From the IMG/VR virus record IMGVR_UViG_2524614847_000002, positions 4,318-68,317 of that record: a stretch of 64,000 nucleotides of DNA, one strand, 5' to 3'. The notes under the pieces were generated by a model. The model saw only the letters and a program-made list of their open reading frames with translations, made no database searches and was not told the origin of the DNA. The first letter of the stretch is position 1. Each line of letters opens with the position of its first letter. The stretch comes from a virus (Duplodnaviria; Caudoviricetes). Position numbers and translations under genes: made by a program. Positions 1 to 64,000 of this stretch are shown here, in pieces.

Positions 1-105
1 ATGCCATACTCTTATTCACTTGCATAATGTTTGAAATGATTGTGCAGATGACTCAGTTGGTATGTAACCCATATGTAGAAGATGGGGAATTTAAAGGATA
101 TGATG

Positions 106-391
106 ACTGACTGCAAAATTGCTCTCAGTGAAACGAGCTGAACTATTAGCCCGTTACTGAATCCAATTTTGGCTTGAGTGGTTATCCTACTGACTGCAAA
201 ATTGCTGTCAATGAAATTTAGCCGACGGTAAATTCCGTTCGCTGTGTTTCAAAATTCATTGACGTAGAATTTAACGTCAGTGCGTATTTAGGCAAGCTTT
301 TACTGAAGGAGAATTTCCCTTCAGTGAAAAATAAACGCCGAAGGAAAATTTACCTTTGGCATAGTTCAACCAACGGATAATTCCGTTCGTT
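106..391. repeat. Array of nine divergent 24-bp imperfect palindromes
   Basis: Units start at 106, 132, 156, 189, 220, 258, 302, 337 and 368, e.g. ACTGACTGCAAAATTGCTCTCAGT and ACTGAAGGAGAATTTCCCTTCAGT; each is self-complementary around an A/T core. Confidence 0.85.
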
Positions 392-445
392 AGAACTGAC
401 AGGGAGGTCATTCCCAGCCCAATATCATGAGGAGGTGAGCAATAA

Positions 446-763
446 ATGACATGTATTAATTGTGACAGATGTCCAGATAGTACAAAATGTGCAAATTTTA
501 AGCCAAGAAATTATTGGTCCATTGCAAGCAAAAAATGCTCTGACTATTTCGATAAAAGGTATCCTTTCGGAACTTTACCGGGGTTCTGCCTTATGCATAC
601 CCAAGCGAAAGAGACAGCAAGGGCGATTATGAAAGCGAAAAAAGATTGCTGTAACAGCGTAAAACAAATTGTATCAAGCCCGGAGGATATCACTGCATTC
701 TTTGAAATTTACAAATCAGTTTTAAATGTTGGGGTTTACTACTTGAAGGGAGAGGAATCATGA
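446..763 (+). CDS. Hypothetical Cys-rich phage protein
   Basis: ORF with GGAGGTG RBS; overlaps the next start. Confidence 0.7.
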   Translation: MTCINCDRCPDSTKCANFKPRNYWSIASKKCSDYFDKRYPFGTLPGFCLMHTQAKETARAIMKAKKDCCNSVKQIVSSPEDITAFFEIYKSVLNVGVYYLKGEES

Positions 764-918
764 GCAGGAAGAACAAAACAAACCGCGCCGGAGCAGCTAT
801 TGGAATGAATCCATTCGGCTGGGGAAACGGCGGTAAAAGAAAAAGGCCCACAGGTGCGCCAACACCTGCAGGTCAGTGTAACATAAAAATCAATCATATC
901 CCTAATTATATGGGGTAA
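760..918 (+). CDS. Small basic hypothetical protein (MSRKNKTNRAGAAIG...)
   Basis: ATGA overlap with the upstream stop and GAGGA RBS; below the ORF-track cutoff. Confidence 0.5.
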   Translation: MSRKNKTNRAGAAIGMNPFGWGNGGKRKRPTGAPTPAGQCNIKINHIPNYMG

Positions 919-934
919 ATCGGAGGATTGTCAA

Positions 935-1261
935 GTGAATAATCGAAAACGCAAGAAATTAGCTGCAAGGCGCCGGACTGAACATGGCGAGCGTGAAGGA
1001 TTACATGAACTACTTGATCTAGTACTTGATATTAACGGATTGGGTGAACGACGTCAAGAAATTTCAGGTAATCTCCCTACTGCATTCTTTGGCTTTAACG
1101 GTCATACTGCAGGCACTTATGTACAGGTATATAACAAAGGGTGGAATGGCCTTGACGATCCTGATTTCTCAGTATATTCGTGGGACTTCCAGGGCATTGA
1201 TAACTACACAAAGGCCCTTGAACGCGCTTCTGCTGAGTTGCGGCCTGTATCTTATCACTGA
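935..1261 (+). CDS. Hypothetical phage protein
   Basis: GGAGG RBS before GTG; in operon. Confidence 0.7.
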   Translation: MNNRKRKKLAARRRTEHGEREGLHELLDLVLDINGLGERRQEISGNLPTAFFGFNGHTAGTYVQVYNKGWNGLDDPDFSVYSWDFQGIDNYTKALERASAELRPVSYH

Positions 1262-1269
1262 TGGAGGTA

Positions 1270-1443
1270 ATGAAGATGTACATGGGGATATGCCAGGAGC
1301 ATGGAATTGTAATAACTGATGAAGATGCCTTAAATTATGCCCTTGAGCAAATCAAGCAAGGAACACCAGAGGAGAAACTGGAATTTTTAGAGTGGTATTA
1401 TTCGGGAAATTTTATAAAAGGTGATGATGGATTTGAACAGTAA
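1270..1443 (+). CDS. Hypothetical phage protein
   Basis: GGAGG RBS; in operon. Confidence 0.6.
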   Translation: MKMYMGICQEHGIVITDEDALNYALEQIKQGTPEEKLEFLEWYYSGNFIKGDDGFEQ

Positions 1444-1559
1444 TAAATGCGACATGTGCGGCCTGTATCTGGATTCAGATGGCGCAGCATGTGAAGAGTG
1501 TATCAATAAATCGAGGATTACTAATCTTGTGGCTAACAGAAGCCAGATAGGAGTGGATC

Positions 1560-2486
1560 ATGAGCAATATGGAACTGAAAGTAACAACGGGGAATATGGA
1601 GATCACAGCGAATTTTGATGATTTCGAAAAATGGATAGAAGAACGTACCCATGAGTACGATGGTGTTGTTTTCACAGAGGACCAGAAAGCGGCTGCCAAA
1701 AAGTCCGTTGCCGATCTCAGGAAAACAAAAAAGTCTGTAGACGATAGTCTTAAAACAACTAAAAAGTTATGGATGGAACCGTATGAAAGGTTTGCTGATA
1801 AGGTCAAGGCCCTGTCTGCAAAGCTTGATCTTCCTATCGATTACATAAATGGACAAGTTGAGGAGTTCGAAAGCAAGCGTATTGCAGAGCGTGAGGCCGA
1901 TATCCAGAGGATTTATGATGAGAATATCAGTGATATGGTTGATTTCCTTCCACTGTATAAAATCAAATCGGATAAATGGACCAATGCCAGTACAAGCCTT
2001 AAGGCTTTGACAAAGGAAATGACAGAGATTATTACCAATGCAAGGGCCGGGAAGATGGCTATTGATGCCAACGGTTCGGAGGCAAAAGAAGAGGCATTAC
2101 GTATATTTGCGGCTACGCTTAATCTGCCAGAGGCATTAGGGTACATCAACAAGTACGAGGCTCAGAAAGCCGAGATTTTAAAGCGAGAAGAGGCTAGATT
2201 GCAAGCAGAACAGGAGAGGAGTATACAGGCTGAAATTGAGCGTGCAAAAGCTGAGGAACGTCGGAAGATTGCCGAGGAGGAACGGATCAGGAAAGAAGCG
2301 GAGGAAGCAGCCAGAGCAGAAGTCAAAGAAGAGATTACAACCGTTAATGAAGCCGCCGCCGCGCCGCTCTCCATGCCTGAATCTATCAAGGCAGTTTATA
2401 CGGTAGTCGGTACTGATGCGGAGCTGCAGGAACTTGAAATGGCTATGAATAGCCTGGGACTTTATTTTGAGAGAAAGGAAGTCTAA
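1560..2486 (+). CDS. DUF1351-like coiled-coil phage protein
   Basis: N-terminal ITANFDDFEKWIEE...YDGVVFTEDQKAAAKKSVADLRK; typical position before a single-strand annealing protein. Confidence 0.7.
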   Translation: MSNMELKVTTGNMEITANFDDFEKWIEERTHEYDGVVFTEDQKAAAKKSVADLRKTKKSVDDSLKTTKKLWMEPYERFADKVKALSAKLDLPIDYINGQVEEFESKRIAEREADIQRIYDENISDMVDFLPLYKIKSDKWTNASTSLKALTKEMTEIITNARAGKMAIDANGSEAKEEALRIFAATLNLPEALGYINKYEAQKAEILKREEARLQAEQERSIQAEIERAKAEERRKIAEEERIRKEAEEAARAEVKEEITTVNEAAAAPLSMPESIKAVYTVVGTDAELQELEMAMNSLGLYFERKEV

Positions 2487-2488
2487 TT

Positions 2489-3178
2489 TTGGGAGAAAAG
2501 ATTTATCAGTCCATAGTCGCCGTCATGGAGGACGTGGGAGCGATTGGAAAGGATAAAAAGAATCAATCGCAAGGATTTATGTACCGCGGAATTGATGATG
2601 TTATGAACGCGCTAAATCCTGCTTTTATTAAAAACAAGATATTTACAGTGCCACAGGTATTAGAGCAGAGCCGCGAGGAACGCACCACGGCAAAGGGTGG
2701 TCTACTGATCTATTCCATCTGCAAGGTTAAGTACACATTTTACGCTGAGGACGGTTCGAATGTAGAAGTTGTTACCATTGGCGAGGGAATGGACAGTGGC
2801 GACAAGGCAACCAATAAAGCTATGGCTATAGCGTTCAAATACGCCTGTTTTCAGCTCTTTTGCATTCCGACTGAGGAAATGTCCGATCCAGACGCTGAAT
2901 GCCATGAATTAGCGAATAAGCCACATGAAAGTAAGCCCAATGTTTCCAGGATTAATAAAAAGCAAGTTGATGAACTGTTGTCTGAGTGCGACCGGATCGG
3001 GAAAAGCGAAAAGGCAATTTGTACTTATTATAAAATCGGAAAGTTTGCTGATATGGACCAGAACCAATACCGAAGCGCTATAAAGAGTTTTAAGGCTACT
3101 CCAGACAAGCCAGTAGTTCCGGCTGATCCCGCAACAATTCCTCCAGATAATGCAGATAATAGCCTGCCGTTCAAATAA
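2489..3178 (+). CDS. ERF-family single-strand annealing protein
   Basis: GEGMDSGDKATNKAMAIAFKYACFQLFCIPT...DPDA motif. Confidence 0.85.
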   Translation: MGEKIYQSIVAVMEDVGAIGKDKKNQSQGFMYRGIDDVMNALNPAFIKNKIFTVPQVLEQSREERTTAKGGLLIYSICKVKYTFYAEDGSNVEVVTIGEGMDSGDKATNKAMAIAFKYACFQLFCIPTEEMSDPDAECHELANKPHESKPNVSRINKKQVDELLSECDRIGKSEKAICTYYKIGKFADMDQNQYRSAIKSFKATPDKPVVPADPATIPPDNADNSLPFK

Positions 3179-3192
3179 TTGAGGTGATGTAA

Positions 3193-3717
3193 ATGGAGTT
3201 TAAAGGCCGGGTAGTCGACATAGCTCGTAACTGGAAAACTGGCAGGTTCAGGATCACATTCGAAGCTGATGAAGATATCAGCAAGCAGATAGAGAGCGCC
3301 ACGGACAAGCTCCTTACCATTACAGCCAAGCTATTCCGCCGCAAGCGCAGCCTTGATGCGAACGCCTATTCGTGGGTACTAATGCAGAAGATAGCCGAGG
3401 CCGTGAAATCTGATAAGTGGTCCGTGTATCTGGACATGCTTGGACGGTATGGAGTGTTTACTCACATCATTGTCCGCCCTGGTGTCGTAGATCGGGTAAT
3501 AGCTGAATGGCGAACGGTTAAGAACCTTGGAGAAGTCACAGTCTTCGGACAGACCGGAATACAGCTCCAATGCTACTTTGGGAGCAGCACCTATGACACG
3601 AAGGAAATGTCAGTGTTCGTTGAAGGGATTGTAAGCGAATGCCATGAATTAGGCATTGAAACAGCAACGCCGGAAGAGTTGGAAATAATGAAAAGAGAAT
3701 GGGGTGTGCAGCTGTGA
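3193..3717 (+). CDS. NinB-like recombination accessory protein
   Basis: KRSLDANAYSW and GSSTYDTKEMSVFVEGIVSECHELGI motifs. Confidence 0.6.
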   Translation: MEFKGRVVDIARNWKTGRFRITFEADEDISKQIESATDKLLTITAKLFRRKRSLDANAYSWVLMQKIAEAVKSDKWSVYLDMLGRYGVFTHIIVRPGVVDRVIAEWRTVKNLGEVTVFGQTGIQLQCYFGSSTYDTKEMSVFVEGIVSECHELGIETATPEELEIMKREWGVQL

Positions 3718-3995
3718 AAAGCGTATTGCAAGATACAAAAGAGTGTTATTTCTGCCATTCTACTTACTGCCTTGAGGATCATCATATCTTCTTCGGCACA
3801 TCAAACCGGAAACGCTCAGAGAAAAGAGGGCTTAAGGTGTGGCTATGCGATAAACACCATAGGTATGATCCTGATGCAGTACATAGAAATCGAAGATCAG
3901 ATTTGCAATTAAAAGAAATGGCTCAGACTTATTATGAGCAGAATATAGGAACCCGTAAACAATTCATAGTTGAGTTCGGAAAGAGTTACTTATAA
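3714..3995 (+). CDS. HNH-like zinc-binding phage protein
   Basis: CYFC...HHIFFG...LCDKHH; GTGA overlap with upstream stop. Confidence 0.65.
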   Translation: MKSVLQDTKECYFCHSTYCLEDHHIFFGTSNRKRSEKRGLKVWLCDKHHRYDPDAVHRNRRSDLQLKEMAQTYYEQNIGTRKQFIVEFGKSYL

Positions 3996-4112
3996 GCCTT
4001 GTGAGCCTTAACGGGCTTTCAATAAAAGGAATCCCAAAGGTCTATGTGTCACGACATGCCATTGGTACAGCCTCCGCTGCTATTTCAGGGCGGCGGGGGA
4101 GAAAGGAGTATC

Positions 4113-4478
4113 TTGGGAAAGATTAATAGCAGAGATAAAGGAGCAAATGGCGAACGTGAGCTTGCCAATATCCTTAAAGAATATGGTTATAAAACACACA
4201 GAGGTCAGCAATATTGTGGTGATACTGGTGCCGCTGATGTTGTTGGACTTCCACAGATACATATCGAATGCAAGAGGGTGGAAAGGCTTAATATTTACGA
4301 TGCCATAGAACAAGCCAAATCCAACGCAGAAGCGAAAGAAATACCATTTGGTGAATGCAACCTGCCGGCAGTATTCCACCGGAAGAATAAGCGTGAATGG
4401 CTGGTTACAATGCCATTAAATGATTGGATTACCATTTACCGTGAATGGGAAGCCGGGAATGCATTAGAACAGGAGTGA
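4113..4478 (+). CDS. Hjc-like Holliday junction resolvase (PD-(D/E)XK)
   Basis: SRDKGANGERELA...ADVVG...IECKR; AAGGAG RBS before TTG 4113. Confidence 0.75.
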   Translation: MGKINSRDKGANGERELANILKEYGYKTHRGQQYCGDTGAADVVGLPQIHIECKRVERLNIYDAIEQAKSNAEAKEIPFGECNLPAVFHRKNKREWLVTMPLNDWITIYREWEAGNALEQE

Positions 4479-4482
4479 TGAT

Positions 4483-5319
4483 GTGAGCGAAGGAGGCAAG
4501 GATAAAATAAGCAATCCTCAGCTTGAAGATGGCTATACCCGGGTAGCGAATGAGTTGTTGGAAGCTGTTTTCCATGCTGATTTTAACGGTGCGCAGATAA
4601 GGGTATTGCTTTGCCTGATAAGAAATACCTACGGGTATGGACGGAAGGAATGCGAATTTTCTAATGGATTTGTGGCTAAAGGCACCGGGCTTAATAAAAA
4701 GAGTGTTGCTTTGGTAATGAACAGCTTGCAAGAAGGAAAAGTGATCACTGTAACACAGCAGCCAACCTATACCAGTCCTAAAAAAGTGAAGCTGAATAAA
4801 TGCATAAAAGAGTGGTCCTCTTTACCCCCACAGTGGAAGACGTCACCTACAGGTGTAGACGTCACCAGTGGTACAGGGGAAGACGTCACCAGTGGTACAG
4901 GGGAAGACGTCACCCCCCAAAAAAGAAAGATATTAAAGAAAGATATTAAAGAAATAGTCGAGAAGCCTCCTTACGGAGAAATTATTGATTACTTGAACAG
5001 TAAAACAGGTAAGTCATATCGGTGGCAAGGCAAGGCTACACAAGGTCATATCAATGCGAGATATGCAGAAGGGTATACCGTGGCAGACTTCCAAAAGGTA
5101 ATAGATATCAAGTCGGCAGAATGGAAGGGCGGGGACATGGAACAATACTTAAGACCAGAAACATTATTTGGGTCTAAGTTTGAGGGATATCTAAACCAAG
5201 GAATGGGGAACAAAGGGAACGGTCCATCGAAGAGTAATAAAAACCAATTCCAACAGTTCCCTCAAAGGGATATTGATTATGACGCTCTTGTATTACAGCA
5301 ACTGCAGCAAGGAGGTTGA
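4483..5319 (+). CDS. Phage replication initiator (lambda O-like N-terminus, conserved phage C-terminal domain)
   Basis: PQLEDGYTRVANELLEA; YLRPETLFGSKFEGYLN; internal iterons. Confidence 0.85.
   Translation: MSEGGKDKISNPQLEDGYTRVANELLEAVFHADFNGAQIRVLLCLIRNTYGYGRKECEFSNGFVAKGTGLNKKSVALVMNSLQEGKVITVTQQPTYTSPKKVKLNKCIKEWSSLPPQWKTSPTGVDVTSGTGEDVTSGTGEDVTPQKRKILKKDIKEIVEKPPYGEIIDYLNSKTGKSYRWQGKATQGHINARYAEGYTVADFQKVIDIKSAEWKGGDMEQYLRPETLFGSKFEGYLNQGMGNKGNGPSKSNKNQFQQFPQRDIDYDALVLQQLQQGG
4838..4957. repeat. Iterons plus AT-rich tract (probable phage ori)
   Basis: AGACGTCACC at 4838, 4857, 4881 and 4905 (24-bp tandem unit), then AAAGAAAGATATT x2. Confidence 0.75.
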
Positions 5320-5561
5320 TGGCGGTGGACGAAGAAAGAGCCCGTAAGCTGGCCCGGCATCGAGTGGGAGAAAAGCATCACATGGGAATCTCGATGACCG
5401 ATGAAGAAATCAAGCTGCGCCGGGAATACATGCGCAATATGATCCGCCGGGTTCCTGCTTGGCAGGAGGTTAAGGACGAACAACTTGACAACATGAGGAT
5501 TTATAAGCGGGGAAATGATTGGTACATAGAGGATCAGGACCTTTACGAATATAATTTTTAG
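5316..5561 (+). CDS. Hypothetical phage protein
   Basis: ORF overlapping the upstream stop; GGAGG RBS. Confidence 0.65.
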   Translation: MMAVDEERARKLARHRVGEKHHMGISMTDEEIKLRREYMRNMIRRVPAWQEVKDEQLDNMRIYKRGNDWYIEDQDLYEYNF

Positions 5562-5677
5562 GCTGAATAGTGTTTAAATCGTTTTTATGGCTTGGACGAT
5601 AGAAATGTCGTAGACAGCAAAACGAACGGAATTTGAGCCATCAGCGTGCGCTAGAGAGCGCGAGAAAGGGACAGGAC

Positions 5678-6772
5678 ATGAATAAAAAAGAAATCAACGA
5701 GATCAAGAAGATTTTCACTCCTGCAAATTGCAGCCTTACAAGAATTTGCAGTTGCTATGTAGATGCAGAGAAGAATAAGCGGGCGGAGTTAAAAGAAGCA
5801 TTTCTTTCTCTGCCAGATGAAGAAGTATTTAAGTATTTCAATATATTCCGTGGAGCATTATCAGGTACGGTTGCGAAGAACCTTATTAACCTGGATTCAC
5901 CGAGCGATTATCTGCTGAAACTCAGAGATAGCCGGTTAAGAGATGAAAGCCTGCTTGATGAATTTTACGACAAGGTAATCGAAAGCTATGACTATGGTGA
6001 GAACTATTACATAGTGCTGGTACATGGTATTTATGACGTACCGGGAAAAGCACAGGACGGGACCGTGATGGAAGATGCTTCTGACATTGTCTATGAGTTC
6101 ATTCAGTGCGCTATATGCCCTGTGAAACTGACTAAGGGGGCATTAAGCTACAACATGGATAAGAATGCCATAGAGAACCGGAAAAGGGACTGGATTGTGG
6201 AAGCTCCTGAAACCGGATTCCTATACCCAGCGTTTAATGACCGCCAGACGGATATATATGGAACCTTATACTACACAAAGAAAGCAGACCAGTTGCATGA
6301 TAATCTAATTGACGGATTGTTTGGGACTTGCATTCCAATGTCTGCAGAAGATCAGAAATGCACTTTCGGCGCTATGGTTGAAGAAACATTAGAAGAAGAA
6401 TGCGATTTTACAACAGTTAAAAGCATTTATGAGGATTTGATAGAACGCATCGAGGAATCTGATTCAAATGTGGTTGAGCTTGATTTTAAGCATATGGAGC
6501 AGATGTTTAATGAATATGGCGCAAGTACAGAAAAGATCGATGAATTAAAGGCACGGTTTGAAAACTCTCCTTACAAATTAATCGCATCAAATGTGGTAAA
6601 TACAAAAACCTTTGAGATTAAGACTGAGGGCCTGGAAATCAAAGTTAAGCCAGATTACACAAGCCGTGTTGAGTGCCGTATGATTGACGGCCGCCCATGC
6701 ATCGTAATGGCTGTCAGCGACCATCTGGAGGTGAACGGGATCAGTACAAGACCAATAGGAGCTATGGAATGA
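5678..6772 (+). CDS. DUF4317-family protein
   Basis: MNKKEINEIKK...CYVDAEK...GFLYPAFNDR. Confidence 0.75.
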   Translation: MNKKEINEIKKIFTPANCSLTRICSCYVDAEKNKRAELKEAFLSLPDEEVFKYFNIFRGALSGTVAKNLINLDSPSDYLLKLRDSRLRDESLLDEFYDKVIESYDYGENYYIVLVHGIYDVPGKAQDGTVMEDASDIVYEFIQCAICPVKLTKGALSYNMDKNAIENRKRDWIVEAPETGFLYPAFNDRQTDIYGTLYYTKKADQLHDNLIDGLFGTCIPMSAEDQKCTFGAMVEETLEEECDFTTVKSIYEDLIERIEESDSNVVELDFKHMEQMFNEYGASTEKIDELKARFENSPYKLIASNVVNTKTFEIKTEGLEIKVKPDYTSRVECRMIDGRPCIVMAVSDHLEVNGISTRPIGAME

Positions 6773-6993
6773 AAGCCCGGCACCAGCAAATAAAAGACTT
6801 CATCGTTCAGTACCTTAAAACCCATGGATATCCTCCATCATATCAGGAGATAGGCGAGGGAGTAGGAATGAAAAGCAGAGCAACAGTTTACGCGAATATC
6901 AGGCAGATGAATGAGCTTGGAATCATAAAGGCGGTTCCGGTGCAGCCAAGATGTATAAGCGTGCCGGGGTGGAGGTTTGTGGAAGAGCAGTAA
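6769..6993 (+). CDS. LexA DNA-binding-domain-only regulator
   Basis: FIVQYLKTHGYPPSYQEIGEGVGMKSRATV; no peptidase domain. Confidence 0.8.
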   Translation: MKARHQQIKDFIVQYLKTHGYPPSYQEIGEGVGMKSRATVYANIRQMNELGIIKAVPVQPRCISVPGWRFVEEQ

Positions 6994-7022
6994 ACAGCGG
7001 TTTATCAGAGGAAGGAGAGCGC

Positions 7023-7427
7023 ATGAAAGATACAGAGCATAAGCTTTTAAAGGCGTTTCCGAGAAGCTTTATAAACGAGTTTGGCGAATTTATAGCACAC
7101 GATAAAGCAAATGAGTACTTTATCCTAAAAAACTGTGCTAATGACTTGGATATCAAATGTAAGGTGCTGGAATGGCTATCAAGAGGAGCGTCTAAAACCG
7201 CACCATTCAGGACAAACAAAAAGAATGAGGAATTCAATAATTTCATGCTTTCAGGGATCAATGAATTTCTTTGCACAGAATTTACACGAGAAGAAATGCG
7301 TGATATTTATTCGACACTTGGTAATTGCGTGAACCACGAAAAGACCATTGAATTTATTGAAAGCGGATATAACTTTGATGTGCTTTCAAGGGAAGTAGGT
7401 GCATCAGCGCTTATGTCTGCTACGTAA
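7023..7427 (+). CDS. Hypothetical phage protein (cassette 1)
   Basis: AAGGAG RBS; KCKVLEWLSR...IYSTLGNCVNH. Confidence 0.75.
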   Translation: MKDTEHKLLKAFPRSFINEFGEFIAHDKANEYFILKNCANDLDIKCKVLEWLSRGASKTAPFRTNKKNEEFNNFMLSGINEFLCTEFTREEMRDIYSTLGNCVNHEKTIEFIESGYNFDVLSREVGASALMSAT

Positions 7428-7497
7428 AACCCAGATTTAACTGAATAAGAAAGGAGGCGGAGTTTCCCGGGAAGATGCGCATCGGCTCCTTTCTAAA

Positions 7498-8223
7498 ATG
7501 AAAATATGCTGGTTTAGTACAGGGATATCGTCCTTTGTGGCTTGTTATCTAGCAAAGGATATTGACCAAATTATATATACACATGTTGAGAATCAACACC
7601 CCGATAGTATGCGCTTCCTCCATGATTGTGAGAAACTACTGGGGAGGAAAATTGAAATAATAAAATCAGACAAATATACAGGGGTAGATGAAATTATTGA
7701 GAAGACAAAAACCTTTAATACTCCTTTTGGAGCACCCTGTACAAGATGGCTTAAGAAGCAAGTGAGAAAAGATTGGGAGAAAGAGAATCCTGATCACCAC
7801 ACTTACATATGGGGATATGATGTAAACGAAATACGCAGGGCAGAGGCCGTACAGGAGGCACTTACCGATTATGACCATGAATTTCCGCTGATTGAACATG
7901 GATTAACAAAAGCAGAATGCCACGGAATAGCATATAAACTTGGGCTGAAACGTCCCGTCATGTATGACCTGGGATACCCCAATAATAACTGCCTTGGCTG
8001 CGTTAAAGGTGGCATGGGGTACTGGAACAAAATCAGAATTGATTTTCCTGAGGTGTTTGAACGCCGGGCGAAGCAAGAACGGGAATTTGGGCGTAGTTGC
8101 ATAAATGGTCTGTATTTAGATGAATTGGAACTGGACCGGGGGAATATGGATATGGAAGTTTTTGAGGACTGTACAATAGCATGTCAGATATTAACATGGG
8201 GAAAAGATATTCAAAAAAATTAG
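7498..8223 (+). CDS. PAPS-reductase-like (adenine nucleotide alpha-hydrolase) protein (cassette 2)
   Basis: WFSTGISS PP-loop-like motif; PCTRWLK; NNCLGCVKGG. Confidence 0.75.
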   Translation: MKICWFSTGISSFVACYLAKDIDQIIYTHVENQHPDSMRFLHDCEKLLGRKIEIIKSDKYTGVDEIIEKTKTFNTPFGAPCTRWLKKQVRKDWEKENPDHHTYIWGYDVNEIRRAEAVQEALTDYDHEFPLIEHGLTKAECHGIAYKLGLKRPVMYDLGYPNNNCLGCVKGGMGYWNKIRIDFPEVFERRAKQEREFGRSCINGLYLDELELDRGNMDMEVFEDCTIACQILTWGKDIQKN

Positions 8224-8238
8224 TATTTAGGAGAGTAA

Positions 8239-8469
8239 ATGGAAGGACAAATTAATTTATTTGAATGTTTAAATCAACCTCCGCCTATTGGCAGTACGGT
8301 ATATTTTATAACCTGCAGCAAAATAAAAAAAGCAATAGTGATTAGCCTTGATGCTTCTTTCGCAGGTTTTCCATGTACGGGATATATTAAGGTTCAGGGA
8401 CCAGATGGGCAAACATGGAGTGTAAAAAATTTCTATAAATCTAAAAGCGAAGCAAATAAACATATTTAG
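8239..8469 (+). CDS. Hypothetical protein (cassette 3)
   Basis: AGGAG RBS; MEGQINLFE start. Confidence 0.65.
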   Translation: MEGQINLFECLNQPPPIGSTVYFITCSKIKKAIVISLDASFAGFPCTGYIKVQGPDGQTWSVKNFYKSKSEANKHI

Positions 8470-8501
8470 GATTTCCCGGAGCAACGGGAGAAAGGGGAAA
8501 A

Positions 8502-8723
8502 ATGAAATTTACAATTGACTATGAAGAAAGAGTTTCCAGAATTAATAGTGTTACCATAGAAGTGGAAGATGAAGAAGAGGGAGAGGCCATTGCTGACGAA
8601 TTGTATGACATGGCTGATAGCTGGAGTCACCCGGATGATATTTTTGGAGCCTTGGGAGAGATAGGAAAGAAAGTTGTGGAGAGATGCGAAGGTGCTGAAT
8701 CGGCAGAATATGAGATCCAGTAA
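8502..8723 (+). CDS. Small acidic hypothetical protein (cassette 4)
   Basis: RBS present; very D/E-rich 73 aa. Confidence 0.7.
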   Translation: MKFTIDYEERVSRINSVTIEVEDEEEGEAIADELYDMADSWSHPDDIFGALGEIGKKVVERCEGAESAEYEIQ

Positions 8724-8826
8724 ACTGAGATTTGCATGATTAACCATATCCCCGGCATCGGGAAAATGGTGTAAAGAAAGGAGGCTGGAGCCGTCCGGAC
8801 GATAAGGTACCTGGCTCCTTTCAAAA

Positions 8827-9657
8827 ATGGGATTAGAAGTATTTGAAAATTATAAGTGTGATGGTCAGATGGAAATGACCGATTACACCGGAAACAGGCA
8901 GCTTACACATCTATCTCTCTTTTCTGGTATTGGTGGCCTTGATCTGGCAGCTGAATGGGCTGGATTTATGAGTGTGGGTCAGTGTGAATGGGCCGATTAT
9001 CCGACAAAGGTATTAGAAAAGCACTGGCCTGATGTAGAAAGGTGGAGAGATATACGTGAATTGCACGCAGATGAATTTATTCGAAGAACAGGAATCAAGT
9101 CGGGAGAACTTACCGTTATATCAGGGGGCTTCCCGTGCCAGCCACATTCGGCTGCTGGATTGCGTAAAGCGTCTAGTGATGAACGTGATCTATGGCCGGA
9201 GTATAGGCGTGTCGTTAGCGAGATTAAGCCAAGATGGGTTGTGGCTGAAAATGTACGGGGACTCCTATCAAGTGAATCTGGACGGTTCTTTCGAGGAATA
9301 CTCAGGGATTTTGCCGACATGGGGTATGATGTTGGGTGGTGTTGTTATAGAGCTGCCGACGTCGGAGCGATACATTCCAGAGAACGGATTGCAATTGTTG
9401 CCCACTCCAACAGCAAGCATGTGGAAAGGCACATCGAAAAGCAGATTCAAAGGAAGTCCAGATTATCACGGGAGTTTTACGGCAGAGGCATTGAGAAATG
9501 GACCGAACGATCCAATGTATTTGAACCCAAGTTACTGCGAAATTTTAATGGGGCTCCCGACTGCGTGGACAGAATTAAAGCATTAGGGAATATGGTTGTA
9601 CCACCGCAGTTTTACCCTATATTCAAGGCAATAGCTGGCATAGAGTTACACGGGTAA
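8827..9657 (+). CDS. C5 cytosine DNA methyltransferase, large polypeptide (cassette 5)
   Basis: Motifs I LFSGIGG, IV GFPCQ, VI ENV, VIII RER, X KALGNMV; motif IX not evident. Confidence 0.9.
   Translation: MGLEVFENYKCDGQMEMTDYTGNRQLTHLSLFSGIGGLDLAAEWAGFMSVGQCEWADYPTKVLEKHWPDVERWRDIRELHADEFIRRTGIKSGELTVISGGFPCQPHSAAGLRKASSDERDLWPEYRRVVSEIKPRWVVAENVRGLLSSESGRFFRGILRDFADMGYDVGWCCYRAADVGAIHSRERIAIVAHSNSKHVERHIEKQIQRKSRLSREFYGRGIEKWTERSNVFEPKLLRNFNGAPDCVDRIKALGNMVVPPQFYPIFKAIAGIELHG
9056..9586 (+). CDS. Overlapping-frame small polypeptide of the C5 MTase (TRD and motif IX)
   Basis: 176-aa nested ORF with LLPTPTAS and LNPSYCEILMGLPTAWT; GGAG upstream of GTG 9056. Confidence 0.65.
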   Translation: MNCTQMNLFEEQESSRENLPLYQGASRASHIRLLDCVKRLVMNVIYGRSIGVSLARLSQDGLWLKMYGDSYQVNLDGSFEEYSGILPTWGMMLGGVVIELPTSERYIPENGLQLLPTPTASMWKGTSKSRFKGSPDYHGSFTAEALRNGPNDPMYLNPSYCEILMGLPTAWTELKH

Positions 9658-9722
9658 ACGAAGATTTTCAAGAGTAGAAACAATGAAACTATAGGTACAG
9701 CTTTTACAAAGGGGGAAAGAAA

Positions 9723-10730
9723 ATGAAAGAGAGGATTATTAATGAAATCTTAATGCAGATGGAACCACATATCAATACTGAGACATTGAGGATACTGGAA
9801 ACAGTAATCATTAAGGCATTGTATTATGTGGAGGTCACGAAGAAAGAGACAGAGTTATCCACGGAAATGGACGATAATATCTACTTGCTGCAGGTCTATG
9901 AAATGAACGTCAAGAAAGACGGGCTGAGCGAAAAGACTGTTAGGGCTTACATGGGAGCTATGAAAAATATGCTCTGCGTCACTGACAAGAACATTCGTCA
10001 TATCACAGCAGTGGATATCAAGTATTACCTGGACATGTATGCTGGAAAGGGTAATTCAATCAGGACCGTAAACAACGAGAGACGCTTTCTTTCAGCAGTA
10101 TTCACATGGTTCCGTAAGCATGGGGTTATAAATACTAACCCGGTTGAAGCTGTACCAGTTAAGAAAGAACGTAAACCACCTATTGATTACCTAAAAGGTG
10201 TGGAGATTGAGAGGCTGAGAGTAGCATGTACAAATCCAAGAGAGCGGGCCTTGATGGAGTTCTTACTCAGCACAGGTGTGAGAATTGGAGAGGTTCCGCA
10301 GATCCGCAAGCAGGACATTGACTGGAGCACTGGTGAGATCGTGATATATGCTCATAAGACCTCAGATTATCGGACAGTGTACCTAAACGATGTTGCCAAG
10401 GTCCACCTGGAGAAGTATCTGACCTCCAGGAGCGACAACAGCGAGGCATTGTTTGCACGGGTAAGGGCTCCACACAATGCAGTAAATGAGGACGGGTTAA
10501 GGTTGGTTATCAAGCAGATCGGTGAGAAGGCCGGATTAAAGCGGAGAGTATATCCTCACCTCTTCCGCAAAACCATGGCAACCACTCTTAGAATCAAAGA
10601 TTGTGCCATAGAGGACATTCAGCAGATACTTGGACACAAGGACGCATCAACAACACTTGGATTCTATGCGGCAGCCAACGGTGAGCATTTGAGGCAGGTA
10701 CATAACAGATATATGAGCATTGGAGCATAA
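9723..10730 (+). CDS. XerC/D-like tyrosine recombinase (not the prophage integrase; putative cassette/shufflon recombinase)
   Basis: TGVRIGE, HK, YPHLFRKT, LGH, FY catalytic set; internal to the prophage, just after the last repeat site. Confidence 0.9.
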   Translation: MKERIINEILMQMEPHINTETLRILETVIIKALYYVEVTKKETELSTEMDDNIYLLQVYEMNVKKDGLSEKTVRAYMGAMKNMLCVTDKNIRHITAVDIKYYLDMYAGKGNSIRTVNNERRFLSAVFTWFRKHGVINTNPVEAVPVKKERKPPIDYLKGVEIERLRVACTNPRERALMEFLLSTGVRIGEVPQIRKQDIDWSTGEIVIYAHKTSDYRTVYLNDVAKVHLEKYLTSRSDNSEALFARVRAPHNAVNEDGLRLVIKQIGEKAGLKRRVYPHLFRKTMATTLRIKDCAIEDIQQILGHKDASTTLGFYAAANGEHLRQVHNRYMSIGA

Positions 10731-10739
10731 GGAGGATAT

Positions 10740-11000
10740 ATGTATAGATCAGATGATTGGGTTGATGGTTTCTATATCGACAACCACGAGAAATATGAAT
10801 GTATGTGCTGTGAGAAACAGTTTATTGTAGGAGAAGAATCGCTGAAAGGGCGAGAGACGAATAAACCGAAATGCCCTTATTGTGGAGCGTCACAGGTTGA
10901 ATTAACAGTATGGACGGAAGATGATCAGCTTGAAGAATTGAGTTCTGATTTAGGGTGTTTGGCAATCCATGTACAGACCGGTATGGAGGAAAGCGATTAA
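10740..11000 (+). CDS. Zinc-ribbon hypothetical protein
   Basis: CMCC...CPYC; AAGGAGG RBS. Confidence 0.7.
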   Translation: MYRSDDWVDGFYIDNHEKYECMCCEKQFIVGEESLKGRETNKPKCPYCGASQVELTVWTEDDQLEELSSDLGCLAIHVQTGMEESD

Positions 11001-11218
11001 TGAAAGAGATAATTATAAAAGCGGCAACAACAGTTATGAAAGTAGCAGTACTTTATGTAGCTGCAATGTCGGCTATATTGGCCGGCACAATTGGATTAGC
11101 AATACCAGAGTTAGGGTTTGGGATATTAGTTGTAGCTGGATTATACCTCATTATGTTAGAAGTATTAAACAAAGGAGGGAATGACCATGACAGCGGCAGA
11201 AATGAAGATGGAACATGA
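11000..11218 (+). CDS. Small membrane protein
   Basis: Two hydrophobic segments; TAATG coupling with the upstream gene. Confidence 0.55.
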   Translation: MKEIIIKAATTVMKVAVLYVAAMSAILAGTIGLAIPELGFGILVVAGLYLIMLEVLNKGGNDHDSGRNEDGT

Positions 11219-11432
11219 CCGGGAATATTTCAGTATGCGTGCTGCGGAAGCAGAAAGGGCGGAGAACCAGATCAGCCAGATCCGGGCAGCGATAGCAATA
11301 CATAAACAAAATCACAGTGATTCTATGGTGATGACACATGACCAGAAGAAAAAGGCGGAAGAACAGTGTGCATGGAAGGCCTTGGATAATATCGAAAAGG
11401 AAATTGAGGCTATTATAGGACAGGAGGGTTAA
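11181..11432 (+). CDS. Hypothetical protein
   Basis: AAGGAGG RBS. Confidence 0.6.
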   Translation: MTMTAAEMKMEHDREYFSMRAAEAERAENQISQIRAAIAIHKQNHSDSMVMTHDQKKKAEEQCAWKALDNIEKEIEAIIGQEG

Positions 11433-11434
11433 CA

Positions 11435-11734
11435 ATGTCAAAAAGAAAGATTTACGCTGTCTACGATGATGGCGAAAAGATAGGGAGTTATACCGCTGCA
11501 GAGGCAGAAGAAGAACTAGGGATTCCCCAGAAACATGTTTCGGCATATGCAAAAAACAATTGGAAGTACCAAGGGAGATATAACTTTTCACCACAAGAAG
11601 GATTTCAAGAAGGAATACAGAATAAGGAGCCACGTGAAAAGAGCTATATTAGCAATGGATTAGCCCTGGACTGGGATTTTACAACGAAAATGCTACTGGC
11701 TGTAGGAGGGAGGAAAGTGCATGGAAAAGGCTGA
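11435..11734 (+). CDS. Hypothetical protein (NUMOD/HTH-like)
   Basis: YAVYDDGEKIGSYTAAEAEEELGIP; GGAGG RBS. Confidence 0.6.
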   Translation: MSKRKIYAVYDDGEKIGSYTAAEAEEELGIPQKHVSAYAKNNWKYQGRYNFSPQEGFQEGIQNKEPREKSYISNGLALDWDFTTKMLLAVGGRKVHGKG

Positions 11735-12158
11735 GATCATTGCAGCGCTGAATGATTACATAGATGCCAAGGAACTATATGACGAGACTGTGAAGGAGAT
11801 TGCAAGGCTCCAGAGGCGGAAGGGTACTGTGCTGCAGGATTCCGTAAAGGGGTCCATGCAGGAGTTTCCCTATGCAGCTAAGAACTTTCATATTGCAGGG
11901 ATTGTGTATTCGCCAGAAGATGATTCCAAACTAAGGCAAGATGAGGATATACTTGCAGAGAGAGCCAGGACAACAGGAGAAACTAGAAGAAAGGTTGAAA
12001 TGTACATCAACCGGATTCCGGCGAGAATGCAGCGCATTATAAAGTATAAGCTGTTCGAATGTGAAACGTGGGAAGATGTTGCTGCCAAACTTGGACGCAA
12101 AGCCACAGGAGAGAGTGTAAAAAAAGAATATCAGCGCTTCATGGAACAGGATAAATAA
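11721..12158 (+). CDS. RinA/ArpU-like late-gene activator
   Basis: C-terminal sigma-4-like RIIKYKLFECETWEDVAAKLG; last early gene before the late promoter. Confidence 0.7.
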   Translation: MEKAEIIAALNDYIDAKELYDETVKEIARLQRRKGTVLQDSVKGSMQEFPYAAKNFHIAGIVYSPEDDSKLRQDEDILAERARTTGETRRKVEMYINRIPARMQRIIKYKLFECETWEDVAAKLGRKATGESVKKEYQRFMEQDK

Positions 12159-12162
12159 AGAT

Positions 12163-12204
12163 TGTCCCGAATGTCCCACATGTCCTGATTGATTATTATA
12201 TAAT
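12163..12204 (+). promoter_or_regulatory. Probable late promoter
   Basis: TGTCC at a 9-bp period (12163, 12172, 12181), then TATAAT at 12199. Confidence 0.55.
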
Positions 12205-12339
12205 GTAAACTGGAACCAGTGAAAACATACACTCCCCTTATGTTCACTTGGTATCATGCAGTGCAGCGCATATACTGCAAACACAAATTCCCCTTAAAGG
12301 TTTTACACATAAGGGCATGCCGGTCTGATTCCGGCATAG

Positions 12340-12412
12340 TGTAACATAGCTCAACGGTTAGAGCGCCCGGCTTATATCCGGTAGGTTCTCGGTTCGAATC
12401 CGAGTGTTACGA
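12340..12412 (+). tRNA. tRNA-Ile, anticodon UAU
   Basis: Cloverleaf: TGTAACA/TGTTACG acceptor, GCTC/GAGC D-stem, CCGG-CT-TAT-AT-CCGG anticodon arm, CTCGG-TTCGAAT-CCGAG T-arm; no encoded CCA. Confidence 0.8.
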
Positions 12413-12418
12413 TTCAAT

Positions 12419-12492
12419 CGGCGCATAGTTCAGCGGCAGAACAACAGTAATCCCCCTGACTGGAAACCCTGGTTCGAATCCGGGTGCGCGGT
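12419..12492 (+). tRNA. tRNA-like or pseudo-tRNA with an aberrant anticodon arm
   Basis: D-arm GTTC/GAAC and T-arm CCTGG-TTCGAAT-CCGGG intact; anticodon stem CAGT/ACTG encloses a 10-nt loop. Confidence 0.55.
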
Positions 12493-12520
12493 TCGTTCAC
12501 TCATAATTATCCTCCTTATA

Positions 12521-12563
12521 GAAAAACACCTGTCTTGTGTAACTCGATGGGTGTTTTTCTTTT
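12521..12563 (+). terminator. Hairpin terminator after the tRNAs
   Basis: GAAAAACACC...GGTGTTTTTC followed by a T-run. Confidence 0.55.
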
Positions 12564-12584
12564 GTTTAGAAAGAAGTTGATAGA

Positions 12585-12962
12585 ATGTTAAAATCATGCA
12601 GCTATTGTGGTCGCATTCATGATACTAAATACAATTGTGGTAAAAGGCCGCAGAAGCAGAAGAAGATCACATACATAGATCGATTCAGAAGCTCACGTAA
12701 ATGGAGGGAGAAAAGGGAGCAGATACGGCGCAGAGACTTAAACCTATGCCAGATTTGTATAAGGAATCTGTACGGCACAGATCGCCAGTACAACTATGAA
12801 GATTTATCAGTACATCATGCTGTGCCTATGGAAACTGATTTCAGCAAGAGACTTGATGATGATAACTTACTGACCATGTGTTCAATGCACCATAAGATGG
12901 CTGAGGTTGGAGAGATACCGTATAAAGAGATTAAGATGATTATAGATGAACAGGAGGAATAA
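12585..12962 (+). CDS. HNH endonuclease (terminase-associated)
   Basis: CQIC...VHHAVP...NLLTMCSMHH, upstream of terS. Confidence 0.85.
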   Translation: MLKSCSYCGRIHDTKYNCGKRPQKQKKITYIDRFRSSRKWREKREQIRRRDLNLCQICIRNLYGTDRQYNYEDLSVHHAVPMETDFSKRLDDDNLLTMCSMHHKMAEVGEIPYKEIKMIIDEQEE

Positions 12963-12965
12963 GCA

Positions 12966-13157
12966 ATGTTTATACATGAAGCTGTTAAAGAAGCGATCAG
13001 CAAGAATGCCACTATAGGAAGAGAATCATGGAGAGAAAGCGGAATTGAATACTTACTTACAGAACCAATTGCGATATGTAAAAAATCTAATGAACCACGA
13101 TTCTGGAATCCAACGACTGATGACCTGATGGCAGATGATTGGGAGGTTGTGGAATGA
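12966..13157 (+). CDS. DUF2829/Tad2-like protein
   Basis: MFIHEAVKEA...RESW...WNPTTDDLMADDWEVVE. Confidence 0.7.
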   Translation: MFIHEAVKEAISKNATIGRESWRESGIEYLLTEPIAICKKSNEPRFWNPTTDDLMADDWEVVE

Positions 13158-13435
13158 AAATAAAACAAATAAAAGGCGTGATGATGGAATGCTCTGAATG
13201 TCATAGGCTTATTCCTTTTGAAGAAACTATATCAGATAAAACATGCTGCCCTACATGCGGTGGGACAACGAAAGCTATAAACACTTGCACTATCGTAGTG
13301 AGAGAACATGAAGAGGGTATGAATGATTTAATAATAAAGCAGTGGGAACTGTTTGGTAAACTGCTTAACGAGCAGACGGAATACATTGTTTGTGAAGCAA
13401 TGAGGAGGTTACATTGTGAAAGGAATAATGATTAA
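13154..13435 (+). CDS. Zinc-ribbon hypothetical protein
   Basis: CSEC...CPTC; ATGA overlap. Confidence 0.55.
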   Translation: MKIKQIKGVMMECSECHRLIPFEETISDKTCCPTCGGTTKAINTCTIVVREHEEGMNDLIIKQWELFGKLLNEQTEYIVCEAMRRLHCERNND

Positions 13436-13628
13436 ATGCTTGCAATGCAGCCTTATGTCAGTATACGAAGCAGATAAAGCAGATGGGCACAGATGCCCTG
13501 AGTGTGGAGGATATACGATGCCATACGGAAAATGTTACATTGGTATAGATGTGGGGAGCGAGAAGGATGAAGTTGTCTATTATGCTGATGGTAAGGAATA
13601 TTTTAGAGGGGTATCCCCCCGGGGATAA
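13416..13628 (+). CDS. Zinc-ribbon hypothetical protein
   Basis: CLQC...CPEC. Confidence 0.55.
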   Translation: MKGIMIKCLQCSLMSVYEADKADGHRCPECGGYTMPYGKCYIGIDVGSEKDEVVYYADGKEYFRGVSPRG

Positions 13629-13726
13629 GGGTGCTAGAAATTTAAAACGCTTGGACACCGACGCCCCACATCTAAATACACAATATCTTAGAAATGAAAA
13701 TTCAGGCTCAAAGGAAGGTGATAAAA

Positions 13727-14194
13727 ATGGCAAGGCCAGCAAAATCAGCAAAAGTAAAATCAGGTACGATCACGAAGGAAGAGGAAGTAAAGCGAATTGA
13801 ACTTGAAGATAAACTCAGAGGAAAAAACGACAAACTGGTTCCTCCGATATATCTTACTGTGAGCCAGATGGACATTTTTAACTACGTAATGGTAGAGCTT
13901 AAGGAAGCAAATATCCTTGGGAACCTCGATCTATTCATACTCGCACAGACGGCTATTGCTGTTGACCGTATTCAGGATTTTGACAGACAGGCAAACGAAA
14001 AACCGGAATTGCTTTTGACAAACGCTTTCCGGCAGGCAAGGTCTGAGGCATCAAAAGAATATTTTAGATGCTGCAATGAACTATGCTTATCCCCTCAGAG
14101 CCGTGCTAAGCTGTCCATTGCGAAGGTGAATCCGAGTGAAAAGAAAAAGACACTCATGGACATTATAAATGAGGACGACGAAGAAAACGATTAA
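13727..14194 (+). CDS. terS: Terminase small subunit (P27 family)
   Basis: MARPAK...ELCLSPQSRAKL. Confidence 0.85.
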   Translation: MARPAKSAKVKSGTITKEEEVKRIELEDKLRGKNDKLVPPIYLTVSQMDIFNYVMVELKEANILGNLDLFILAQTAIAVDRIQDFDRQANEKPELLLTNAFRQARSEASKEYFRCCNELCLSPQSRAKLSIAKVNPSEKKKTLMDIINEDDEEND

Positions 14195-15854
14195 TCACCC
14201 GGCAGTTGCATACGCTGAGGGAGTATGCAAAGGAGAAATAAAAGCACCTAAATATGTAATATTGCAATGCGCCGATTTTATAAACACATTTGAAGGCAAA
14301 AATGAGAAGTATATCATAAATGAAAAGCTGTTGGGGAAAATATATAAGATTTTAAAAGCCTTAAAGATGGCAAAGGGGCCAAAGGCGGGTAAATCAATAT
14401 ATAACTCCCTCGCTGGATATCAATGGGTACTTATCACGGCGGTATTATGTACGGTATACCGGGAAGATACAAGATTAAGGCGTTATCAGACCGCATTATT
14501 AGAGATTTGCAGAAAGAATGGTAAAACATTTGTTGTCGCTGTTCTATTTATTTTGCTTTTCTATTTGGAACCGGCATATTCAAGATTCTTTTCGGTTGCA
14601 CCTGACGGATCACTTGCAAGAGAAATTAAAGAGGCATTAGAACCTATTATAGCAACGAATATAGAGATGTTCGAAGAAAATGAGTTCAAGGTTTTAAGAG
14701 ATTACATACTTCACAATCCAACAAAAACAAAGTACACGCCTTTGAATTATTCAACAAGCAGAATGGACGGTAAAGAGCCGTCTGTTTTTATTGCTGATGA
14801 AGTAGGCGCACTCCCGACATCCTATGCGATTGAATCCATGCGATCCGGGCAGCTTCTTGTTAAAAACAAACTAGGATTCATTATCTCAACTAAATATCCA
14901 ACCGCAGATAACCCACTAGAAGATGAGGTAGATAACGCCAAAAAGATATTGGACGGCCTTATAGATGATGAAACAGTGTTTGCATTACTTTATGAGCCGG
15001 ATAATAAGAAAGATTGGGCTACTGACAATGATGTTATGGCGCATGGAAACCCACTTGCACTTGAATTGAAAACTGTGTGGGAAGAACTATTAAGAAAGAG
15101 AAACGGAGCGATAAACCGTGAAAAGCTCAGAGAAAACTTCTTAACAAAGCATTGTAATATCGCCTACCAGGGAGCAGGTACGGAAACTTATGTACCAATA
15201 GACGAGGTTAAGGCATGCAAGTCAGAAAAGATTAAATGGTCAGGTCGCGAAGTATACGTTGCTGTTGACTTATCAATGACGAATGATAACTGTTCAGTCA
15301 CAATGTCTGCGGAAAACTATGGTGAGATACTGAGTAAAACAATGACTTTCATTCCAGAAGGTCGTATTGATGAAAAGACAGAATTTGAAAAATTTGATTA
15401 TAGAGCAGCTATTGCCTCCGGTAACTGTATTTCCTGCGGCGACATGACAATAGATTATGATGTTGTGGAGGAATATGTATTTTCTATTGAAGAAAGATTC
15501 GGAGTGATTATAAAAGCTATTGGATATGACAGATACAATGCTTTGTCAAGTGCTCAAAAATGGGGAAAGAAATATACCGTAATTGAGATAAGACAGCATT
15601 CAGATACGCTTCACCCTCCGACAAAATTACTTGCTGAAAAAATAGCAAATAAAGAGTGGCATTATGAGGAAAACAGATTGCTAGAAACGAATTTTGAAAA
15701 TGCCAAATGCACCTATGATACCAACATGAATAGATATGTAAACAAGAAAAAGTCAAATGGAAAAGTTGATGCCGTTGTAAGTACCATAAACTCAGTATAT
15801 CTGTTACAGCAAGATATTTTGTTTGGTAGTGAAATTGTAGTACAGGTCATTTAG
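14169..15854 (+). CDS. terL: Terminase large subunit
   Basis: Walker A RKNGKT, Walker B IADE, nuclease motifs VDLS and KVDAVVS. Confidence 0.95.
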   Translation: MRTTKKTINHPAVAYAEGVCKGEIKAPKYVILQCADFINTFEGKNEKYIINEKLLGKIYKILKALKMAKGPKAGKSIYNSLAGYQWVLITAVLCTVYREDTRLRRYQTALLEICRKNGKTFVVAVLFILLFYLEPAYSRFFSVAPDGSLAREIKEALEPIIATNIEMFEENEFKVLRDYILHNPTKTKYTPLNYSTSRMDGKEPSVFIADEVGALPTSYAIESMRSGQLLVKNKLGFIISTKYPTADNPLEDEVDNAKKILDGLIDDETVFALLYEPDNKKDWATDNDVMAHGNPLALELKTVWEELLRKRNGAINREKLRENFLTKHCNIAYQGAGTETYVPIDEVKACKSEKIKWSGREVYVAVDLSMTNDNCSVTMSAENYGEILSKTMTFIPEGRIDEKTEFEKFDYRAAIASGNCISCGDMTIDYDVVEEYVFSIEERFGVIIKAIGYDRYNALSSAQKWGKKYTVIEIRQHSDTLHPPTKLLAEKIANKEWHYEENRLLETNFENAKCTYDTNMNRYVNKKKSNGKVDAVVSTINSVYLLQQDILFGSEIVVQVI

Positions 15855-15869
15855 AAAGAAGGTGAGAAA

Positions 15870-17153
15870 ATGAGCTGGTTTAAGAGAAAGCCAGAAATTA
15901 CGGAGGAATCAAAACCGGAAGTTGAGAAAAGAGCCGAAGCTACGCTGACACCGCCTGTTGATCCGGTATTTTTAAGTATGTTGATTGGAACCACAACAAT
16001 TGACAAAACCACCGCATTAAATATCCCTACGGTAAATTCGTGCATTGAATACATAGCAAATACTATTTCCATGCTTCCGATTAAATTATATCGCGAGCAG
16101 AACGGGGAAGTTACCGAGATAAAAGACGATTACAGACTTAGACTTCTAAATGATGATACCGGGGATACATTAACTGCGGTTCAGTTCTGGAAAGCTATGT
16201 TAAGGGATTATTTTCTGGACAAAGGAGCGTACGCATACATAAATAAGCATTTGAACCGGATTGAAAGCATCCATTACGTTGAATCTGAAAGCGTCAGTAT
16301 TAACAAAAATATAGATCCAATTTTCAAAAGCTATGATATCTTGGTGAATGGAAAAACTTATTACCCGTTTGAGTTTTTCAAACTGTTGAGAAAAACCAGG
16401 GACGGATGCAAGAGCGTACCAATTACCGAAGAAAGCAATATGATTTTAAGCGTTGCTTATAGCACTCTGGCCTTTGAGGAAGTACTTGTAAAAAAGGGTG
16501 GAAATAAAAAGGGATTTCTAACAAGCAATAAGCCTTTATCTGCGGAAGCCATAGCACAAGTAAGGGACGCCTGGGAAAACCTTTACTCAAACAATACTAA
16601 AAGTGTGGTTGTGCTTAATGAAGGAATGGATTTTAAGGAATCTTCCAACACATCGGTAGAAATGCAGCTTGATGAACGTAAAAAAACTAATGCAAAGGAG
16701 CTTTGCAAATTATTTAATATTCCACCAAGTATTATTGAGGGAACGGCATCAGAAAAAGACTATATATATGGTTTTACAATGGCTTGTATGCCTGTCATTG
16801 CAGATATTCAATGCAGTTTAGATAGAGATTGGCTACTGGAATCTGAAAAGGATTCCTATTATTTTTCCATTGATACAAAGGAAATGACAAAGGGAGATAT
16901 TAAGACGCGGTATGAGGCTTACAAAATTGGCATTGATGCTAACTTCATACAGCCTGATGAAGCTCGATACATGGAAGATATGAAGCCTTTAGACCTTAAC
17001 TTTATAAAGCTTGGTCTTGACAGCGTACTTTATAATCCTATAACAAAGGAAGTATATACACCAAATACCGGAATGACCCGAAATATGGAAAAGTTACAAC
17101 AGGCTGCAGCAGTGGAAACAGTAGACATGACAAAATCGAAAGGCGGTGAGTAA
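15870..17153 (+). CDS. HK97-family portal protein
   Basis: IANTISMLPIKLY...FNIPP...DEARYME; position after terL. Confidence 0.92.
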   Translation: MSWFKRKPEITEESKPEVEKRAEATLTPPVDPVFLSMLIGTTTIDKTTALNIPTVNSCIEYIANTISMLPIKLYREQNGEVTEIKDDYRLRLLNDDTGDTLTAVQFWKAMLRDYFLDKGAYAYINKHLNRIESIHYVESESVSINKNIDPIFKSYDILVNGKTYYPFEFFKLLRKTRDGCKSVPITEESNMILSVAYSTLAFEEVLVKKGGNKKGFLTSNKPLSAEAIAQVRDAWENLYSNNTKSVVVLNEGMDFKESSNTSVEMQLDERKKTNAKELCKLFNIPPSIIEGTASEKDYIYGFTMACMPVIADIQCSLDRDWLLESEKDSYYFSIDTKEMTKGDIKTRYEAYKIGIDANFIQPDEARYMEDMKPLDLNFIKLGLDSVLYNPITKEVYTPNTGMTRNMEKLQQAAAVETVDMTKSKGGE

Positions 17154-17753
17154 ATGAATGTTGAAATTAGAGCCGATGGAATCCATTTTGATGGATATGT
17201 AAATGTAACAGGGAAAATGAGTAAGCCTGTAATCACTCCAAACAGGCAGCGAGTAATCGAAACCATCGAAGAAAGGGCGTTTCAAACGGCTTTGAGCAGG
17301 ACTTCAAACGTTGAAGTATGGCTCGACCATAATCCTGACCGTGTTGTGGCTCAAACAAAAGATGGCTCGCTTGAATTGAGAGAAGACACAATAGGGCTAA
17401 AAGCTAGCGGAGTTATCACAGACCCGGAAGTCGTGCAGAATGCAAAGAGGTTAAAAGGTTGGTCTTTTGGGATGAAGAAAGTCAAGGACCAGATCGAGGA
17501 AAGGGCGAACCAACTACCAATAAGACATGTGAAAAGTTTTGAGCTAGAACACATCGGATTATTGATGAATAAAAACCCGGCATATTCAGCCACGACAATA
17601 GAACTTAGAGCAGACGAAGAAAACGAAAGCGAAATAGAATTAAGAGAATCCGGGGAAATGGAAGTTAAAGAAATGGTTGAAACACCGAAAGAAACCAAAG
17701 GTGATTTGTCACAGTACAAAAACAGAATAAACAAGTTAAAAGTCGGCAGATAG
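17154..17753 (+). CDS. HK97-family prohead protease
   Basis: LDHN, GWSFGM, PAYSAT. Confidence 0.88.
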   Translation: MNVEIRADGIHFDGYVNVTGKMSKPVITPNRQRVIETIEERAFQTALSRTSNVEVWLDHNPDRVVAQTKDGSLELREDTIGLKASGVITDPEVVQNAKRLKGWSFGMKKVKDQIEERANQLPIRHVKSFELEHIGLLMNKNPAYSATTIELRADEENESEIELRESGEMEVKEMVETPKETKGDLSQYKNRINKLKVGR

Positions 17754-17789
17754 TCGGCTTATTTTTATGAATGAAAGCGAGGAAAAACC

Positions 17790-18938
17790 ATGAAATTAAA
17801 GGAATTAATTGAGAAAAAGAACGCTAAAATCGAGGAAATGAACGGCATTCTTTCCAAAATGGACACGGAGAACCGTTCAGAAATGGCAGAAGATGAAAAG
17901 ACGGCCTTTGATAAACTGGAAACAGAAGTCAGAAGCCTGGAAGATACCATTAAAAGGGTGGAAACGGCAAGTGGCCTTGAAAAGAAAACGCCAGTTGGCG
18001 GAAAGAAAGACGATACAGAGGAAAGAGCAGCGCAGGAAGAAGCTGTATTTGCTGATTATATCCGTGGCGTGATTTCTGAAAACAGAGCTGATGTTAATAT
18101 GACAGTAGCCGATGGTACTGCAACCATTCCCGCTACAATTGCAAATAAAATCATCAAGAAAGTGTATGATATCTGTCCTATTTACCAGATGGCTACACGG
18201 TACAATATCAAAGGCACTCTTTCTATTCCGTACTATGATGAAGATACACAGAAAATTACAATGGCTTATGCTTCTGAGTTTACCGAGCTGGAATCTACTT
18301 CTGGAAAATTCACAAGCATGGAACTAACCGGATTTTTGGCTGGAGTATTATCGAAAATTTCTGTATCTCTGGTAAACAATTCACAGTTTGACATTACTTC
18401 CTTTGTGGTTTCTCAGATGGCAGAGGACATTTCCAAGTGGATTGAAAAGGAGTTAATTAACGGAACAGATAACAAAATTGAGGGTTTAAGGGGAGTAACT
18501 CAGAAAGTAACCGCAGCAGCAGCAACAGCAATTACCCTTGATGAATTGATTGACACACAGGAAACAGTACTGGATCAGTATCAGGCCGGGGCAGTTTGGA
18601 TTATGAACAAAAAAACCCGTACTGCTATCAGAAAGTTTAAAAACAGCCAGGGTGATTACATACTGAATCAGGATGCCACAGCCAGATGGGGCTATACCTT
18701 ATTTGGAAAAGATGTTTATACCACTGACAGCATTTCAGAAATGGCAGCAGGAAAAACCGCCGTATTTTATGGGGATATGACCGGGCTGGCCGTGAAACTG
18801 TCAGAGGAAGTGAATATCCAGGTGCTGCGCGAGAAATTCGCAACTCAGCACGCCATTGGAGTTGTCGGCTGGATCGAAATTGATTCAAAGGTTGAGAATG
18901 CGCAGAAGATCGCAAAGCTTGAAATGGCGAAATCATAA
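17790..18938 (+). CDS. HK97-fold major capsid protein
   Basis: N-terminal coiled-coil delta domain; IPATIANKII; FYGDM. Confidence 0.93.
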   Translation: MKLKELIEKKNAKIEEMNGILSKMDTENRSEMAEDEKTAFDKLETEVRSLEDTIKRVETASGLEKKTPVGGKKDDTEERAAQEEAVFADYIRGVISENRADVNMTVADGTATIPATIANKIIKKVYDICPIYQMATRYNIKGTLSIPYYDEDTQKITMAYASEFTELESTSGKFTSMELTGFLAGVLSKISVSLVNNSQFDITSFVVSQMAEDISKWIEKELINGTDNKIEGLRGVTQKVTAAAATAITLDELIDTQETVLDQYQAGAVWIMNKKTRTAIRKFKNSQGDYILNQDATARWGYTLFGKDVYTTDSISEMAAGKTAVFYGDMTGLAVKLSEEVNIQVLREKFATQHAIGVVGWIEIDSKVENAQKIAKLEMAKS

Positions 18939-18949
18939 AGTGAGGTAAT

Positions 18950-19123
18950 ATGAAGGTAAAAGCACTGAAAACATTTTCCGGTGCTGTATCCATGTACGAA
19001 GGTGAGGTCAGGGAAATAAAAGATGATTATATTCTTAATGACCTCACCAGAGCAGGGTATATTGAACCGGACGCACCAAAAAGGAATGTGAAAAACAATG
19101 AAGGTAAGCGAAATAAAGATTGA
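18950..19123 (+). CDS. Small head-associated protein
   Basis: GAGG RBS; MKVKALKTFSG...DLTRAGYIE. Confidence 0.6.
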   Translation: MKVKALKTFSGAVSMYEGEVREIKDDYILNDLTRAGYIEPDAPKRNVKNNEGKRNKD

Positions 19124-19409
19124 TGATATCTGTCGTCAGATTCGGATAGATAAGTCGTATTTGACACCTGATGATAATGCGCTTATACCTATCCTGCAAA
19201 AATCTGCTATTGAGTATGTAAAGGCATATACAGGGCTTGATGATGATGAAATTGATTCACACGAAGATATCACTATAGCCGTTCTTGTGCTTATATCAGA
19301 TATGTATGATAACAGGCAGATGTATATTAATCAAGGAAGTAAAGGTTATATTAATTCAAACCGTGTAGTTGATACAATACTTGGTATGCATTGTATGAAT
19401 CTGTTATAA
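19098..19409 (+). CDS. Head-tail connector (gp6-like)
   Basis: AVLVLISDMYDNR. Confidence 0.85.
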   Translation: MKVSEIKIDDICRQIRIDKSYLTPDDNALIPILQKSAIEYVKAYTGLDDDEIDSHEDITIAVLVLISDMYDNRQMYINQGSKGYINSNRVVDTILGMHCMNLL

Positions 19410-19421
19410 GGCGGTGGTTGA

Positions 19422-19751
19422 ATGAATGCAGGAGCTTATAGGGAACCTATAACTATTGAAAAAAGCGGTTATACGGAAGACGAAATAGGAAATCAAATTC
19501 AAGGCTGGACTGAATATTATAAGGGATATGCCTACATGAATAATCTTTCTGGATCAGAATATTGGGAAGCGGCTCAAATGCAAGCTGAAAAAACCGTTAT
19601 GTTTATCCTGCGATATCACCCTTTACTTGGGGCCATGAACACTAAAATGTATCGCCTTATGCACCGCGGAAATGAGTTTAATATCGTTTCTATTGATAAT
19701 GTGCAGTATAAAAATGAAACGATAAAGATACGGGCAGAGTTAAAGGAGTGA
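19422..19751 (+). CDS. Head closure protein
   Basis: MNAGAYREPITI...DEIGNQ...SGSEYW. Confidence 0.85.
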   Translation: MNAGAYREPITIEKSGYTEDEIGNQIQGWTEYYKGYAYMNNLSGSEYWEAAQMQAEKTVMFILRYHPLLGAMNTKMYRLMHRGNEFNIVSIDNVQYKNETIKIRAELKE

Positions 19752-19755
19752 GGAA

Positions 19756-20145
19756 ATGGCAAGTATAAGCATTGATTCTTTGGCTGATGAAATATCATCA
19801 TTGATGGAAGAATACGCCGCCGATGTAAATTCCGATATGAAAGCAGAAGCAAAGGAGATCGCAAAAGAAGCTGTTAAGGAATTAAAACAAACTTCACCGG
19901 AGGGGAAAGGCAGCAAAAAAGGTCATTATAAAAATGGCTGGGCCTCTAAAGTCGTGGCAGAGAAAATAAATTCCCTTGATATTGTCATTTATAACAGGAA
20001 GAAGCCTGGACTTACCCACTTGCTTGAAAAAGGCCACGCAAAACGCGGAGGGGGAAGGGTGGAAGGTAAGCCGCATATCGGTCCTGCAGAACAAAAGGCA
20101 ATACGAGACTATGAAAAAGGCTTGAAAGCGAGGTTGTCACGATGA
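19756..20145 (+). CDS. HK97 gp10-like neck protein
   Basis: LTHLLEKGHAKRGGGRV. Confidence 0.85.
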   Translation: MASISIDSLADEISSLMEEYAADVNSDMKAEAKEIAKEAVKELKQTSPEGKGSKKGHYKNGWASKVVAEKINSLDIVIYNRKKPGLTHLLEKGHAKRGGGRVEGKPHIGPAEQKAIRDYEKGLKARLSR

Positions 20146-20471
20146 AAGAAGTAGAAGTTTCACAGATGATAAAAAGCATTGGGTTTCCGGTTGCTTATCA
20201 TCACTTTGCAGAAGGCCAGGAGCCTGGAAAACCATACATCGTATATCTGTATCCTGGCACTAATAACTTTTCAGCCGATGGAACCGTATACCAGGACGTA
20301 AACCAGCTCGATATTGAGTTGTACACAGAGAATAAGAATCTTGCAGCGGAAAAAGCTGTTGAAACTGTGCTGAAAAAGCATGGTTTTTTTTATGAGAAAA
20401 CGGAAATGTTCCTTGAATCAGAAAACATGTTTGAGGTTCTATACGAAATGGAGGTATTAATCAATGAATAA
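20142..20471 (+). CDS. Tail terminator-like protein
   Basis: AYHHFAEG...NFSADG; synteny. Confidence 0.75.
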   Translation: MKEVEVSQMIKSIGFPVAYHHFAEGQEPGKPYIVYLYPGTNNFSADGTVYQDVNQLDIELYTENKNLAAEKAVETVLKKHGFFYEKTEMFLESENMFEVLYEMEVLINE

Positions 20472-21039
20472 AGTTAAATACAATTTAAAAAATACACATT
20501 ATGCAAAAATGACAGTTGGAGAAGATGGCAAAGTTACGTTTGCCAAACCGGTGCCAATTCCGGGATCAGTGAGCATTTCACTTGATGCCCAGGGCGATAT
20601 TTCACCGTTTTATGCAGATGGTATTGTTTATTACAAATCAGCTGCAAATAATGGATACGAGGGAGATTTGGAGATTGCGCTCGTTCCTGAAAGCTTTCGC
20701 ACGGATATTTTAGGGGAAACCCTGGACGATAATAAGGTACTTGTGGAAAATTCGGAAGCACATGGAGAGGCTTTTGCTTTGCTATTTGAATTTTCTGGTG
20801 ACGAAAAGGCGATTCGCCATGTTCTCTATAATTGTGCAGCTACAAGACCTTCCCTTGAATCGCAGACAAAAGAAACCGCAATTGATCCGGTAACGGAAAC
20901 CCTTAAAGTTTCCGCCACGTCGTTATCTGACGGAAGAGTAAAAGCAAAAACCGGAAACGAAACGGTATCCGCAGTATATGACGGTTGGTATTCTAAAGTA
21001 TATGAAGCTGAGGCAAACGGTGGAACCACGGAGGGATAA
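20464..21039 (+). CDS. Major tail protein (phi13 family)
   Basis: NKVKYNLKNTHYA...FYADG...NNGYEGDLE. Confidence 0.9.
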   Translation: MNKVKYNLKNTHYAKMTVGEDGKVTFAKPVPIPGSVSISLDAQGDISPFYADGIVYYKSAANNGYEGDLEIALVPESFRTDILGETLDDNKVLVENSEAHGEAFALLFEFSGDEKAIRHVLYNCAATRPSLESQTKETAIDPVTETLKVSATSLSDGRVKAKTGNETVSAVYDGWYSKVYEAEANGGTTEG

Positions 21040-21042
21040 TTC

Positions 21043-21417
21043 ATGTTAAAAAAAGAGATTGAAATTGATGGGAAAATGGTACCGTTTCGAACATCTGCAA
21101 CCATTCCAAGGTTGTACCGGGCACAGTTTAGACGCGACATTTTCAAGGATCTTTTAAAACTGGAAAAGTCAATTGAGGAAAGTGATGAAGAATCAAGTGA
21201 AATTCCGATTGAAGATTTAGAAATGTTCGAAAACGTAGCATACATTATGGCAAAACATGCTGATCCAAAGCAGTCGGATACACCGGAGGAATGGCTGGAT
21301 CAGTTTAATACATTTTCTATTTATGAAGTACTTCCGCAGATTCTTGAATTATGGAATCTCAATGTACATACGGAATCAGAATCAAAAAAAAAGCTAGACC
21401 AAGTAGCCGGGAAATGA
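21043..21417 (+). CDS. Tail assembly chaperone (G)
   Basis: Lies between the tail tube and tape measure genes; slippery A AAA AAG at 21387-21393. Confidence 0.85.
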   Translation: MLKKEIEIDGKMVPFRTSATIPRLYRAQFRRDIFKDLLKLEKSIEESDEESSEIPIEDLEMFENVAYIMAKHADPKQSDTPEEWLDQFNTFSIYEVLPQILELWNLNVHTESESKKKLDQVAGK

Positions 21418-21578
21418 CAACCCAGCTTTTTTTATTGCGAGCGGTACAGTTAGGTGTATCTATCCAGGATATGGACCTTCTCACCATTGGCCTTATCATG
21501 GATATGTACACCGAGAGTATGAACGACAATGAAAATTACCCTGCTATGGCAATGCAAGAAGATTTTAATAAGTTTTAA
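21387..21578 (+). CDS. Tail chaperone GT extension via -1 frameshift
   Basis: The -1 frame is open from the A9 run to 21578 (REMTTQLFLLRAVQLG...). Confidence 0.75.
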   Translation, partial: KKARPSSREMTTQLFLLRAVQLGVSIQDMDLLTIGLIMDMYTESMNDNENYPAMAMQEDFNKF

Positions 21579-21590
21579 GGAGGTGGAAAT

Positions 21591-24500
21591 TTGGCTGACC
21601 GGATCAAAGGTATAACAATTGAGATTGGTGGTGATACCACTGGTTTAAGCAAAGCATTAAGCGGAGTAAACAAGGAGATTAGAAACACTCAGTCACAGCT
21701 TAAAGACGTGGAACGCCTCCTTAAACTTGATCCTTCAAATATAGAACTGTTAAGCCAAAAACAGAAATTATTATCACAGGCAGTAGGGGATACAAAGAAT
21801 AAAATTGATACACTTAAAAATTCCGAACAGCAAGCGCAACAGCAGTTTGCAGAAGGTAAGATAAGTGAGCAACAGTATGATGCTCTGAAACGAGAGATCA
21901 TAGAAACTTCCGAGCAGCTTAAGTCGTTAGAAAAGCAGGCAGCAAATGCAAATGTAACCTTGCAACAGATTGGAATCGCAGGAGACAAATTCAAGGAAGT
22001 GGGCGATAAGATATCTGGTGCAGGCGAAAAGATGCTTCCGGCAACCGCTGCGGTAGCTGGAATTGGGGTTGCGGCAATTAAAGTGACAGCGGATTTTGAC
22101 GAAGCCATGTCTAAGGTAGCTGCAATCAGCGGGGCTACTGGTGATGAGTTTGATAAACTCAGAGATAAAGCCCGTGAAATGGGAGAGAAAACAAAATTCA
22201 GCGCATCGGAAGCGGCCGATGCTTTCCAGTACATGGCAATGGCAGGCTGGAAAACGGAAGATATGCTCGATGGTATCGAAGGTATCATGAACCTTGCTGC
22301 AGCCAGCGGTGAGGAACTGGCACTTACAAGTGATATCGTCACTGATGCATTAACAGCATTTGGACTAACTGCAAAAGATTCTGCCCATTTTGCTGACATA
22401 TTGGCAGCGGCATCGTCAAACTCTAATACGAACGTTTCCATGATGGGTGAAACATTTAAGTATGTTGCTCCACTAGCTGGATCACTTAAATATTCCGCAG
22501 AAGATACAGCCGTAGCAATTGGTTTAATGGCTAACAGTGGTATTAAGGCATCACAAGCCGGAACTCAGTTAAGAGCAGCCATTACAAACATGGTAAAGCC
22601 AACTGATAGCATGATTGGTGTTATGGACGAACTTGGTATAGAAATAACCAATGATGATGGAAGCATGAAGTCATTGAAAGAGACAACGGAAATGCTTCGT
22701 TCCGCATTTGCAGTCTCTACGCCTGAAATTAGAGATCAAAGATTAGCTTTATACGAGCAGCAAATGGAAGCTGATGGCCTTGGAAGCACATTAAAAGGGC
22801 TTACAGAAGAGCAAAAGTATTTTACAACGGCTATGTATGCAGGAACAGAAAAGATAAAAGATATGTCTGAGGCCGAGTATAAAAAGTTGGTTCAGGATAA
22901 TCTCGGAATAAATATAAAGAAGCAAAAGCTTACAGAACAGCAAAAACAAAACATAGCCTTAATGGTTGGCACGAAAGCCATTGATGGTTTAACAGAAGCA
23001 GAACAGGCAGAGGCGGCGGCTACACTGTTCGGAAAAGAAGCCATGTCCGGTATGCTTGCAATCATAAATGCCTCTGAATCAGATTATAAGAAGCTGACAA
23101 AGGCCGTTGATGAGTGTGACGGAAGCACTCAAAAGATGGCGGATACTATGCAGGACAATTTGAAAGGTCAATTGACTATTTTGAAAAGTCAGCTAGAAGA
23201 ACTTGCAATAAGTATTGGTGATACATTAATGCCTAAGATTCGAGAACTTGTAAAACGAGTTCAAGGGCTTGTTGATTGGTTCAACAATTTAAGTACATCC
23301 CAGAAAGAGACTGTTGTAAAAGTCGGGCTTGTAGTTGCTGCAATTGGTCCATTGCTTATCATTATCGGGAAGGTTTCAACTGGTATAGGCGCCTTGATGA
23401 AGGTTATATCCACTCTAGGAACTATGCTATCTCTACTTTCAGCAGCAGGAGGGCCGATTCTTTTAACAGTTGCAGCGGTCGCGGCATTATCTTTGATTTT
23501 GATTAAAGTAAAAGGAAGCACAAAAAACTACCGGGCAGAAGCAGAGGCGTTAAACGAACAGGAGATAAAAAATAAAGAAACGGTTGACGATCTGTATTCC
23601 TCTTACCAGCAGATGGATGAACAGAGAAGGAATGCGACTGAATCAGCGCAAGCGGAAGCACAGCACGAAAGTGACTTATTTAAGGAACTTCAAAGCATAA
23701 CGGATGAAAACGGGAATGTCATTGCAGGGTATGAAAGCAGGGCGGAATTCATAACCGGGGAATTGTCAAAGGCACTTGGTATTGAGATTGGAATGACTGA
23801 TAACCAGATCCAAAATTATAAGGATATGGCAGGAGAGATTGACAACCTGATACGAAAAAAACAGGCCAATGCATTACTTGATGCAAGTCAGCAAGGATAC
23901 GCGGAAGCTATCAAAAATCAAACAGATGCTTTTATGGCGTACAAACAAGCACAGGCAGATGTAGAAGATACCACAAAGAAGCTTACAGAAGCACAAAAAG
24001 AACTGCGCAAAGAAGCGGAAGCCATAAACGACAATCCATTTTATGACATGAGAAAATTTGAAGCGGCGAAGGAAACAGTAAATGGATATTCCACAAAATT
24101 AGGAGAACTGAAACAAACACTTTCAGACGCAGAAAATGCTTATATCGGATACAATACAACCATATCAAATTATGAGGGGCTAAGTTCCGCGATTATCTCA
24201 GGCGATCAACAAGCCATAGAAGACGCTATAACACGGACTGCAAACCAATTCCAAACTGCTGAAACAGCAACGAAAGAATCGCTTGAACGTCAAGTTCAGA
24301 CATATACCGAAAAATATGCTGAAATGAAAAAGGCTGTAGATGAAGGGGCACCCGGAATCACACAAGCACAGGTAGACCAGATGAAACAGCTGGTAGAAAA
24401 AAGCGAATTAGAACTTAATAGGCTTCCGGGTATTGTAAGCGAAGCGGTTTCGAAATCTGCTGAATCTGCAAAGGAAGCAACAAAGGTTGGAAATGATTTT

Positions 24501-25211
24501 GCGGCAGGAGTTGCGCAGGGAATATTAGCCGGGAAGGGAAATGTCATTTCCATGGCAGCAGGAATTGCAGCGGCAAGCGTGGAAGCAACTAGGACGGAAT
24601 TGGATAGCCATTCTCCTTCACGTGTTATGGACAGCATAGGGCAAGATTTTGATTCTGGTTTTGCAAATGGAATAAGTGCAGGAAAGGGCGGTGTCATATC
24701 CAATGTAATTAGTATAATTGATGCTATCAAAACCCAACTTACAAGCCTTCCGGGGCAGGCGGTGCAATGGGGCGCAGATATGATAGATGGCCTTGTAGAT
24801 GGTATAAAATCAAAAGTTGGAGCCGTAACCAAAGCGATAAAGGGTGTTGCGGAAAACATTACTTCTTACATTCACTTCTCGCGCCCAGACGTTGGACCGC
24901 TTAGAGAATATGAAAAGTGGATGCCGGATATGGTTTCGGGATTAGCAAAAGGAATTAAAGACAACGCTTGGAAAATAACGGATCAGCTAAAAGGGCTTAC
25001 AGGAAATATGTCTTACATGCTTAACGGTGATGCTTCTGGTGCAGGCAGTACCGATTTGACGAAGATAGAGGGATTGCTTGGCTATTATCTTCCTGGCATG
25101 AGTGGAGGCACGAACATTGTCCTTGATGATGGTGCACTTGTTGGGAAAATGCTTCCTAACATTAATTCAGGTCTTACGAATTTTAAGGACACCAACGGGA
25201 GGAATGGGTAA
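21591..25211 (+). CDS. Tape measure protein (TP901 family)
   Basis: RIKGITIEIGGDT; TKFSASEAADAFQYMAMAGW; SHSPSRVM. Confidence 0.95.
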   Translation: MADRIKGITIEIGGDTTGLSKALSGVNKEIRNTQSQLKDVERLLKLDPSNIELLSQKQKLLSQAVGDTKNKIDTLKNSEQQAQQQFAEGKISEQQYDALKREIIETSEQLKSLEKQAANANVTLQQIGIAGDKFKEVGDKISGAGEKMLPATAAVAGIGVAAIKVTADFDEAMSKVAAISGATGDEFDKLRDKAREMGEKTKFSASEAADAFQYMAMAGWKTEDMLDGIEGIMNLAAASGEELALTSDIVTDALTAFGLTAKDSAHFADILAAASSNSNTNVSMMGETFKYVAPLAGSLKYSAEDTAVAIGLMANSGIKASQAGTQLRAAITNMVKPTDSMIGVMDELGIEITNDDGSMKSLKETTEMLRSAFAVSTPEIRDQRLALYEQQMEADGLGSTLKGLTEEQKYFTTAMYAGTEKIKDMSEAEYKKLVQDNLGINIKKQKLTEQQKQNIALMVGTKAIDGLTEAEQAEAAATLFGKEAMSGMLAIINASESDYKKLTKAVDECDGSTQKMADTMQDNLKGQLTILKSQLEELAISIGDTLMPKIRELVKRVQGLVDWFNNLSTSQKETVVKVGLVVAAIGPLLIIIGKVSTGIGALMKVISTLGTMLSLLSAAGGPILLTVAAVAALSLILIKVKGSTKNYRAEAEALNEQEIKNKETVDDLYSSYQQMDEQRRNATESAQAEAQHESDLFKELQSITDENGNVIAGYESRAEFITGELSKALGIEIGMTDNQIQNYKDMAGEIDNLIRKKQANALLDASQQGYAEAIKNQTDAFMAYKQAQADVEDTTKKLTEAQKELRKEAEAINDNPFYDMRKFEAAKETVNGYSTKLGELKQTLSDAENAYIGYNTTISNYEGLSSAIISGDQQAIEDAITRTANQFQTAETATKESLERQVQTYTEKYAEMKKAVDEGAPGITQAQVDQMKQLVEKSELELNRLPGIVSEAVSKSAESAKEATKVGNDFAAGVAQGILAGKGNVISMAAGIAAASVEATRTELDSHSPSRVMDSIGQDFDSGFANGISAGKGGVISNVISIIDAIKTQLTSLPGQAVQWGADMIDGLVDGIKSKVGAVTKAIKGVAENITSYIHFSRPDVGPLREYEKWMPDMVSGLAKGIKDNAWKITDQLKGLTGNMSYMLNGDASGAGSTDLTKIEGLLGYYLPGMSGGTNIVLDDGALVGKMLPNINSGLTNFKDTNGRNG

Positions 25212-25922
25212 ATGAGTAGTATTTTTAAAAGTGTAAAAATAAATGATACCCACATGCTAAAAGATTTGGGGCTTGCGCTATCGCGTACCGACTGCGTACA
25301 GCCCCCCGAACCCAAAATAAACAACTTAGACATTCCTGGTGCTGATGGGATTATAGACCTTACGGAAAGCCTTGTGGGCCGTACACTGTACAACAATCGT
25401 ATCATCACAATGGAGTTTGGCAGAGGGTTAAGCAAGAATGCCTGGCCAACAATGTATAGCAGAGTGCAAAGCCTTTTCCATGGAAAACAGGTCAAGATTG
25501 TTTTTGACGATGACGGAGAGTACTACTACCAGGGAAGGGCTGCGGTATCTGATTATGCGCGGGCGCAAATGTTAGGGACGATGGTTATTACTGTTAGTGC
25601 TGACCCGTACAAGTATGAAATGTACGGGGGTCTTGATGATTGGTTATGGGACCCATTCAGTTTCCGCACCGGGATCATAAGAAACTATAAAAATCTTGAA
25701 GTGAAAGGAACGCGAACCGTTAGAATTACCGGAAGAGATAAGACAATCGTACCGCTTATCATTTCAAATGCGGCCATGACCGTGACATTCAATGGAAAAA
25801 CATATAATATTGTTGCTGGAAATAACAAAATCTATGACATTGAAATTTTAGATGGTGATAATACTCTTACCTTTACCGGAAACGGAATTATTTCTATTGA
25901 TTACAGGGGAGGGATTCTATAA
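25212..25922 (+). CDS. Distal tail protein
   Basis: DIPGADGIIDLTE; WLWDPFSF; position after the tape measure gene. Confidence 0.8.
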   Translation: MSSIFKSVKINDTHMLKDLGLALSRTDCVQPPEPKINNLDIPGADGIIDLTESLVGRTLYNNRIITMEFGRGLSKNAWPTMYSRVQSLFHGKQVKIVFDDDGEYYYQGRAAVSDYARAQMLGTMVITVSADPYKYEMYGGLDDWLWDPFSFRTGIIRNYKNLEVKGTRTVRITGRDKTIVPLIISNAAMTVTFNGKTYNIVAGNNKIYDIEILDGDNTLTFTGNGIISIDYRGGIL

Positions 25923-27853
25923 TGTATAAAGTGACAGTAAAAACAAATGGAACGGAATATCTACTTCATGAGCCACGGGATGATAGTGGAGAATTACAGC
26001 TTATTGATCCTACACTTTCGGAGCAAGTGGGAAAGAACGGGACATTCACATTTACAATATCACCACTTCACCCGAACAAAGATAAAATTATTCCAATGGC
26101 AAGCGAGATTTTCATATACAAGGACGGAGAAAAAATACTTTGCTGCCGTATGATAGATAGCGAAAGTGATTTCTATAATACAGGCCGGGCAACTTGTGAG
26201 GGGGAGCTTGCACTCCTGCTTGACAGCGTGCAGCGTCCATATGAGTATACTGGAAGCCTGTATAATTTCTTTGTACAGCTTCTTAATACTCACAACAGCG
26301 AGGTTGAGGAAAGAAAGCGGTTTGAAGTTGGAAATGTAACAATAGCCGGGACGGAGATAACAAGGTCAAATTCCGAGTACTCTACCACAATGGCGGAAAT
26401 GCTAAGTCAGCTTACCGATATAAATGGTGGGTATCTTAGAATACGGTATTCAAATGATAAAAAATATCTGGATTATGTAAGTGATTATGGCGGGGTAAAC
26501 AACCAGGTAATACGGTTCGGAGAAAACATTCTAGACTTAACAAAGCATGTGGAACCTACCGCCCTGATTACCGCATTGATCCCTACCGGGGCCACGATAA
26601 CAAGTGATGATTCTGGGATAGCAGATTCCGTTGTAAATATCACTTCCGTGAATGGTGGGAAGGATTACATATACGATGAAACAGCGGTTTCCGCCTATGG
26701 TTGGATATGGGGGACACAATCATTTGAAGATGTTACGGACCCTAAAGCCTTGCTTGCAAAGGCCAGAGCATACCTTGAAGAAGCAGTAACAATACCTGAG
26801 ACAATCGAACTAAACGCGGTTGATTTAAGCACAATAGGCGTTGAGGTTGAATCTCTAAAGTTGGGATACTGGACTAACATAATAAGTAAACCTCATGGAT
26901 TAAATAAGCGGTTTTTGCTGTCACAAAAGATCACAGGGCTTGCAAACCCGGCAAAAAATAAAATCGTGTTAGGTAGGGTACTGGATACATTTACAGGTCA
27001 GGCAGCAAAGGAAAAGGCGCAGATCACAGCAAGAATCAATGCAGTAGCGGCCAGTGCAAGTAATGAAATAAACAGGAAGGTTGAGAACGCTACACAACTC
27101 ATCACAGGCGGAAAAGGTGGATACGTAGTTCTTGATGTATACGATCCTGATTCCGGGGAAAAGATACATCCATGGAGAATTCTTATTATGGATACTCCAG
27201 ATAAGGAGACAGCCCGGAGTGTGATTCAGTTCAATAAAAATGGATTTGGATTTTCTACTACTGGAATCAATGGACCATACCGGAATGCCTGGACAATTGA
27301 TGGAAATCTTGTTGCAGACTTTATCACAACGGGGACCATGTTAGCAGATCGAATCAGAGGTGGAACATTAGAACTTGGCGGAACTGGACTTGGTAAAGAT
27401 GGTTCTATCATTGTAAAGAATGCATCAGGAGCAACCATAGGATATTGGGATAAGACCGGGCTTCATGTGCTAACGGGAACTATTTCAGGAACTCAAATAT
27501 CGGGTTCTATCTTTACTGGTGGAGCAATTTACGCGGGTGTTCTCAGGGCTGATGCTGGCGGAGCGCAGTTAGGTGATTATTATGTGAGTGCAGACGGAAG
27601 TAATTTGCTACGATCTACCGATGGTTCTGTGGCTATCCAAACATCACAGGGAGGTCCTTTCGGCAAATATGCGGCAATAAATTTGAGTTCTCAATCAGGA
27701 ACTACTATATTGTCTGACCATCATTTGGAAACACCATTTGTTGATGCAAGGCAGATCAATGGGGATTGTGAATTACGTGGAGGTAACTGGTGGCAAGGTT
27801 ATACATTGTTTAGTGCACTTGACTTTCTGTATAATAAAATAGAAAACCTATAA
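25922..27853 (+). CDS. Tail hub/spike (Tal-like) protein
   Basis: QVIRFGENILDL...ITALIPTG; AWTIDGNLVADFITTGTM. Confidence 0.85.
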   Translation: MYKVTVKTNGTEYLLHEPRDDSGELQLIDPTLSEQVGKNGTFTFTISPLHPNKDKIIPMASEIFIYKDGEKILCCRMIDSESDFYNTGRATCEGELALLLDSVQRPYEYTGSLYNFFVQLLNTHNSEVEERKRFEVGNVTIAGTEITRSNSEYSTTMAEMLSQLTDINGGYLRIRYSNDKKYLDYVSDYGGVNNQVIRFGENILDLTKHVEPTALITALIPTGATITSDDSGIADSVVNITSVNGGKDYIYDETAVSAYGWIWGTQSFEDVTDPKALLAKARAYLEEAVTIPETIELNAVDLSTIGVEVESLKLGYWTNIISKPHGLNKRFLLSQKITGLANPAKNKIVLGRVLDTFTGQAAKEKAQITARINAVAASASNEINRKVENATQLITGGKGGYVVLDVYDPDSGEKIHPWRILIMDTPDKETARSVIQFNKNGFGFSTTGINGPYRNAWTIDGNLVADFITTGTMLADRIRGGTLELGGTGLGKDGSIIVKNASGATIGYWDKTGLHVLTGTISGTQISGSIFTGGAIYAGVLRADAGGAQLGDYYVSADGSNLLRSTDGSVAIQTSQGGPFGKYAAINLSSQSGTTILSDHHLETPFVDARQINGDCELRGGNWWQGYTLFSALDFLYNKIENL

Positions 27854-27927
27854 AACTGATCTATCCGGGAGTTGCACAGTGTGAAATGTTGTGTTACCAT
27901 GTAAAAAAGAGAATCGGAGGTAAAACT

Positions 27928-28302
27928 ATGAGAATGAAACGTTTGCTTTTTATTGTGGCAATGATGATTTTTTCTTTGAACATGACTTCTTTTGCCGAAG
28001 AGCGGAGACCATTAGGAGAAAATGAAACAAGACCCAGGTGGGGAGTGATGAATGAAGAATATCTCCCTAGAAAGAATGAGTGGTATCATCAATATGATGG
28101 GGCATGGATATATCTTGATGAAGATGGGTATACGTTACAAAACACATGGTTTCATGACCCTGCTAATGGGAGGTGGTACTATTTCGATGAGTATTGCTAC
28201 ATGCTCCATGACACCACCACACCAGACGGATATTATGTCGGGGCAGATGGTGCTTGGGTAAAAGATGGACAGGCGGTTATTGAGACAGTAGCCAACAAAT
28301 AA
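27928..28302 (+). CDS. Secreted cell-wall-binding-repeat protein (moron)
   Basis: Signal peptide; WYYFDEYCYM repeats; TTTPDGYYVGADGAWV; own promoter (TTGCAC-17-TACCAT, 27872-27900) and terminator. Confidence 0.75.
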   Translation: MRMKRLLFIVAMMIFSLNMTSFAEERRPLGENETRPRWGVMNEEYLPRKNEWYHQYDGAWIYLDEDGYTLQNTWFHDPANGRWYYFDEYCYMLHDTTTPDGYYVGADGAWVKDGQAVIETVANK

Positions 28303-28317
28303 AATAATATGATCCAG

Positions 28318-28344
28318 AGAGCAGAGCGAAAGCCCTGCTCTTTT
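28318..28344 (+). terminator. Rho-independent terminator
   Basis: GAGCAGAGC-GAAA-GCCCTGCTC-TTTT. Confidence 0.7.
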
Positions 28345-28355
28345 AAATTTCCCTA

Positions 28356-28384
28356 TTGATTGCCATAATCATATGCATTATAAT
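28356..28384 (+). promoter_or_regulatory. Sigma-A promoter of a moron
   Basis: TTGATT-17 bp-TATAAT. Confidence 0.65.
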
Positions 28385-28410
28385 AAATGGTAAAAAATAC
28401 CAAAGGGGAA

Positions 28411-28563
28411 ATGATTATGACTGATAAGGGCAAAAAACATGTAGAGTTAAATAATGCCGTGGAGGAACGTGCCGTTCAATACACTGTGCAATCAAGCGAA
28501 ACAAAGAATAAGGACATTGCATATATGACCGGAAAGAATACAAAAAATGATAAAAAGGAGTGA
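28411..28563 (+). CDS. 50-aa hydrophilic peptide (moron gene 1)
   Basis: AAGGGG RBS; GTGA overlap with the next gene. Confidence 0.55.
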   Translation: MIMTDKGKKHVELNNAVEERAVQYTVQSSETKNKDIAYMTGKNTKNDKKE

Positions 28564-29162
28564 TAGACATAAATGACATATTAAATGTTATAAAAGAATT
28601 ACCTTTAATTCTACAGTATGTGGTACCAGGATATTGTTGTATAATTTTATTTCAATTCACAACATCAAAGAAAATTGATGGTAAATATTTATTAGTTATA
28701 AGCTGCGTACTCAGCTACATTCTTTTATCCTTGGTATCATTGCTAAGAATAAAGTGGTTTAAGCGTGTGCCAGATTTGGCAATGCTTAATTCTGGTATAT
28801 CAATATTACTTGGAATAGTAATAATATGTATTCTTTCTATTTTGTTTCAGAGAGTATGGTTTAAAAAGCTTATGGTGAAGTTATTTCATAAGACACCAAA
28901 CGAAGATATATGGAGAGACGTACTTGATCTTGATAATGGTTCCAACTTAAAGGTTTATCTTAAGAACGAGAAGTATTATATTATTGGTAGTCATAAGAAT
29001 CACGAAGAAAAGGGTAATGACTCCTGGCTTGCGTTGAGTGGATTTGTTAAAATGGATAAAGAGACAAACGAAATTTATAATAATGAGCCAGATTTCTCAA
29101 ATGACAATTCTGTAATAATTACTGTCAGGTTTTCTGATATCGAACACATCGAAATATTTTGA
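28560..29162 (+). CDS. Multi-TM membrane protein, DUF6338-like (moron gene 2)
   Basis: Hydrophobic N-half (YVVPGY...), soluble beta-rich C-half ending DIEHIEIF; low GC. Confidence 0.7.
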   Translation: MIDINDILNVIKELPLILQYVVPGYCCIILFQFTTSKKIDGKYLLVISCVLSYILLSLVSLLRIKWFKRVPDLAMLNSGISILLGIVIICILSILFQRVWFKKLMVKLFHKTPNEDIWRDVLDLDNGSNLKVYLKNEKYYIIGSHKNHEEKGNDSWLALSGFVKMDKETNEIYNNEPDFSNDNSVIITVRFSDIEHIEIF

Positions 29163-29169
29163 ATTTTAA

Positions 29170-29197
29170 GAGTGAGGGTTGAGCCTTCACTCTTTTT
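29170..29197 (+). terminator. Rho-independent terminator
   Basis: GAGTGAGGG-TTGAG-CCTTCACTC-TTTTT. Confidence 0.65.
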
Positions 29198-29220
29198 ATA
29201 TGCAGAAAGGAAGTGAAGCC

Positions 29221-29793
29221 ATGGCAGATATAAGTAAGGAAATAAAGGATTTTCAAGATGCTGAAAAAGGTGAAAACGTTAGGGGAAGCATGATATCACT
29301 TGCGAAAAAAGTGAATGCTGATGGTGAGAAAGCACTTACGCAAGTAGCCGAACAGGTAACCAGAATAGACGGAGTAGCAGCACAAGCAACGCAGACGTTA
29401 AATACTGCAAATACAGCTATTAATACGGCGAATGAAGCTACAAACACAGCAGAAAGAGCTATCAGAGAAGCACAGAACACACTTGCGGATGGCAAGCAGC
29501 AAGTGCAACAGGCGGCAGGAAGTGCAGACCTTGCAGAAAGCTGGGCTGTAGGAAATAAAGGAATTCGCCCAGGTGAAAACAGTAATAACAGCAAGTATCA
29601 CAGTGAACAATCAAAAGCGGCTGCTAATCGGGCGAAACAGGAAGCGGACCGGGCCGCACAATATTCCTCAGTAGTTGCTCCTACATTTCATATAGATTGG
29701 GATACAATGGAACTGATTCAAGATACACAAGGTTCGGGGATTGTATTTTCTCTTGATGAAAATAAAGTCCTGTCTTTTGATTTTGTAAATTAG
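29221..29793 (+). CDS. Tail-associated coiled-coil protein
   Basis: AESWAVG...GENSNNSKYHSEQS. Confidence 0.75.
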   Translation: MADISKEIKDFQDAEKGENVRGSMISLAKKVNADGEKALTQVAEQVTRIDGVAAQATQTLNTANTAINTANEATNTAERAIREAQNTLADGKQQVQQAAGSADLAESWAVGNKGIRPGENSNNSKYHSEQSKAAANRAKQEADRAAQYSSVVAPTFHIDWDTMELIQDTQGSGIVFSLDENKVLSFDFVN

Positions 29794-29807
29794 AAAGGAA
29801 TGATATA

Positions 29808-30584
29808 ATGGGAATTTTAGGAACTGTAGGCATAGCGGATAAAGGTACCTATAATGCAAGCGCAACATATGTAACCGGAAATTCAGTTTACTATGAAGGA
29901 TCGACATGGACGGCACTTAAAGACAATTTAACTGGAATCCAGCCGGAGGAAGGAGAAAACTGGAAGTATCTGGCTCGTGGCTTTGGATCCGATAGTCTAT
30001 CACAAATAGAAGGCAAGGATACCAGTGGAGTACTTGGTCCGGCTGGCGCAAATGTAATCAGTCAGGCATTGGTTGATGCATTAGCTGATAGAGTAATGAC
30101 AAAGTTATTTCCTAACTCAAACATAGTAAATAATGGCCTTACAACGCAGGCAGGATTTGCCCTTGATGCTCGTTATGGAAAGACTTTAAAGGATTTGTTT
30201 GATGGACTAAATAGCAATTTGAATGATATAAAAAACGTATCTTATTCAGTTGGTAGTGGCATTGATGCCAATAGTTGCTCCGGTGGTATTATATATCTTC
30301 TCCAAAAGAATTCCCTTTGCCAAATCCGGGGGTCTATAACCATCGTTGCTGCTTTGAATAACGACTCAAGTAGGTCAATATTTTCCCCAGAATTTAATGG
30401 TCAGGCTTATTCACCTATACCCGATGGAATGCTATTGACTTATCACGTAAGATACCAAGATATTACCGGTTACTTATCTTATGATGCGACTACAAAAACA
30501 TTTAAGCTGTTTAACTATAGCGGGAAAACAATAGCAGCTAATTCCTTCATCGAAATATGGGGCAATTATATTTCACATTTTTAA
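29808..30584 (+). CDS. Tail fibre/receptor-binding protein with a switchable C-terminus
   Basis: Constant N-terminus (IVNNGLTTQAGFALDARYGK) up to LNSNL, then variable tip cassette A. Confidence 0.8.
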   Translation: MGILGTVGIADKGTYNASATYVTGNSVYYEGSTWTALKDNLTGIQPEEGENWKYLARGFGSDSLSQIEGKDTSGVLGPAGANVISQALVDALADRVMTKLFPNSNIVNNGLTTQAGFALDARYGKTLKDLFDGLNSNLNDIKNVSYSVGSGIDANSCSGGIIYLLQKNSLCQIRGSITIVAALNNDSSRSIFSPEFNGQAYSPIPDGMLLTYHVRYQDITGYLSYDATTKTFKLFNYSGKTIAANSFIEIWGNYISHF

Positions 30585-30914
30585 ATGATCATTTATTGTA
30601 ATGTAATAGGTGACCTCAGTATGCACCAATATATTTTTAAACTTTCGGAGGCGTAGGTTGGGCTTGTATTATATGCCATTAGTTTGAAGCCGGTTGAGGT
30701 TAAGACAACGGCACTTACTTCCACATCGGCCCACCCGGCACCCATGCCGCCCTTACTTAAAACTATAGCATAGTTATCATCTGTCAAAGGAGCACCAAAT
30801 GGAATGTCATAAGTCACACTGCCTAGTGGTTGTAACGCACCTATGGTGTATGACCAGTGCTGCACATTTTTTGCCAGCCTATCGTTTAATACAGTTAAAT
30901 TGCTATTTAATGGA
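30203..30914. other. Invertible tail-fibre segment (shufflon)
   Basis: Perfect 13-bp inverted repeats TAAATAGCAATTT at 30208-30220 (+) and 30897-30909 (-); central palindrome TAAATGATCATTTA at 30582-30595. Confidence 0.85.
30593..30910 (-). CDS. Silent alternative tail-fibre tip (cassette B)
   Basis: Minus strand reads LNSNLTVLNDRLAKNVQHWSYTIG...ITLQ*, in the same frame across the repeat as cassette A. Confidence 0.8.
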   Translation of the reverse strand, partial: LNSNLTVLNDRLAKNVQHWSYTIGALQPLGSVTYDIPFGAPLTDDNYAIVLSKGGMGAGWADVEVSAVVLTSTGFKLMAYNTSPTYASESLKIYWCILRSPITLQ

Positions 30915-30987
30915 GTAAATAAACTTATAAACCAGAGCTGAAAGGCTCTTATTTTATTGCCTGTAAACGGGCAGAAAGGAAATTTAT

Positions 30988-31353
30988 ATGAATAAAGAAA
31001 AAATGATTCTTAATGATGGAACTGCAATCAATTTGGAAACAGGCGCAAGCCTTACGGAGCTTACTACGGTTTTCACAGACTGGACAGCCGCCGCTTCTGT
31101 TATGCCGAAATTGACAGAAGAAAACTTGTCAAAAGTAGAAGTGCAGAACGGGGAGGGATTAAACAGAGGTAATTATACTGACCTTGTGATGCAACCTGGA
31201 TCATGGGAAGAAAAAGCAGATGGTTTATACATCACAATTTCGTTGCGAGAAAAGACGGACCTTGAAAAACGTCTGGACAAAGTAGAATCAGGGCAGGAAG
31301 TGCAGGACGGAGCAATTGCTGAGTTGGCTGGAAAACAAGGAGGTGTACAGTAA
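30988..31353 (+). CDS. Tail-fibre-associated hypothetical protein
   Basis: C-terminal LEKRLDKVESGQEVQDGAIAELA. Confidence 0.7.
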   Translation: MNKEKMILNDGTAINLETGASLTELTTVFTDWTAAASVMPKLTEENLSKVEVQNGEGLNRGNYTDLVMQPGSWEEKADGLYITISLREKTDLEKRLDKVESGQEVQDGAIAELAGKQGGVQ

Positions 31354-31457
31354 TGGTAGCATGGTATATCTATATGATTGAGCGTGGAAAAATGACGCTG
31401 GAAGATGTGCCGCCAAGGTGGCATGATGAAGTGGAAGAAAAACTAAAGGAAGCATGA
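31353..31457 (+). CDS. CD1375/XkdX-like small protein
   Basis: MVAWYIYMIERGKMTLEDVPPRWHDEV; GGAGG RBS. Confidence 0.7.
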   Translation: MVAWYIYMIERGKMTLEDVPPRWHDEVEEKLKEA

Positions 31458-31888
31458 GGAATATGAGAATGAAAAATATATTATGTACAGCTGCGGGGGT
31501 GGCTGGTAGCTTTATAGCATCTTTATTTGGAGGGTGGGATACCGGTATCGGAACTTTAATGCTTTTTATGGTGATAGATTTTCTTTCCGGGTTGGCCGTA
31601 GCCGGGGTATTTAAAAACAGCACTAAGACTGAAACCGGTGCCCTGGAATCAAAGGCAAGTTGGAAAGGACTCTGTCGCAAGTGTATGACACTCCTTTTTG
31701 TCCTTGTAGCCCACCGCCTGGATTTGGCTATTGGGACTAATTACATACGAGATATGGTGGTTATTGGTTTCATTGCAAACGAATTGATCTCCATCGTGGA
31801 GAATGCCGGGCTTATGGGGCTGCCGCTTCCTGCAGTTTTAATCAAAGCCATTGATGTGTTAAAAAAGAAATCAGAAGTAACAGAGTAG
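31454..31888 (+). CDS. Phage holin
   Basis: FGGWD...IDFLSG...ANELISIVENAGLMG. Confidence 0.9.
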   Translation: MRNMRMKNILCTAAGVAGSFIASLFGGWDTGIGTLMLFMVIDFLSGLAVAGVFKNSTKTETGALESKASWKGLCRKCMTLLFVLVAHRLDLAIGTNYIRDMVVIGFIANELISIVENAGLMGLPLPAVLIKAIDVLKKKSEVTE

Positions 31889-31944
31889 TATATAACTTTC
31901 GGGCCTGGGATTATCCTGGGCCTTTTTTGAATGGAGGAATCAGC

Positions 31945-32784
31945 ATGACAGCAGAACTGAAAAGACAGGCAGTTTGTGATAAGTATGCAACGCTCATAGG
32001 CCGTAACATCTACAGCCAGAATTTACGTGATTATTGTTTCAAAAAGTATTCAGACGGTAACTTCTATAGCGATTGTAGTAGTTCTATATGCCACAGCTAC
32101 CAGGAGGCCGGGCATGGCTTCGGAAACCTTAATACAGCCGGGATATATCAGTCAGGTAATCTGACTACCGTTGATGCAAATATAGCCACTGGAATCCCTG
32201 ATTTATCGCGCTTACGTAAGGGTGACATGTTGGAGTTTGCAGGATCAGACGCCAGCAGACCACTTAAGATAGGTCATGTAGAAATGTATTACGGTAATGG
32301 TATTATCTGCGGACATGGCAGCGGTAGGCCGTCCTACAAGGATATAGCGGCATACTGTAAGAGCCGTTACAATTCGTTCGCCTCTGGTGGCTGGCGCCAG
32401 GGATTAGTATGCGTGCGTAGATACATACAGGACGATGTTATTCCGGAACCAGAGCCAGTTAGATTATCAGGCTGGAATCAGGAACCAGATGGTTGGAGGT
32501 TCTATCTTGGAAATACAGGCGAACCGGTACGGGATAGCTGGTATCTGGATTCTGATGGCAAGTGGTACTGGTTCAATGCAGCCGGAATTATGGTTTCAAA
32601 TACTTGGTACAAGTATAATGGTGACTGGTATTACCTTGGAGAAGATGGAGCCATGGTAAAGGGCCTAAAATATGTCGATGGCAAGTTTTATTATATGGAC
32701 CAGAACGGCAAAATGGCAACAAAAGATGTGGTACTTACGCCGGGTGATGATGGAGCACTGCTGTACCCTGGACTGGCAGAATAG
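31945..32784 (+). CDS. Endolysin (NlpC/P60 domain plus cell-wall-binding repeats)
   Basis: DCSS...GHVEMY catalytic motifs; WYWFNAAG/WYYLGEDG repeats. Confidence 0.85.
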   Translation: MTAELKRQAVCDKYATLIGRNIYSQNLRDYCFKKYSDGNFYSDCSSSICHSYQEAGHGFGNLNTAGIYQSGNLTTVDANIATGIPDLSRLRKGDMLEFAGSDASRPLKIGHVEMYYGNGIICGHGSGRPSYKDIAAYCKSRYNSFASGGWRQGLVCVRRYIQDDVIPEPEPVRLSGWNQEPDGWRFYLGNTGEPVRDSWYLDSDGKWYWFNAAGIMVSNTWYKYNGDWYYLGEDGAMVKGLKYVDGKFYYMDQNGKMATKDVVLTPGDDGALLYPGLAE

Positions 32785-33163
32785 GAATTGTGGGTAGGCT
32801 AATAACGGGCCTACCTAAACTTTATAGAAATTTAATAATTAATTTTTTTAGTACGTTTAAATCAGAGTTTACTTGATTAAATAAAAATCCTTTAACTGCT
32901 CTACATTATCCTGCATAATCTCTAGTTGTTTTAAACTGTTTTTTCTTAATCAAGTTAAACTCAAATTTAATGTAGGAAAGGCACAGAAAGTCAGCATTTG
33001 CATGGGTTTACAAAGCTTTTATGGCATGCTATGCTTCGTTTGCAAGCCGGAAGCAAATATGTGAAAACAAAAAACGTACGTACATTTAAAATCACTGACT
33101 GCAAACTTGAAGTCAGTAATATCAAGCTGTAGTTTCAGCCCGTTAATGAAAGGAGAACCAAAC

Positions 33164-33946
33164 ATGAACGAGTTAATGATTTTTGACAATGAGGAATTCG
33201 GATTAGTAAGAAGCATAGTGATTAATAATGAACCGTGGTTTGTTGGAAAAGATGTTGCAGCAGCATTGGGGTATGTAAAACCAACAGATGCAGTAAGAAA
33301 ACATGTTGGAGAAGATGATAGAGGTATCTCCAAATTGGAGACACCTTCTGGTGTTCAAGATATGGTCATTGTTAACGAATCAGGGCTCTATGCTCTTATT
33401 TTTGGTAGCAAGTTAGAAACAGCAAAGAAGTTCAAACGGTGGGTAACAGCGGTAGTGCTTCCATCAATCAGAAAAAACGGTACATATGAAACGCCTGAAA
33501 GCAAGAAAAGAATATCCTTCAAGGAGCAGGTGGAATGTATCGGCGTAGTGGCTGACATGCTTCGTGTGAATGATGCCAGCAAACTCATGATGATCGGACA
33601 GTTATATAAGAGCTACGACCTGCCGGCAGAATTCCTGCCTATGTATGAATTTAACGGTAGCCGGGAATTAAAATCTGCAACTGATCTGCTGAAACGATTC
33701 GACTTAGGCATGTCAGCAAGGAACTTTAATGTTTTAATGAGAGAACAAGGGTACCTTGAGGAGAGGACCAGGAAATCCTCCTCAAGCCCTAATGGAACCA
33801 AGAAATATAATGCCCTTACTGAAAAGGGATTGAGATACGGCGAAAATGCCGTAAGCCCACAGTGCCAGCGCGAGGTACAGCCTATGTATTATGCTGATTC
33901 GTTCAAAGAACTTTTCGAGATGCTAGTTGGCCTGGAGGTTGCCTAA
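33164..33946 (+). CDS. BRO-N/KilA-C-type phage antirepressor
   Basis: EPWFVGKDVAAALGY...NESGLYALIFGSKL...LPSIRKNG. Confidence 0.85.
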   Translation: MNELMIFDNEEFGLVRSIVINNEPWFVGKDVAAALGYVKPTDAVRKHVGEDDRGISKLETPSGVQDMVIVNESGLYALIFGSKLETAKKFKRWVTAVVLPSIRKNGTYETPESKKRISFKEQVECIGVVADMLRVNDASKLMMIGQLYKSYDLPAEFLPMYEFNGSRELKSATDLLKRFDLGMSARNFNVLMREQGYLEERTRKSSSSPNGTKKYNALTEKGLRYGENAVSPQCQREVQPMYYADSFKELFEMLVGLEVA

Positions 33947-33974
33947 AATAGTTAATATTGAACTGGTAAACTGT

Positions 33975-34003
33975 ATAGGCGGGTCCGTATTGGGCCTGCC
34001 TAT
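33975..34003 (+). terminator. Hairpin terminator
   Basis: TATAGGCGGGTCC...GGGCCTGCCTATA. Confidence 0.55.
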
Positions 34004-34073
34004 ATATTATAGAAAGTTTCTGGAAATCATTTCCACTATGTATCAGTATACCGCGTGATAGTATTAATATATC

Positions 34074-34274
34074 ATGAGAATACTGCTTGACGAATATATG
34101 CGTAAAAAGAAATTAACCGAACGTCAGGTAAGCATTATGACAGGCATTCCACAGTCAACAGTGCATGGGATAAAAAAAGGGGCTATGCCGCGAATGGATA
34201 CAATGGAACTGCTGGCAAAAGGCTTACATATAATGATAAATGATTTGGTTGATACTCCATATTTGAAAAAGTGA
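34074..34274 (+). CDS. XRE-family HTH regulator
   Basis: LTERQVSIMTGIPQSTVHGI...PRMDTMELLAKGL. Confidence 0.8.
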   Translation: MRILLDEYMRKKKLTERQVSIMTGIPQSTVHGIKKGAMPRMDTMELLAKGLHIMINDLVDTPYLKK

Positions 34275-34378
34275 ACGGTTTACCGTTCAAGGCGTTTCAT
34301 TTCTTTCTTATTTTCGTTTTAATATTATAAGAACGTAAAGGAGGGGCAAGAGATGAAAAAAAGAGAATGTAGACAACC

Positions 34379-34407
34379 TTGACAAATCGAACGCGTGTTC
34401 GTATAAT
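34379..34407 (+). promoter_or_regulatory. Consensus sigma-A promoter with a LexA (Cheo) box in the spacer
   Basis: TTGACA-AATCGAACGCGTGTTCG-TATAAT. Confidence 0.8.
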
Positions 34408-34494
34408 TGAATAAGGAATTAACTACCGTGGATAAAATAATATAATGTGAATAAGGAGATACTTTCTTGGATTACAAAGGAGGCATAACGGGAC

Positions 34495-34674
34495 GTGAGC
34501 AAGACTAACGATGAAGTCATATGTGATTTTTACAGGTATATTATTGAATTACCAGAAAAAGATTATTGTGAAATTTGCGAATGTATGAGGGAGGGAGAAC
34601 CAATACCTGGCATGACGGATGATATAATAAGTAAAGCAGATAAAAAACGAAAAGCATTATTTGAAGTGCCATGA
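34495..34674 (+). CDS. 59-aa hypothetical protein downstream of the SOS promoter
   Basis: AAGGAGG RBS, GTG start, MSKTNDEVICDFYRYIIELPEKDY... Confidence 0.5.
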   Translation: MSKTNDEVICDFYRYIIELPEKDYCEICECMREGEPIPGMTDDIISKADKKRKALFEVP

Positions 34675-34688
34675 ATACATAGTTATTA

Positions 34689-34860
34689 TTCGTGTTGCAT
34701 TTTCGTGTTGCATAGGTGTGCAACAGGATAGCATTTTTTACCAAAGTCTATAAATATTATTATTATGAAATACCGGGAATGTCCTGTATTTACAAGGAAT
34801 CCCGGTATTATCAGCTATTTGCGACATTTTATTTTTCCAGTTCAAATCTGGTTGTCGCCT
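34689..34860 (+). other. Probable attR: arm-type repeats plus a duplicated tRNA 3' end (tRNA-Cys-like)
   Basis: TTCGTGTTGCAT x2 (34689, 34702); CCAGTTCAAATCTGGTTGTCGCCT is a T-arm plus acceptor strand with no tRNA 5' half. Confidence 0.7.
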
Positions 34861-34867
34861 CTCTTAT

Positions 34868-34911
34868 GAAAGCCTCAGAAACCTGATAAAATAAGGGTTT
34901 CTGGGGTTTTT
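34868..34911. terminator. Hairpin after the att core
   Basis: GAAAGCCTCAGAAACC...GGTTTCTGGGGTTTT. Confidence 0.55.
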
Positions 34912-34973
34912 ACTTTGTGTATTTGGTGTTTGCGCTTGTTTGCGTGGGCATTTTTAGTGCTTTTTGAGGGTGG

Positions 34974-36104
34974 TTAATCCAGAATTGCCCTCATTTTTGA
35001 TGCTGTCTCTTCCTGGGAAGTAATGTTACGAAGATAGTGATGGGTCATGTTGAGGCTAGTGTGACCCAGGAGTTTTTGGAGTTCGGTATCTTTCATTCCG
35101 TTTTTGTACATGATGGAAGCGGTGGAGAAGCGGAGCTTGTGGGAGGAGCGGTATTCTACGCCTAATTCTTCGCAGCATTTCTTTAAGCGGCGGTTAAAGG
35201 TTACTGTTGCCAGAGGCTGACCGTTACGGATAAAGATGTATTCGCTGCCTGGATTTAGAATCTGGATTTGTGCCAGGATTTCTTTGGCTTTCGGTGTCAA
35301 TGGCATGTAACGTTTCCCTTCACTTGCATGGCCTTTTATATCTTCGATAATCTGATTTTTATCATCTACAAAGCGTTGAATATGTAGAAAATCTCCAGAA
35401 ATATCATCCCATCTTAATCCCTTTAATTCACCTATACGCAGTATTAAGTAGAAATCTAGCTTTATAGCCAGTGAGTAAAAATCATCTCCCAAGTGATTTA
35501 TGATTAGTAAGCGCTCTTCCTCGGTGAATGGAGTGATTTTAGTATTTTCTGCTTTATAGCTGAACTGTTTATAGTTAATGTCTCGAAGGCAATTTCGTTC
35601 AATAATATCATTTTCCACTGCAAGGTATAGAATGCCATTCATAATGCTTTTTAGGTCATTAAAGCGCTTTCTTGTGATCTGACGGCCTTTCGTAATATTC
35701 CTGAAATAGATAATTAGATCTTTTGCTGTCAACTCCTTTAGTGGAATTAATGTGATATCCTCATTTCTCAATAAAGAATTCCACATAAAGCGGTTTTCTT
35801 TAATTGTCTTTCTACTTACGCTTGTCTCCTTTTCTCTCCATTCCATCCATGTTTCAAAATATGTTTCCATAGTAGCAGCACAATCCCCAAAGAAATGATC
35901 ATATAGCTTATCAATTAATCCTTCGTACGTGCTACTGCTTATAGGTTTTCTGTTGACGATAAAATACTTTCGTCCATCATCCGGTCTAGTTTTGATTTTT
36001 GATAAATCATAATCCCTATTTAACTGTTTTTCTTTTGATTTTATGTTCATAATAATTATATGTGCCGGTGAGATTATCATAGCACTATGTTTGAAGATGC
36101 ACAA
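34974..36104 (-). CDS. Tyrosine integrase (copy A; true start uncertain, possibly 36050)
   Basis: LRIGEL, HKLRFS, LGHT, HHYL. Confidence 0.88.
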   Translation of the reverse strand: MCIFKHSAMIISPAHIIIMNIKSKEKQLNRDYDLSKIKTRPDDGRKYFIVNRKPISSSTYEGLIDKLYDHFFGDCAATMETYFETWMEWREKETSVSRKTIKENRFMWNSLLRNEDITLIPLKELTAKDLIIYFRNITKGRQITRKRFNDLKSIMNGILYLAVENDIIERNCLRDINYKQFSYKAENTKITPFTEEERLLIINHLGDDFYSLAIKLDFYLILRIGELKGLRWDDISGDFLHIQRFVDDKNQIIEDIKGHASEGKRYMPLTPKAKEILAQIQILNPGSEYIFIRNGQPLATVTFNRRLKKCCEELGVEYRSSHKLRFSTASIMYKNGMKDTELQKLLGHTSLNMTHHYLRNITSQEETASKMRAILD

Positions 36105-36464
36105 TCTTATTTTGTGGTTTATATGGTGTGTAATTTATATGTGTTTTGTCTTGTATAGAAGGGTATGGTTAAACTTGAAAAAAGTGGTAACCTGTGATAG
36201 TATCGAAATATAATGGGTATGTTATATACTTTTATTTTATTGTAGGCGGAGAGAAAGCTATAGGGAAATTTCTTTGAGAATTCGTGTTCTATAAAAAAAG
36301 AAGTATTGGCTAATAAAGGTTTGGCTAATCCGAATAAGTTCAGAGGGCTGTACAGTTATCGTAGTAAAGGAATACAAAAATATGGTAAAGGAAATAGTCC
36401 TTTATCTGAAGGAGAAGCATAGGAATTACACAAGCTTTAGAACCGGATTTAGGGGAAATATATT

Positions 36465-37535
36465 ATGGAGTTTTTTTCGAGATTGTTTAAAAAGAATGGA
36501 AATGAAAGCAGTACTATGGTTGAGAAAAAAGAAAATAAGGATAACGCAGATAACATACCTCTAGTAAATGTAAATGTCAGTTTTTCTGTTGGTCATAATG
36601 AATCGGAAATCCCTCTATTACAGGGTGATTACGCAAAAACGGTATTCCTGTGGGCATTTTCCAGGCCTGCACCTATTCGTTTGACAGATGGATATGCAGC
36701 ATATTTTCTGTATGAATGTGGAATAAGAGACTGTATTAAATATCATCAGGATATGATTAAAGACGGGTACATGATAGAGGCAGAACCTGTTGAAGTACTA
36801 AATTCTTTTAGAATTCCAGAGCTGAAGGAAATGCTGAAGGAATTAGATCAGTCGGTATCAGGCAAGAAGGCTGTATTGATAAATAGAATCCTTGAATCCG
36901 CTGGGGATGATTTTTTAAGAGTACATTGCTCGGAAAAACTATATAAATTATCCATGAAAGGATTATCGTTTCTGGAAGAACATGAGGATTATGTTCATGT
37001 ACATAGGCATAAAAATTGGGGTGTGTCATGGGAGGAGTATGACCGTTATGCAAAACATGATCAGGATTATCTTTCAACGATGTGGGTTATTTTTAATGAT
37101 AAGTTAAAAAATACGAGCCTTTTGGAGTCGAGAAATCTTTACCATTACCTTTATACGGTTCTTGTGGAACAAGGGAAAAGATCTGATGCTTTGGAAATGC
37201 TTTTGAAAGTCTTTTATCTAGACTTGAGTGGAGTGGACGTTCAGTCATTATTACATTTGTATCAGGAAGGATTTTATACAAAAAAGGATTTAAGAGAATA
37301 CTTCAATGTAGCTGTTATGCTTCCTCCCGGAAATGTTGCAGCTTTAGAGAAGTTTCAGGGTATATATGATTCAGAGATGATTGATCAGTTGTATATGTGG
37401 AAGCTTCCGGTGCAAATCTGTGATAAAGAGTTATTCCGCGAGATAATTGAAAGTGCAATTAATGGATTATTAGAAAGGGAACTTACAAATAAGAAATTAA
37501 AAACAGCATATGATAAGTTCATTGATGAACTATAA
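36465..37535 (+). CDS. SAP-domain protein
   Basis: LNSFRIPELKEMLKELDQSVSGKKAVLINRIL. Confidence 0.7.
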   Translation: MEFFSRLFKKNGNESSTMVEKKENKDNADNIPLVNVNVSFSVGHNESEIPLLQGDYAKTVFLWAFSRPAPIRLTDGYAAYFLYECGIRDCIKYHQDMIKDGYMIEAEPVEVLNSFRIPELKEMLKELDQSVSGKKAVLINRILESAGDDFLRVHCSEKLYKLSMKGLSFLEEHEDYVHVHRHKNWGVSWEEYDRYAKHDQDYLSTMWVIFNDKLKNTSLLESRNLYHYLYTVLVEQGKRSDALEMLLKVFYLDLSGVDVQSLLHLYQEGFYTKKDLREYFNVAVMLPPGNVAALEKFQGIYDSEMIDQLYMWKLPVQICDKELFREIIESAINGLLERELTNKKLKTAYDKFIDEL

Positions 37536-37552
37536 GATTAGGGGGGATTTAT

Positions 37553-40500
37553 ATGAATTGGAGAGCACTGTTTAAAGTTAATATATTAAATGGCGCAGAA
37601 GACTATATCAAGAGTAATTCTGTCCGTGAATTTCAAATAAGCGAAGGGCACGTTACTGCAGAAGTAGCAGGGATTGAAAATTATCATGTTGAAATTAGCT
37701 TAGTAGAGAACGAAGTTCCTAAGATGAGCTGCGATTGTCCATACGCTGAGGCTGGAAGTAATTGTAACCATATGGCAGCAGTCATGCTTGCATGGGAAAA
37801 TGCCATATCATCAGAGCAAGGGACTAGGGCAGAAATTCATTCAGAAGAAGAAACCAATGCAAATGTTACGGTAGATAATAATCTGGATTTATATTCTTCA
37901 CAGGATATAGAGATTCAAGATTCTATGGAGATGGTTTCTGAAGAGGAAAAGAAGGAAATCATCCAGAGGGAGAAAAGCAGATTAGAGCTCTCTTGCGAAA
38001 TAGATGATGTATTGACCTATGCAATACAGCATAATGGAGCTCACCTTGTTAGAAATATTTGTGTAAAAAATATTTCTGAGAATGATATTGATAACCTGGT
38101 TGTAAGGATTGATTCTAATAATGAACTGGTAGAATTATTTGAATTTGGACTTCAAAAAATAAAACCGGGTGAAGAGCTCCATTTTAAGAATTTTGAGGTT
38201 GGAATTAATGCGGATTATCTTGCGTCGCTGACCGAAAGATGTATTTGTAAATTAAAAATAAAGGTATGCCAGGAAGAAGAGGTTCTTGTTTCAGAAACAA
38301 AAGATATTGCTGTGCTTGCATTTGATCAGTGGCCGGGATTACAATATACTCCTGAGCTTTTGGCAGCTTTCGCTATGCCAAATCATCCTGTTGTTATCAG
38401 TCTCTTACAGTTGGCTTCAAAATATCTGGATAAATGGACCCATGAGCCTTCGCTGGCCGGATATCAGTTTGAAGATCCAAATCGCGTAAAGACAATGGCG
38501 GCAGCTGCTTATGCAGCAATCCAACAGAAAAATATTACTTATGCCGAACCTCCTTCAAGCTTTGAGGTCTTTGGACAGCGCATTAGATTAGCTGATGCAG
38601 TGTTAGATCAGCATATGGGAACTTGTATGGACATGTCACTTCTATATGTGGCATGTCTGGAAGCTATGGGACTAAATCCTGTTATGATCATGATGAAAGG
38701 CCATATATTTGCAGGTGTATGGCTGATTGAAGAATCATTCGCTGATATGGTCATGGATGATCCTTCTCAATTGGAAAAAAGAATGTCAAAGGGCATACAT
38801 GAACTCATTGTTGTAGAGTGTACAGCAATGTGCGCAGGAAAGACCCGTAGTTTTGATGAGGCAATTACTCTGGCAGAGCATCATGTATCTGGCTATGGAA
38901 ATTTTGCTTTCGTTATTGATGTACGAAGGGCAAGAAGCATGGGCATTCGACCTTTGCCGGTTCGGGTAAGAACGGATGCAGGCTTCCAAGTTCTGCATGA
39001 AGACAGGAAAGAAAAAGACATTACCAATGCTCCGGAGGCAATTGGAGAAACTTTTAATCTATCATTTTCAGGGGAAAAGAAACAGGTTACTAAGCAGATA
39101 CAATGGGAGCGTAAACTTCTTGATATAAGTATGCGAAATATGCTTATTAATTTACGTATGACTAAAGCGGTTGTTCCGTTACTTTCTTCAGATGCAGGAA
39201 TATTGGAAGATGCATTGGCAGACGGTGAAGAATTTCAGGTGTTGCCAAGACCTGCAGATATGTCTGTCTATGGAGATGGTGGGGTTCCTGTTGAAGCCCT
39301 GGGTGAGTTGGGGCCATTTGCTGATTTTATTGCACTGGAGAGTAAACACCGTAGGCTTCATTCCATATATACAGAAAAAGAACTTGGCGTGTGCCTTACC
39401 AAGATGTATCGATCTGCAAAGGCATCAATGGAAGAAAACGGAGCCAATACACTCTATCTTGCATTGGGACTACTGCGTTGGTTTGAGGGAAAGAAAGAAA
39501 CAGCTGCCAGATATGCTCCAATTGTTCTTGTACCAATTGATATTAATCGCAAATCTGCAAGTAAGGGTTATGTGATGCATATGCGCGACGAAGATTCACA
39601 GATTAACATAACTCTTCTTGAATTTCTAAAGCAAAATTTTGGTACTCAGATTTTCGGATTGAATCCGCTCCCCATGGATGAACATGGTTTGAATATGCCT
39701 AAGATTTTTGCAATAGTACGTCATGCGATTATGAATCTACCTATGTGGGATGTGGTGGAGGCTGGAGTTATTGGAAACTTCTCTTTTTCACAATTTGTTA
39801 TGTGGAATGACATCCATAGCAGAGCAGATTTTCTGGAAAACAATAAGATTGTCCGCAGTCTTATCAAGGGATCAGTGGACTGGGATTGTACAATTCCCGA
39901 CCGCGTAGATATAAATGAAGCATATCTACCGGTGACAGTTGATTCTTCGCAACTTAGAGCAATTAATATGGCAGCAGAAGGAGTCAGCTTTGTTCTTCAC
40001 GGACCGCCGGGAACAGGAAAATCCCAGACTATCACGGCAATGCTAGCCAATGCGCTGACTAAGGGTAAAACTATGCTTTTTGTGGCAGAAAAGATGGCCG
40101 CGCTTGAGGTGGTACAAAAACGTCTAACTGCACTTGGCATTCAGGATTTCTGTTTGGAGCTTCATTCAAACAAGGCAACGAAAAAGGCAGTATTGGATCA
40201 GTTGAAACGTGGTTTGGAAATCGGTGTATGGGGAATGCAGACAAATTATGATAAGAAGATTCAGGATATCCGTAGGATGAGAACTGACCTGGATGCATAT
40301 GTTAAAGTGCTGCATGTCCAGAGGCCCTTTGGAAAGAGCTTGCGTCAGCTTATGGATATCTATGAGATGGTGCCTGCTCCTGAACAATATATCAGGTTTG
40401 ATCATACATATGCAAGTGCGTTGACGGAAAGCAGTCTGGATCATCATGTTCAAAGCCTGGAGAGATTAATTGCAGCGGGTAAAGTGATCGGTCACCCATA

Positions 40501-43500
40501 TAATCATCCGCTGGCCGCAGTTCATCAGGAAGAATACAGTCAGAGTCTGAAGTTTGATCTAGAGGATATTGTTACTGCATATAAAACTTCTTTAGAGAAG
40601 TTCAGAAATGATGTACTTTCCTTTGTTCGGTTGCTGGAATTAGAAGAGCCTGTTAAAGAACGTGAGTGGAAAGATGTCTGTAATTATGCCTGCAGTGTTA
40701 TTGCTGCAGAAGAAATCCCCGCATTCCTGAGAAATGCGGATTCTATTGATAGAGAATTTTCTAATCCTAAAGATTACATGGAGAAGTGGGCTGCGCTTGT
40801 TTCCAAGAAAGCAATACTCATGCAGCAGTGGAACGAAAATTTCCTTCGTATGGATATGAGTGGCTTCAGGGAAACGTATGATAAGGCTAATAAGAAAATA
40901 TTTGGGAAAGGAAGGGCGCTCGATACATTGACTGCGGAACTGCAGGCTTATGCATTTTTTAAAGTTGAGACAGATAAAATACCAGTTTATTTGACGGATA
41001 TTACTTTTTATAAACAAGAAGCGGATGAGATGGAAACTCTGGAATCTCAGCTACAATATGAATGGAAGATATTGCTTCAAGAATATCCAACTAAAGAAGC
41101 ATTGCTGCAATATCAGGAGAGAGTGAAAGCTCAGATTCAGATTATGCAGCAGTTCTCAAAACAAATAAAAAAGCTGGAATCAGATGGTTCTTTGGATGCA
41201 TGTATTCAGTTGGCAAAAGATATTATCACTGACTTAGATACTGTAAAGCAGAAGGAAGTAGCAGCAACTAAATTATTGAATCTGGTATTTGCTGCTGATG
41301 ATGGTAATTGGATTGAAAACCGACTAATTCTTTGTCATTGTATTATGGAAAATTCTTCATCTATTAAGGATTGGATTGTATTTAGGCAGTTTACCAAAGA
41401 ATGCAGAGATAGAGGGCTTGCACCTGTTTGCGATGCTTATGAAGCGGGTATGCCTCATGATCAGGTGATGAATGCTTATCTCAAATCGATATACAGGGGC
41501 ATTATTTTGTCTGTTATTGAAAATGAGCCTGTTTTAAATGGATTTACAGGTACAGGGTTTAATGAACGGATTTCACAGTTTAAGAAACTGGATCAGGAAT
41601 TTATGGAACTAACTAAAGAAGAAATGTTCTATAAGCTGACTCATCAACTGCCGACAGGGTATGAATCTGTACAAATAAGCAAAGAATTAAATATATTACG
41701 CAGAGCCATCAGCAGTAATGGGAGAGGACTGTCTATCAGAACGCTATTTGAACAGATTCCTCATGTTCTGAATAAACTCTGCCCATGTATGCTTATGAGT
41801 CCGATTTCAGTTGCTCAGTACATTACAGCGGAGAATAATCTGTTTGATATTGTAATCTTTGACGAGGCATCTCAGCTGCCTACTTGTAAGGCGGTAGGTG
41901 TACTTGCACGAGGAAGGAATGCAGTCATTGTTGGGGATCCGAATCAGATGCCGCCCACAAGCTTTTTTTCTGGAAATACTGTGGATGAAGACAATCTTGA
42001 TATAGAAGATTTGGATAGTATTTTAAACGACTGTTTGGCTCTTGGTATGCCACAGGCACATCTGCATTGGCATTATCGAAGCAGACATGAAAGCCTTATT
42101 TCTTTCAGTAATCAGGAATTTTATGAAAATTCTATGCTTACGTTCCCGTCTGTAAATGACCGGGAGAAATGCGTGAAGCTTATAAAAGTAGATGGATTCT
42201 TTGATCGTGGCAAAGGCCGTGTAAATGAAGGAGAGGCAAAAGCAATTGTAGAAGCGATTAAGCACAGATACTTTGATCCTGAATTGAAAACACAGACAAT
42301 TGGCGTGGTAACTTTTAATATCAGTCAGCAGACACTAATCGAGGATTTGCTGCAAGAAGAATATCAGAAGGATACAGCATTTGATAATTGGGCGAATATG
42401 GGAGAAGAAGCCATGTTTGTTAAGAATCTGGAAAATGTTCAAGGTGATGAGAGAGATGTCATTTTATTCTCTGTTGCTTTTGGTCCGGATGCAGAGGGTA
42501 AACTTTCACTTAATTTTGGACCTTTGAACAAAGATGGTGGCTGGAAGCGATTAAATGTGGCCGTTTCCCGTGCGAGAATGGAAATGGTGGTATTTACCAC
42601 TATGACAGCTGACATGATTAATTTGAAGCGCACGAAATCAAAGGGGGTTGAATCTTTTAAGAACTTTTTGGAGTTTGCCGAAAAAGGAAGACTTATAGGA
42701 GAATATGTTGATTCCAGGGTTCAAATGGATCAAGGTATTATGGAGCATATCTGTGAGCAGATTACAGATGTGGGATATAGATATCAAAAGTCATTAGGAC
42801 ATTCCAAGTTCAAAGTGGATATTGCTGTGATTAATCCATATAATGAGGAAGAGTATTTGCTTGGAATCATGCTGGATGGAGAATCATACAGGCGGTCTTC
42901 AAATACAAAAGACAGGGAGATTGCCCAAATCAGTGTGCTTGAAGGCCTGGGGTGGAAGCTTCACCGAATCTGGACGATGGATTGGTGGGATAATCGAGAG
43001 AAAGAAATATCTAGGTTATTGCAGCTTTTGGAACAGGAAAAAGAGAATGCATATGCCAAATATCAAGAGCTGCATAAGGATGCTCAGGAGTTAAAAGTTA
43101 ATCTGCCAGACGGTATTGGTGAAATAGCGAATGATACCCAGAATATTTCTGAGCTCGGATCTGAAGAAGAAAATTCATCAACAATATGTGAAGACTCTTT
43201 GAAATTTGTTGATGAGGATAGATTTGAATCTGAAGTTTTAGAGGGTTCATCGATTAATCGAGGGGAGACTAAAAAAATAGAGGAAACCGTGGAGCAGATA
43301 CAGAAGGTGGTTATAGATATTGAGAATCGATTTGTTCCTAAGGTTCTGGTGGCGGATACAGCAGAATTAAGAGTAGCGGCAAAATCAGGAGATTATCAAA
43401 GTGGGATTATAGAAATTGATTCGAAATATCAGGAGTATGAAGTGGAAGATTATATACCGGCTGATGTTGAAGTCACACCTATATCAACCACTGATTATGT

Positions 43501-44011
43501 ATTGAAGGACTCTATGGCAATGATTACTGCAAGACTTCAAGAAATTATTAATATAGAGGCTCCGATTACTCATGACCGACTGGTAAGGAAGGCTTTGCGT
43601 TCCTTTGATATTGGACGCTCCAGCGCCCAGACGCTTGAGGCAACGGATAAAGCCTTAAAAAAGGCTGAATATAATAATAATAAACAGGGTGGTGTTAAAG
43701 TTTATTGGAGAAAAGATCAGGATTCTGATACTTATAGGATTTATCGAAGTGATGGAAATTCAGATGAGAAGAGGTCTCCAGATGAAATTTGTCAACAGGA
43801 ACTAAAAAATGCCATATGTGTTACCTTGTATGAAAAGGGAGTTTTAGACAAAGATTCTCTTGTAAAGGAGACTATTCGTACAATGGGTTATGGCAGAAGC
43901 GGCGCAGCGCTAGTTGCAGCTGTAGAGAGAGGCTTGAAGTTTGGAAGAAAGACCGGAGAAATTGCAATAGATGGACAGAAGAACTTTATTTTGAAGGATA
44001 TAACCTCATAA
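37553..44011 (+). CDS. SWIM / transglutaminase-like / DUF4011 / SF1 helicase / Vsr-like nuclease / DUF3320 protein (Hhe-like defence)
   Basis: CDCPY...CNH; GTCMD...GHIFAG; WERKLLDISMRNMLIN; GPPGTGKS; FDEASQ; VGDPNQMPP; NVQGDERD; RLNVAVSRA; GWKLHRIWTMDW. Confidence 0.85.
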   Translation: MNWRALFKVNILNGAEDYIKSNSVREFQISEGHVTAEVAGIENYHVEISLVENEVPKMSCDCPYAEAGSNCNHMAAVMLAWENAISSEQGTRAEIHSEEETNANVTVDNNLDLYSSQDIEIQDSMEMVSEEEKKEIIQREKSRLELSCEIDDVLTYAIQHNGAHLVRNICVKNISENDIDNLVVRIDSNNELVELFEFGLQKIKPGEELHFKNFEVGINADYLASLTERCICKLKIKVCQEEEVLVSETKDIAVLAFDQWPGLQYTPELLAAFAMPNHPVVISLLQLASKYLDKWTHEPSLAGYQFEDPNRVKTMAAAAYAAIQQKNITYAEPPSSFEVFGQRIRLADAVLDQHMGTCMDMSLLYVACLEAMGLNPVMIMMKGHIFAGVWLIEESFADMVMDDPSQLEKRMSKGIHELIVVECTAMCAGKTRSFDEAITLAEHHVSGYGNFAFVIDVRRARSMGIRPLPVRVRTDAGFQVLHEDRKEKDITNAPEAIGETFNLSFSGEKKQVTKQIQWERKLLDISMRNMLINLRMTKAVVPLLSSDAGILEDALADGEEFQVLPRPADMSVYGDGGVPVEALGELGPFADFIALESKHRRLHSIYTEKELGVCLTKMYRSAKASMEENGANTLYLALGLLRWFEGKKETAARYAPIVLVPIDINRKSASKGYVMHMRDEDSQINITLLEFLKQNFGTQIFGLNPLPMDEHGLNMPKIFAIVRHAIMNLPMWDVVEAGVIGNFSFSQFVMWNDIHSRADFLENNKIVRSLIKGSVDWDCTIPDRVDINEAYLPVTVDSSQLRAINMAAEGVSFVLHGPPGTGKSQTITAMLANALTKGKTMLFVAEKMAALEVVQKRLTALGIQDFCLELHSNKATKKAVLDQLKRGLEIGVWGMQTNYDKKIQDIRRMRTDLDAYVKVLHVQRPFGKSLRQLMDIYEMVPAPEQYIRFDHTYASALTESSLDHHVQSLERLIAAGKVIGHPYNHPLAAVHQEEYSQSLKFDLEDIVTAYKTSLEKFRNDVLSFVRLLELEEPVKEREWKDVCNYACSVIAAEEIPAFLRNADSIDREFSNPKDYMEKWAALVSKKAILMQQWNENFLRMDMSGFRETYDKANKKIFGKGRALDTLTAELQAYAFFKVETDKIPVYLTDITFYKQEADEMETLESQLQYEWKILLQEYPTKEALLQYQERVKAQIQIMQQFSKQIKKLESDGSLDACIQLAKDIITDLDTVKQKEVAATKLLNLVFAADDGNWIENRLILCHCIMENSSSIKDWIVFRQFTKECRDRGLAPVCDAYEAGMPHDQVMNAYLKSIYRGIILSVIENEPVLNGFTGTGFNERISQFKKLDQEFMELTKEEMFYKLTHQLPTGYESVQISKELNILRRAISSNGRGLSIRTLFEQIPHVLNKLCPCMLMSPISVAQYITAENNLFDIVIFDEASQLPTCKAVGVLARGRNAVIVGDPNQMPPTSFFSGNTVDEDNLDIEDLDSILNDCLALGMPQAHLHWHYRSRHESLISFSNQEFYENSMLTFPSVNDREKCVKLIKVDGFFDRGKGRVNEGEAKAIVEAIKHRYFDPELKTQTIGVVTFNISQQTLIEDLLQEEYQKDTAFDNWANMGEEAMFVKNLENVQGDERDVILFSVAFGPDAEGKLSLNFGPLNKDGGWKRLNVAVSRARMEMVVFTTMTADMINLKRTKSKGVESFKNFLEFAEKGRLIGEYVDSRVQMDQGIMEHICEQITDVGYRYQKSLGHSKFKVDIAVINPYNEEEYLLGIMLDGESYRRSSNTKDREIAQISVLEGLGWKLHRIWTMDWWDNREKEISRLLQLLEQEKENAYAKYQELHKDAQELKVNLPDGIGEIANDTQNISELGSEEENSSTICEDSLKFVDEDRFESEVLEGSSINRGETKKIEETVEQIQKVVIDIENRFVPKVLVADTAELRVAAKSGDYQSGIIEIDSKYQEYEVEDYIPADVEVTPISTTDYVLKDSMAMITARLQEIINIEAPITHDRLVRKALRSFDIGRSSAQTLEATDKALKKAEYNNNKQGGVKVYWRKDQDSDTYRIYRSDGNSDEKRSPDEICQQELKNAICVTLYEKGVLDKDSLVKETIRTMGYGRSGAALVAAVERGLKFGRKTGEIAIDGQKNFILKDITS

Positions 44012-44380
44012 TATTTAATATTCAAATCGATTAAAATAGAAATGAACTAAATAATTTATTGAGTCAGTTAAATCGGAATGTTGCTCTTATTAGACAGTAA
44101 TACATACGTTCCTACTATGATGATATCCACATATTAGAGCTTTTATTTTCTATAGGCAGAAATATCTACAACGAGATAGTACCAATTAGATTCGGTGACT
44201 TTTGATGAATTGCTTTTGGTAGTGGAATATCTAACTGCTAAATGAAACTTATATCATTCAGTTTATGAACGGCTAAATAGTTCCAAACTGATATGGTTCA
44301 AATTTTATGTAGAGTAGATGGTGTATTATACTGTGTGTGTTGTAAAATGATTGGAGAAAATCAAGTTGGAATGAGGACTA

Positions 44381-45631
44381 TTAATGAAGAATAGTCCTCA
44401 TTTTTTCAGCTGTACTATCGATTTCGATAATATTTTTCAGATAGTGGTGACTCATGCTTAAGGTAGAATGCCCTAACAGCTTTTGAAGCTCTGTATCCTT
44501 TACACCATTCTTATACATAATGGAAGCAGTTGAAAATCTTAATTTATGAGAAGATCGATATTCAATACCAAGCTCATCACAACACCTTTTTAAATGGCGA
44601 TTAAAAGTACATGTAGATAGTGGCTGTCCATTTCGTATAAAGATATAATCACTGTCAGGGTTCAGTTGTCTCACTATTTCTAGGATTTCTTTTGCTGTTG
44701 GTGTAAGAGGCATTAATCGTTTGCCTTCTTTGGCATGCCCCTTAATATCTTCAACAATTTGATTATCATTATCTACAAATCGTTGGATACGGATATAGTC
44801 ATTGCTAATGTCACTCCATTTTAACCCTTTAAGTTCTCCGATTCGCAATACCAGGTGAAAATCAAACTTTATAGCAAGAGAATAAAAATCCTCATCGTCT
44901 AAGTGATTAATAATAAGCAGGCGTTCTTCCTCCGTATAAGGTTTTATGACTGTATTCTCCGATTTATATGCAAATTGTCTGTAGTTAATATCCTGCAGGC
45001 AGTTATGTTCAATTATCCCCCTTTCAACACAGAGATATAGCATAGAATTCATTATACTTTTTAAATCATTAAAACGTTTTCGGGTCAACTGCCGGTCCTT
45101 TGTAATTCTGCGGAAGAAAGCTATGTAATCTTGAACCTTTATGTTAGATAAAGGTATCTTAGTAATGTCATCATCCTTAAGAAGGGCATTCCAGAGGAAA
45201 TAATTCTCTTTGATGGTTTTCTTTGAAACGCTTGTCTCTTCATCACGCCATTTTTGCCAATCAGGAAAGAAGGTCTCAAGTGTGGTTTGCTTTAGTCCAA
45301 AAAAGTATTCGTAAAGCTTATCGATTAAACCAACATAGCTGTTGCTGGTTATTGGCTTACGTTTGATGATGAGATAGATCCTGCCATCGTCAGAACGTAC
45401 TTTGATTTTAGATAAATTACATATATTTGCTACTTTTTCCTCCTTTTCTGAATAATCCACTATGATTTTAGCGCGTGCTGCAATTGATAACGTTCTACCT
45501 TGTCCGCCCAGCTGCAGCAGTTGGCTAATAGCCAAATCGCTTGCACTGGTAAGAGGCGCTGACGGATTGTCAGCAAGTATGCTTGCAATTGCTTCATTTT
45601 GTTCTTTAAAAGTATTTACTTTTCTTGACAC
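44381..45631 (-). CDS. Tyrosine integrase (copy B)
   Basis: LRIGEL, HKLRFS, LGHS, HHYL; clear paralogue of 34974..36104. Confidence 0.9.
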   Translation of the reverse strand: MSRKVNTFKEQNEAIASILADNPSAPLTSASDLAISQLLQLGGQGRTLSIAARAKIIVDYSEKEEKVANICNLSKIKVRSDDGRIYLIIKRKPITSNSYVGLIDKLYEYFFGLKQTTLETFFPDWQKWRDEETSVSKKTIKENYFLWNALLKDDDITKIPLSNIKVQDYIAFFRRITKDRQLTRKRFNDLKSIMNSMLYLCVERGIIEHNCLQDINYRQFAYKSENTVIKPYTEEERLLIINHLDDEDFYSLAIKFDFHLVLRIGELKGLKWSDISNDYIRIQRFVDNDNQIVEDIKGHAKEGKRLMPLTPTAKEILEIVRQLNPDSDYIFIRNGQPLSTCTFNRHLKRCCDELGIEYRSSHKLRFSTASIMYKNGVKDTELQKLLGHSTLSMSHHYLKNIIEIDSTAEKMRTILH

Positions 45632-45675
45632 TCCGTCTTCACCTCCGTTCTTAATGTATTTTGCTTATTAATAAG

Positions 45676-47487
45676 CTATATAGGTAATAAGTCAAGTTTC
45701 AACCAATTTAGTATTTTACGCGGAAACTGGACAACGTTTTTTTTCCTGACTTGACCATTCAAGTCTGTTAGATAAGCGGTGGAGCAATAGGAGTACTCTT
45801 TTGGTTTGTGTAGTAAGTCTCGCATGAATAACTGGTCCAAAATTTCTTTTTTGTGTACGTTGCAATCCAACAGTGGTTTTAAAATGAGAGATAATGTGTC
45901 TGATGAGATTGCAATATAATCATCAGAGTAAAATATTTGATTTCCTAGATTACAATCATCAATTGACGCATTCTCATAATAAGCTTTATATCTGCTCTCA
46001 TCTTTAAAGAACTCTCTGAAAGAACTTTTAATATGTGAATCTAATCCGCAACCAGCTTCATATTTATTTTGTTTACTTAAATAAGCTATACTATTTTCCC
46101 AAATCAGATCATTATTAAATGATAGATTTACACTTAAAAATGATTGTAGGAGGCTAGTAACTTTATGAATACATTTAGCCGTTTGCTTATTTTCTGGATC
46201 CAGTACCAAGTCTATTGGTTCAACTGTAGATACCAGTATTTCCTCCTGATTTTTTTCTAAAAAACCTACCCATTTCAAAATAAAATTATTAAAAAAAGGT
46301 ATCATGCCTCTATAATTATGATTAACCTCTTTAAAGTTTGAAGTGTCTATAATAATAGCTTTGCTTATTTTGGTTTGGAACAGAGGCATGTTGATTATCA
46401 TAGGTACAGATAAATTATTTTTTGCATTAAAACCACTGTTCACAGTCAATAACGTATCGTAATTAACCAATCTGTATTTATCCCACTCACTATTTCCACT
46501 TAAATGATAGAATGGCTGAATCCCACTGATTGTTTCTTCTAAAACCACCTTGAATGCAGATGGAGTAGTGGATAAATGATATTTCATTTGTACTCCTTTA
46601 TTAAATACCTTTAAAAAGTTATTAATAATGTCCTCTGATACTTCTATATTACCAATAAAATGAATGGTTTTATCCAGTTCATATTTGTTTGCCTTTAAAA
46701 GCGGAAAGATAGGCAGGTACGCAAATAAAAAGAGTAAAAAACTTTGTTCGCACACATCTTCAGTTAAGGAAGCAAGATAATTCTTAATAACGTTGTATGA
46801 TAATTGCAAACTTATCTCTGATGGAGTCTCCAGTGAGGAGTTATCCCAATCACCATAAGTAAAAGGACTTATTGTTCTATAATTATCTCTATGGCAAAAC
46901 ATCCATCTATTATTAGCTAGGTTAAACCCTCTTGTAATAGTTGGGTACCTCTCTGCTTGCAGCAGTCTTTGGGAAATAAAGTTCTCAAAGCAATATTTTG
47001 TCTCTCCCGTCACTTTAAATACTACGGGATAACCGTTAGCTGTTAACTGACGAAATACCTTACCAGTTGATAACTCTGATGTATCAAAAATAACAGTACG
47101 TTCATATGACAAGTGGGTGAACTTAACTGCAGCTTTTTGCCCATCAGATGAAACATAATAATTTTGAATTAAGCAGCTTGAGAATGTATAATCTACAAAA
47201 CTACGACTTTTTTGTATCCTAATAATGTAAATACCGTTCTTAAGGTATATGTACCGCATTTCATTCTCAGCGCCAAGTGAGCGAAGCTCACTTTCTTTAA
47301 CCACTTCTCCCATTTGAGAATCTATTATATCTTCTTCTTCATGCTTTATTGTATTTTGGTTATCATCAAAGAAGTCTTTGATTTTATTATCAGAACTCTT
47401 TGTTATAGAAGAGGTTAACCAGGGATTTGTAAAAGGATATCCGAAACCAGCTGGAATACCTTGGTTGCAGATTATTTTGTCATCCAT
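45676..47487 (-). CDS. Hypothetical protein (possibly the element's replication protein)
   Basis: 603-aa ORF with AAGGAG RBS, co-oriented upstream of the integrase; no motif recognised. Confidence 0.6.
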   Translation of the reverse strand: MDDKIICNQGIPAGFGYPFTNPWLTSSITKSSDNKIKDFFDDNQNTIKHEEEDIIDSQMGEVVKESELRSLGAENEMRYIYLKNGIYIIRIQKSRSFVDYTFSSCLIQNYYVSSDGQKAAVKFTHLSYERTVIFDTSELSTGKVFRQLTANGYPVVFKVTGETKYCFENFISQRLLQAERYPTITRGFNLANNRWMFCHRDNYRTISPFTYGDWDNSSLETPSEISLQLSYNVIKNYLASLTEDVCEQSFLLFLFAYLPIFPLLKANKYELDKTIHFIGNIEVSEDIINNFLKVFNKGVQMKYHLSTTPSAFKVVLEETISGIQPFYHLSGNSEWDKYRLVNYDTLLTVNSGFNAKNNLSVPMIINMPLFQTKISKAIIIDTSNFKEVNHNYRGMIPFFNNFILKWVGFLEKNQEEILVSTVEPIDLVLDPENKQTAKCIHKVTSLLQSFLSVNLSFNNDLIWENSIAYLSKQNKYEAGCGLDSHIKSSFREFFKDESRYKAYYENASIDDCNLGNQIFYSDDYIAISSDTLSLILKPLLDCNVHKKEILDQLFMRDLLHKPKEYSYCSTAYLTDLNGQVRKKNVVQFPRKILNWLKLDLLPI

Positions 47488-47595
47488 AATAATTCTCCTT
47501 TCAGTTTCTTTACATTTTTTATATAATTAGCTTATAAGAAAAACTAAAATTAGTCCCTGGCATTTGGGGGGCGATTTTAAAAAAGGAGGATTTGA

Positions 47596-49269
47596 ATGAT
47601 AGAGTATACGTTAGAAGAGCTGATTTCTTTCAATATGTCTCTGGCATATGAATTTAACCCGGATAGCTTAGAACCTGAATTTGAAAATGTTAATGATGCG
47701 ATTAATAAGACTAAAAGGTTTTTCTTGGATAATCCAATATTTGTAAAAACTTATGATCAAAGTATAAATGGATTTAATCTCGAAAAGGATATTGATGACT
47801 TGATACCATTAGCAATGATGTATGTCTACTATTTTGGGTTGGATTATATTTTGAGGAAGAATGGTAAAATTCATAATTTGAATACAGCTTATCTAAGAGA
47901 ATGTATTTCATCTGATAAATTAAAAGCGTATTTAACAATAGATGAAAATAAACCAGCCACCAAAGAGATGATAGATAGTGAGATCAGTTTAAAGCTTAGT
48001 GAATTTTACGATTATATGAGGAAACAAAAACCTCGGTTTTTTAATGCTGTATGTAGGATACAAGATACTAAACACGTAAATCCATACTTTGAGCAGGAGG
48101 AAAAGGATTTTTTTGGTCAGATACCAAAATATTTTAGAAAGATTTTTAATATAGAGTATTCTGAAAATGCTAAAAATAATCTAGATCAAATAAAAGCTAT
48201 GGATCTTTTACCAGCTATATCTCTAGGGGCAATAAGTATTTCTGATCTTTTACCTACATCAAGTAAGACAAAATCTGGTTCATTGAATTTTAGTAGATTA
48301 GAAAAAATAGATAAGGTTTTGAAGAATCGGATTGAAATTTCCCGAGATGTAGATGGATCAAAATGTACAAAATTATTATATGAACTAGCGGTCGAAGATT
48401 TATTTTTTATGAATAGATTAAATAATGCCATTATTAGATATCTGGATTTTAACTTAGAATATAAATATAGAAATCATACAAAGTATCAAGAAGAAAAGAT
48501 ATTGAGAGGTATTTTTGCGCCATACTTGTTTTTACCATCATATGGACAGCAGGAAAAATACTCTGGAATTATTTATGAAGCAGCTGATATGCTATCCAAA
48601 GGTGGGGTTAAATTAAGGGAGATTTTTAATAAGGTCCTACCTGCCTTATTTAGCGGCAATATTCTATTTCCTCAGATACTGGTGGTTTTGAGTAATTATC
48701 TATTTTCGGACAATAGTAATCATATTATATCTGAAGAATGTATGAAAGATAGAATCAATTTAATAGAAGCGTATATTTGTGATAATGAGGAAGAAATTTC
48801 AACTCATATATATGATAATAAACCTAGACTTTGGAATGCAGAGGAGGGAGATAAGTATATTGAAATAAAGACAGATAATAAAGGTCTAAAAAAGGGTAAT
48901 AAATATGATAATAAATTGGAAACTCGTTATAGTTTTCAAAAAGAGATAAGGCATAAATTCACAAAGCTAAATATCGAAAGGATATCCAGGCTTTTAATAG
49001 AACCTGAATTTCGTTGGAAGTCCACTAGTATAATAGAACGGAATATGGGACTGCGTGGGTATTTTGAAAAGATGAATATAAATTGGCATAATAACTACGC
49101 ATTTCCACGATATAGAAATGGTACTTTAGAAGTCGATATGATTGTGACTACAGATTATTTTATGTTTTTAACATTAGTGCAGTTTGAGTATGCCGTAGAA
49201 ATGAATGTTCAATTACGTTATTTACCAACTCAGATTGGACAATTATTAATTAAAGTGCCGATGTTTTAA
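47596..49269 (+). CDS. Hypothetical protein
   Basis: 557-aa ORF with AAGGAGG RBS; low GC. Confidence 0.7.
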   Translation: MIEYTLEELISFNMSLAYEFNPDSLEPEFENVNDAINKTKRFFLDNPIFVKTYDQSINGFNLEKDIDDLIPLAMMYVYYFGLDYILRKNGKIHNLNTAYLRECISSDKLKAYLTIDENKPATKEMIDSEISLKLSEFYDYMRKQKPRFFNAVCRIQDTKHVNPYFEQEEKDFFGQIPKYFRKIFNIEYSENAKNNLDQIKAMDLLPAISLGAISISDLLPTSSKTKSGSLNFSRLEKIDKVLKNRIEISRDVDGSKCTKLLYELAVEDLFFMNRLNNAIIRYLDFNLEYKYRNHTKYQEEKILRGIFAPYLFLPSYGQQEKYSGIIYEAADMLSKGGVKLREIFNKVLPALFSGNILFPQILVVLSNYLFSDNSNHIISEECMKDRINLIEAYICDNEEEISTHIYDNKPRLWNAEEGDKYIEIKTDNKGLKKGNKYDNKLETRYSFQKEIRHKFTKLNIERISRLLIEPEFRWKSTSIIERNMGLRGYFEKMNINWHNNYAFPRYRNGTLEVDMIVTTDYFMFLTLVQFEYAVEMNVQLRYLPTQIGQLLIKVPMF

Positions 49270-49404
49270 AAAGATACATATAATTTTTTTGTATGGAACG
49301 ATTGAAAATGTTGGAATTATGGGCATTGTCATACATATAATATCTATTTATAATTGTTGTTTTTTTAAAACGTCCGCGATGGAAAGGTATAATAGCAGAT
49401 AGTA

Positions 49405-49435
49405 AAAGCTCGGAAGAAATTTTTCCGAGCTTTCT
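49405..49435. terminator. Hairpin terminator
   Basis: AAAGCTCGGAA-GAAATTT-TTCCGAGCTTT. Confidence 0.55.
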
Positions 49436-49634
49436 TTAGATACAATATATGAAGAAGTTAAAATAATTTTTTATAGACTTAACTACAATATAATAAAAAA
49501 TTTAATACGTATAGATGGAGGAAAATAAAATATGCACATAGTTTCCCATAGTATTAATTAATACAATTAATTATATAGAGCATTATTAAGTAACTAATAT
49601 AAATTAAATTTTAGATGATAGAGAGAAGATTCAA

Positions 49635-49937
49635 ATGAATAATAAACCAAGTGATATAAAAAAAAGTGAAACATTAAATATTAATTTAAGTAAAAGATCT
49701 AAAGAGTATATTACAAAAAAGGCAATTTCAAAAAAATGTTCCAGGAGTGATCTGCTTGTAGATTGTGTTTATAGTGCCCATGAAAGACGAACAAAGCGTG
49801 ACAAAGATAATATTAAAAATGCAGTAATAAAGCAAAATCTAATTAATATAATACATAAAAAATGCAGCATAAATGATACCTATATGGAATATCTGGAGGA
49901 GTTAATGCATATGGAGGAACTGTCATGGCGGCGATAG
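49635..49937 (+). CDS. MobC-like ribbon-helix-helix protein
   Basis: LNINLSKRSKEYITKKAISKKCSRSDLL; overlaps the relaxase start. Confidence 0.6.
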   Translation: MNNKPSDIKKSETLNINLSKRSKEYITKKAISKKCSRSDLLVDCVYSAHERRTKRDKDNIKNAVIKQNLINIIHKKCSINDTYMEYLEELMHMEELSWRR

Positions 49938-50512
49938 TTAAAATGCGAAAAGGCGATTATACTAATAGACAAGCAGTGGAAAACGTTATTCATTATATTA
50001 CAAGAACCCGTGCCTGTGATACTGATAATCAGGCATATGTCTTTGGCGGGCTCGGTGTGGATGTACATGATCCTGATATGATGTGCTTGCAATTTAGACA
50101 GGTCCAATCAATTTATCAAAAAGAGAACTATGGTGTAAGAGTTATGCATGAAGTTATTACTTTTCTCCCTCATGAAATTATAGATATAAATGGGATAAAC
50201 CGGATCAAAGAAATCGCCTATAAATTTGCTTCTATTTATTATCTCAGCGGATTTCAGGTAGTGTATGCAGTACATCTTGATTCTAAGCATACTCATATTC
50301 ATTACGCAGTTAATGCCACAAATTTTATGGATGGATATAAATTTAATTATAAATTACCAGAGTTAGAGCACAGGAGAGAATACTTAAACCGAGTAATGCA
50401 GGAGTGTCTTGGGCGGATTCCAGCTTTGCTGTGGATAGATGATATAGGATGGACACCTCAATATTATAATGAGTTAAGTGAAAGCTGTGAGCATTCTGGT
50501 TTTTTAATCTAA
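49925..50512 (+). CDS. Relaxase/mobilisation nuclease domain protein (short)
   Basis: HYITR motif I; HEVITF; AVHLDSKHTHIHYAVN HUH motif. Confidence 0.8.
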   Translation: MAAIVKMRKGDYTNRQAVENVIHYITRTRACDTDNQAYVFGGLGVDVHDPDMMCLQFRQVQSIYQKENYGVRVMHEVITFLPHEIIDINGINRIKEIAYKFASIYYLSGFQVVYAVHLDSKHTHIHYAVNATNFMDGYKFNYKLPELEHRREYLNRVMQECLGRIPALLWIDDIGWTPQYYNELSESCEHSGFLI

Positions 50513-51039
50513 AATGATTTCATATATGAATTTACGACGAGTATTGATTAATTTATTGAAATGAAGTATAATAAACAGAAATTAACAATTAACAAGTCGA
50601 TTTTAAACAAGATATTTAACTATAAGGAGGAAGATAAGATGAAGGTTTACTCTTGTGATGACGGTGATACATTAGGAATTTTGTATCCAATTGAGGAAGA
50701 GGATAAGAAAGAAGATAAGGGAAATAAATAGTATCTTAAAAATGGTCAAAATATATAAAGGTATGATCTCTAAAGGGAGCGAACCAATTGTGCTGTTTGC
50801 TCTCTTTTATTTGGAAACGATTCTTAATCCTGCATAAATAAAAGACTCATCAAACCATGAAATTTAGGAACGAGATTGTGAAACACTGGAACTTTTGATA
50901 AACTTACAGAATCAGCCCTCAATAGGGTAATATTTGTATAAAATCATAATAGGAGGCTGAACTAATGATGGGAAAAAATAGTTAAGTGTATAAAAGAAGA
51001 TTTAATGAAGAAGTTACTGAAATCTTGCTTATCTTGATT

Positions 51040-51249
51040 AATATCCCGGACTATTTATAAAAGTAATCTAATTAAGAATAGTTTTATTCAGGGCGTCCGG
51101 CAATGCACCGGCTAGTATGAAGTAAAAGTAGAGCCCTAACTACATATGCATTAGATCCTGAAGAGAATGGTGAAAACCATTCTTTTTTCTTTCAGAAGAT
51201 ATGCAGTGATCCATAATTAAGTTGCTTTGAAATAATTATTTTCAACAAG
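51040..51249 (+). mobile_element. Possible orphan IS110-family left end (no transposase)
   Basis: Non-coding stretch GGCGTCCGGCAATGCACCGGCTAGTATGAAGTAAAAGTAGAGCCCTAAC...TTTTCAACAAG; resembles, from recollection only, the 5' region of clostridial IS110 elements. Confidence 0.45.
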
Positions 51250-51411
51250 TTTAAATCTAGACACTGTCATTTTAGGTTTGCTATAGGGCGTGCTAACATA
51301 GAGGCTTGAATAAAATATTTAAAGGGATTGCCACAAAATCAATAGCTTAACTTTAATTTTTGACATCCCCTTTAGTGAGTAAAGAATAGTCTCCAAACTT
51401 TTTATGCCAAC

Positions 51412-51747
51412 TCAAAGGTGGTCAGCAACAAGAGCAAGAGCCTTGATAGTTTTTATATATTTTTCATATTGAGCAGCGCCGCATTTTTTTGCTTCATTTA
51501 AAATATTAAGAAGCACTTCATCAGAGTTTAAAGTATTATCACTCAGAAGATAGTCGGCGCTAGTAGAAAACGCATTACAAATAGAAGAAAAGGTCTCTAA
51601 GGACATGATTTTTATTCCACGTTCAATATTGCTATAAAAAGAAGGTGATATTCCGCAACGTTCCGCAGCAGCTTCTTGAGAAAGTCCCAAATCTTCTCTG
51701 CATTTTCTGATTTTTTTACCTATTTCACAATAATCGAGTTCTTTCAA
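51412..51747 (-). CDS. XRE-family HTH regulator
   Basis: IGKKIRKCREDLGLSQEAAAERCGISPSFYSNIERG; GGAGG RBS before TTG. Confidence 0.85.
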   Translation of the reverse strand: MKELDYCEIGKKIRKCREDLGLSQEAAAERCGISPSFYSNIERGIKIMSLETFSSICNAFSTSADYLLSDNTLNSDEVLLNILNEAKKCGAAQYEKYIKTIKALALVADHL

Positions 51748-51881
51748 GAGCCACCTCCATTGAATTTATTTTTATTGTACAAAGAGGCAAAGAAAAAAAC
51801 GATATTCTAAAAGAATGAATATTGCCCATAAGAATTAAATAAAGTATAATATATAAAATACAACAAAGGAGTAAAAGAAAT

Positions 51882-52187
51882 ATGAAGTGGGTTGATGAGA
51901 CAAAGGTTGTTTATAATGAAAAAGATTTAAGAGATGCAATAAAGGAAGGGTATGCAGAGATAAGGGTAACGGGTGTTTATGCACAAAAAGCATATGAAAA
52001 ATTTAGTAAGGATTCTAAAATACAAACGTTGTCAAAGTTTGCTTTAGTTGGGGGCATGTTTTTTTGGCCATTATTTATTGCTGGATTAGCCGGTGGGGCA
52101 ATGACTGTAGATTTTTCAAGATACACTATGATATCAATAACCAGTTCTGAAGTAGTGCTGGAACTCATAAAAAAATATAAAAAATAA
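51882..52187 (+). CDS. Small membrane protein
   Basis: Hydrophobic Gly-rich segment; paralogue of 55004..55375. Confidence 0.65.
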   Translation: MKWVDETKVVYNEKDLRDAIKEGYAEIRVTGVYAQKAYEKFSKDSKIQTLSKFALVGGMFFWPLFIAGLAGGAMTVDFSRYTMISITSSEVVLELIKKYKK

Positions 52188-52554
52188 AACAAAATTTAGA
52201 AGATAAGGCTTTTAATAGTCAAAAATTATAATTAAACTTCAAAACGAATAACTGGAAATGGAGATACCTCAAGCATAATGCACCTAGGGTGTTTTTATGT
52301 TGCTATGCTATAGGAAGAAATTAATAAGTAAAATGATTAACTGTCTAAAAGATATAAAGTTGTATAAATAATTCTATTGTATAGCATTATCCATGGCACA
52401 TAGATCCTATAGCCATAGATATTTTCAGGAGTGTACTATAATCTATTCGGATATTTATAAAAAGTTTATAAAAATAATTATATATTATAGCAGTGATGAT
52501 AAAGAAGAATATAATTAATCATCTAAAGTTAACGCACAAAAAGGAGAAAGAAAA

Positions 52555-53745
52555 GTGGAAGAAGAAAGAAAAGAAGTAAATGGAAAAATAGAAACTGAAA
52601 GTAATAAGAATGCTAAAGCAGCCAAAAAGAAGCAGTCGGAAAAGAAAAGCTTGGGGCAGAAGATCTTAGAGATTGATGAAGAGGAATTTGGTGAGAAAGT
52701 TGAAGTTAAGCTAAATGGTTTTGCAGATTTTATTCAAAAAATATTAAAATTCGATATACGTACTCCAGAGGGCAGAAAGAAAGGAAAAGAACGGTTGGGG
52801 ATACTTGGAAGTGCAATCGCCACAATTCTTCTCGGTATGCTTTTAAGTGGGAATTTTTCAAATGCAGGCAAAGAATATATGCAGATGGTGAAAACTGGTA
52901 CTCCGAATGGATATGAAAAAATATCCTATGAAGATGCATTTGGTATGGCATTTAAGGACATGAAATGGGAATATATTGGTGAGAATGATAATAACCCAAT
53001 TGTTCAGTTTAATGGGGATTTAAAGAGTGCCGAAAGGATAACTGTATGTATTCAGTTTGCTATCAATGTTGATACAAATACTTTCTCTATGGTTTACATG
53101 GATATTAATGGTCAGCCAACAACGCTTCTTGAAATGAGCAATGAAGTAAACGATATACTAAATTATGCATATCGGCAAAAAGGATATGCAACACAGCAAT
53201 CTTACAACAGTAATGGTGGTGAAATTGAAGAGCTCTATGATCAGATTTTCAGTGGTGTGGAAGATGCTATGGTGGATTCATATGTAAATGCAGCTAACAA
53301 TAATAACCAGCAGGTAAAAGTACCAGAAACTATTACTCAGACTGAACCTAATACCATAGAATATGTTCCAAATGGTACTTATACAGATGCATATAATTTT
53401 GCTGCATTTGATGAAACCTATCAATCTGCATGGTATTCATATGATGCTGACTGCTTCATGAGTGCATATGTGAATGAGGGGGAACCAATCATTGAATTTT
53501 CGAATAGCGTTACAGATGATCATTCTACGGTGATTTATTACGCATTGCCAATAAGTATACAATTAAAAGATAATGGTGGTTTTGAATACTTAGGAGAAGT
53601 ACATGAAGCAAATAGCAACGATTTTGTCGGAGATATTCATGTTGTTTGGGAATCTGGGATGGACTATAACAAGCCTTATGTGGAGATAAAAGATGGTAAT
53701 GAAAATTTTCGCCATTCCATTGCTGGTGTCTATGAGATTCAGTAA
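52555..53745 (+). CDS. Single-pass membrane protein with a large extracellular domain
   Basis: Charged N-terminus, TM helix ILGSAIATILLGMLL, acidic C-terminus. Confidence 0.7.
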   Translation: MEEERKEVNGKIETESNKNAKAAKKKQSEKKSLGQKILEIDEEEFGEKVEVKLNGFADFIQKILKFDIRTPEGRKKGKERLGILGSAIATILLGMLLSGNFSNAGKEYMQMVKTGTPNGYEKISYEDAFGMAFKDMKWEYIGENDNNPIVQFNGDLKSAERITVCIQFAINVDTNTFSMVYMDINGQPTTLLEMSNEVNDILNYAYRQKGYATQQSYNSNGGEIEELYDQIFSGVEDAMVDSYVNAANNNNQQVKVPETITQTEPNTIEYVPNGTYTDAYNFAAFDETYQSAWYSYDADCFMSAYVNEGEPIIEFSNSVTDDHSTVIYYALPISIQLKDNGGFEYLGEVHEANSNDFVGDIHVVWESGMDYNKPYVEIKDGNENFRHSIAGVYEIQ

Positions 53746-53816
53746 GAGATTAAAAAAGACATTTTTCAATTAGATATTATAACCATGAGAATTGCACATT
53801 TCAGGAGGTAAACTTC

Positions 53817-53891
53817 ATGTACAAAGAAATTCTCTCAGCAATCCTAAAGGTTATTGTATCGATTATTGACAGTCTAATTCAAGATGAATGA
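53817..53891 (+). CDS. 24-aa amphipathic peptide
   Basis: AGGAGG RBS; MYKEILSAILKVIVSIIDSLIQDE*; followed by a terminator. Confidence 0.5.
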   Translation: MYKEILSAILKVIVSIIDSLIQDE

Positions 53892-53902
53892 CCAGTAGGA
53901 AA

Positions 53903-53936
53903 GACCCCTCAGGCACAAAAAGCCTGGGGGTTTTTT
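53903..53936 (+). terminator. Rho-independent terminator
   Basis: CCCCTCAGGC-ACAAAAA-GCCTGGGGG-TTTTTT. Confidence 0.7.
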
Positions 53937-53994
53937 ACGTTCCTAAGCCATAGGGAACAGGAAATAATTAATTTATCATAAGGAGGAATGAATA

Positions 53995-54927
53995 ATGGCA
54001 GCAGAAGTAGAAAACATGTTTTACACAAGAGAGAAGCCCTGGCACGGGCTTGGAACAATGGTACAGGAAGCGCCGACATCAGCAGATGCTCTGATATTAG
54101 CAGGGCTAGACTGGAACGTCATCCAGACGCCAATACAAACGGTAGAAGGGTATCCTATTCCGGGATTCCGGGCCAATATCCGAGATTTCGATAATAAGAT
54201 TCTTGGCGTAGTGACAAGCCGTTATAAGGTGGTTCAGAACCGTGATGCATTTGCTTTCACAGATGAATTATTAGGCGAAGGAGTCACATATGAAACGGCT
54301 GGGAGTCTGCAGGAGGGACGGCGCACCTGGATGCTGGCAAAACTGCCACACAGATATATCATTTCTGGCGATGAGATTATATCATATCTTGTTTTAATGA
54401 ACAGTCATGACGGGTCTGGCTCCATAAAAGCTGCAATGACACCAATCCGTGTTGTCTGCAATAATACGTTAAATCTTGCTTTATCTACGGCAAAGCGTTT
54501 CTGGTCTACAAACCATACGGGTGACATTGGTGGTAAGTTGGAGGAGGCCAGGTATACATTACTCTATGCAGATAAATATATGGGAGAACTGGGCAAGGCA
54601 ATTGATCAACTGCAGAAGGTAAAGCTTTCAGATCGTCAGGTGTATGAATGCATTGATTCCCTATTCCCATTGTTTGACAATCCTACGGAACAGCAAAAAA
54701 AGAATCTGTTACGGCTAAAGGAAGATCTAAAACAGAGATATTTTGACGCACCGGATTTAAGTCATATAGGTAAGAATGGATATCGTTTTATTAATGCTGT
54801 ATCTGATTTTGCCACCCATTCTAAACCTTTGAGGGAAAGTGCAAATTATAAGGAAAGCCTGTTTGCACGTACAGTTGATGGAAATGCCATGATTGATAGA
54901 GCGTATGATTTGGTGAAGAGTGCTTAG
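53995..54927 (+). CDS. DUF932 (TIGR03299-type phage/plasmid) protein
   Basis: REKPWHGLG; NSHDGSG; TPIRVVCNNTL. Confidence 0.88.
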   Translation: MAAEVENMFYTREKPWHGLGTMVQEAPTSADALILAGLDWNVIQTPIQTVEGYPIPGFRANIRDFDNKILGVVTSRYKVVQNRDAFAFTDELLGEGVTYETAGSLQEGRRTWMLAKLPHRYIISGDEIISYLVLMNSHDGSGSIKAAMTPIRVVCNNTLNLALSTAKRFWSTNHTGDIGGKLEEARYTLLYADKYMGELGKAIDQLQKVKLSDRQVYECIDSLFPLFDNPTEQQKKNLLRLKEDLKQRYFDAPDLSHIGKNGYRFINAVSDFATHSKPLRESANYKESLFARTVDGNAMIDRAYDLVKSA

Positions 54928-55003
54928 TAATAGGAGAAGTGGGAGCATTTGTGACAGGGATCTGTGACAGAGAGCTCCTGATTTTTATATCAGGAGGAAT
55001 GGA

Positions 55004-55375
55004 ATGGTTGTAGAGAATGAACAGGATTTAGGTAAGGCGATTGATAATCAGGAAGATACCATAAAAGTGAAGGGAAAGTTAGCACCAAGAATTAAAAGGA
55101 TCTGGTATATGGATCGGCTGCTCTGGTGCTTATGCCTTACCTGTCTGGCAGTTGCAATAGCAGCGATACTTGCAGTACCTACTACATGTGGGATATCAAC
55201 AGCACTTACAATGATGGCTGGAACACCAGCTGCTGTTTTTATGGGGACACCCGCAGCTGCTACTGCGGTACTTACAGCGGCAGCAGGAAGTGGTATTGCA
55301 ACTTTGAAGCGTCTTCGTTATGGATATAAGCTAGAGACTATAAACAATGAGTATGTGGTATTGCGCAGAAGGTAA
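55004..55375 (+). CDS. Small Ala/Gly-rich membrane protein
   Basis: GGAGG RBS; long hydrophobic stretch. Confidence 0.65.
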   Translation: MVVENEQDLGKAIDNQEDTIKVKGKLAPRIKRIWYMDRLLWCLCLTCLAVAIAAILAVPTTCGISTALTMMAGTPAAVFMGTPAAATAVLTAAAGSGIATLKRLRYGYKLETINNEYVVLRRR

Positions 55376-55444
55376 TAGAGTCCGGTTACATATAGTGAAG
55401 GGAATATCTAAACCATATAGCTGAAAATTAAGGAGGGAAATTAA

Positions 55445-55960
55445 ATGGTTAAAAAAAATCAGGATGAAGTTCTAAGAGAAGTAATGAAACGCCCGGTTCT
55501 CAAAAAGAGGGTAGGAATCATCCGCCTTCAGATGGTAAGAGAGAGCCGATCGTTGTATGGAATGAAACGTTTTTCAGAGCCTAATGTAGAAACGGTAATG
55601 CCTTTGCTTGAAATAGCAGACAGGGAGATAGTTCTTGTTATGTCACTTAATACTAAGTTGGAACCTCTGGCAGTGGAGATTGTGGCAGTGGGAGCTTTAA
55701 ATTTCTGTTACGTTGATGGTCGTGATATCTTCAAACATGCGGTTCTTAGCAATGCAGCATTTATTACCTGTTTTCACAATCACGCTTCTGGTACACCGGA
55801 ACCAAGTGTTCAGGATAAGCAAATAACGCGCCGACTGGAGAAGGCGGGAGGAATTTTGGGAATCCCATTAATTGATCATATTATTATTGGAGAATATGGA
55901 TTTTATAGCTTTCGGGAACATGGGTATATTCAATCAATAATTCCAACTGATGTTGCATGA
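55445..55960 (+). CDS. radC: RadC-like JAB-domain protein
   Basis: HNHASG...PS..D...LIDHIIIG. Confidence 0.85.
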   Translation: MVKKNQDEVLREVMKRPVLKKRVGIIRLQMVRESRSLYGMKRFSEPNVETVMPLLEIADREIVLVMSLNTKLEPLAVEIVAVGALNFCYVDGRDIFKHAVLSNAAFITCFHNHASGTPEPSVQDKQITRRLEKAGGILGIPLIDHIIIGEYGFYSFREHGYIQSIIPTDVA

Positions 55961-56207
55961 ATACGTTATGGATATTAAAAACCAGGATTGGCCCAATTTA
56001 AAAATGTGTAGGGATTACCCAATTTTGCAAAAATCATTTACGATAAAGGAACTGGATCTATATGAAAGGCAATTAAAAGAATATCTTGATATGGAAGAAA
56101 TTTCGGATACCTATTTATCTGATGTCCCACGGATTGTATGCTGGTATGAAGGGCTTATCAATACGGAAATGTTACTAGTGGAAGTGAAAGAATGTGTATA
56201 TTCCTAA
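55950..56207 (+). CDS. Hypothetical protein
   Basis: ORF overlapping the radC end. Confidence 0.4.
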   Translation: MLHEYVMDIKNQDWPNLKMCRDYPILQKSFTIKELDLYERQLKEYLDMEEISDTYLSDVPRIVCWYEGLINTEMLLVEVKECVYS

Positions 56208-56389
56208 AGTAAATCTATTATCCCGGACCCAAATGTGCGGTAACAGATTATCTCCCTGAGATTTTAATAAGATACAAATATGTTGTTGTGTACTATGGAA
56301 ATAGTTGTTAGGAGATAGATATATTTTAAAAATAGGTATTGAGCTTTAAGTAAGACAGGATAAATTATATATAAAGAAAGGCTGGATTT

Positions 56390-56596
56390 ATGAAAAAGTT
56401 AATATCAACAAAAGGCTTATCTCATGAAGATTGGCTGAAATACAGAAAACAAGGAATCGGTGGGTCTGATGCAGGTGCAATCTGCGGTCTTAATCCCTAT
56501 GTCAGCCCTATGAGTGCTTTCTATGAAAAAACAAGCTCAGAAGTAGAAGGTTATAATAATGAATCTATGAGACAGGGGCTTCTAAAGGCGATTTGA
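56390..56596 (+). pseudogene. Truncated YqaJ-type exonuclease
   Basis: DWLKYRKQGIGGSDAGAICGLNPY, then a stop at 68 aa. Confidence 0.8.
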
Positions 56597-56733
56597 CGAT
56601 TTCTAAAGCACAAGGTAATTAAGATATAAAGAAATAGCTGAAAATAAAGATTAATTTTGTATGGGAGCATATTCAGATGTATGCTTCTTTTTATTTGTGT
56701 AAAATACAAGTGAATTTATTGGAGGAAGAACAA

Positions 56734-57660
56734 ATGAATTATATTCAGTTTATAGAGGAAGTCAGAGTTGCAGTGCAGGAAAAGTTAGGGAGCGATTATG
56801 AAATCCGGATTCAGAAAATCACAAAAAATAATGGTGTCGTTCTGGATGGGCTGATTATTGGCAGAGTGAACAAAAATGTTGCGCCCACAATTTACTTAAA
56901 CTCATACTATATGCATTTTACCCATGGTATGTCACTACAGGAAATTCTGGACGATATTGTTTCCCAATATAAGGAAAGTGCAGGCGTGACCTTTGGTAAT
57001 ATGGAAGAATTATTGGACTTTAATAATCTAAAAGATAAGGTGGTTTTTAAGCTGATTCAGAGGGAAAAGAATAAAGAGCTTTTAAAAGATATTCCATATT
57101 TTGAATTTCTGGACTTGGCAGTGGTGTTCTATCTGATTTTAGATGAACATAAAGGAGGGCATATGACGGCTTTGATTCATAACTCTTATATGAAACCGTG
57201 GGGAGTGGACAAAGAGGAACTGTATCGCCTTGCAGAGAGGAACACTCCCATTTTACTGCCGCCTGAAATTAAAACGATGAAAGAGATTATGTGTGATATT
57301 TTAAAGGGTCATTTAGAGGAATTGGAAATGGAGGAGATAGTAAATGATTTGTTGGATTTTGATTCGCAGAAGCCGTATTTGTATGTGCTTTCGAACAGAA
57401 AACAGATTAATGGTGCTGGGTGTATTTTATATGATGGGTGTTTAAAGGATTTTGCTGATTCTCAGAATTCAGATATTGTTATATTGCCTTCCAGTACGCA
57501 TGAAGTTATATTGGTTCCTGATAATGGGAAGTTGGATTATGGGGAGCTGCAGATTACGGTTGGTGAGATAAATGAAAGTGAAGTTCCAAAAGAGGAGGTT
57601 CTTTCTGATAGACTTTATAGATATTCGCGTAAAAATGGTGAAATTTACGTGGTGGAATAA
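56734..57660 (+). CDS. DUF5688-family protein
   Basis: KNNGVVLDGL; PTIYL; ILPSSTHEVILVP; LSDRLYRY. Confidence 0.8.
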   Translation: MNYIQFIEEVRVAVQEKLGSDYEIRIQKITKNNGVVLDGLIIGRVNKNVAPTIYLNSYYMHFTHGMSLQEILDDIVSQYKESAGVTFGNMEELLDFNNLKDKVVFKLIQREKNKELLKDIPYFEFLDLAVVFYLILDEHKGGHMTALIHNSYMKPWGVDKEELYRLAERNTPILLPPEIKTMKEIMCDILKGHLEELEMEEIVNDLLDFDSQKPYLYVLSNRKQINGAGCILYDGCLKDFADSQNSDIVILPSSTHEVILVPDNGKLDYGELQITVGEINESEVPKEEVLSDRLYRYSRKNGEIYVVE

Positions 57661-57905
57661 GAATAATGTCTTGATAAAAAAATATGCCCCTGTGAATTGT
57701 TTCATAGGGGCGTGTAGTAGGAAAAAAACAGAGAAGAATTAATCATGGCTAAAGGTGGAATTTAGCTTTCCTCAATTGATTACGGTAAAATCAAAGAATT
57801 TCAGGGAAGAATTAATATTATTTTGCAATGTATGAAGATTAAGTATGAAATTATAGATGAAGTCCATATTGTGATAAAAATATGGCTTAAAATAGGAAGA
57901 ACAAA

Positions 57906-58121
57906 ATGATAAATAATAAAGATAAGGTTATAGAATTGCGCAAAATATATGTAAGTGGGACCAGAGTAGAATTAGTTAAGATGGATGATATACAGGCCCC
58001 GCCAATAGGAATGCAAGGTACAGTTATTGGTGTAGATGACTCTGGATCAATAGTGGTAAGTTGGGATAATGGAAGTAGTTTATCAGTCGTATATCAGGAG
58101 GATATTTGTAAAATATTATAA
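57906..58121 (+). CDS. DUF4314-family protein
   Basis: GTRVELVKMDD...GTVIGVDDSG...WDNGSSL. Confidence 0.85.
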   Translation: MINNKDKVIELRKIYVSGTRVELVKMDDIQAPPIGMQGTVIGVDDSGSIVVSWDNGSSLSVVYQEDICKIL

Positions 58122-58831
58122 GATCTAATAAAGTAAAATTAGGGGGTGATCAGATGATTTGGGAGTATTCCTATAATTTGGGAGGCTCCCAAAGATATCA
58201 AGACCACCGAAAGGTGCGGAATTGACAATCAAAAGAAATAAATTTATATACAAAAATTAGTAAGAACCAATGAAAAATAGCTTTGCATAATTTAAAATGT
58301 GAAGTTCCTTCATTATACTTATGACGGAACTTTAATCTCCATATAGTTATATAACTGGTTTTTTTTTGTCGCCCCAAATGATTCATTAAGTTATACATAT
58401 GCCGAACCGTTCCCTTCCAAGTATAAATTATACTTGGAAGGGAGAAGAGGCAGGTTTTATTTTTAAACTTGAAATTAATATCTATGGATTTAGAGGTTTC
58501 TGTCATTCTTAGAGGTAGATAGTTTTAGAATAAATTAGGGCTTTTCACGTATTGCGGTTTGAGAGACCAGGTGAATGCTGATCCTTTGGAATTGATTGTG
58601 GTCACAGAGGTAGCAGATGATGTTTTTGTAGAAGAGAATTGGCTAATATGATAAAACAGGTAGATGAGGAGATATGAATTTTGGAGATACAAGAGTATGA
58701 GTATTTAGACAGAAAAAATGCTGATATGATGGGGAAGGGAAAGAAGACACAACAATATCAAGAGTAGAATTGAAACGGATTATTAAAGCCAACCCACATG
58801 GGAGTGCTTTCACAAGGAAGGTTGATGTTGA

Positions 58832-59319
58832 ATGGAGGAGTTGACGAAAGAACAGCGTCATAAAAATATGTCAAATATAAGATCTAAAGATACTGCCATA
58901 GAGATAATGTTTCGAAAAGCATTATGGCATAAACTTATCGATATCGAAAATATTATAATAAGCTTCCAGGAAAACCAGACATTGTTTTGACTAAACCCCA
59001 AATAACTATTTTTTGTGATAGTGAATTTTTTCATGGCAAGGATTGGTTTGAAGCACTGTGCCCACAAATACGCAGGGGGAGTAACAGTGAATTTTGGAAA
59101 AAGAAAATAACTCACAATATGGAGCATGATGAAGAGGTTAATAAGCAGCTGAATTTTCTTGGCTGGCTAGTTATTCGCTTCAGGGGTAAAGCTATCTTAA
59201 ATAATATTGACGAGTGTGTAAGGGTAGTTGAAGAATGTATATTTGAGCAGATGATCTCTGATTTGGTCTTAGACGCACAATTATTGATTGACAAAGATTT
59301 ACCTTCTATAGTACAATAA
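58832..59319 (+). pseudogene. vsr: Frameshifted very-short-patch repair endonuclease
   Basis: MEELTKEQRHKNMSNIRSKDT...RKALWHK in one frame; YRYRK...LPGKPDIV...FCDSEFFHG in another; shift near 58935. Confidence 0.8.
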
Positions 59320-59885
59320 GACTCTAACAATTCAATGGATTACCAGTCCATCTAAAGCTTATTTATTTGATTATCTTCTTAATCATATATCTTAATGCTG
59401 ACTCAGCATAATAATATTCATTTTTGAACTAGACAAAAAATGTGAGAATAGGTTTATTGCTATAAGTACGAATCTTATATGTATTTGCTATTTGCATGAC
59501 TGCAAGAATTAAGTTTTAATCTATGAATTTTATATTAATGTGATATGAAGAGGTAAAGAGTTGATAATAACCAGTACCGAATGTACTTAATAGAAAAATT
59601 GGAGAATGATTGCATAGGTTTCGTAAAACAAGCTTTTTATTAGGCATTTTATAAGGAACATAGATCTCAAGAATGCCAGAATCTAATTGAATTTATCTGT
59701 TTGGCAGTATATAATATAGACTGGTATGCTTTTTTATATAGATTTTATTTTTCTAAGTGAGGAATAAAATTTATAATCACACAGGAAGCAGTCGCTAGGG
59801 AACCATTTCAACTTCTGAGAAAACTTTAAAAAACACAAAAATTACTCCAGAGAGAAAGAATAGGGACTAGAAAATAAATTTTGAG

Positions 59886-61139
59886 GTGAATAGCATGAGT
59901 TTTGATAAAACAGTGTCAGGCATTTCTCCAGAGGAAGTGCTTGAACAGATTCATTATCCTGAAATTGCGGGGCTGATACCAAATCAGCAATATGATTTTG
60001 TGGATTTCTTCTGTGGTTGTGGAGGTATGTCCTATGGATTTCATAAAATGGCTAATCTTACCGGCAGGTACCGTTGGGCAGGAGCAGTGGATATTGATAA
60101 ATATGCTATAGCCTCCTATGAACGAAATTATGGGCATCAGCCTATAAACCTAGATTTAGGTCAGGTTGAACTAGATGAAATAAGAGAAGGGCTTAAGTTG
60201 GACGAAAATAATGAACTTATTCTAATTGGATGTGCCCCATGCCAAGGTTTTTCTTCGCACAGAAAAAAAGATCGCCGTGGTTCTGATTCTAGGAATACTT
60301 TAGTAGGACGTTTTGCAGAGATTGCGGTACAGTTGCAACCGAAACTTATTATAATGGAAAATGTGCCAGATCTGCTCGCAAAGAAGCACTGGAAACATTA
60401 TAAAGCTTTTAAGGATACAGTTGAAGCAGCTGGTTATAAAATTATGGTTAAAATTTTAAATATGGCTGATTATGGAGCACCTCAGGCGAGGTTTCGAACA
60501 GTTTTGATAGCATCAAGAGATTTTATTCCTACATTACCCTCACCGGTTTTTAAACCAGAGCAGTATAGAACTGTTAGGGATGCAATTGGTTCTCTTCCTC
60601 CTTTAAGGGTAGGCCAGCAGGATTCAAATGATCCTATGCATGTAACATCGAAACACCGCAAGGAGACTATTGAAATTTTAAAACAGATTCCTAAAGATGG
60701 AGGAAATAGGCCAAAAGGGGTTGGACCGGAGTGTCTTGATAAGGTGGGAGGATTCTCCGATGTTTATGGGCGTCTTGCCTGGGATAAGACAGCTGTGACA
60801 ATTACTGCACGTTGTAGGACTCCTTCTTGTGGAAGATTTACACATCCGGAACAGAATCGTGGTTTATCAGTTCGTGAAGCAGGTCTACTACAGGGGTTTC
60901 CTCCGGATTTTATGTTTGAGGGGCCTTTCGATGATAAGTTCAAACAGATTGGAAATGCTGTATCACCTATTTTCTCTACCAGATTGGCAGCACATGTTCT
61001 TACGATGCTGGCAGGCCAAAATTTGGGTAAAACATTAGAGAATATAGATAAACCATATTTCAGTTCCTACAGTGGCATGATAGCTCATGTTAAACAAAAG
61101 GGAATAGAAAGCAAGGATAAAGATGAAACAGAAGTATAA
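59886..61139 (+). CDS. C5 cytosine DNA methyltransferase M1
   Basis: DFFCGCGG, APCQ, ENV, QARFR, LSVREAGLLQGFP, QIGNAV. Confidence 0.92.
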   Translation: MNSMSFDKTVSGISPEEVLEQIHYPEIAGLIPNQQYDFVDFFCGCGGMSYGFHKMANLTGRYRWAGAVDIDKYAIASYERNYGHQPINLDLGQVELDEIREGLKLDENNELILIGCAPCQGFSSHRKKDRRGSDSRNTLVGRFAEIAVQLQPKLIIMENVPDLLAKKHWKHYKAFKDTVEAAGYKIMVKILNMADYGAPQARFRTVLIASRDFIPTLPSPVFKPEQYRTVRDAIGSLPPLRVGQQDSNDPMHVTSKHRKETIEILKQIPKDGGNRPKGVGPECLDKVGGFSDVYGRLAWDKTAVTITARCRTPSCGRFTHPEQNRGLSVREAGLLQGFPPDFMFEGPFDDKFKQIGNAVSPIFSTRLAAHVLTMLAGQNLGKTLENIDKPYFSSYSGMIAHVKQKGIESKDKDETEV

Positions 61140-62148
61140 AGTAATTGACTGTTTTTGTGGTGCAGGTGGTTTGTCGCTGGGATTCGAAAAAGCTGGTTTC
61201 AGCGTTATATATGCTTTTGACATGGATGAAGCGGCAATCAATACATATAATAATAAACACAATCACAAGGGTCATGGGTATGTTCGAGATATTTATAATG
61301 TAAGCAAAAAAAGTATTGAGAGAGATCTTGGGCATGAGGTTGGAGAGGTCGATGTTGTGATTGGAGGTCCTCCATGTCAGGGGTTCAGTGTTCAAAGGCG
61401 TGGAGATGATAATGATCCCCGCAACAATTTGGTTTTGGAATACATTCGTATGATTATAGATATCAAACCACGTTTTTTTGTGATGGAGAATGTTGGAGGC
61501 CTACTTTCACCGAGAGGGTTACCATACCTGACCCAACTAACCGAAAGATTGGAAGAAGCCGGTTATACGATTCAACGGCAGAAGCTGATAGCTTCGGAGT
61601 TTGGAGTTCCGCAAAGCAGAAAGAGAGTATTTATTGTTGGCGAAAGAAAGATTGATGGAAAGCCAAGTTTTTCATTCCCTGTACCGGCAGGTGATCCCGA
61701 GCGTACTGTCTGCGATGCAATTGCTGATCTTATGGATAAAGACGAGAATGATGTTCCGAATCATAAGTCCGATAGGTTGTCGCCAATTAATCTTAAAAGA
61801 ATACAGGCAATCAAGGAAGGGGAGGGCCGGGATTCATTACCGGAAGAACTTCAGCTTAATTGTCATAAGAAAAACATAACGCATCGTCACCTGGACACCT
61901 ATGGGAGAATGGCTTGGAATAAACCAAGCCCGACAATTACGGCTAGGTTTGATAGCTTTTCACGAGGACGGTTTGGTCATCCGGTATTAGACCGTACCAT
62001 TACTTTACGGGAGGGTGCGAGATTGCAGACTTTCCCAGATGACTTTGAATTTCTGGGGACCAAAGTCGAGGTAGCAAGACAAATAGGAAATGCGGTTCCT
62101 CCTCTGCTTGCAGAGCGGGTAGCAGAAAAAGTAAAAGAATGTTTGTGA
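61123..62148 (+). CDS. C5 cytosine DNA methyltransferase M2
   Basis: DCFCGAGG, GPPCQ, ENV, QSRKR, TLREGARLQTFP, QIGNAV. Confidence 0.92.
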   Translation: MKQKYKVIDCFCGAGGLSLGFEKAGFSVIYAFDMDEAAINTYNNKHNHKGHGYVRDIYNVSKKSIERDLGHEVGEVDVVIGGPPCQGFSVQRRGDDNDPRNNLVLEYIRMIIDIKPRFFVMENVGGLLSPRGLPYLTQLTERLEEAGYTIQRQKLIASEFGVPQSRKRVFIVGERKIDGKPSFSFPVPAGDPERTVCDAIADLMDKDENDVPNHKSDRLSPINLKRIQAIKEGEGRDSLPEELQLNCHKKNITHRHLDTYGRMAWNKPSPTITARFDSFSRGRFGHPVLDRTITLREGARLQTFPDDFEFLGTKVEVARQIGNAVPPLLAERVAEKVKECL

Positions 62149-62149
62149 G

Positions 62150-64000
62150 GTGCTGATTATGCCATATATGAACCAGTGGCCATCCGGTATACGTGATACA
62201 ACTGAATTTCCGAGTATAGACCTTCGATTCGATGTCTCACTGAGAGAACATTTAAAAGCATTTTGTAAAATGGATGGCGTGGGCTGGAATGCCTATGATG
62301 AGCAGAATGCAGCAGGAAAACTTAGTGTTTCGAACTCCCGATTAAGGACGTTCCGCAAATTGTATGAGAAGCTCGGCCTGATCTATAAGGAAAATGATAA
62401 AATTTGTCTTTCCAGACTGGGAAAACAGATTTTAACACTGGAAGACGATCTTAATACTCAAAAAGGAATAATACTGAATAGATTGAGAGAAACAGCAATT
62501 GATATCCTGTCGAGATATCAGTTGAGGAATCCGGTGGATGAGCCTGATTTAGATGTGGCATGTGACGTACTCCCGTGTATATGTATATGGAATGTAATGT
62601 TGTCTCTTGATAAAAAGATTAATTATGAAGAAATGAACCGTGTCATCCTGCGGATTATGAAAATGTCTGATTTAGATGCAGCCATTAAAAAAATTCGTGA
62701 TGCAAGGAATAAATATGGTACTTATACAGGGATTGCCGCAGAAACACTAGATGAGGTTCTGGGGGCTCCTGTGCATACCGATCAGCCGACCGCCAGAATT
62801 GCCCCGTGGTTTTCTTTTGCGGGTTGGGGAGGCCTAATCATTGAACAGCAGGCAGATGCTGAAGGATATAGAAATCTAAATAAGAGTTCTATTCCGCTAA
62901 TTGAGAAGGTCTTGAAAAATCCGCCGGCATACTACAATACAAATGATAAGGAAGACTGGCTGACATATTATATTGGTAGTGCAGCTGATAGCAAAGATGT
63001 GGAAGTACCTGGTGATCCTGAAGCAGAAGAAGAGCATATAGACTATGATTCGATGTATCGTATAAAATGTGGTTGTAATATTCTGCTATATGGAGTTCCG
63101 GGCTGTGGTAAGAGTTTCGCTATTGATACTTGTTACGCCAAGGATGCCTTTTGCACCGAGCGTGTAGTATTTCATCCGGATTATACGTATGCAGATTTTA
63201 TCGGTCAAATTATGCCTCTATCTCGTGAAAAGAGAATTGAATATGAATTTGTCCCAGGTCCATTTACCAATATAGTGAGGGAGGCGTATACCCATCCGGA
63301 TAAGAAGTTTGTACTCGTTATTGAAGAGTTGAATCGTGGAAATGCTCCTGCAATTTTTGGTGATATTTTTCAACTGCTCGATAGAAACAAAGATGGTAGC
63401 AGTAGATACGAAATCACTAATAAAGAAATAGCAAGCATAGTTTATAAAAATACAATACGAGAAGGAAGTAACAAGGTGTTTTTGCCATCCAACCTCTGTA
63501 TTTACTCCACTATGAATACGTCCGATCAGAATGTGTTTACTTTGGATACTGCCTTTCAGAGAAGATGGAGAATGAGAATTATCGAAAATAATGTCGATAA
63601 GTCAACCATTGCAAATAATTTCATTCTTGATACTAGCGTTACCTGGGCAAAATTTAATAAAGCTATTAATGCTCAGATTTTAACACTTAATATGGGAATG
63701 ACCTCTACTGAAGATAAGCGGCTTGGAGCATACTTTGTTATTGAAGAGGATCTGGAATTTCACGATCCGGAGGCAGAGGGTTTAACAGAGAATGAACGAT
63801 TGGATGCTATTGATAAGAATCAAAATTTTCCTGAAAAAGTACTGAAGTATTTATGGGATGATGCATTCAAGTTTACCAGAGATCAGGTATTTAAAGAAAA
63901 ATATGACAGCCTGGAAAAAGTCATTAAAGATTTTGAAACAGCTAAGAAAGATACCAGATTTGATATTTTCCTTGAGGATCTGTTTGGTTTGCAGAATTAA
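62150..64000 (+). CDS. McrB-like AAA+ GTPase (LlaJI-type restriction subunit)
   Basis: GVPGCGKS, FHPDYTY, IEELNRGN, TMNTSDQN, LDTAFQRRW. Confidence 0.85.
   Translation: MLIMPYMNQWPSGIRDTTEFPSIDLRFDVSLREHLKAFCKMDGVGWNAYDEQNAAGKLSVSNSRLRTFRKLYEKLGLIYKENDKICLSRLGKQILTLEDDLNTQKGIILNRLRETAIDILSRYQLRNPVDEPDLDVACDVLPCICIWNVMLSLDKKINYEEMNRVILRIMKMSDLDAAIKKIRDARNKYGTYTGIAAETLDEVLGAPVHTDQPTARIAPWFSFAGWGGLIIEQQADAEGYRNLNKSSIPLIEKVLKNPPAYYNTNDKEDWLTYYIGSAADSKDVEVPGDPEAEEEHIDYDSMYRIKCGCNILLYGVPGCGKSFAIDTCYAKDAFCTERVVFHPDYTYADFIGQIMPLSREKRIEYEFVPGPFTNIVREAYTHPDKKFVLVIEELNRGNAPAIFGDIFQLLDRNKDGSSRYEITNKEIASIVYKNTIREGSNKVFLPSNLCIYSTMNTSDQNVFTLDTAFQRRWRMRIIENNVDKSTIANNFILDTSVTWAKFNKAINAQILTLNMGMTSTEDKRLGAYFVIEEDLEFHDPEAEGLTENERLDAIDKNQNFPEKVLKYLWDDAFKFTRDQVFKEKYDSLEKVIKDFETAKKDTRFDIFLEDLFGLQN

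Follow-up and report, generated by a model that had tools for sequence, protein, structure and literature searches.

A conserved order of short dyads at variable gene junctions of a temperate phage, beside an Xer-like recombinase gene

Genes and dyads at the locus

In the early region of the window (the whole stretch of phage DNA analysed, 64 kb), six short sites lie at successive gene ends, and the gene for a tyrosine recombinase (REC) starts 49 nt after the last of them (Table 1). This place of the recombinase and the coordinates and letters of all six 24-mers agree with a previous sequence-only reading of the locus, and Pfam and PHROG searches of the five units between the sites match its description of them. 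The motif is absent, also as first described, from the other early junctions at 4478, 5319, 5561, 6772, 10730 and 11000.

Table 1. Positions of genes and dyad sites in the window
Feature	Positions	Strand	Details
ERF-family single-strand annealing protein	2489..3178	+	Pfam PF04404, 2e-28
LexA_DNA_bind-domain (LexA-DBD) protein, 74 aa	6769..6993	+	Pfam PF01726, 7e-12
Site 1	6986..7009	+	dyad TAAACAGCGGTTTA at 6991-7004, centre CAGCGG
Slot A-B cargo: phrog_7711 protein	7023..7427	+	no assigned function
Site 2	7421..7444	+	dyad TAAAACCCAGATTTA, centre CCCAGA (class B)
Slot B-C cargo: PAPS-reductase-like (PP-loop) protein	7498..8223	+	phrog_424, 3e-40; Pfam PF01507 weak
Site 3	8211..8234	+	dyad AAATTAGTATTTA, centre TTAGTA (class C)
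Slot C-D cargo: two small ORFs, 76 and 73 aa	8239..8723	+	no Pfam or PHROG family match
Site 4	8457..8480	+	degenerate member TATT-TAGG-ATTT, then CCCGG...CCGGG hairpin and SD
Site 5	8716..8739	+	dyad TAAACTGAGATTT, centre CTGAGA (class D), stop of 73-aa gene
Slot D-E cargo: C5 cytosine DNA methyltransferase	8827..9657	+	Pfam PF00145, 1e-41; NCBIfam dcm
Site 6	9650..9673	+	dyad TAAACGAAGATTT plus TCAAGAGTAG, centre CGAAGA (class E)
REC, armless Xer-like tyrosine recombinase, candidate enzyme	9723..10730	+	Pfam PF00589, 2e-29
Tail-fibre left site TAAATAGCAATTT	30208..30220	+	inside gene 29808-30584, codes LNSNL
Palindromic dyad TAAATGATCATTT	30582..30594	.	right end of shared tip cassette
Tail-fibre right site, inverted copy of TAAATAGCAATTT	30897..30909	-

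The sites belong to a family defined by a 14-bp dyad, TAAAY-N4-RTTT(A), usually followed by N2-3-GGAG-TAR, with 2-4 nt separating dyad and GGAG, in a single orientation along transcription. The ends of the consensus first proposed, TC and GA, are weak, GA being part of the subsequent GGAG or TGA. Only 4-5 bases per arm are conserved, which is short for a tyrosine-recombinase arm; Y and R vary independently of each other, and the predicted fold of the dyad sites is no better than that of shuffled sequences. All six sites contain the stop codon, as had been claimed, but not at a constant position: the left-arm TAA serves as the stop in sites 1, 5 and 6, site 2 has its stop one base off that place, and sites 3 and 4 have a TAG within the centre.

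The TAA of site 1 ends the LexA-DBD gene, and the SD of the 7023 gene comes next; in L017 the orthologous junction, TAAACGCAGGTTT, is likewise located upstream of a phrog_7711 gene. Site 2, at the stop of the phrog_7711 gene, is followed by a structured leader. Site 3, with the stop of the PAPS-reductase-like gene in its centre, includes a 13-mer that L015 and L018 also carry as an island. Full versions of site 4 (TAAATTAGGATTT with the same hairpin) were found in L011, L012, L014 and L017, and sites 3 and 4 together represent a recurrent allele class, AAAT-TAG(T/G)-ATTT, present in relatives. The allele of site 5 is identical in L004, L015 and L124. Site 6 provides the stop of the C5 methyltransferase gene and forms the right boundary of the variable region.

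Enrichment of the dyad at stop codons

The core AAAY-N4-RTTT occurs 23 times in the window, five of them within 6992-9656, and the register of the motif had been chosen by eye, both of which would suit the view that A/T-rich DNA beyond stops resembles the motif by chance. The sites are, however, more than chance. With a PWM built from the six sites, as had been suggested, their leave-one-out ranks in the window are 101, 36, 88, 246, 6 and 14 of 127,954 positions. The dyad is well above background at stops. On the plus strand of loci with a close REC homologue it closes 31 of 411 TAA stops (7.5%), against 0-1 of 411 for four controls with altered spacing (N3 or N5) or one altered letter. Over 328 kb of DNA from close-REC phages, stops of frames of at least 50 codons coincide with 36 dyads, of which 33 remained after contexts at least 80% alike had been dropped, while four altered-spacing or altered-letter controls gave 0-5 (0-4 non-redundant). 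One dyad, TAAACGAATATTT, was found in at least three contexts with both flanks unrelated. The controls, the 33 non-redundant sites and the ordered centres described below refute chance resemblance, whose probability we consider negligible; the dyads form a real family. The frequency at TAA stops was 30/1192 (2.5%) in loci with a distant REC homologue and 14/1488 and 5/265 (0.9-1.9%) in two REC-less sets, a co-occurrence of REC and dyad that is confounded because the sets with and without REC differ in lineage.

Order of the centres and variation of the genes between them

The six-base centres of the dyads are non-random and recur across 21 loci in the order CGCxGG, CCxxxx, TTAxxA, CTGAxA and CGAAxA, with 83 concordant pairs and one discordant pair under classes that were defined post hoc, on data already seen; the class-A centres CACCTG, CAGCGG and TGCAAG were placed by position, and without them the count is about 68 to 1 by hand. 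None of 5000 within-locus shuffles reached the observed order, this and the Fisher figures being descriptive only because the loci are related. G000 and L004 carry five identical classes in identical order, with homology only in the LexA-DBD gene, the leader and REC. The cargo was unrelated in 83 of the 85 locus pairs sharing a slot, and only two pairs shared any cargo gene cluster.

Comparison with relatives also answered, in the affirmative, the question raised earlier of whether the content between the sites varies with breakpoints at the motif. Of the homology tracts that reach a variable junction with a dyad, all 45 stop there and none runs through; where the dyad is lacking, 164 stop and 84 of 248 continue. 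Homology to L012 and L015 begins at 7427 (site 2) and that to L002 at 8716 (site 5). The block at site 6 is preceded by four different, unrelated upstream genes in L003, L004, L006 and L021, with breakpoints at about 0 and at +16 to +24.

The array had been read as integron-like, REC inserting, excising and reordering single-gene cassettes within one genome through unlike sites. It does resemble integrons (IntI, attI, attC cassettes) in that short, recombination-type sites in succession delimit single-gene units of accessory cargo in a hypervariable region adjoining an intact tyrosine-recombinase gene. Relatives carry arrays of three to six consecutive dyads (L004, L010, L012, L124) or, in L011, a run of four TAAACCC-type stops, one a full dyad; and the phrog_7711 and PAPS genes are found across REC in L017, where the phrog_7711 gene is downstream of REC, and in L011, where the PAPS gene occupies the same slot. 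The array is nevertheless not integron-like, because REC is of the Xer type and not IntI, attC hairpins are absent, as had been stated, and the sites keep a fixed order. The integron-integrase model, with a cut-off of 265, gives REC 77 bits, there is no evidence of attI or Pc, and the same class of site occurs in a tail-fibre gene. Where the side of REC changes, the ordered array shifts as a whole and not as single cassettes, and the PAPS gene in L011 and the phrog_7711 gene in L017 are without dyads on both flanks. The single fixed order (83 to 1) largely refutes the insertion, excision and reordering of cassettes, and we regard this reading as highly improbable. The differing centres, once taken as a sign of heterology-tolerant strand exchange, are position-specific and conserved between phages, and the pattern therefore fits like-centred exchange only. 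Since the order is kept while the intervening genes differ, the sites resemble fixed joints at which genes are swapped.

Dyads at the tail-fibre tip

The same class of dyad bounds an exchangeable tail-fibre tip cassette. Homology to L023 (99.5%) and L025 (92%) begins at 30206/30208, at the left site, and that to L023, L024 and L025 stops at 30594-30596, so that the tip block common to these three extends exactly from the AGCA dyad to the GATC dyad. The latter, TAAATGATCATTT, gives stop codons to both convergent tip frames. A silent tip frame of 106 aa (30593-30913, minus strand) opens from the right site, and homology to L027 restarts at 30897. The inverted AGCA pair was found in eight more REC-bearing records (G001-G006, G010 and G015). 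Among ten tail-fibre regions no inverted tip was seen, and at none of the sites of either region was a recombination event observed.

REC as the candidate enzyme

REC scored 171 bits against the XerA model, under its cut-off of 220, and its best PDB match is XerA (5hxy). The gene is intact, and the catalytic set R187, K212, H279, R282, H305 and Y315 is invariant in six homologues. There are 335 REC relatives in IMG/VR. REC borders the array in either gene order, the array being upstream in one group and downstream in the other, and in 60 loci with REC homologues of 39-48% identity 18 of the 30 stop-dyads are found no more than 4 kb upstream of REC. Against a link of REC to the dyads, phage phiCs5676-1 (REC 40%) has a single junction dyad and lacks the AGCA pair, and in G006 (REC 44%) no dyad array was found near REC. 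REC is a plausible candidate enzyme for the dyads, but we rate it as somewhat less likely than not that REC reads them.

Weighing a regulatory element

The dyad could instead be an operator-like or translation-linked element at the 5' end of the downstream gene, bound by a DNA-binding regulator, on the pattern of Cluster A mycobacteriophage stoperators and of the SPBRE repeats with their recombinase-fold repressor MrpR. The swaps would then arise by relaxed homologous or microhomology recombination at dyads and other conserved junction modules through ERF, which is the phage's own homologous-recombination function, and REC would serve another role such as tail-fibre inversion, dimer resolution or regulation. 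The fixed dyad-GGAG spacing and the one orientation with transcription agree with such an element, and the independent variation of Y and R suits a symmetric DNA-binding protein but does not suit base pairing. Centre and right half of the dyad co-segregate with the downstream gene, and c19 orthologues precede four different centres; this fits a 5' expression element or a left-arm crossover equally. Leaders and promoter/terminator blocks, which plainly relate to expression, behave as islands and breakpoints in a like manner. Among islands, a GCTGCC-loop-GGCAGC hairpin-plus-SD module is even more common than the dyad, and island behaviour can therefore arise from expression signals. Mosaicism is seen also where the dyad is lacking (178 junctions, 164 tract ends), and the dyad is therefore not needed for exchange at gene boundaries. 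One to three such dyads occur in each of the REC-less G011, G013 and G014; G011 (82% complete, DUF4317 92% identical) has kept both early dyads and tail-fibre sites, which also speaks against the link to REC.

Against this, no tract crosses any dyad junction, and position-specific centres conserved between phages would be left unexplained. An operator makes little sense at the inverted pair inside and after the tail-fibre gene, where it bounds alternative tips. Nor is the dyad the immunity operator, since the CI/Cro intergenic repeats are of another type, and the LexA-DBD protein has homologues in only 4 of 22 close-REC loci. Precedents for the regulatory account, as far as the available text of these sources goes, are MrpR/SPBRE of SPbeta (PMC10516654) and the PeSLs of T4-type phages (PMC2839356). 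SPBRE is also a short element at many intergenic prophage junctions, read by a protein of tyrosine-recombinase fold, but MrpR has lost the catalytic residues that REC retains (PMC10516654). We consider this account rather unlikely.

Comparison with known systems

The Rci shufflon is a comparator beside the Rin shufflon. In the accessible part of its description, the Rin system of Bifidobacterium prophages (PMC6109161) likewise has an armless Xer-like recombinase encoded by the phage in addition to the canonical integrase, with short crossover sites, one in the receptor-binding gene and one just past its 3' end, and alternative C-terminal segments in inverted orientation. It differs in that rin adjoins the invertible segment, whereas about 20 kb separate REC from the tail-fibre segment, the rix repeat is asymmetric and 11 bp long, inversion was not seen here, and an early-gene array is not among the features described there (PMC6109161). 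The PeSLs, a promoter plus terminator stem-loop recombining by homology, are also small conserved junction modules in hyperplastic regions, where related phages differ by insertions, deletions and replacements that these modules mark (PMC2839356). The dyad here is 14-24 bp, dyad-symmetric, with ordered slot-specific centres and no promoter or stable hairpin. The pdif sites of Acinetobacter plasmids (PMC6449649) are multiple Xer-type sites flanking adaptive genes as exchangeable modules (dif modules). They are used by host XerC/XerD, whereas the candidate recombinase here is phage-encoded, with 4-5 conserved bases per arm and sites ordered along a phage operon at stop codons. Cluster A mycobacteriophage stoperators (PMC9283540), too, are a short element repeated at many intergenic junctions. 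Stoperators and SPBRE are repressor sites, for which slot-specific centres are not reported in the available parts of the sources (PMC10516654, PMC9283540), and the immunity region here uses another repeat than the dyad.

A proposed role of the dyads as position-specific exchange points

We propose that related phages swap genes in register at the dyads, which would act as fixed crossover points, a reading that to us stands evenly poised between right and wrong. The six sites would represent a single copy of a conserved scaffold in which the junction dyads are position-specific, each with inner arms TAAA/TTTA and a six-base centre differing from slot to slot, usually followed by GGAG-TAR. The dyad would be read by a protein, strand exchange requiring identical centres, and the most likely enzyme would be the phage's own Xer-like recombinase.

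Heterospecific lox and FRT sites have common arms and differing centres, each recombining only with its like, and two unlike sites around a cargo allow in-register replacement without deletion. Those are a laboratory design, whereas the array here is known from sequence alone. A literature search found no published description of such an arrangement, and we know of no natural phage system of this heterospecific-site cassette-exchange kind. Unlike centres would block deletion between neighbouring direct sites and would limit exchange to like-centred sites of another genome, and like dyads in two related phages would let single genes or small gene sets be exchanged in register. Within this temperate, Clostridia-type phage group the order of the scaffold is kept while the accessory genes of each slot are replaced, and such exchange would be the natural equivalent of swapping cassettes between heterospecific recombinase sites.

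Organization of the prophage and form of the junction dyads

The virus record, classed as a provirus, is 68,317 bp long, and the window covers its bases 4318-68317. The contig starts with the canonical integrase gene, encoded on the minus strand, followed by CI-like and Cro-like genes, an anti-repressor gene and then the genes for DUF1351, the single-strand annealing protein ERF, a RepO-type replication protein and DUF4317. Downstream of the Xer-like recombinase gene (REC) there are small genes, two tRNA genes and large ORFs, the last of which are read as predicted packaging and virion genes. The record holds four tyrosine recombinase genes in total; the two right of ~34.9 kb probably belong to other elements, and suggest further integrative elements in tandem. 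The Pfam match of the C5 methyltransferase reaches only as far as position 179 of the 324 in the model; an ORF in another frame overlaps this gene, which may be split.

Features of the window discussed in the text (positions in the window)
Feature	Position	Remarks
LexA-DBD protein	6769-6993	74 aa
Site 1	6986 (start)	centre CAGCGG
phrog_7711 protein	7023-7427	
Site 2	7421 (start)	centre CCCAGA
Leader, first copy	7447-7497	~50 nt
PAPS-reductase-like protein	7498-8223	
Site 3	8211 (start)	centre TTAGTA
Two small ORFs		between the PAPS-reductase-like and C5 methyltransferase genes
Site 4	8457 (start)	degenerate member
Site 5	8716 (start)	centre CTGAGA
Mini-ORF block	8737-8775	~40 nt
Leader, second copy	8774-8826	~50 nt
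C5 methyltransferase	8827-9657	
Overlapping ORF	9056-9586	176 aa
Site 6	9650 (start)	centre CGAAGA
REC	9723-10730	second tyrosine recombinase of the prophage
tRNA gene	12340-12412	Rfam 64 bits; between early and packaging regions
tRNA gene	12419-12492	Rfam 36 bits; between early and packaging regions
GCTGCC/GGCAGC hairpin	~24550	
Left tail-fibre dyad	30208	TAAATAGCAATTT
Third tail-fibre dyad	30582	TAAATGATCATTT
Right tail-fibre dyad	30897	TAAATAGCAATTT, inverted
Tyrosine recombinase	34974-36104 (-)	right of the prophage
Tyrosine recombinase	44381-45631 (-)	right of the prophage

The six 24-mers listed by the sequence-only reading at consecutive gene ends were all found in the window with the letters as given, and their common core is a 14-bp dyad, TAAAY-N4-RTTT(A). 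The stop codon had been placed inside each site; in sites 1, 5 and 6 it is indeed the left-arm TAA, but its place is not constant, since site 2 carries one additional A and sites 3 and 4 have TAG in the centre. In leave-one-out scans with a position weight matrix, sites 1 to 6 ranked 101, 36, 88, 246, 6 and 14 among 127,954 positions. A repeat search of the sequence did not group the six sites into one family, owing to their short length and degeneracy.

In the junctions listed from relatives, the dyad is followed after 2-4 nt by GGAG, often with TAR next. The stop codon is located 1-7 nt upstream of the dyad in about eight of these junctions, indicating that the dyad is an independent unit. 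RNA folds at the junctions of sites 1, 5 and 6 were no better than those of shuffled sequences (z = -1.07, -0.84 and +1.79), and the Y and R of the two arms vary independently of each other, which favours a symmetric DNA-binding protein over a hairpin. The geometry TAAA-N6-TTTA is compatible with a 6-bp centre, with only 4-5 conserved bases per arm and a left outer flank that is not conserved. On reading the sequences by eye, no promoter-like -10 element was seen at a fixed distance from the dyad.

Enrichment of the dyad at gene ends in related phages

The search of IMG/VR gave 21 close REC relatives (75-96% identity) and 335 matching stretches for the whole family. In 358 kb of the close loci the strict form of the motif matched 22 times, 19 of these on the gene strand, and most matches form the stop of a long frame, the genes being unrelated. 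The dyad matched 104 times in 328 kb of close-REC DNA, and 36 of these matches were at stops; REC-less phage DNA with an equal G+C content (1.22 Mb) gave 165 matches, of which 23 were at stops. Control motifs in which the spacing was set to N3 or N5, or a single letter was changed, gave only 0-5 matches at stops in the REC set; after contexts at least 80% alike had been collapsed, 33 stop sites were left versus 0-4 in the controls. Gene-strand TAA stops were closed by the dyad in 31 of 411 cases in loci with close REC and in 30 of 1192 in loci with distant REC (39-48% identity); for two sets without REC the counts were 14 of 1488 and 5 of 265, all comparisons between REC-bearing and REC-less DNA being confounded by lineage. 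The motif thus does not occur at background frequency at stop codons, the outcome that the sequence-only reading had named as a refutation of its proposal.

Ordered centres and slot-wise replacement of genes

The six-base centres fall into five classes, aligned in the order CGCxGG-like (A), CCxxxx (B), TTAxxA (C), CTGAxA (D) and CGAAxA (E). This order is kept in 21 loci, with 83 concordant pairs versus 1 discordant, a result reached by none of 5000 within-locus shuffles, the classes having been defined after the data were seen and three class-A centres having been placed by position; without those three, a hand count gave about 68 versus 1. For instance, locus L004 has the centres CACCTG, CCCGTA, TTAGTA, CTGAGA and CGAAGA, with genes between them that differ from those of the window. 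The order is the same whether the array is located upstream of REC, as in one group of loci, or downstream, as in the second, and it is kept also in L124, of which REC is 37% identical. When pairs of loci sharing a slot, the interval between two neighbouring dyads, were compared, only 2 of 85 had any cargo gene cluster in common.

Gene content varies between relatives with breakpoints at the sites, as the sequence-only reading had anticipated. Homology to the window begins at 8716 in L002 and resumes at 9655, 9651 and 9641 in L003, L021 and L004, respectively; it spans 6990-7393 in L017 and 7427-7500 in L012 and L015. Upstream of site 6 four different genes were found, and the site is identical behind each of them, together with its TCAGGAGTAG tail. 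The dyad centre and right half travel with the downstream gene, and four different centres follow the copies of one upstream gene cluster, c19. At the 32 variable-gene junctions with a dyad, 45 homology tracts end and none passes, versus 164 ending and 84 passing at the 178 without it, the tracts not being independent of each other; the dyad-less junctions are plainly mosaic as well.

Insertion and reordering of cassettes, as in an integron, had been proposed for this array; the single order of centre classes does not bear this out, and neither does the enzyme, of which the score with the IntI model is far below the cut-off. In integrons, each cassette has at its 3' end an attC site, a long and imperfect inverted repeat with a hairpin fold, the integrase is of the IntI type with an extra domain, and cassettes enter at attI in any order; here the sites are 14-bp dyads with RNA folds like those of shuffles, REC fails that model, and one class order is kept in the 21 loci. 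With a fixed order of centres and cargo changing slot by slot, the array is the reverse of an integron: its sites form a scaffold that does not change.

Dyads in the tail-fibre gene

The tail-fibre region (30208-30909) carries TAAATAGCAATTT as a perfect 13-bp inverted pair, both copies coding LNSNL in frame, and a silent tip frame of 106 aa opens from the right copy. The third dyad, TAAATGATCATTT, is palindromic and gives the stops of both convergent tip frames. The expressed tip is shared with L023, L024 and L025 at 92-99.5% identity from 30185-30208 to 30594-30596, almost exactly from dyad to dyad, and the DNA beyond differs; in L027 homology resumes at 30897. These sites recur in nine further virus records (G001-G006, G010, G011 and G015).

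The arrangement resembles Rin/Rci shufflons in having an armless tyrosine recombinase, with a full predicted active site and separate from the integrase, and short inverted sites in and after a receptor-binding gene that bound alternative in-frame tips. In those systems, however, the recombinase gene adjoins the invertible segment, while REC is located upstream of the tail-fibre sites at a distance of ~20 kb. No inverted tip arrangement was detected among ten tail-fibre regions. Comparison of four sequencing runs (X1-X4) with 27000-33500 gave contigs without a strand-change joint, assembled contigs being prone to drop rare forms, and one X1 contig is colinear across both tail-fibre sites. Among the runs the early array is present, as contigs, in X1 and X2 only, which are from one sample, possibly the source, and none of the listed runs carrying it was of RNA. 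In a weak test for an alternative tip that is part of a longer protein, the query P0001 had no match among proteins of 187-2000 aa; its search of viral contigs gave a single locus, L034, where the tip is silent too.

REC and other candidate readers of the dyad

REC is Xer-like, with XerA (171 bits), XerC and XerD as the best models, all scores being below the curated cut-offs, and XerA as the best PDB match. Against the integron-integrase model TIGR02249 it scored 77.4 bits (cut-off 265) with a match in two stretches, and against PRK15417 44 bits (cut-off 435). It consists of PF00589 and a SAM-like N-domain, and is armless. The recombinase is intact, as first noted from the sequence, R187, K212, H279, R282, H305 and Y315 being invariant.

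The link between REC and the dyads is supported by the lineage-confounded gradient of enrichment from close REC through distant REC to REC-less sets, by the location of REC at the array edge in both gene orders, by the finding that distant REC homologues have 18 of 30 stop-dyads in the 4 kb upstream of them, and by nine records in which REC and the tail-fibre pair co-occur. Against this link, G011 carries the sites without REC, phiCs5676-1 (REC 40% identical) has one dyad and no tail-fibre pair, and G006 has the tail-fibre pair and no array near REC. A search for REC-less close relatives through the c13 replication gene returned only REC-bearing contigs. In Xer/dif (pdif) sites, two recombinase-binding arms surround a 6-bp centre; the spacing fits here, but the arms are conserved over 4-5 bases only.

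Other candidates were rejected. The dyad resembles the crossover sites of Hin/Gin invertases; no serine recombinase or Resolvase-family gene was found in the 68-kb virus record, the range of this search, and such an enzyme might be encoded by the host. The palindrome CAATGT-N6-ACATTG, found after REC in loci of the second group, is absent from the window and the first group, and is thus not a universal REC site. The LexA-DBD protein was rejected as a general reader of the dyad, because homologues exist in only 4 of 22 loci.

Other conserved elements at gene junctions

A ~50-nt leader is located directly 5' of the PAPS-reductase and methyltransferase start codons, and also in L003, L010, L012, L015, L019, L020, L105 and L116, giving ten distinct forward copies, most of them ahead of DNA-modification genes. 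Its outer stem, GAAAGGAGGC/GGCTCCTTTC, holds the SD and encloses two perfect palindromes, which differ wholly between loci yet stay palindromic, with 6-bp restriction-site-like cores such as CCCGGG+TGCGCA, TCCGGA+GGTACC, TGGCCA+GATATC and CGGCCG+GAATTC; the z-scores of its fold reach only -1.0 and -1.7. In the second gene-order group, the REC stop is followed by a highly conserved non-coding trailer of ~185 nt (L010:8947-9130, L011, L012, L016, L017 and L008; alignment A2), absent from the window, with a terminator-like hairpin, a compensatory stem (TCCC/GGGA versus TCTC/GAGA) and the palindromes AACAAACCGGTTTGTT and CAATGT-N6-ACATTG. An Rfam search of window 5000-15000, L010 and L017 returned tRNAs only, the dyads, leaders and trailer being without a match.

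The portable hairpin GCTGCC-(3-4 nt)-GGCAGC, directly before AGGAAGGAG and a start codon, is found at many junctions of L004, L010-L018 and L124, and is the commonest 'island' 13-mer in related loci. The block after site 5 reads as a 12-codon mini-ORF, MINHIPGIGKMV, present or absent as a unit; upstream of REC in L002, L007, L018 and L020 it resembles an extended -10 promoter-like element. A promoter-like module, TTGTTCCTTGATAATTGAATATTGATAGTTGG, and a terminator, AACCAACTATCAATATTCGGTAGTTGGTTTTTT, which share the word CAACTATCAATATT, form a pair in L008, L012, L015, L016, L118 and L105, and flank one gene in several hypervariable regions.

Exchange at the dyads and its meaning

We conclude firmly that the six sites belong to a set of junction dyads which is ordered and position-specific, and which marks the points of exchange of accessory genes and tail-fibre tips between related phages. 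The mechanism of this exchange we infer, and one possible form, which we put forward only tentatively, is natural recombinase-mediated cassette exchange, the phage Xer-like REC recombining only like-centred dyads between co-resident related phages. REC would then read a heterospecific scaffold of shared TAAA/TTTA arms and slot-specific six-base centres; only like-centred sites would recombine, and accessory genes and tail-fibre tips would be replaced slot by slot, in register and without deletions. Tyrosine recombinases require identical overlap regions, and conserved slot-specific centres are what such an enzyme would select for.

The main rival is that the dyad is a junction element bound by a regulator, with exchange carried out by the phage ERF at short conserved modules. 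Precedents exist in PeSLs, SPBRE/MrpR and stoperators. As with PeSLs, the modules here bound the replacements between relatives; PeSLs, however, have a strong promoter and a terminator stem-loop, whereas the dyad block has no stable fold. For SPBRE/MrpR and stoperators the same element is an operator in the immunity region, while the CI/Cro intergenic region here contains GAAAACT-type repeats and no dyad, so that CI/Cro operators were rejected as the type of the dyad. The literature searched, which included the papers on Rin, PeSLs, stoperators, MrpR and phiCs5676-1, describes no ordered junction dyads of phages.

It has long been asked why the mosaic joints of phages fall so exactly at gene boundaries; one view invokes illegitimate recombination at random with subsequent selection, the other conserved linker sequences. 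In the present loci the junction sequence shows higher conservation than the flanking genes, carries a slot-specific centre in one order and marks where homology stops, and thus makes the linker model directly testable in a defined system, which comprises six sites, a single candidate enzyme and relatives that are known. Cassette exchange, if true, would be a site-specific answer to this question. If driven by a recombinase, the system would open a new path in gut phages for the transfer of anti-restriction genes, DNA-modification genes and host-range determinants, and would supply recombination sites that are orthogonal by nature; with a regulator as their reader, the dyads would constitute a stoperator-like control layer in Clostridia phages.
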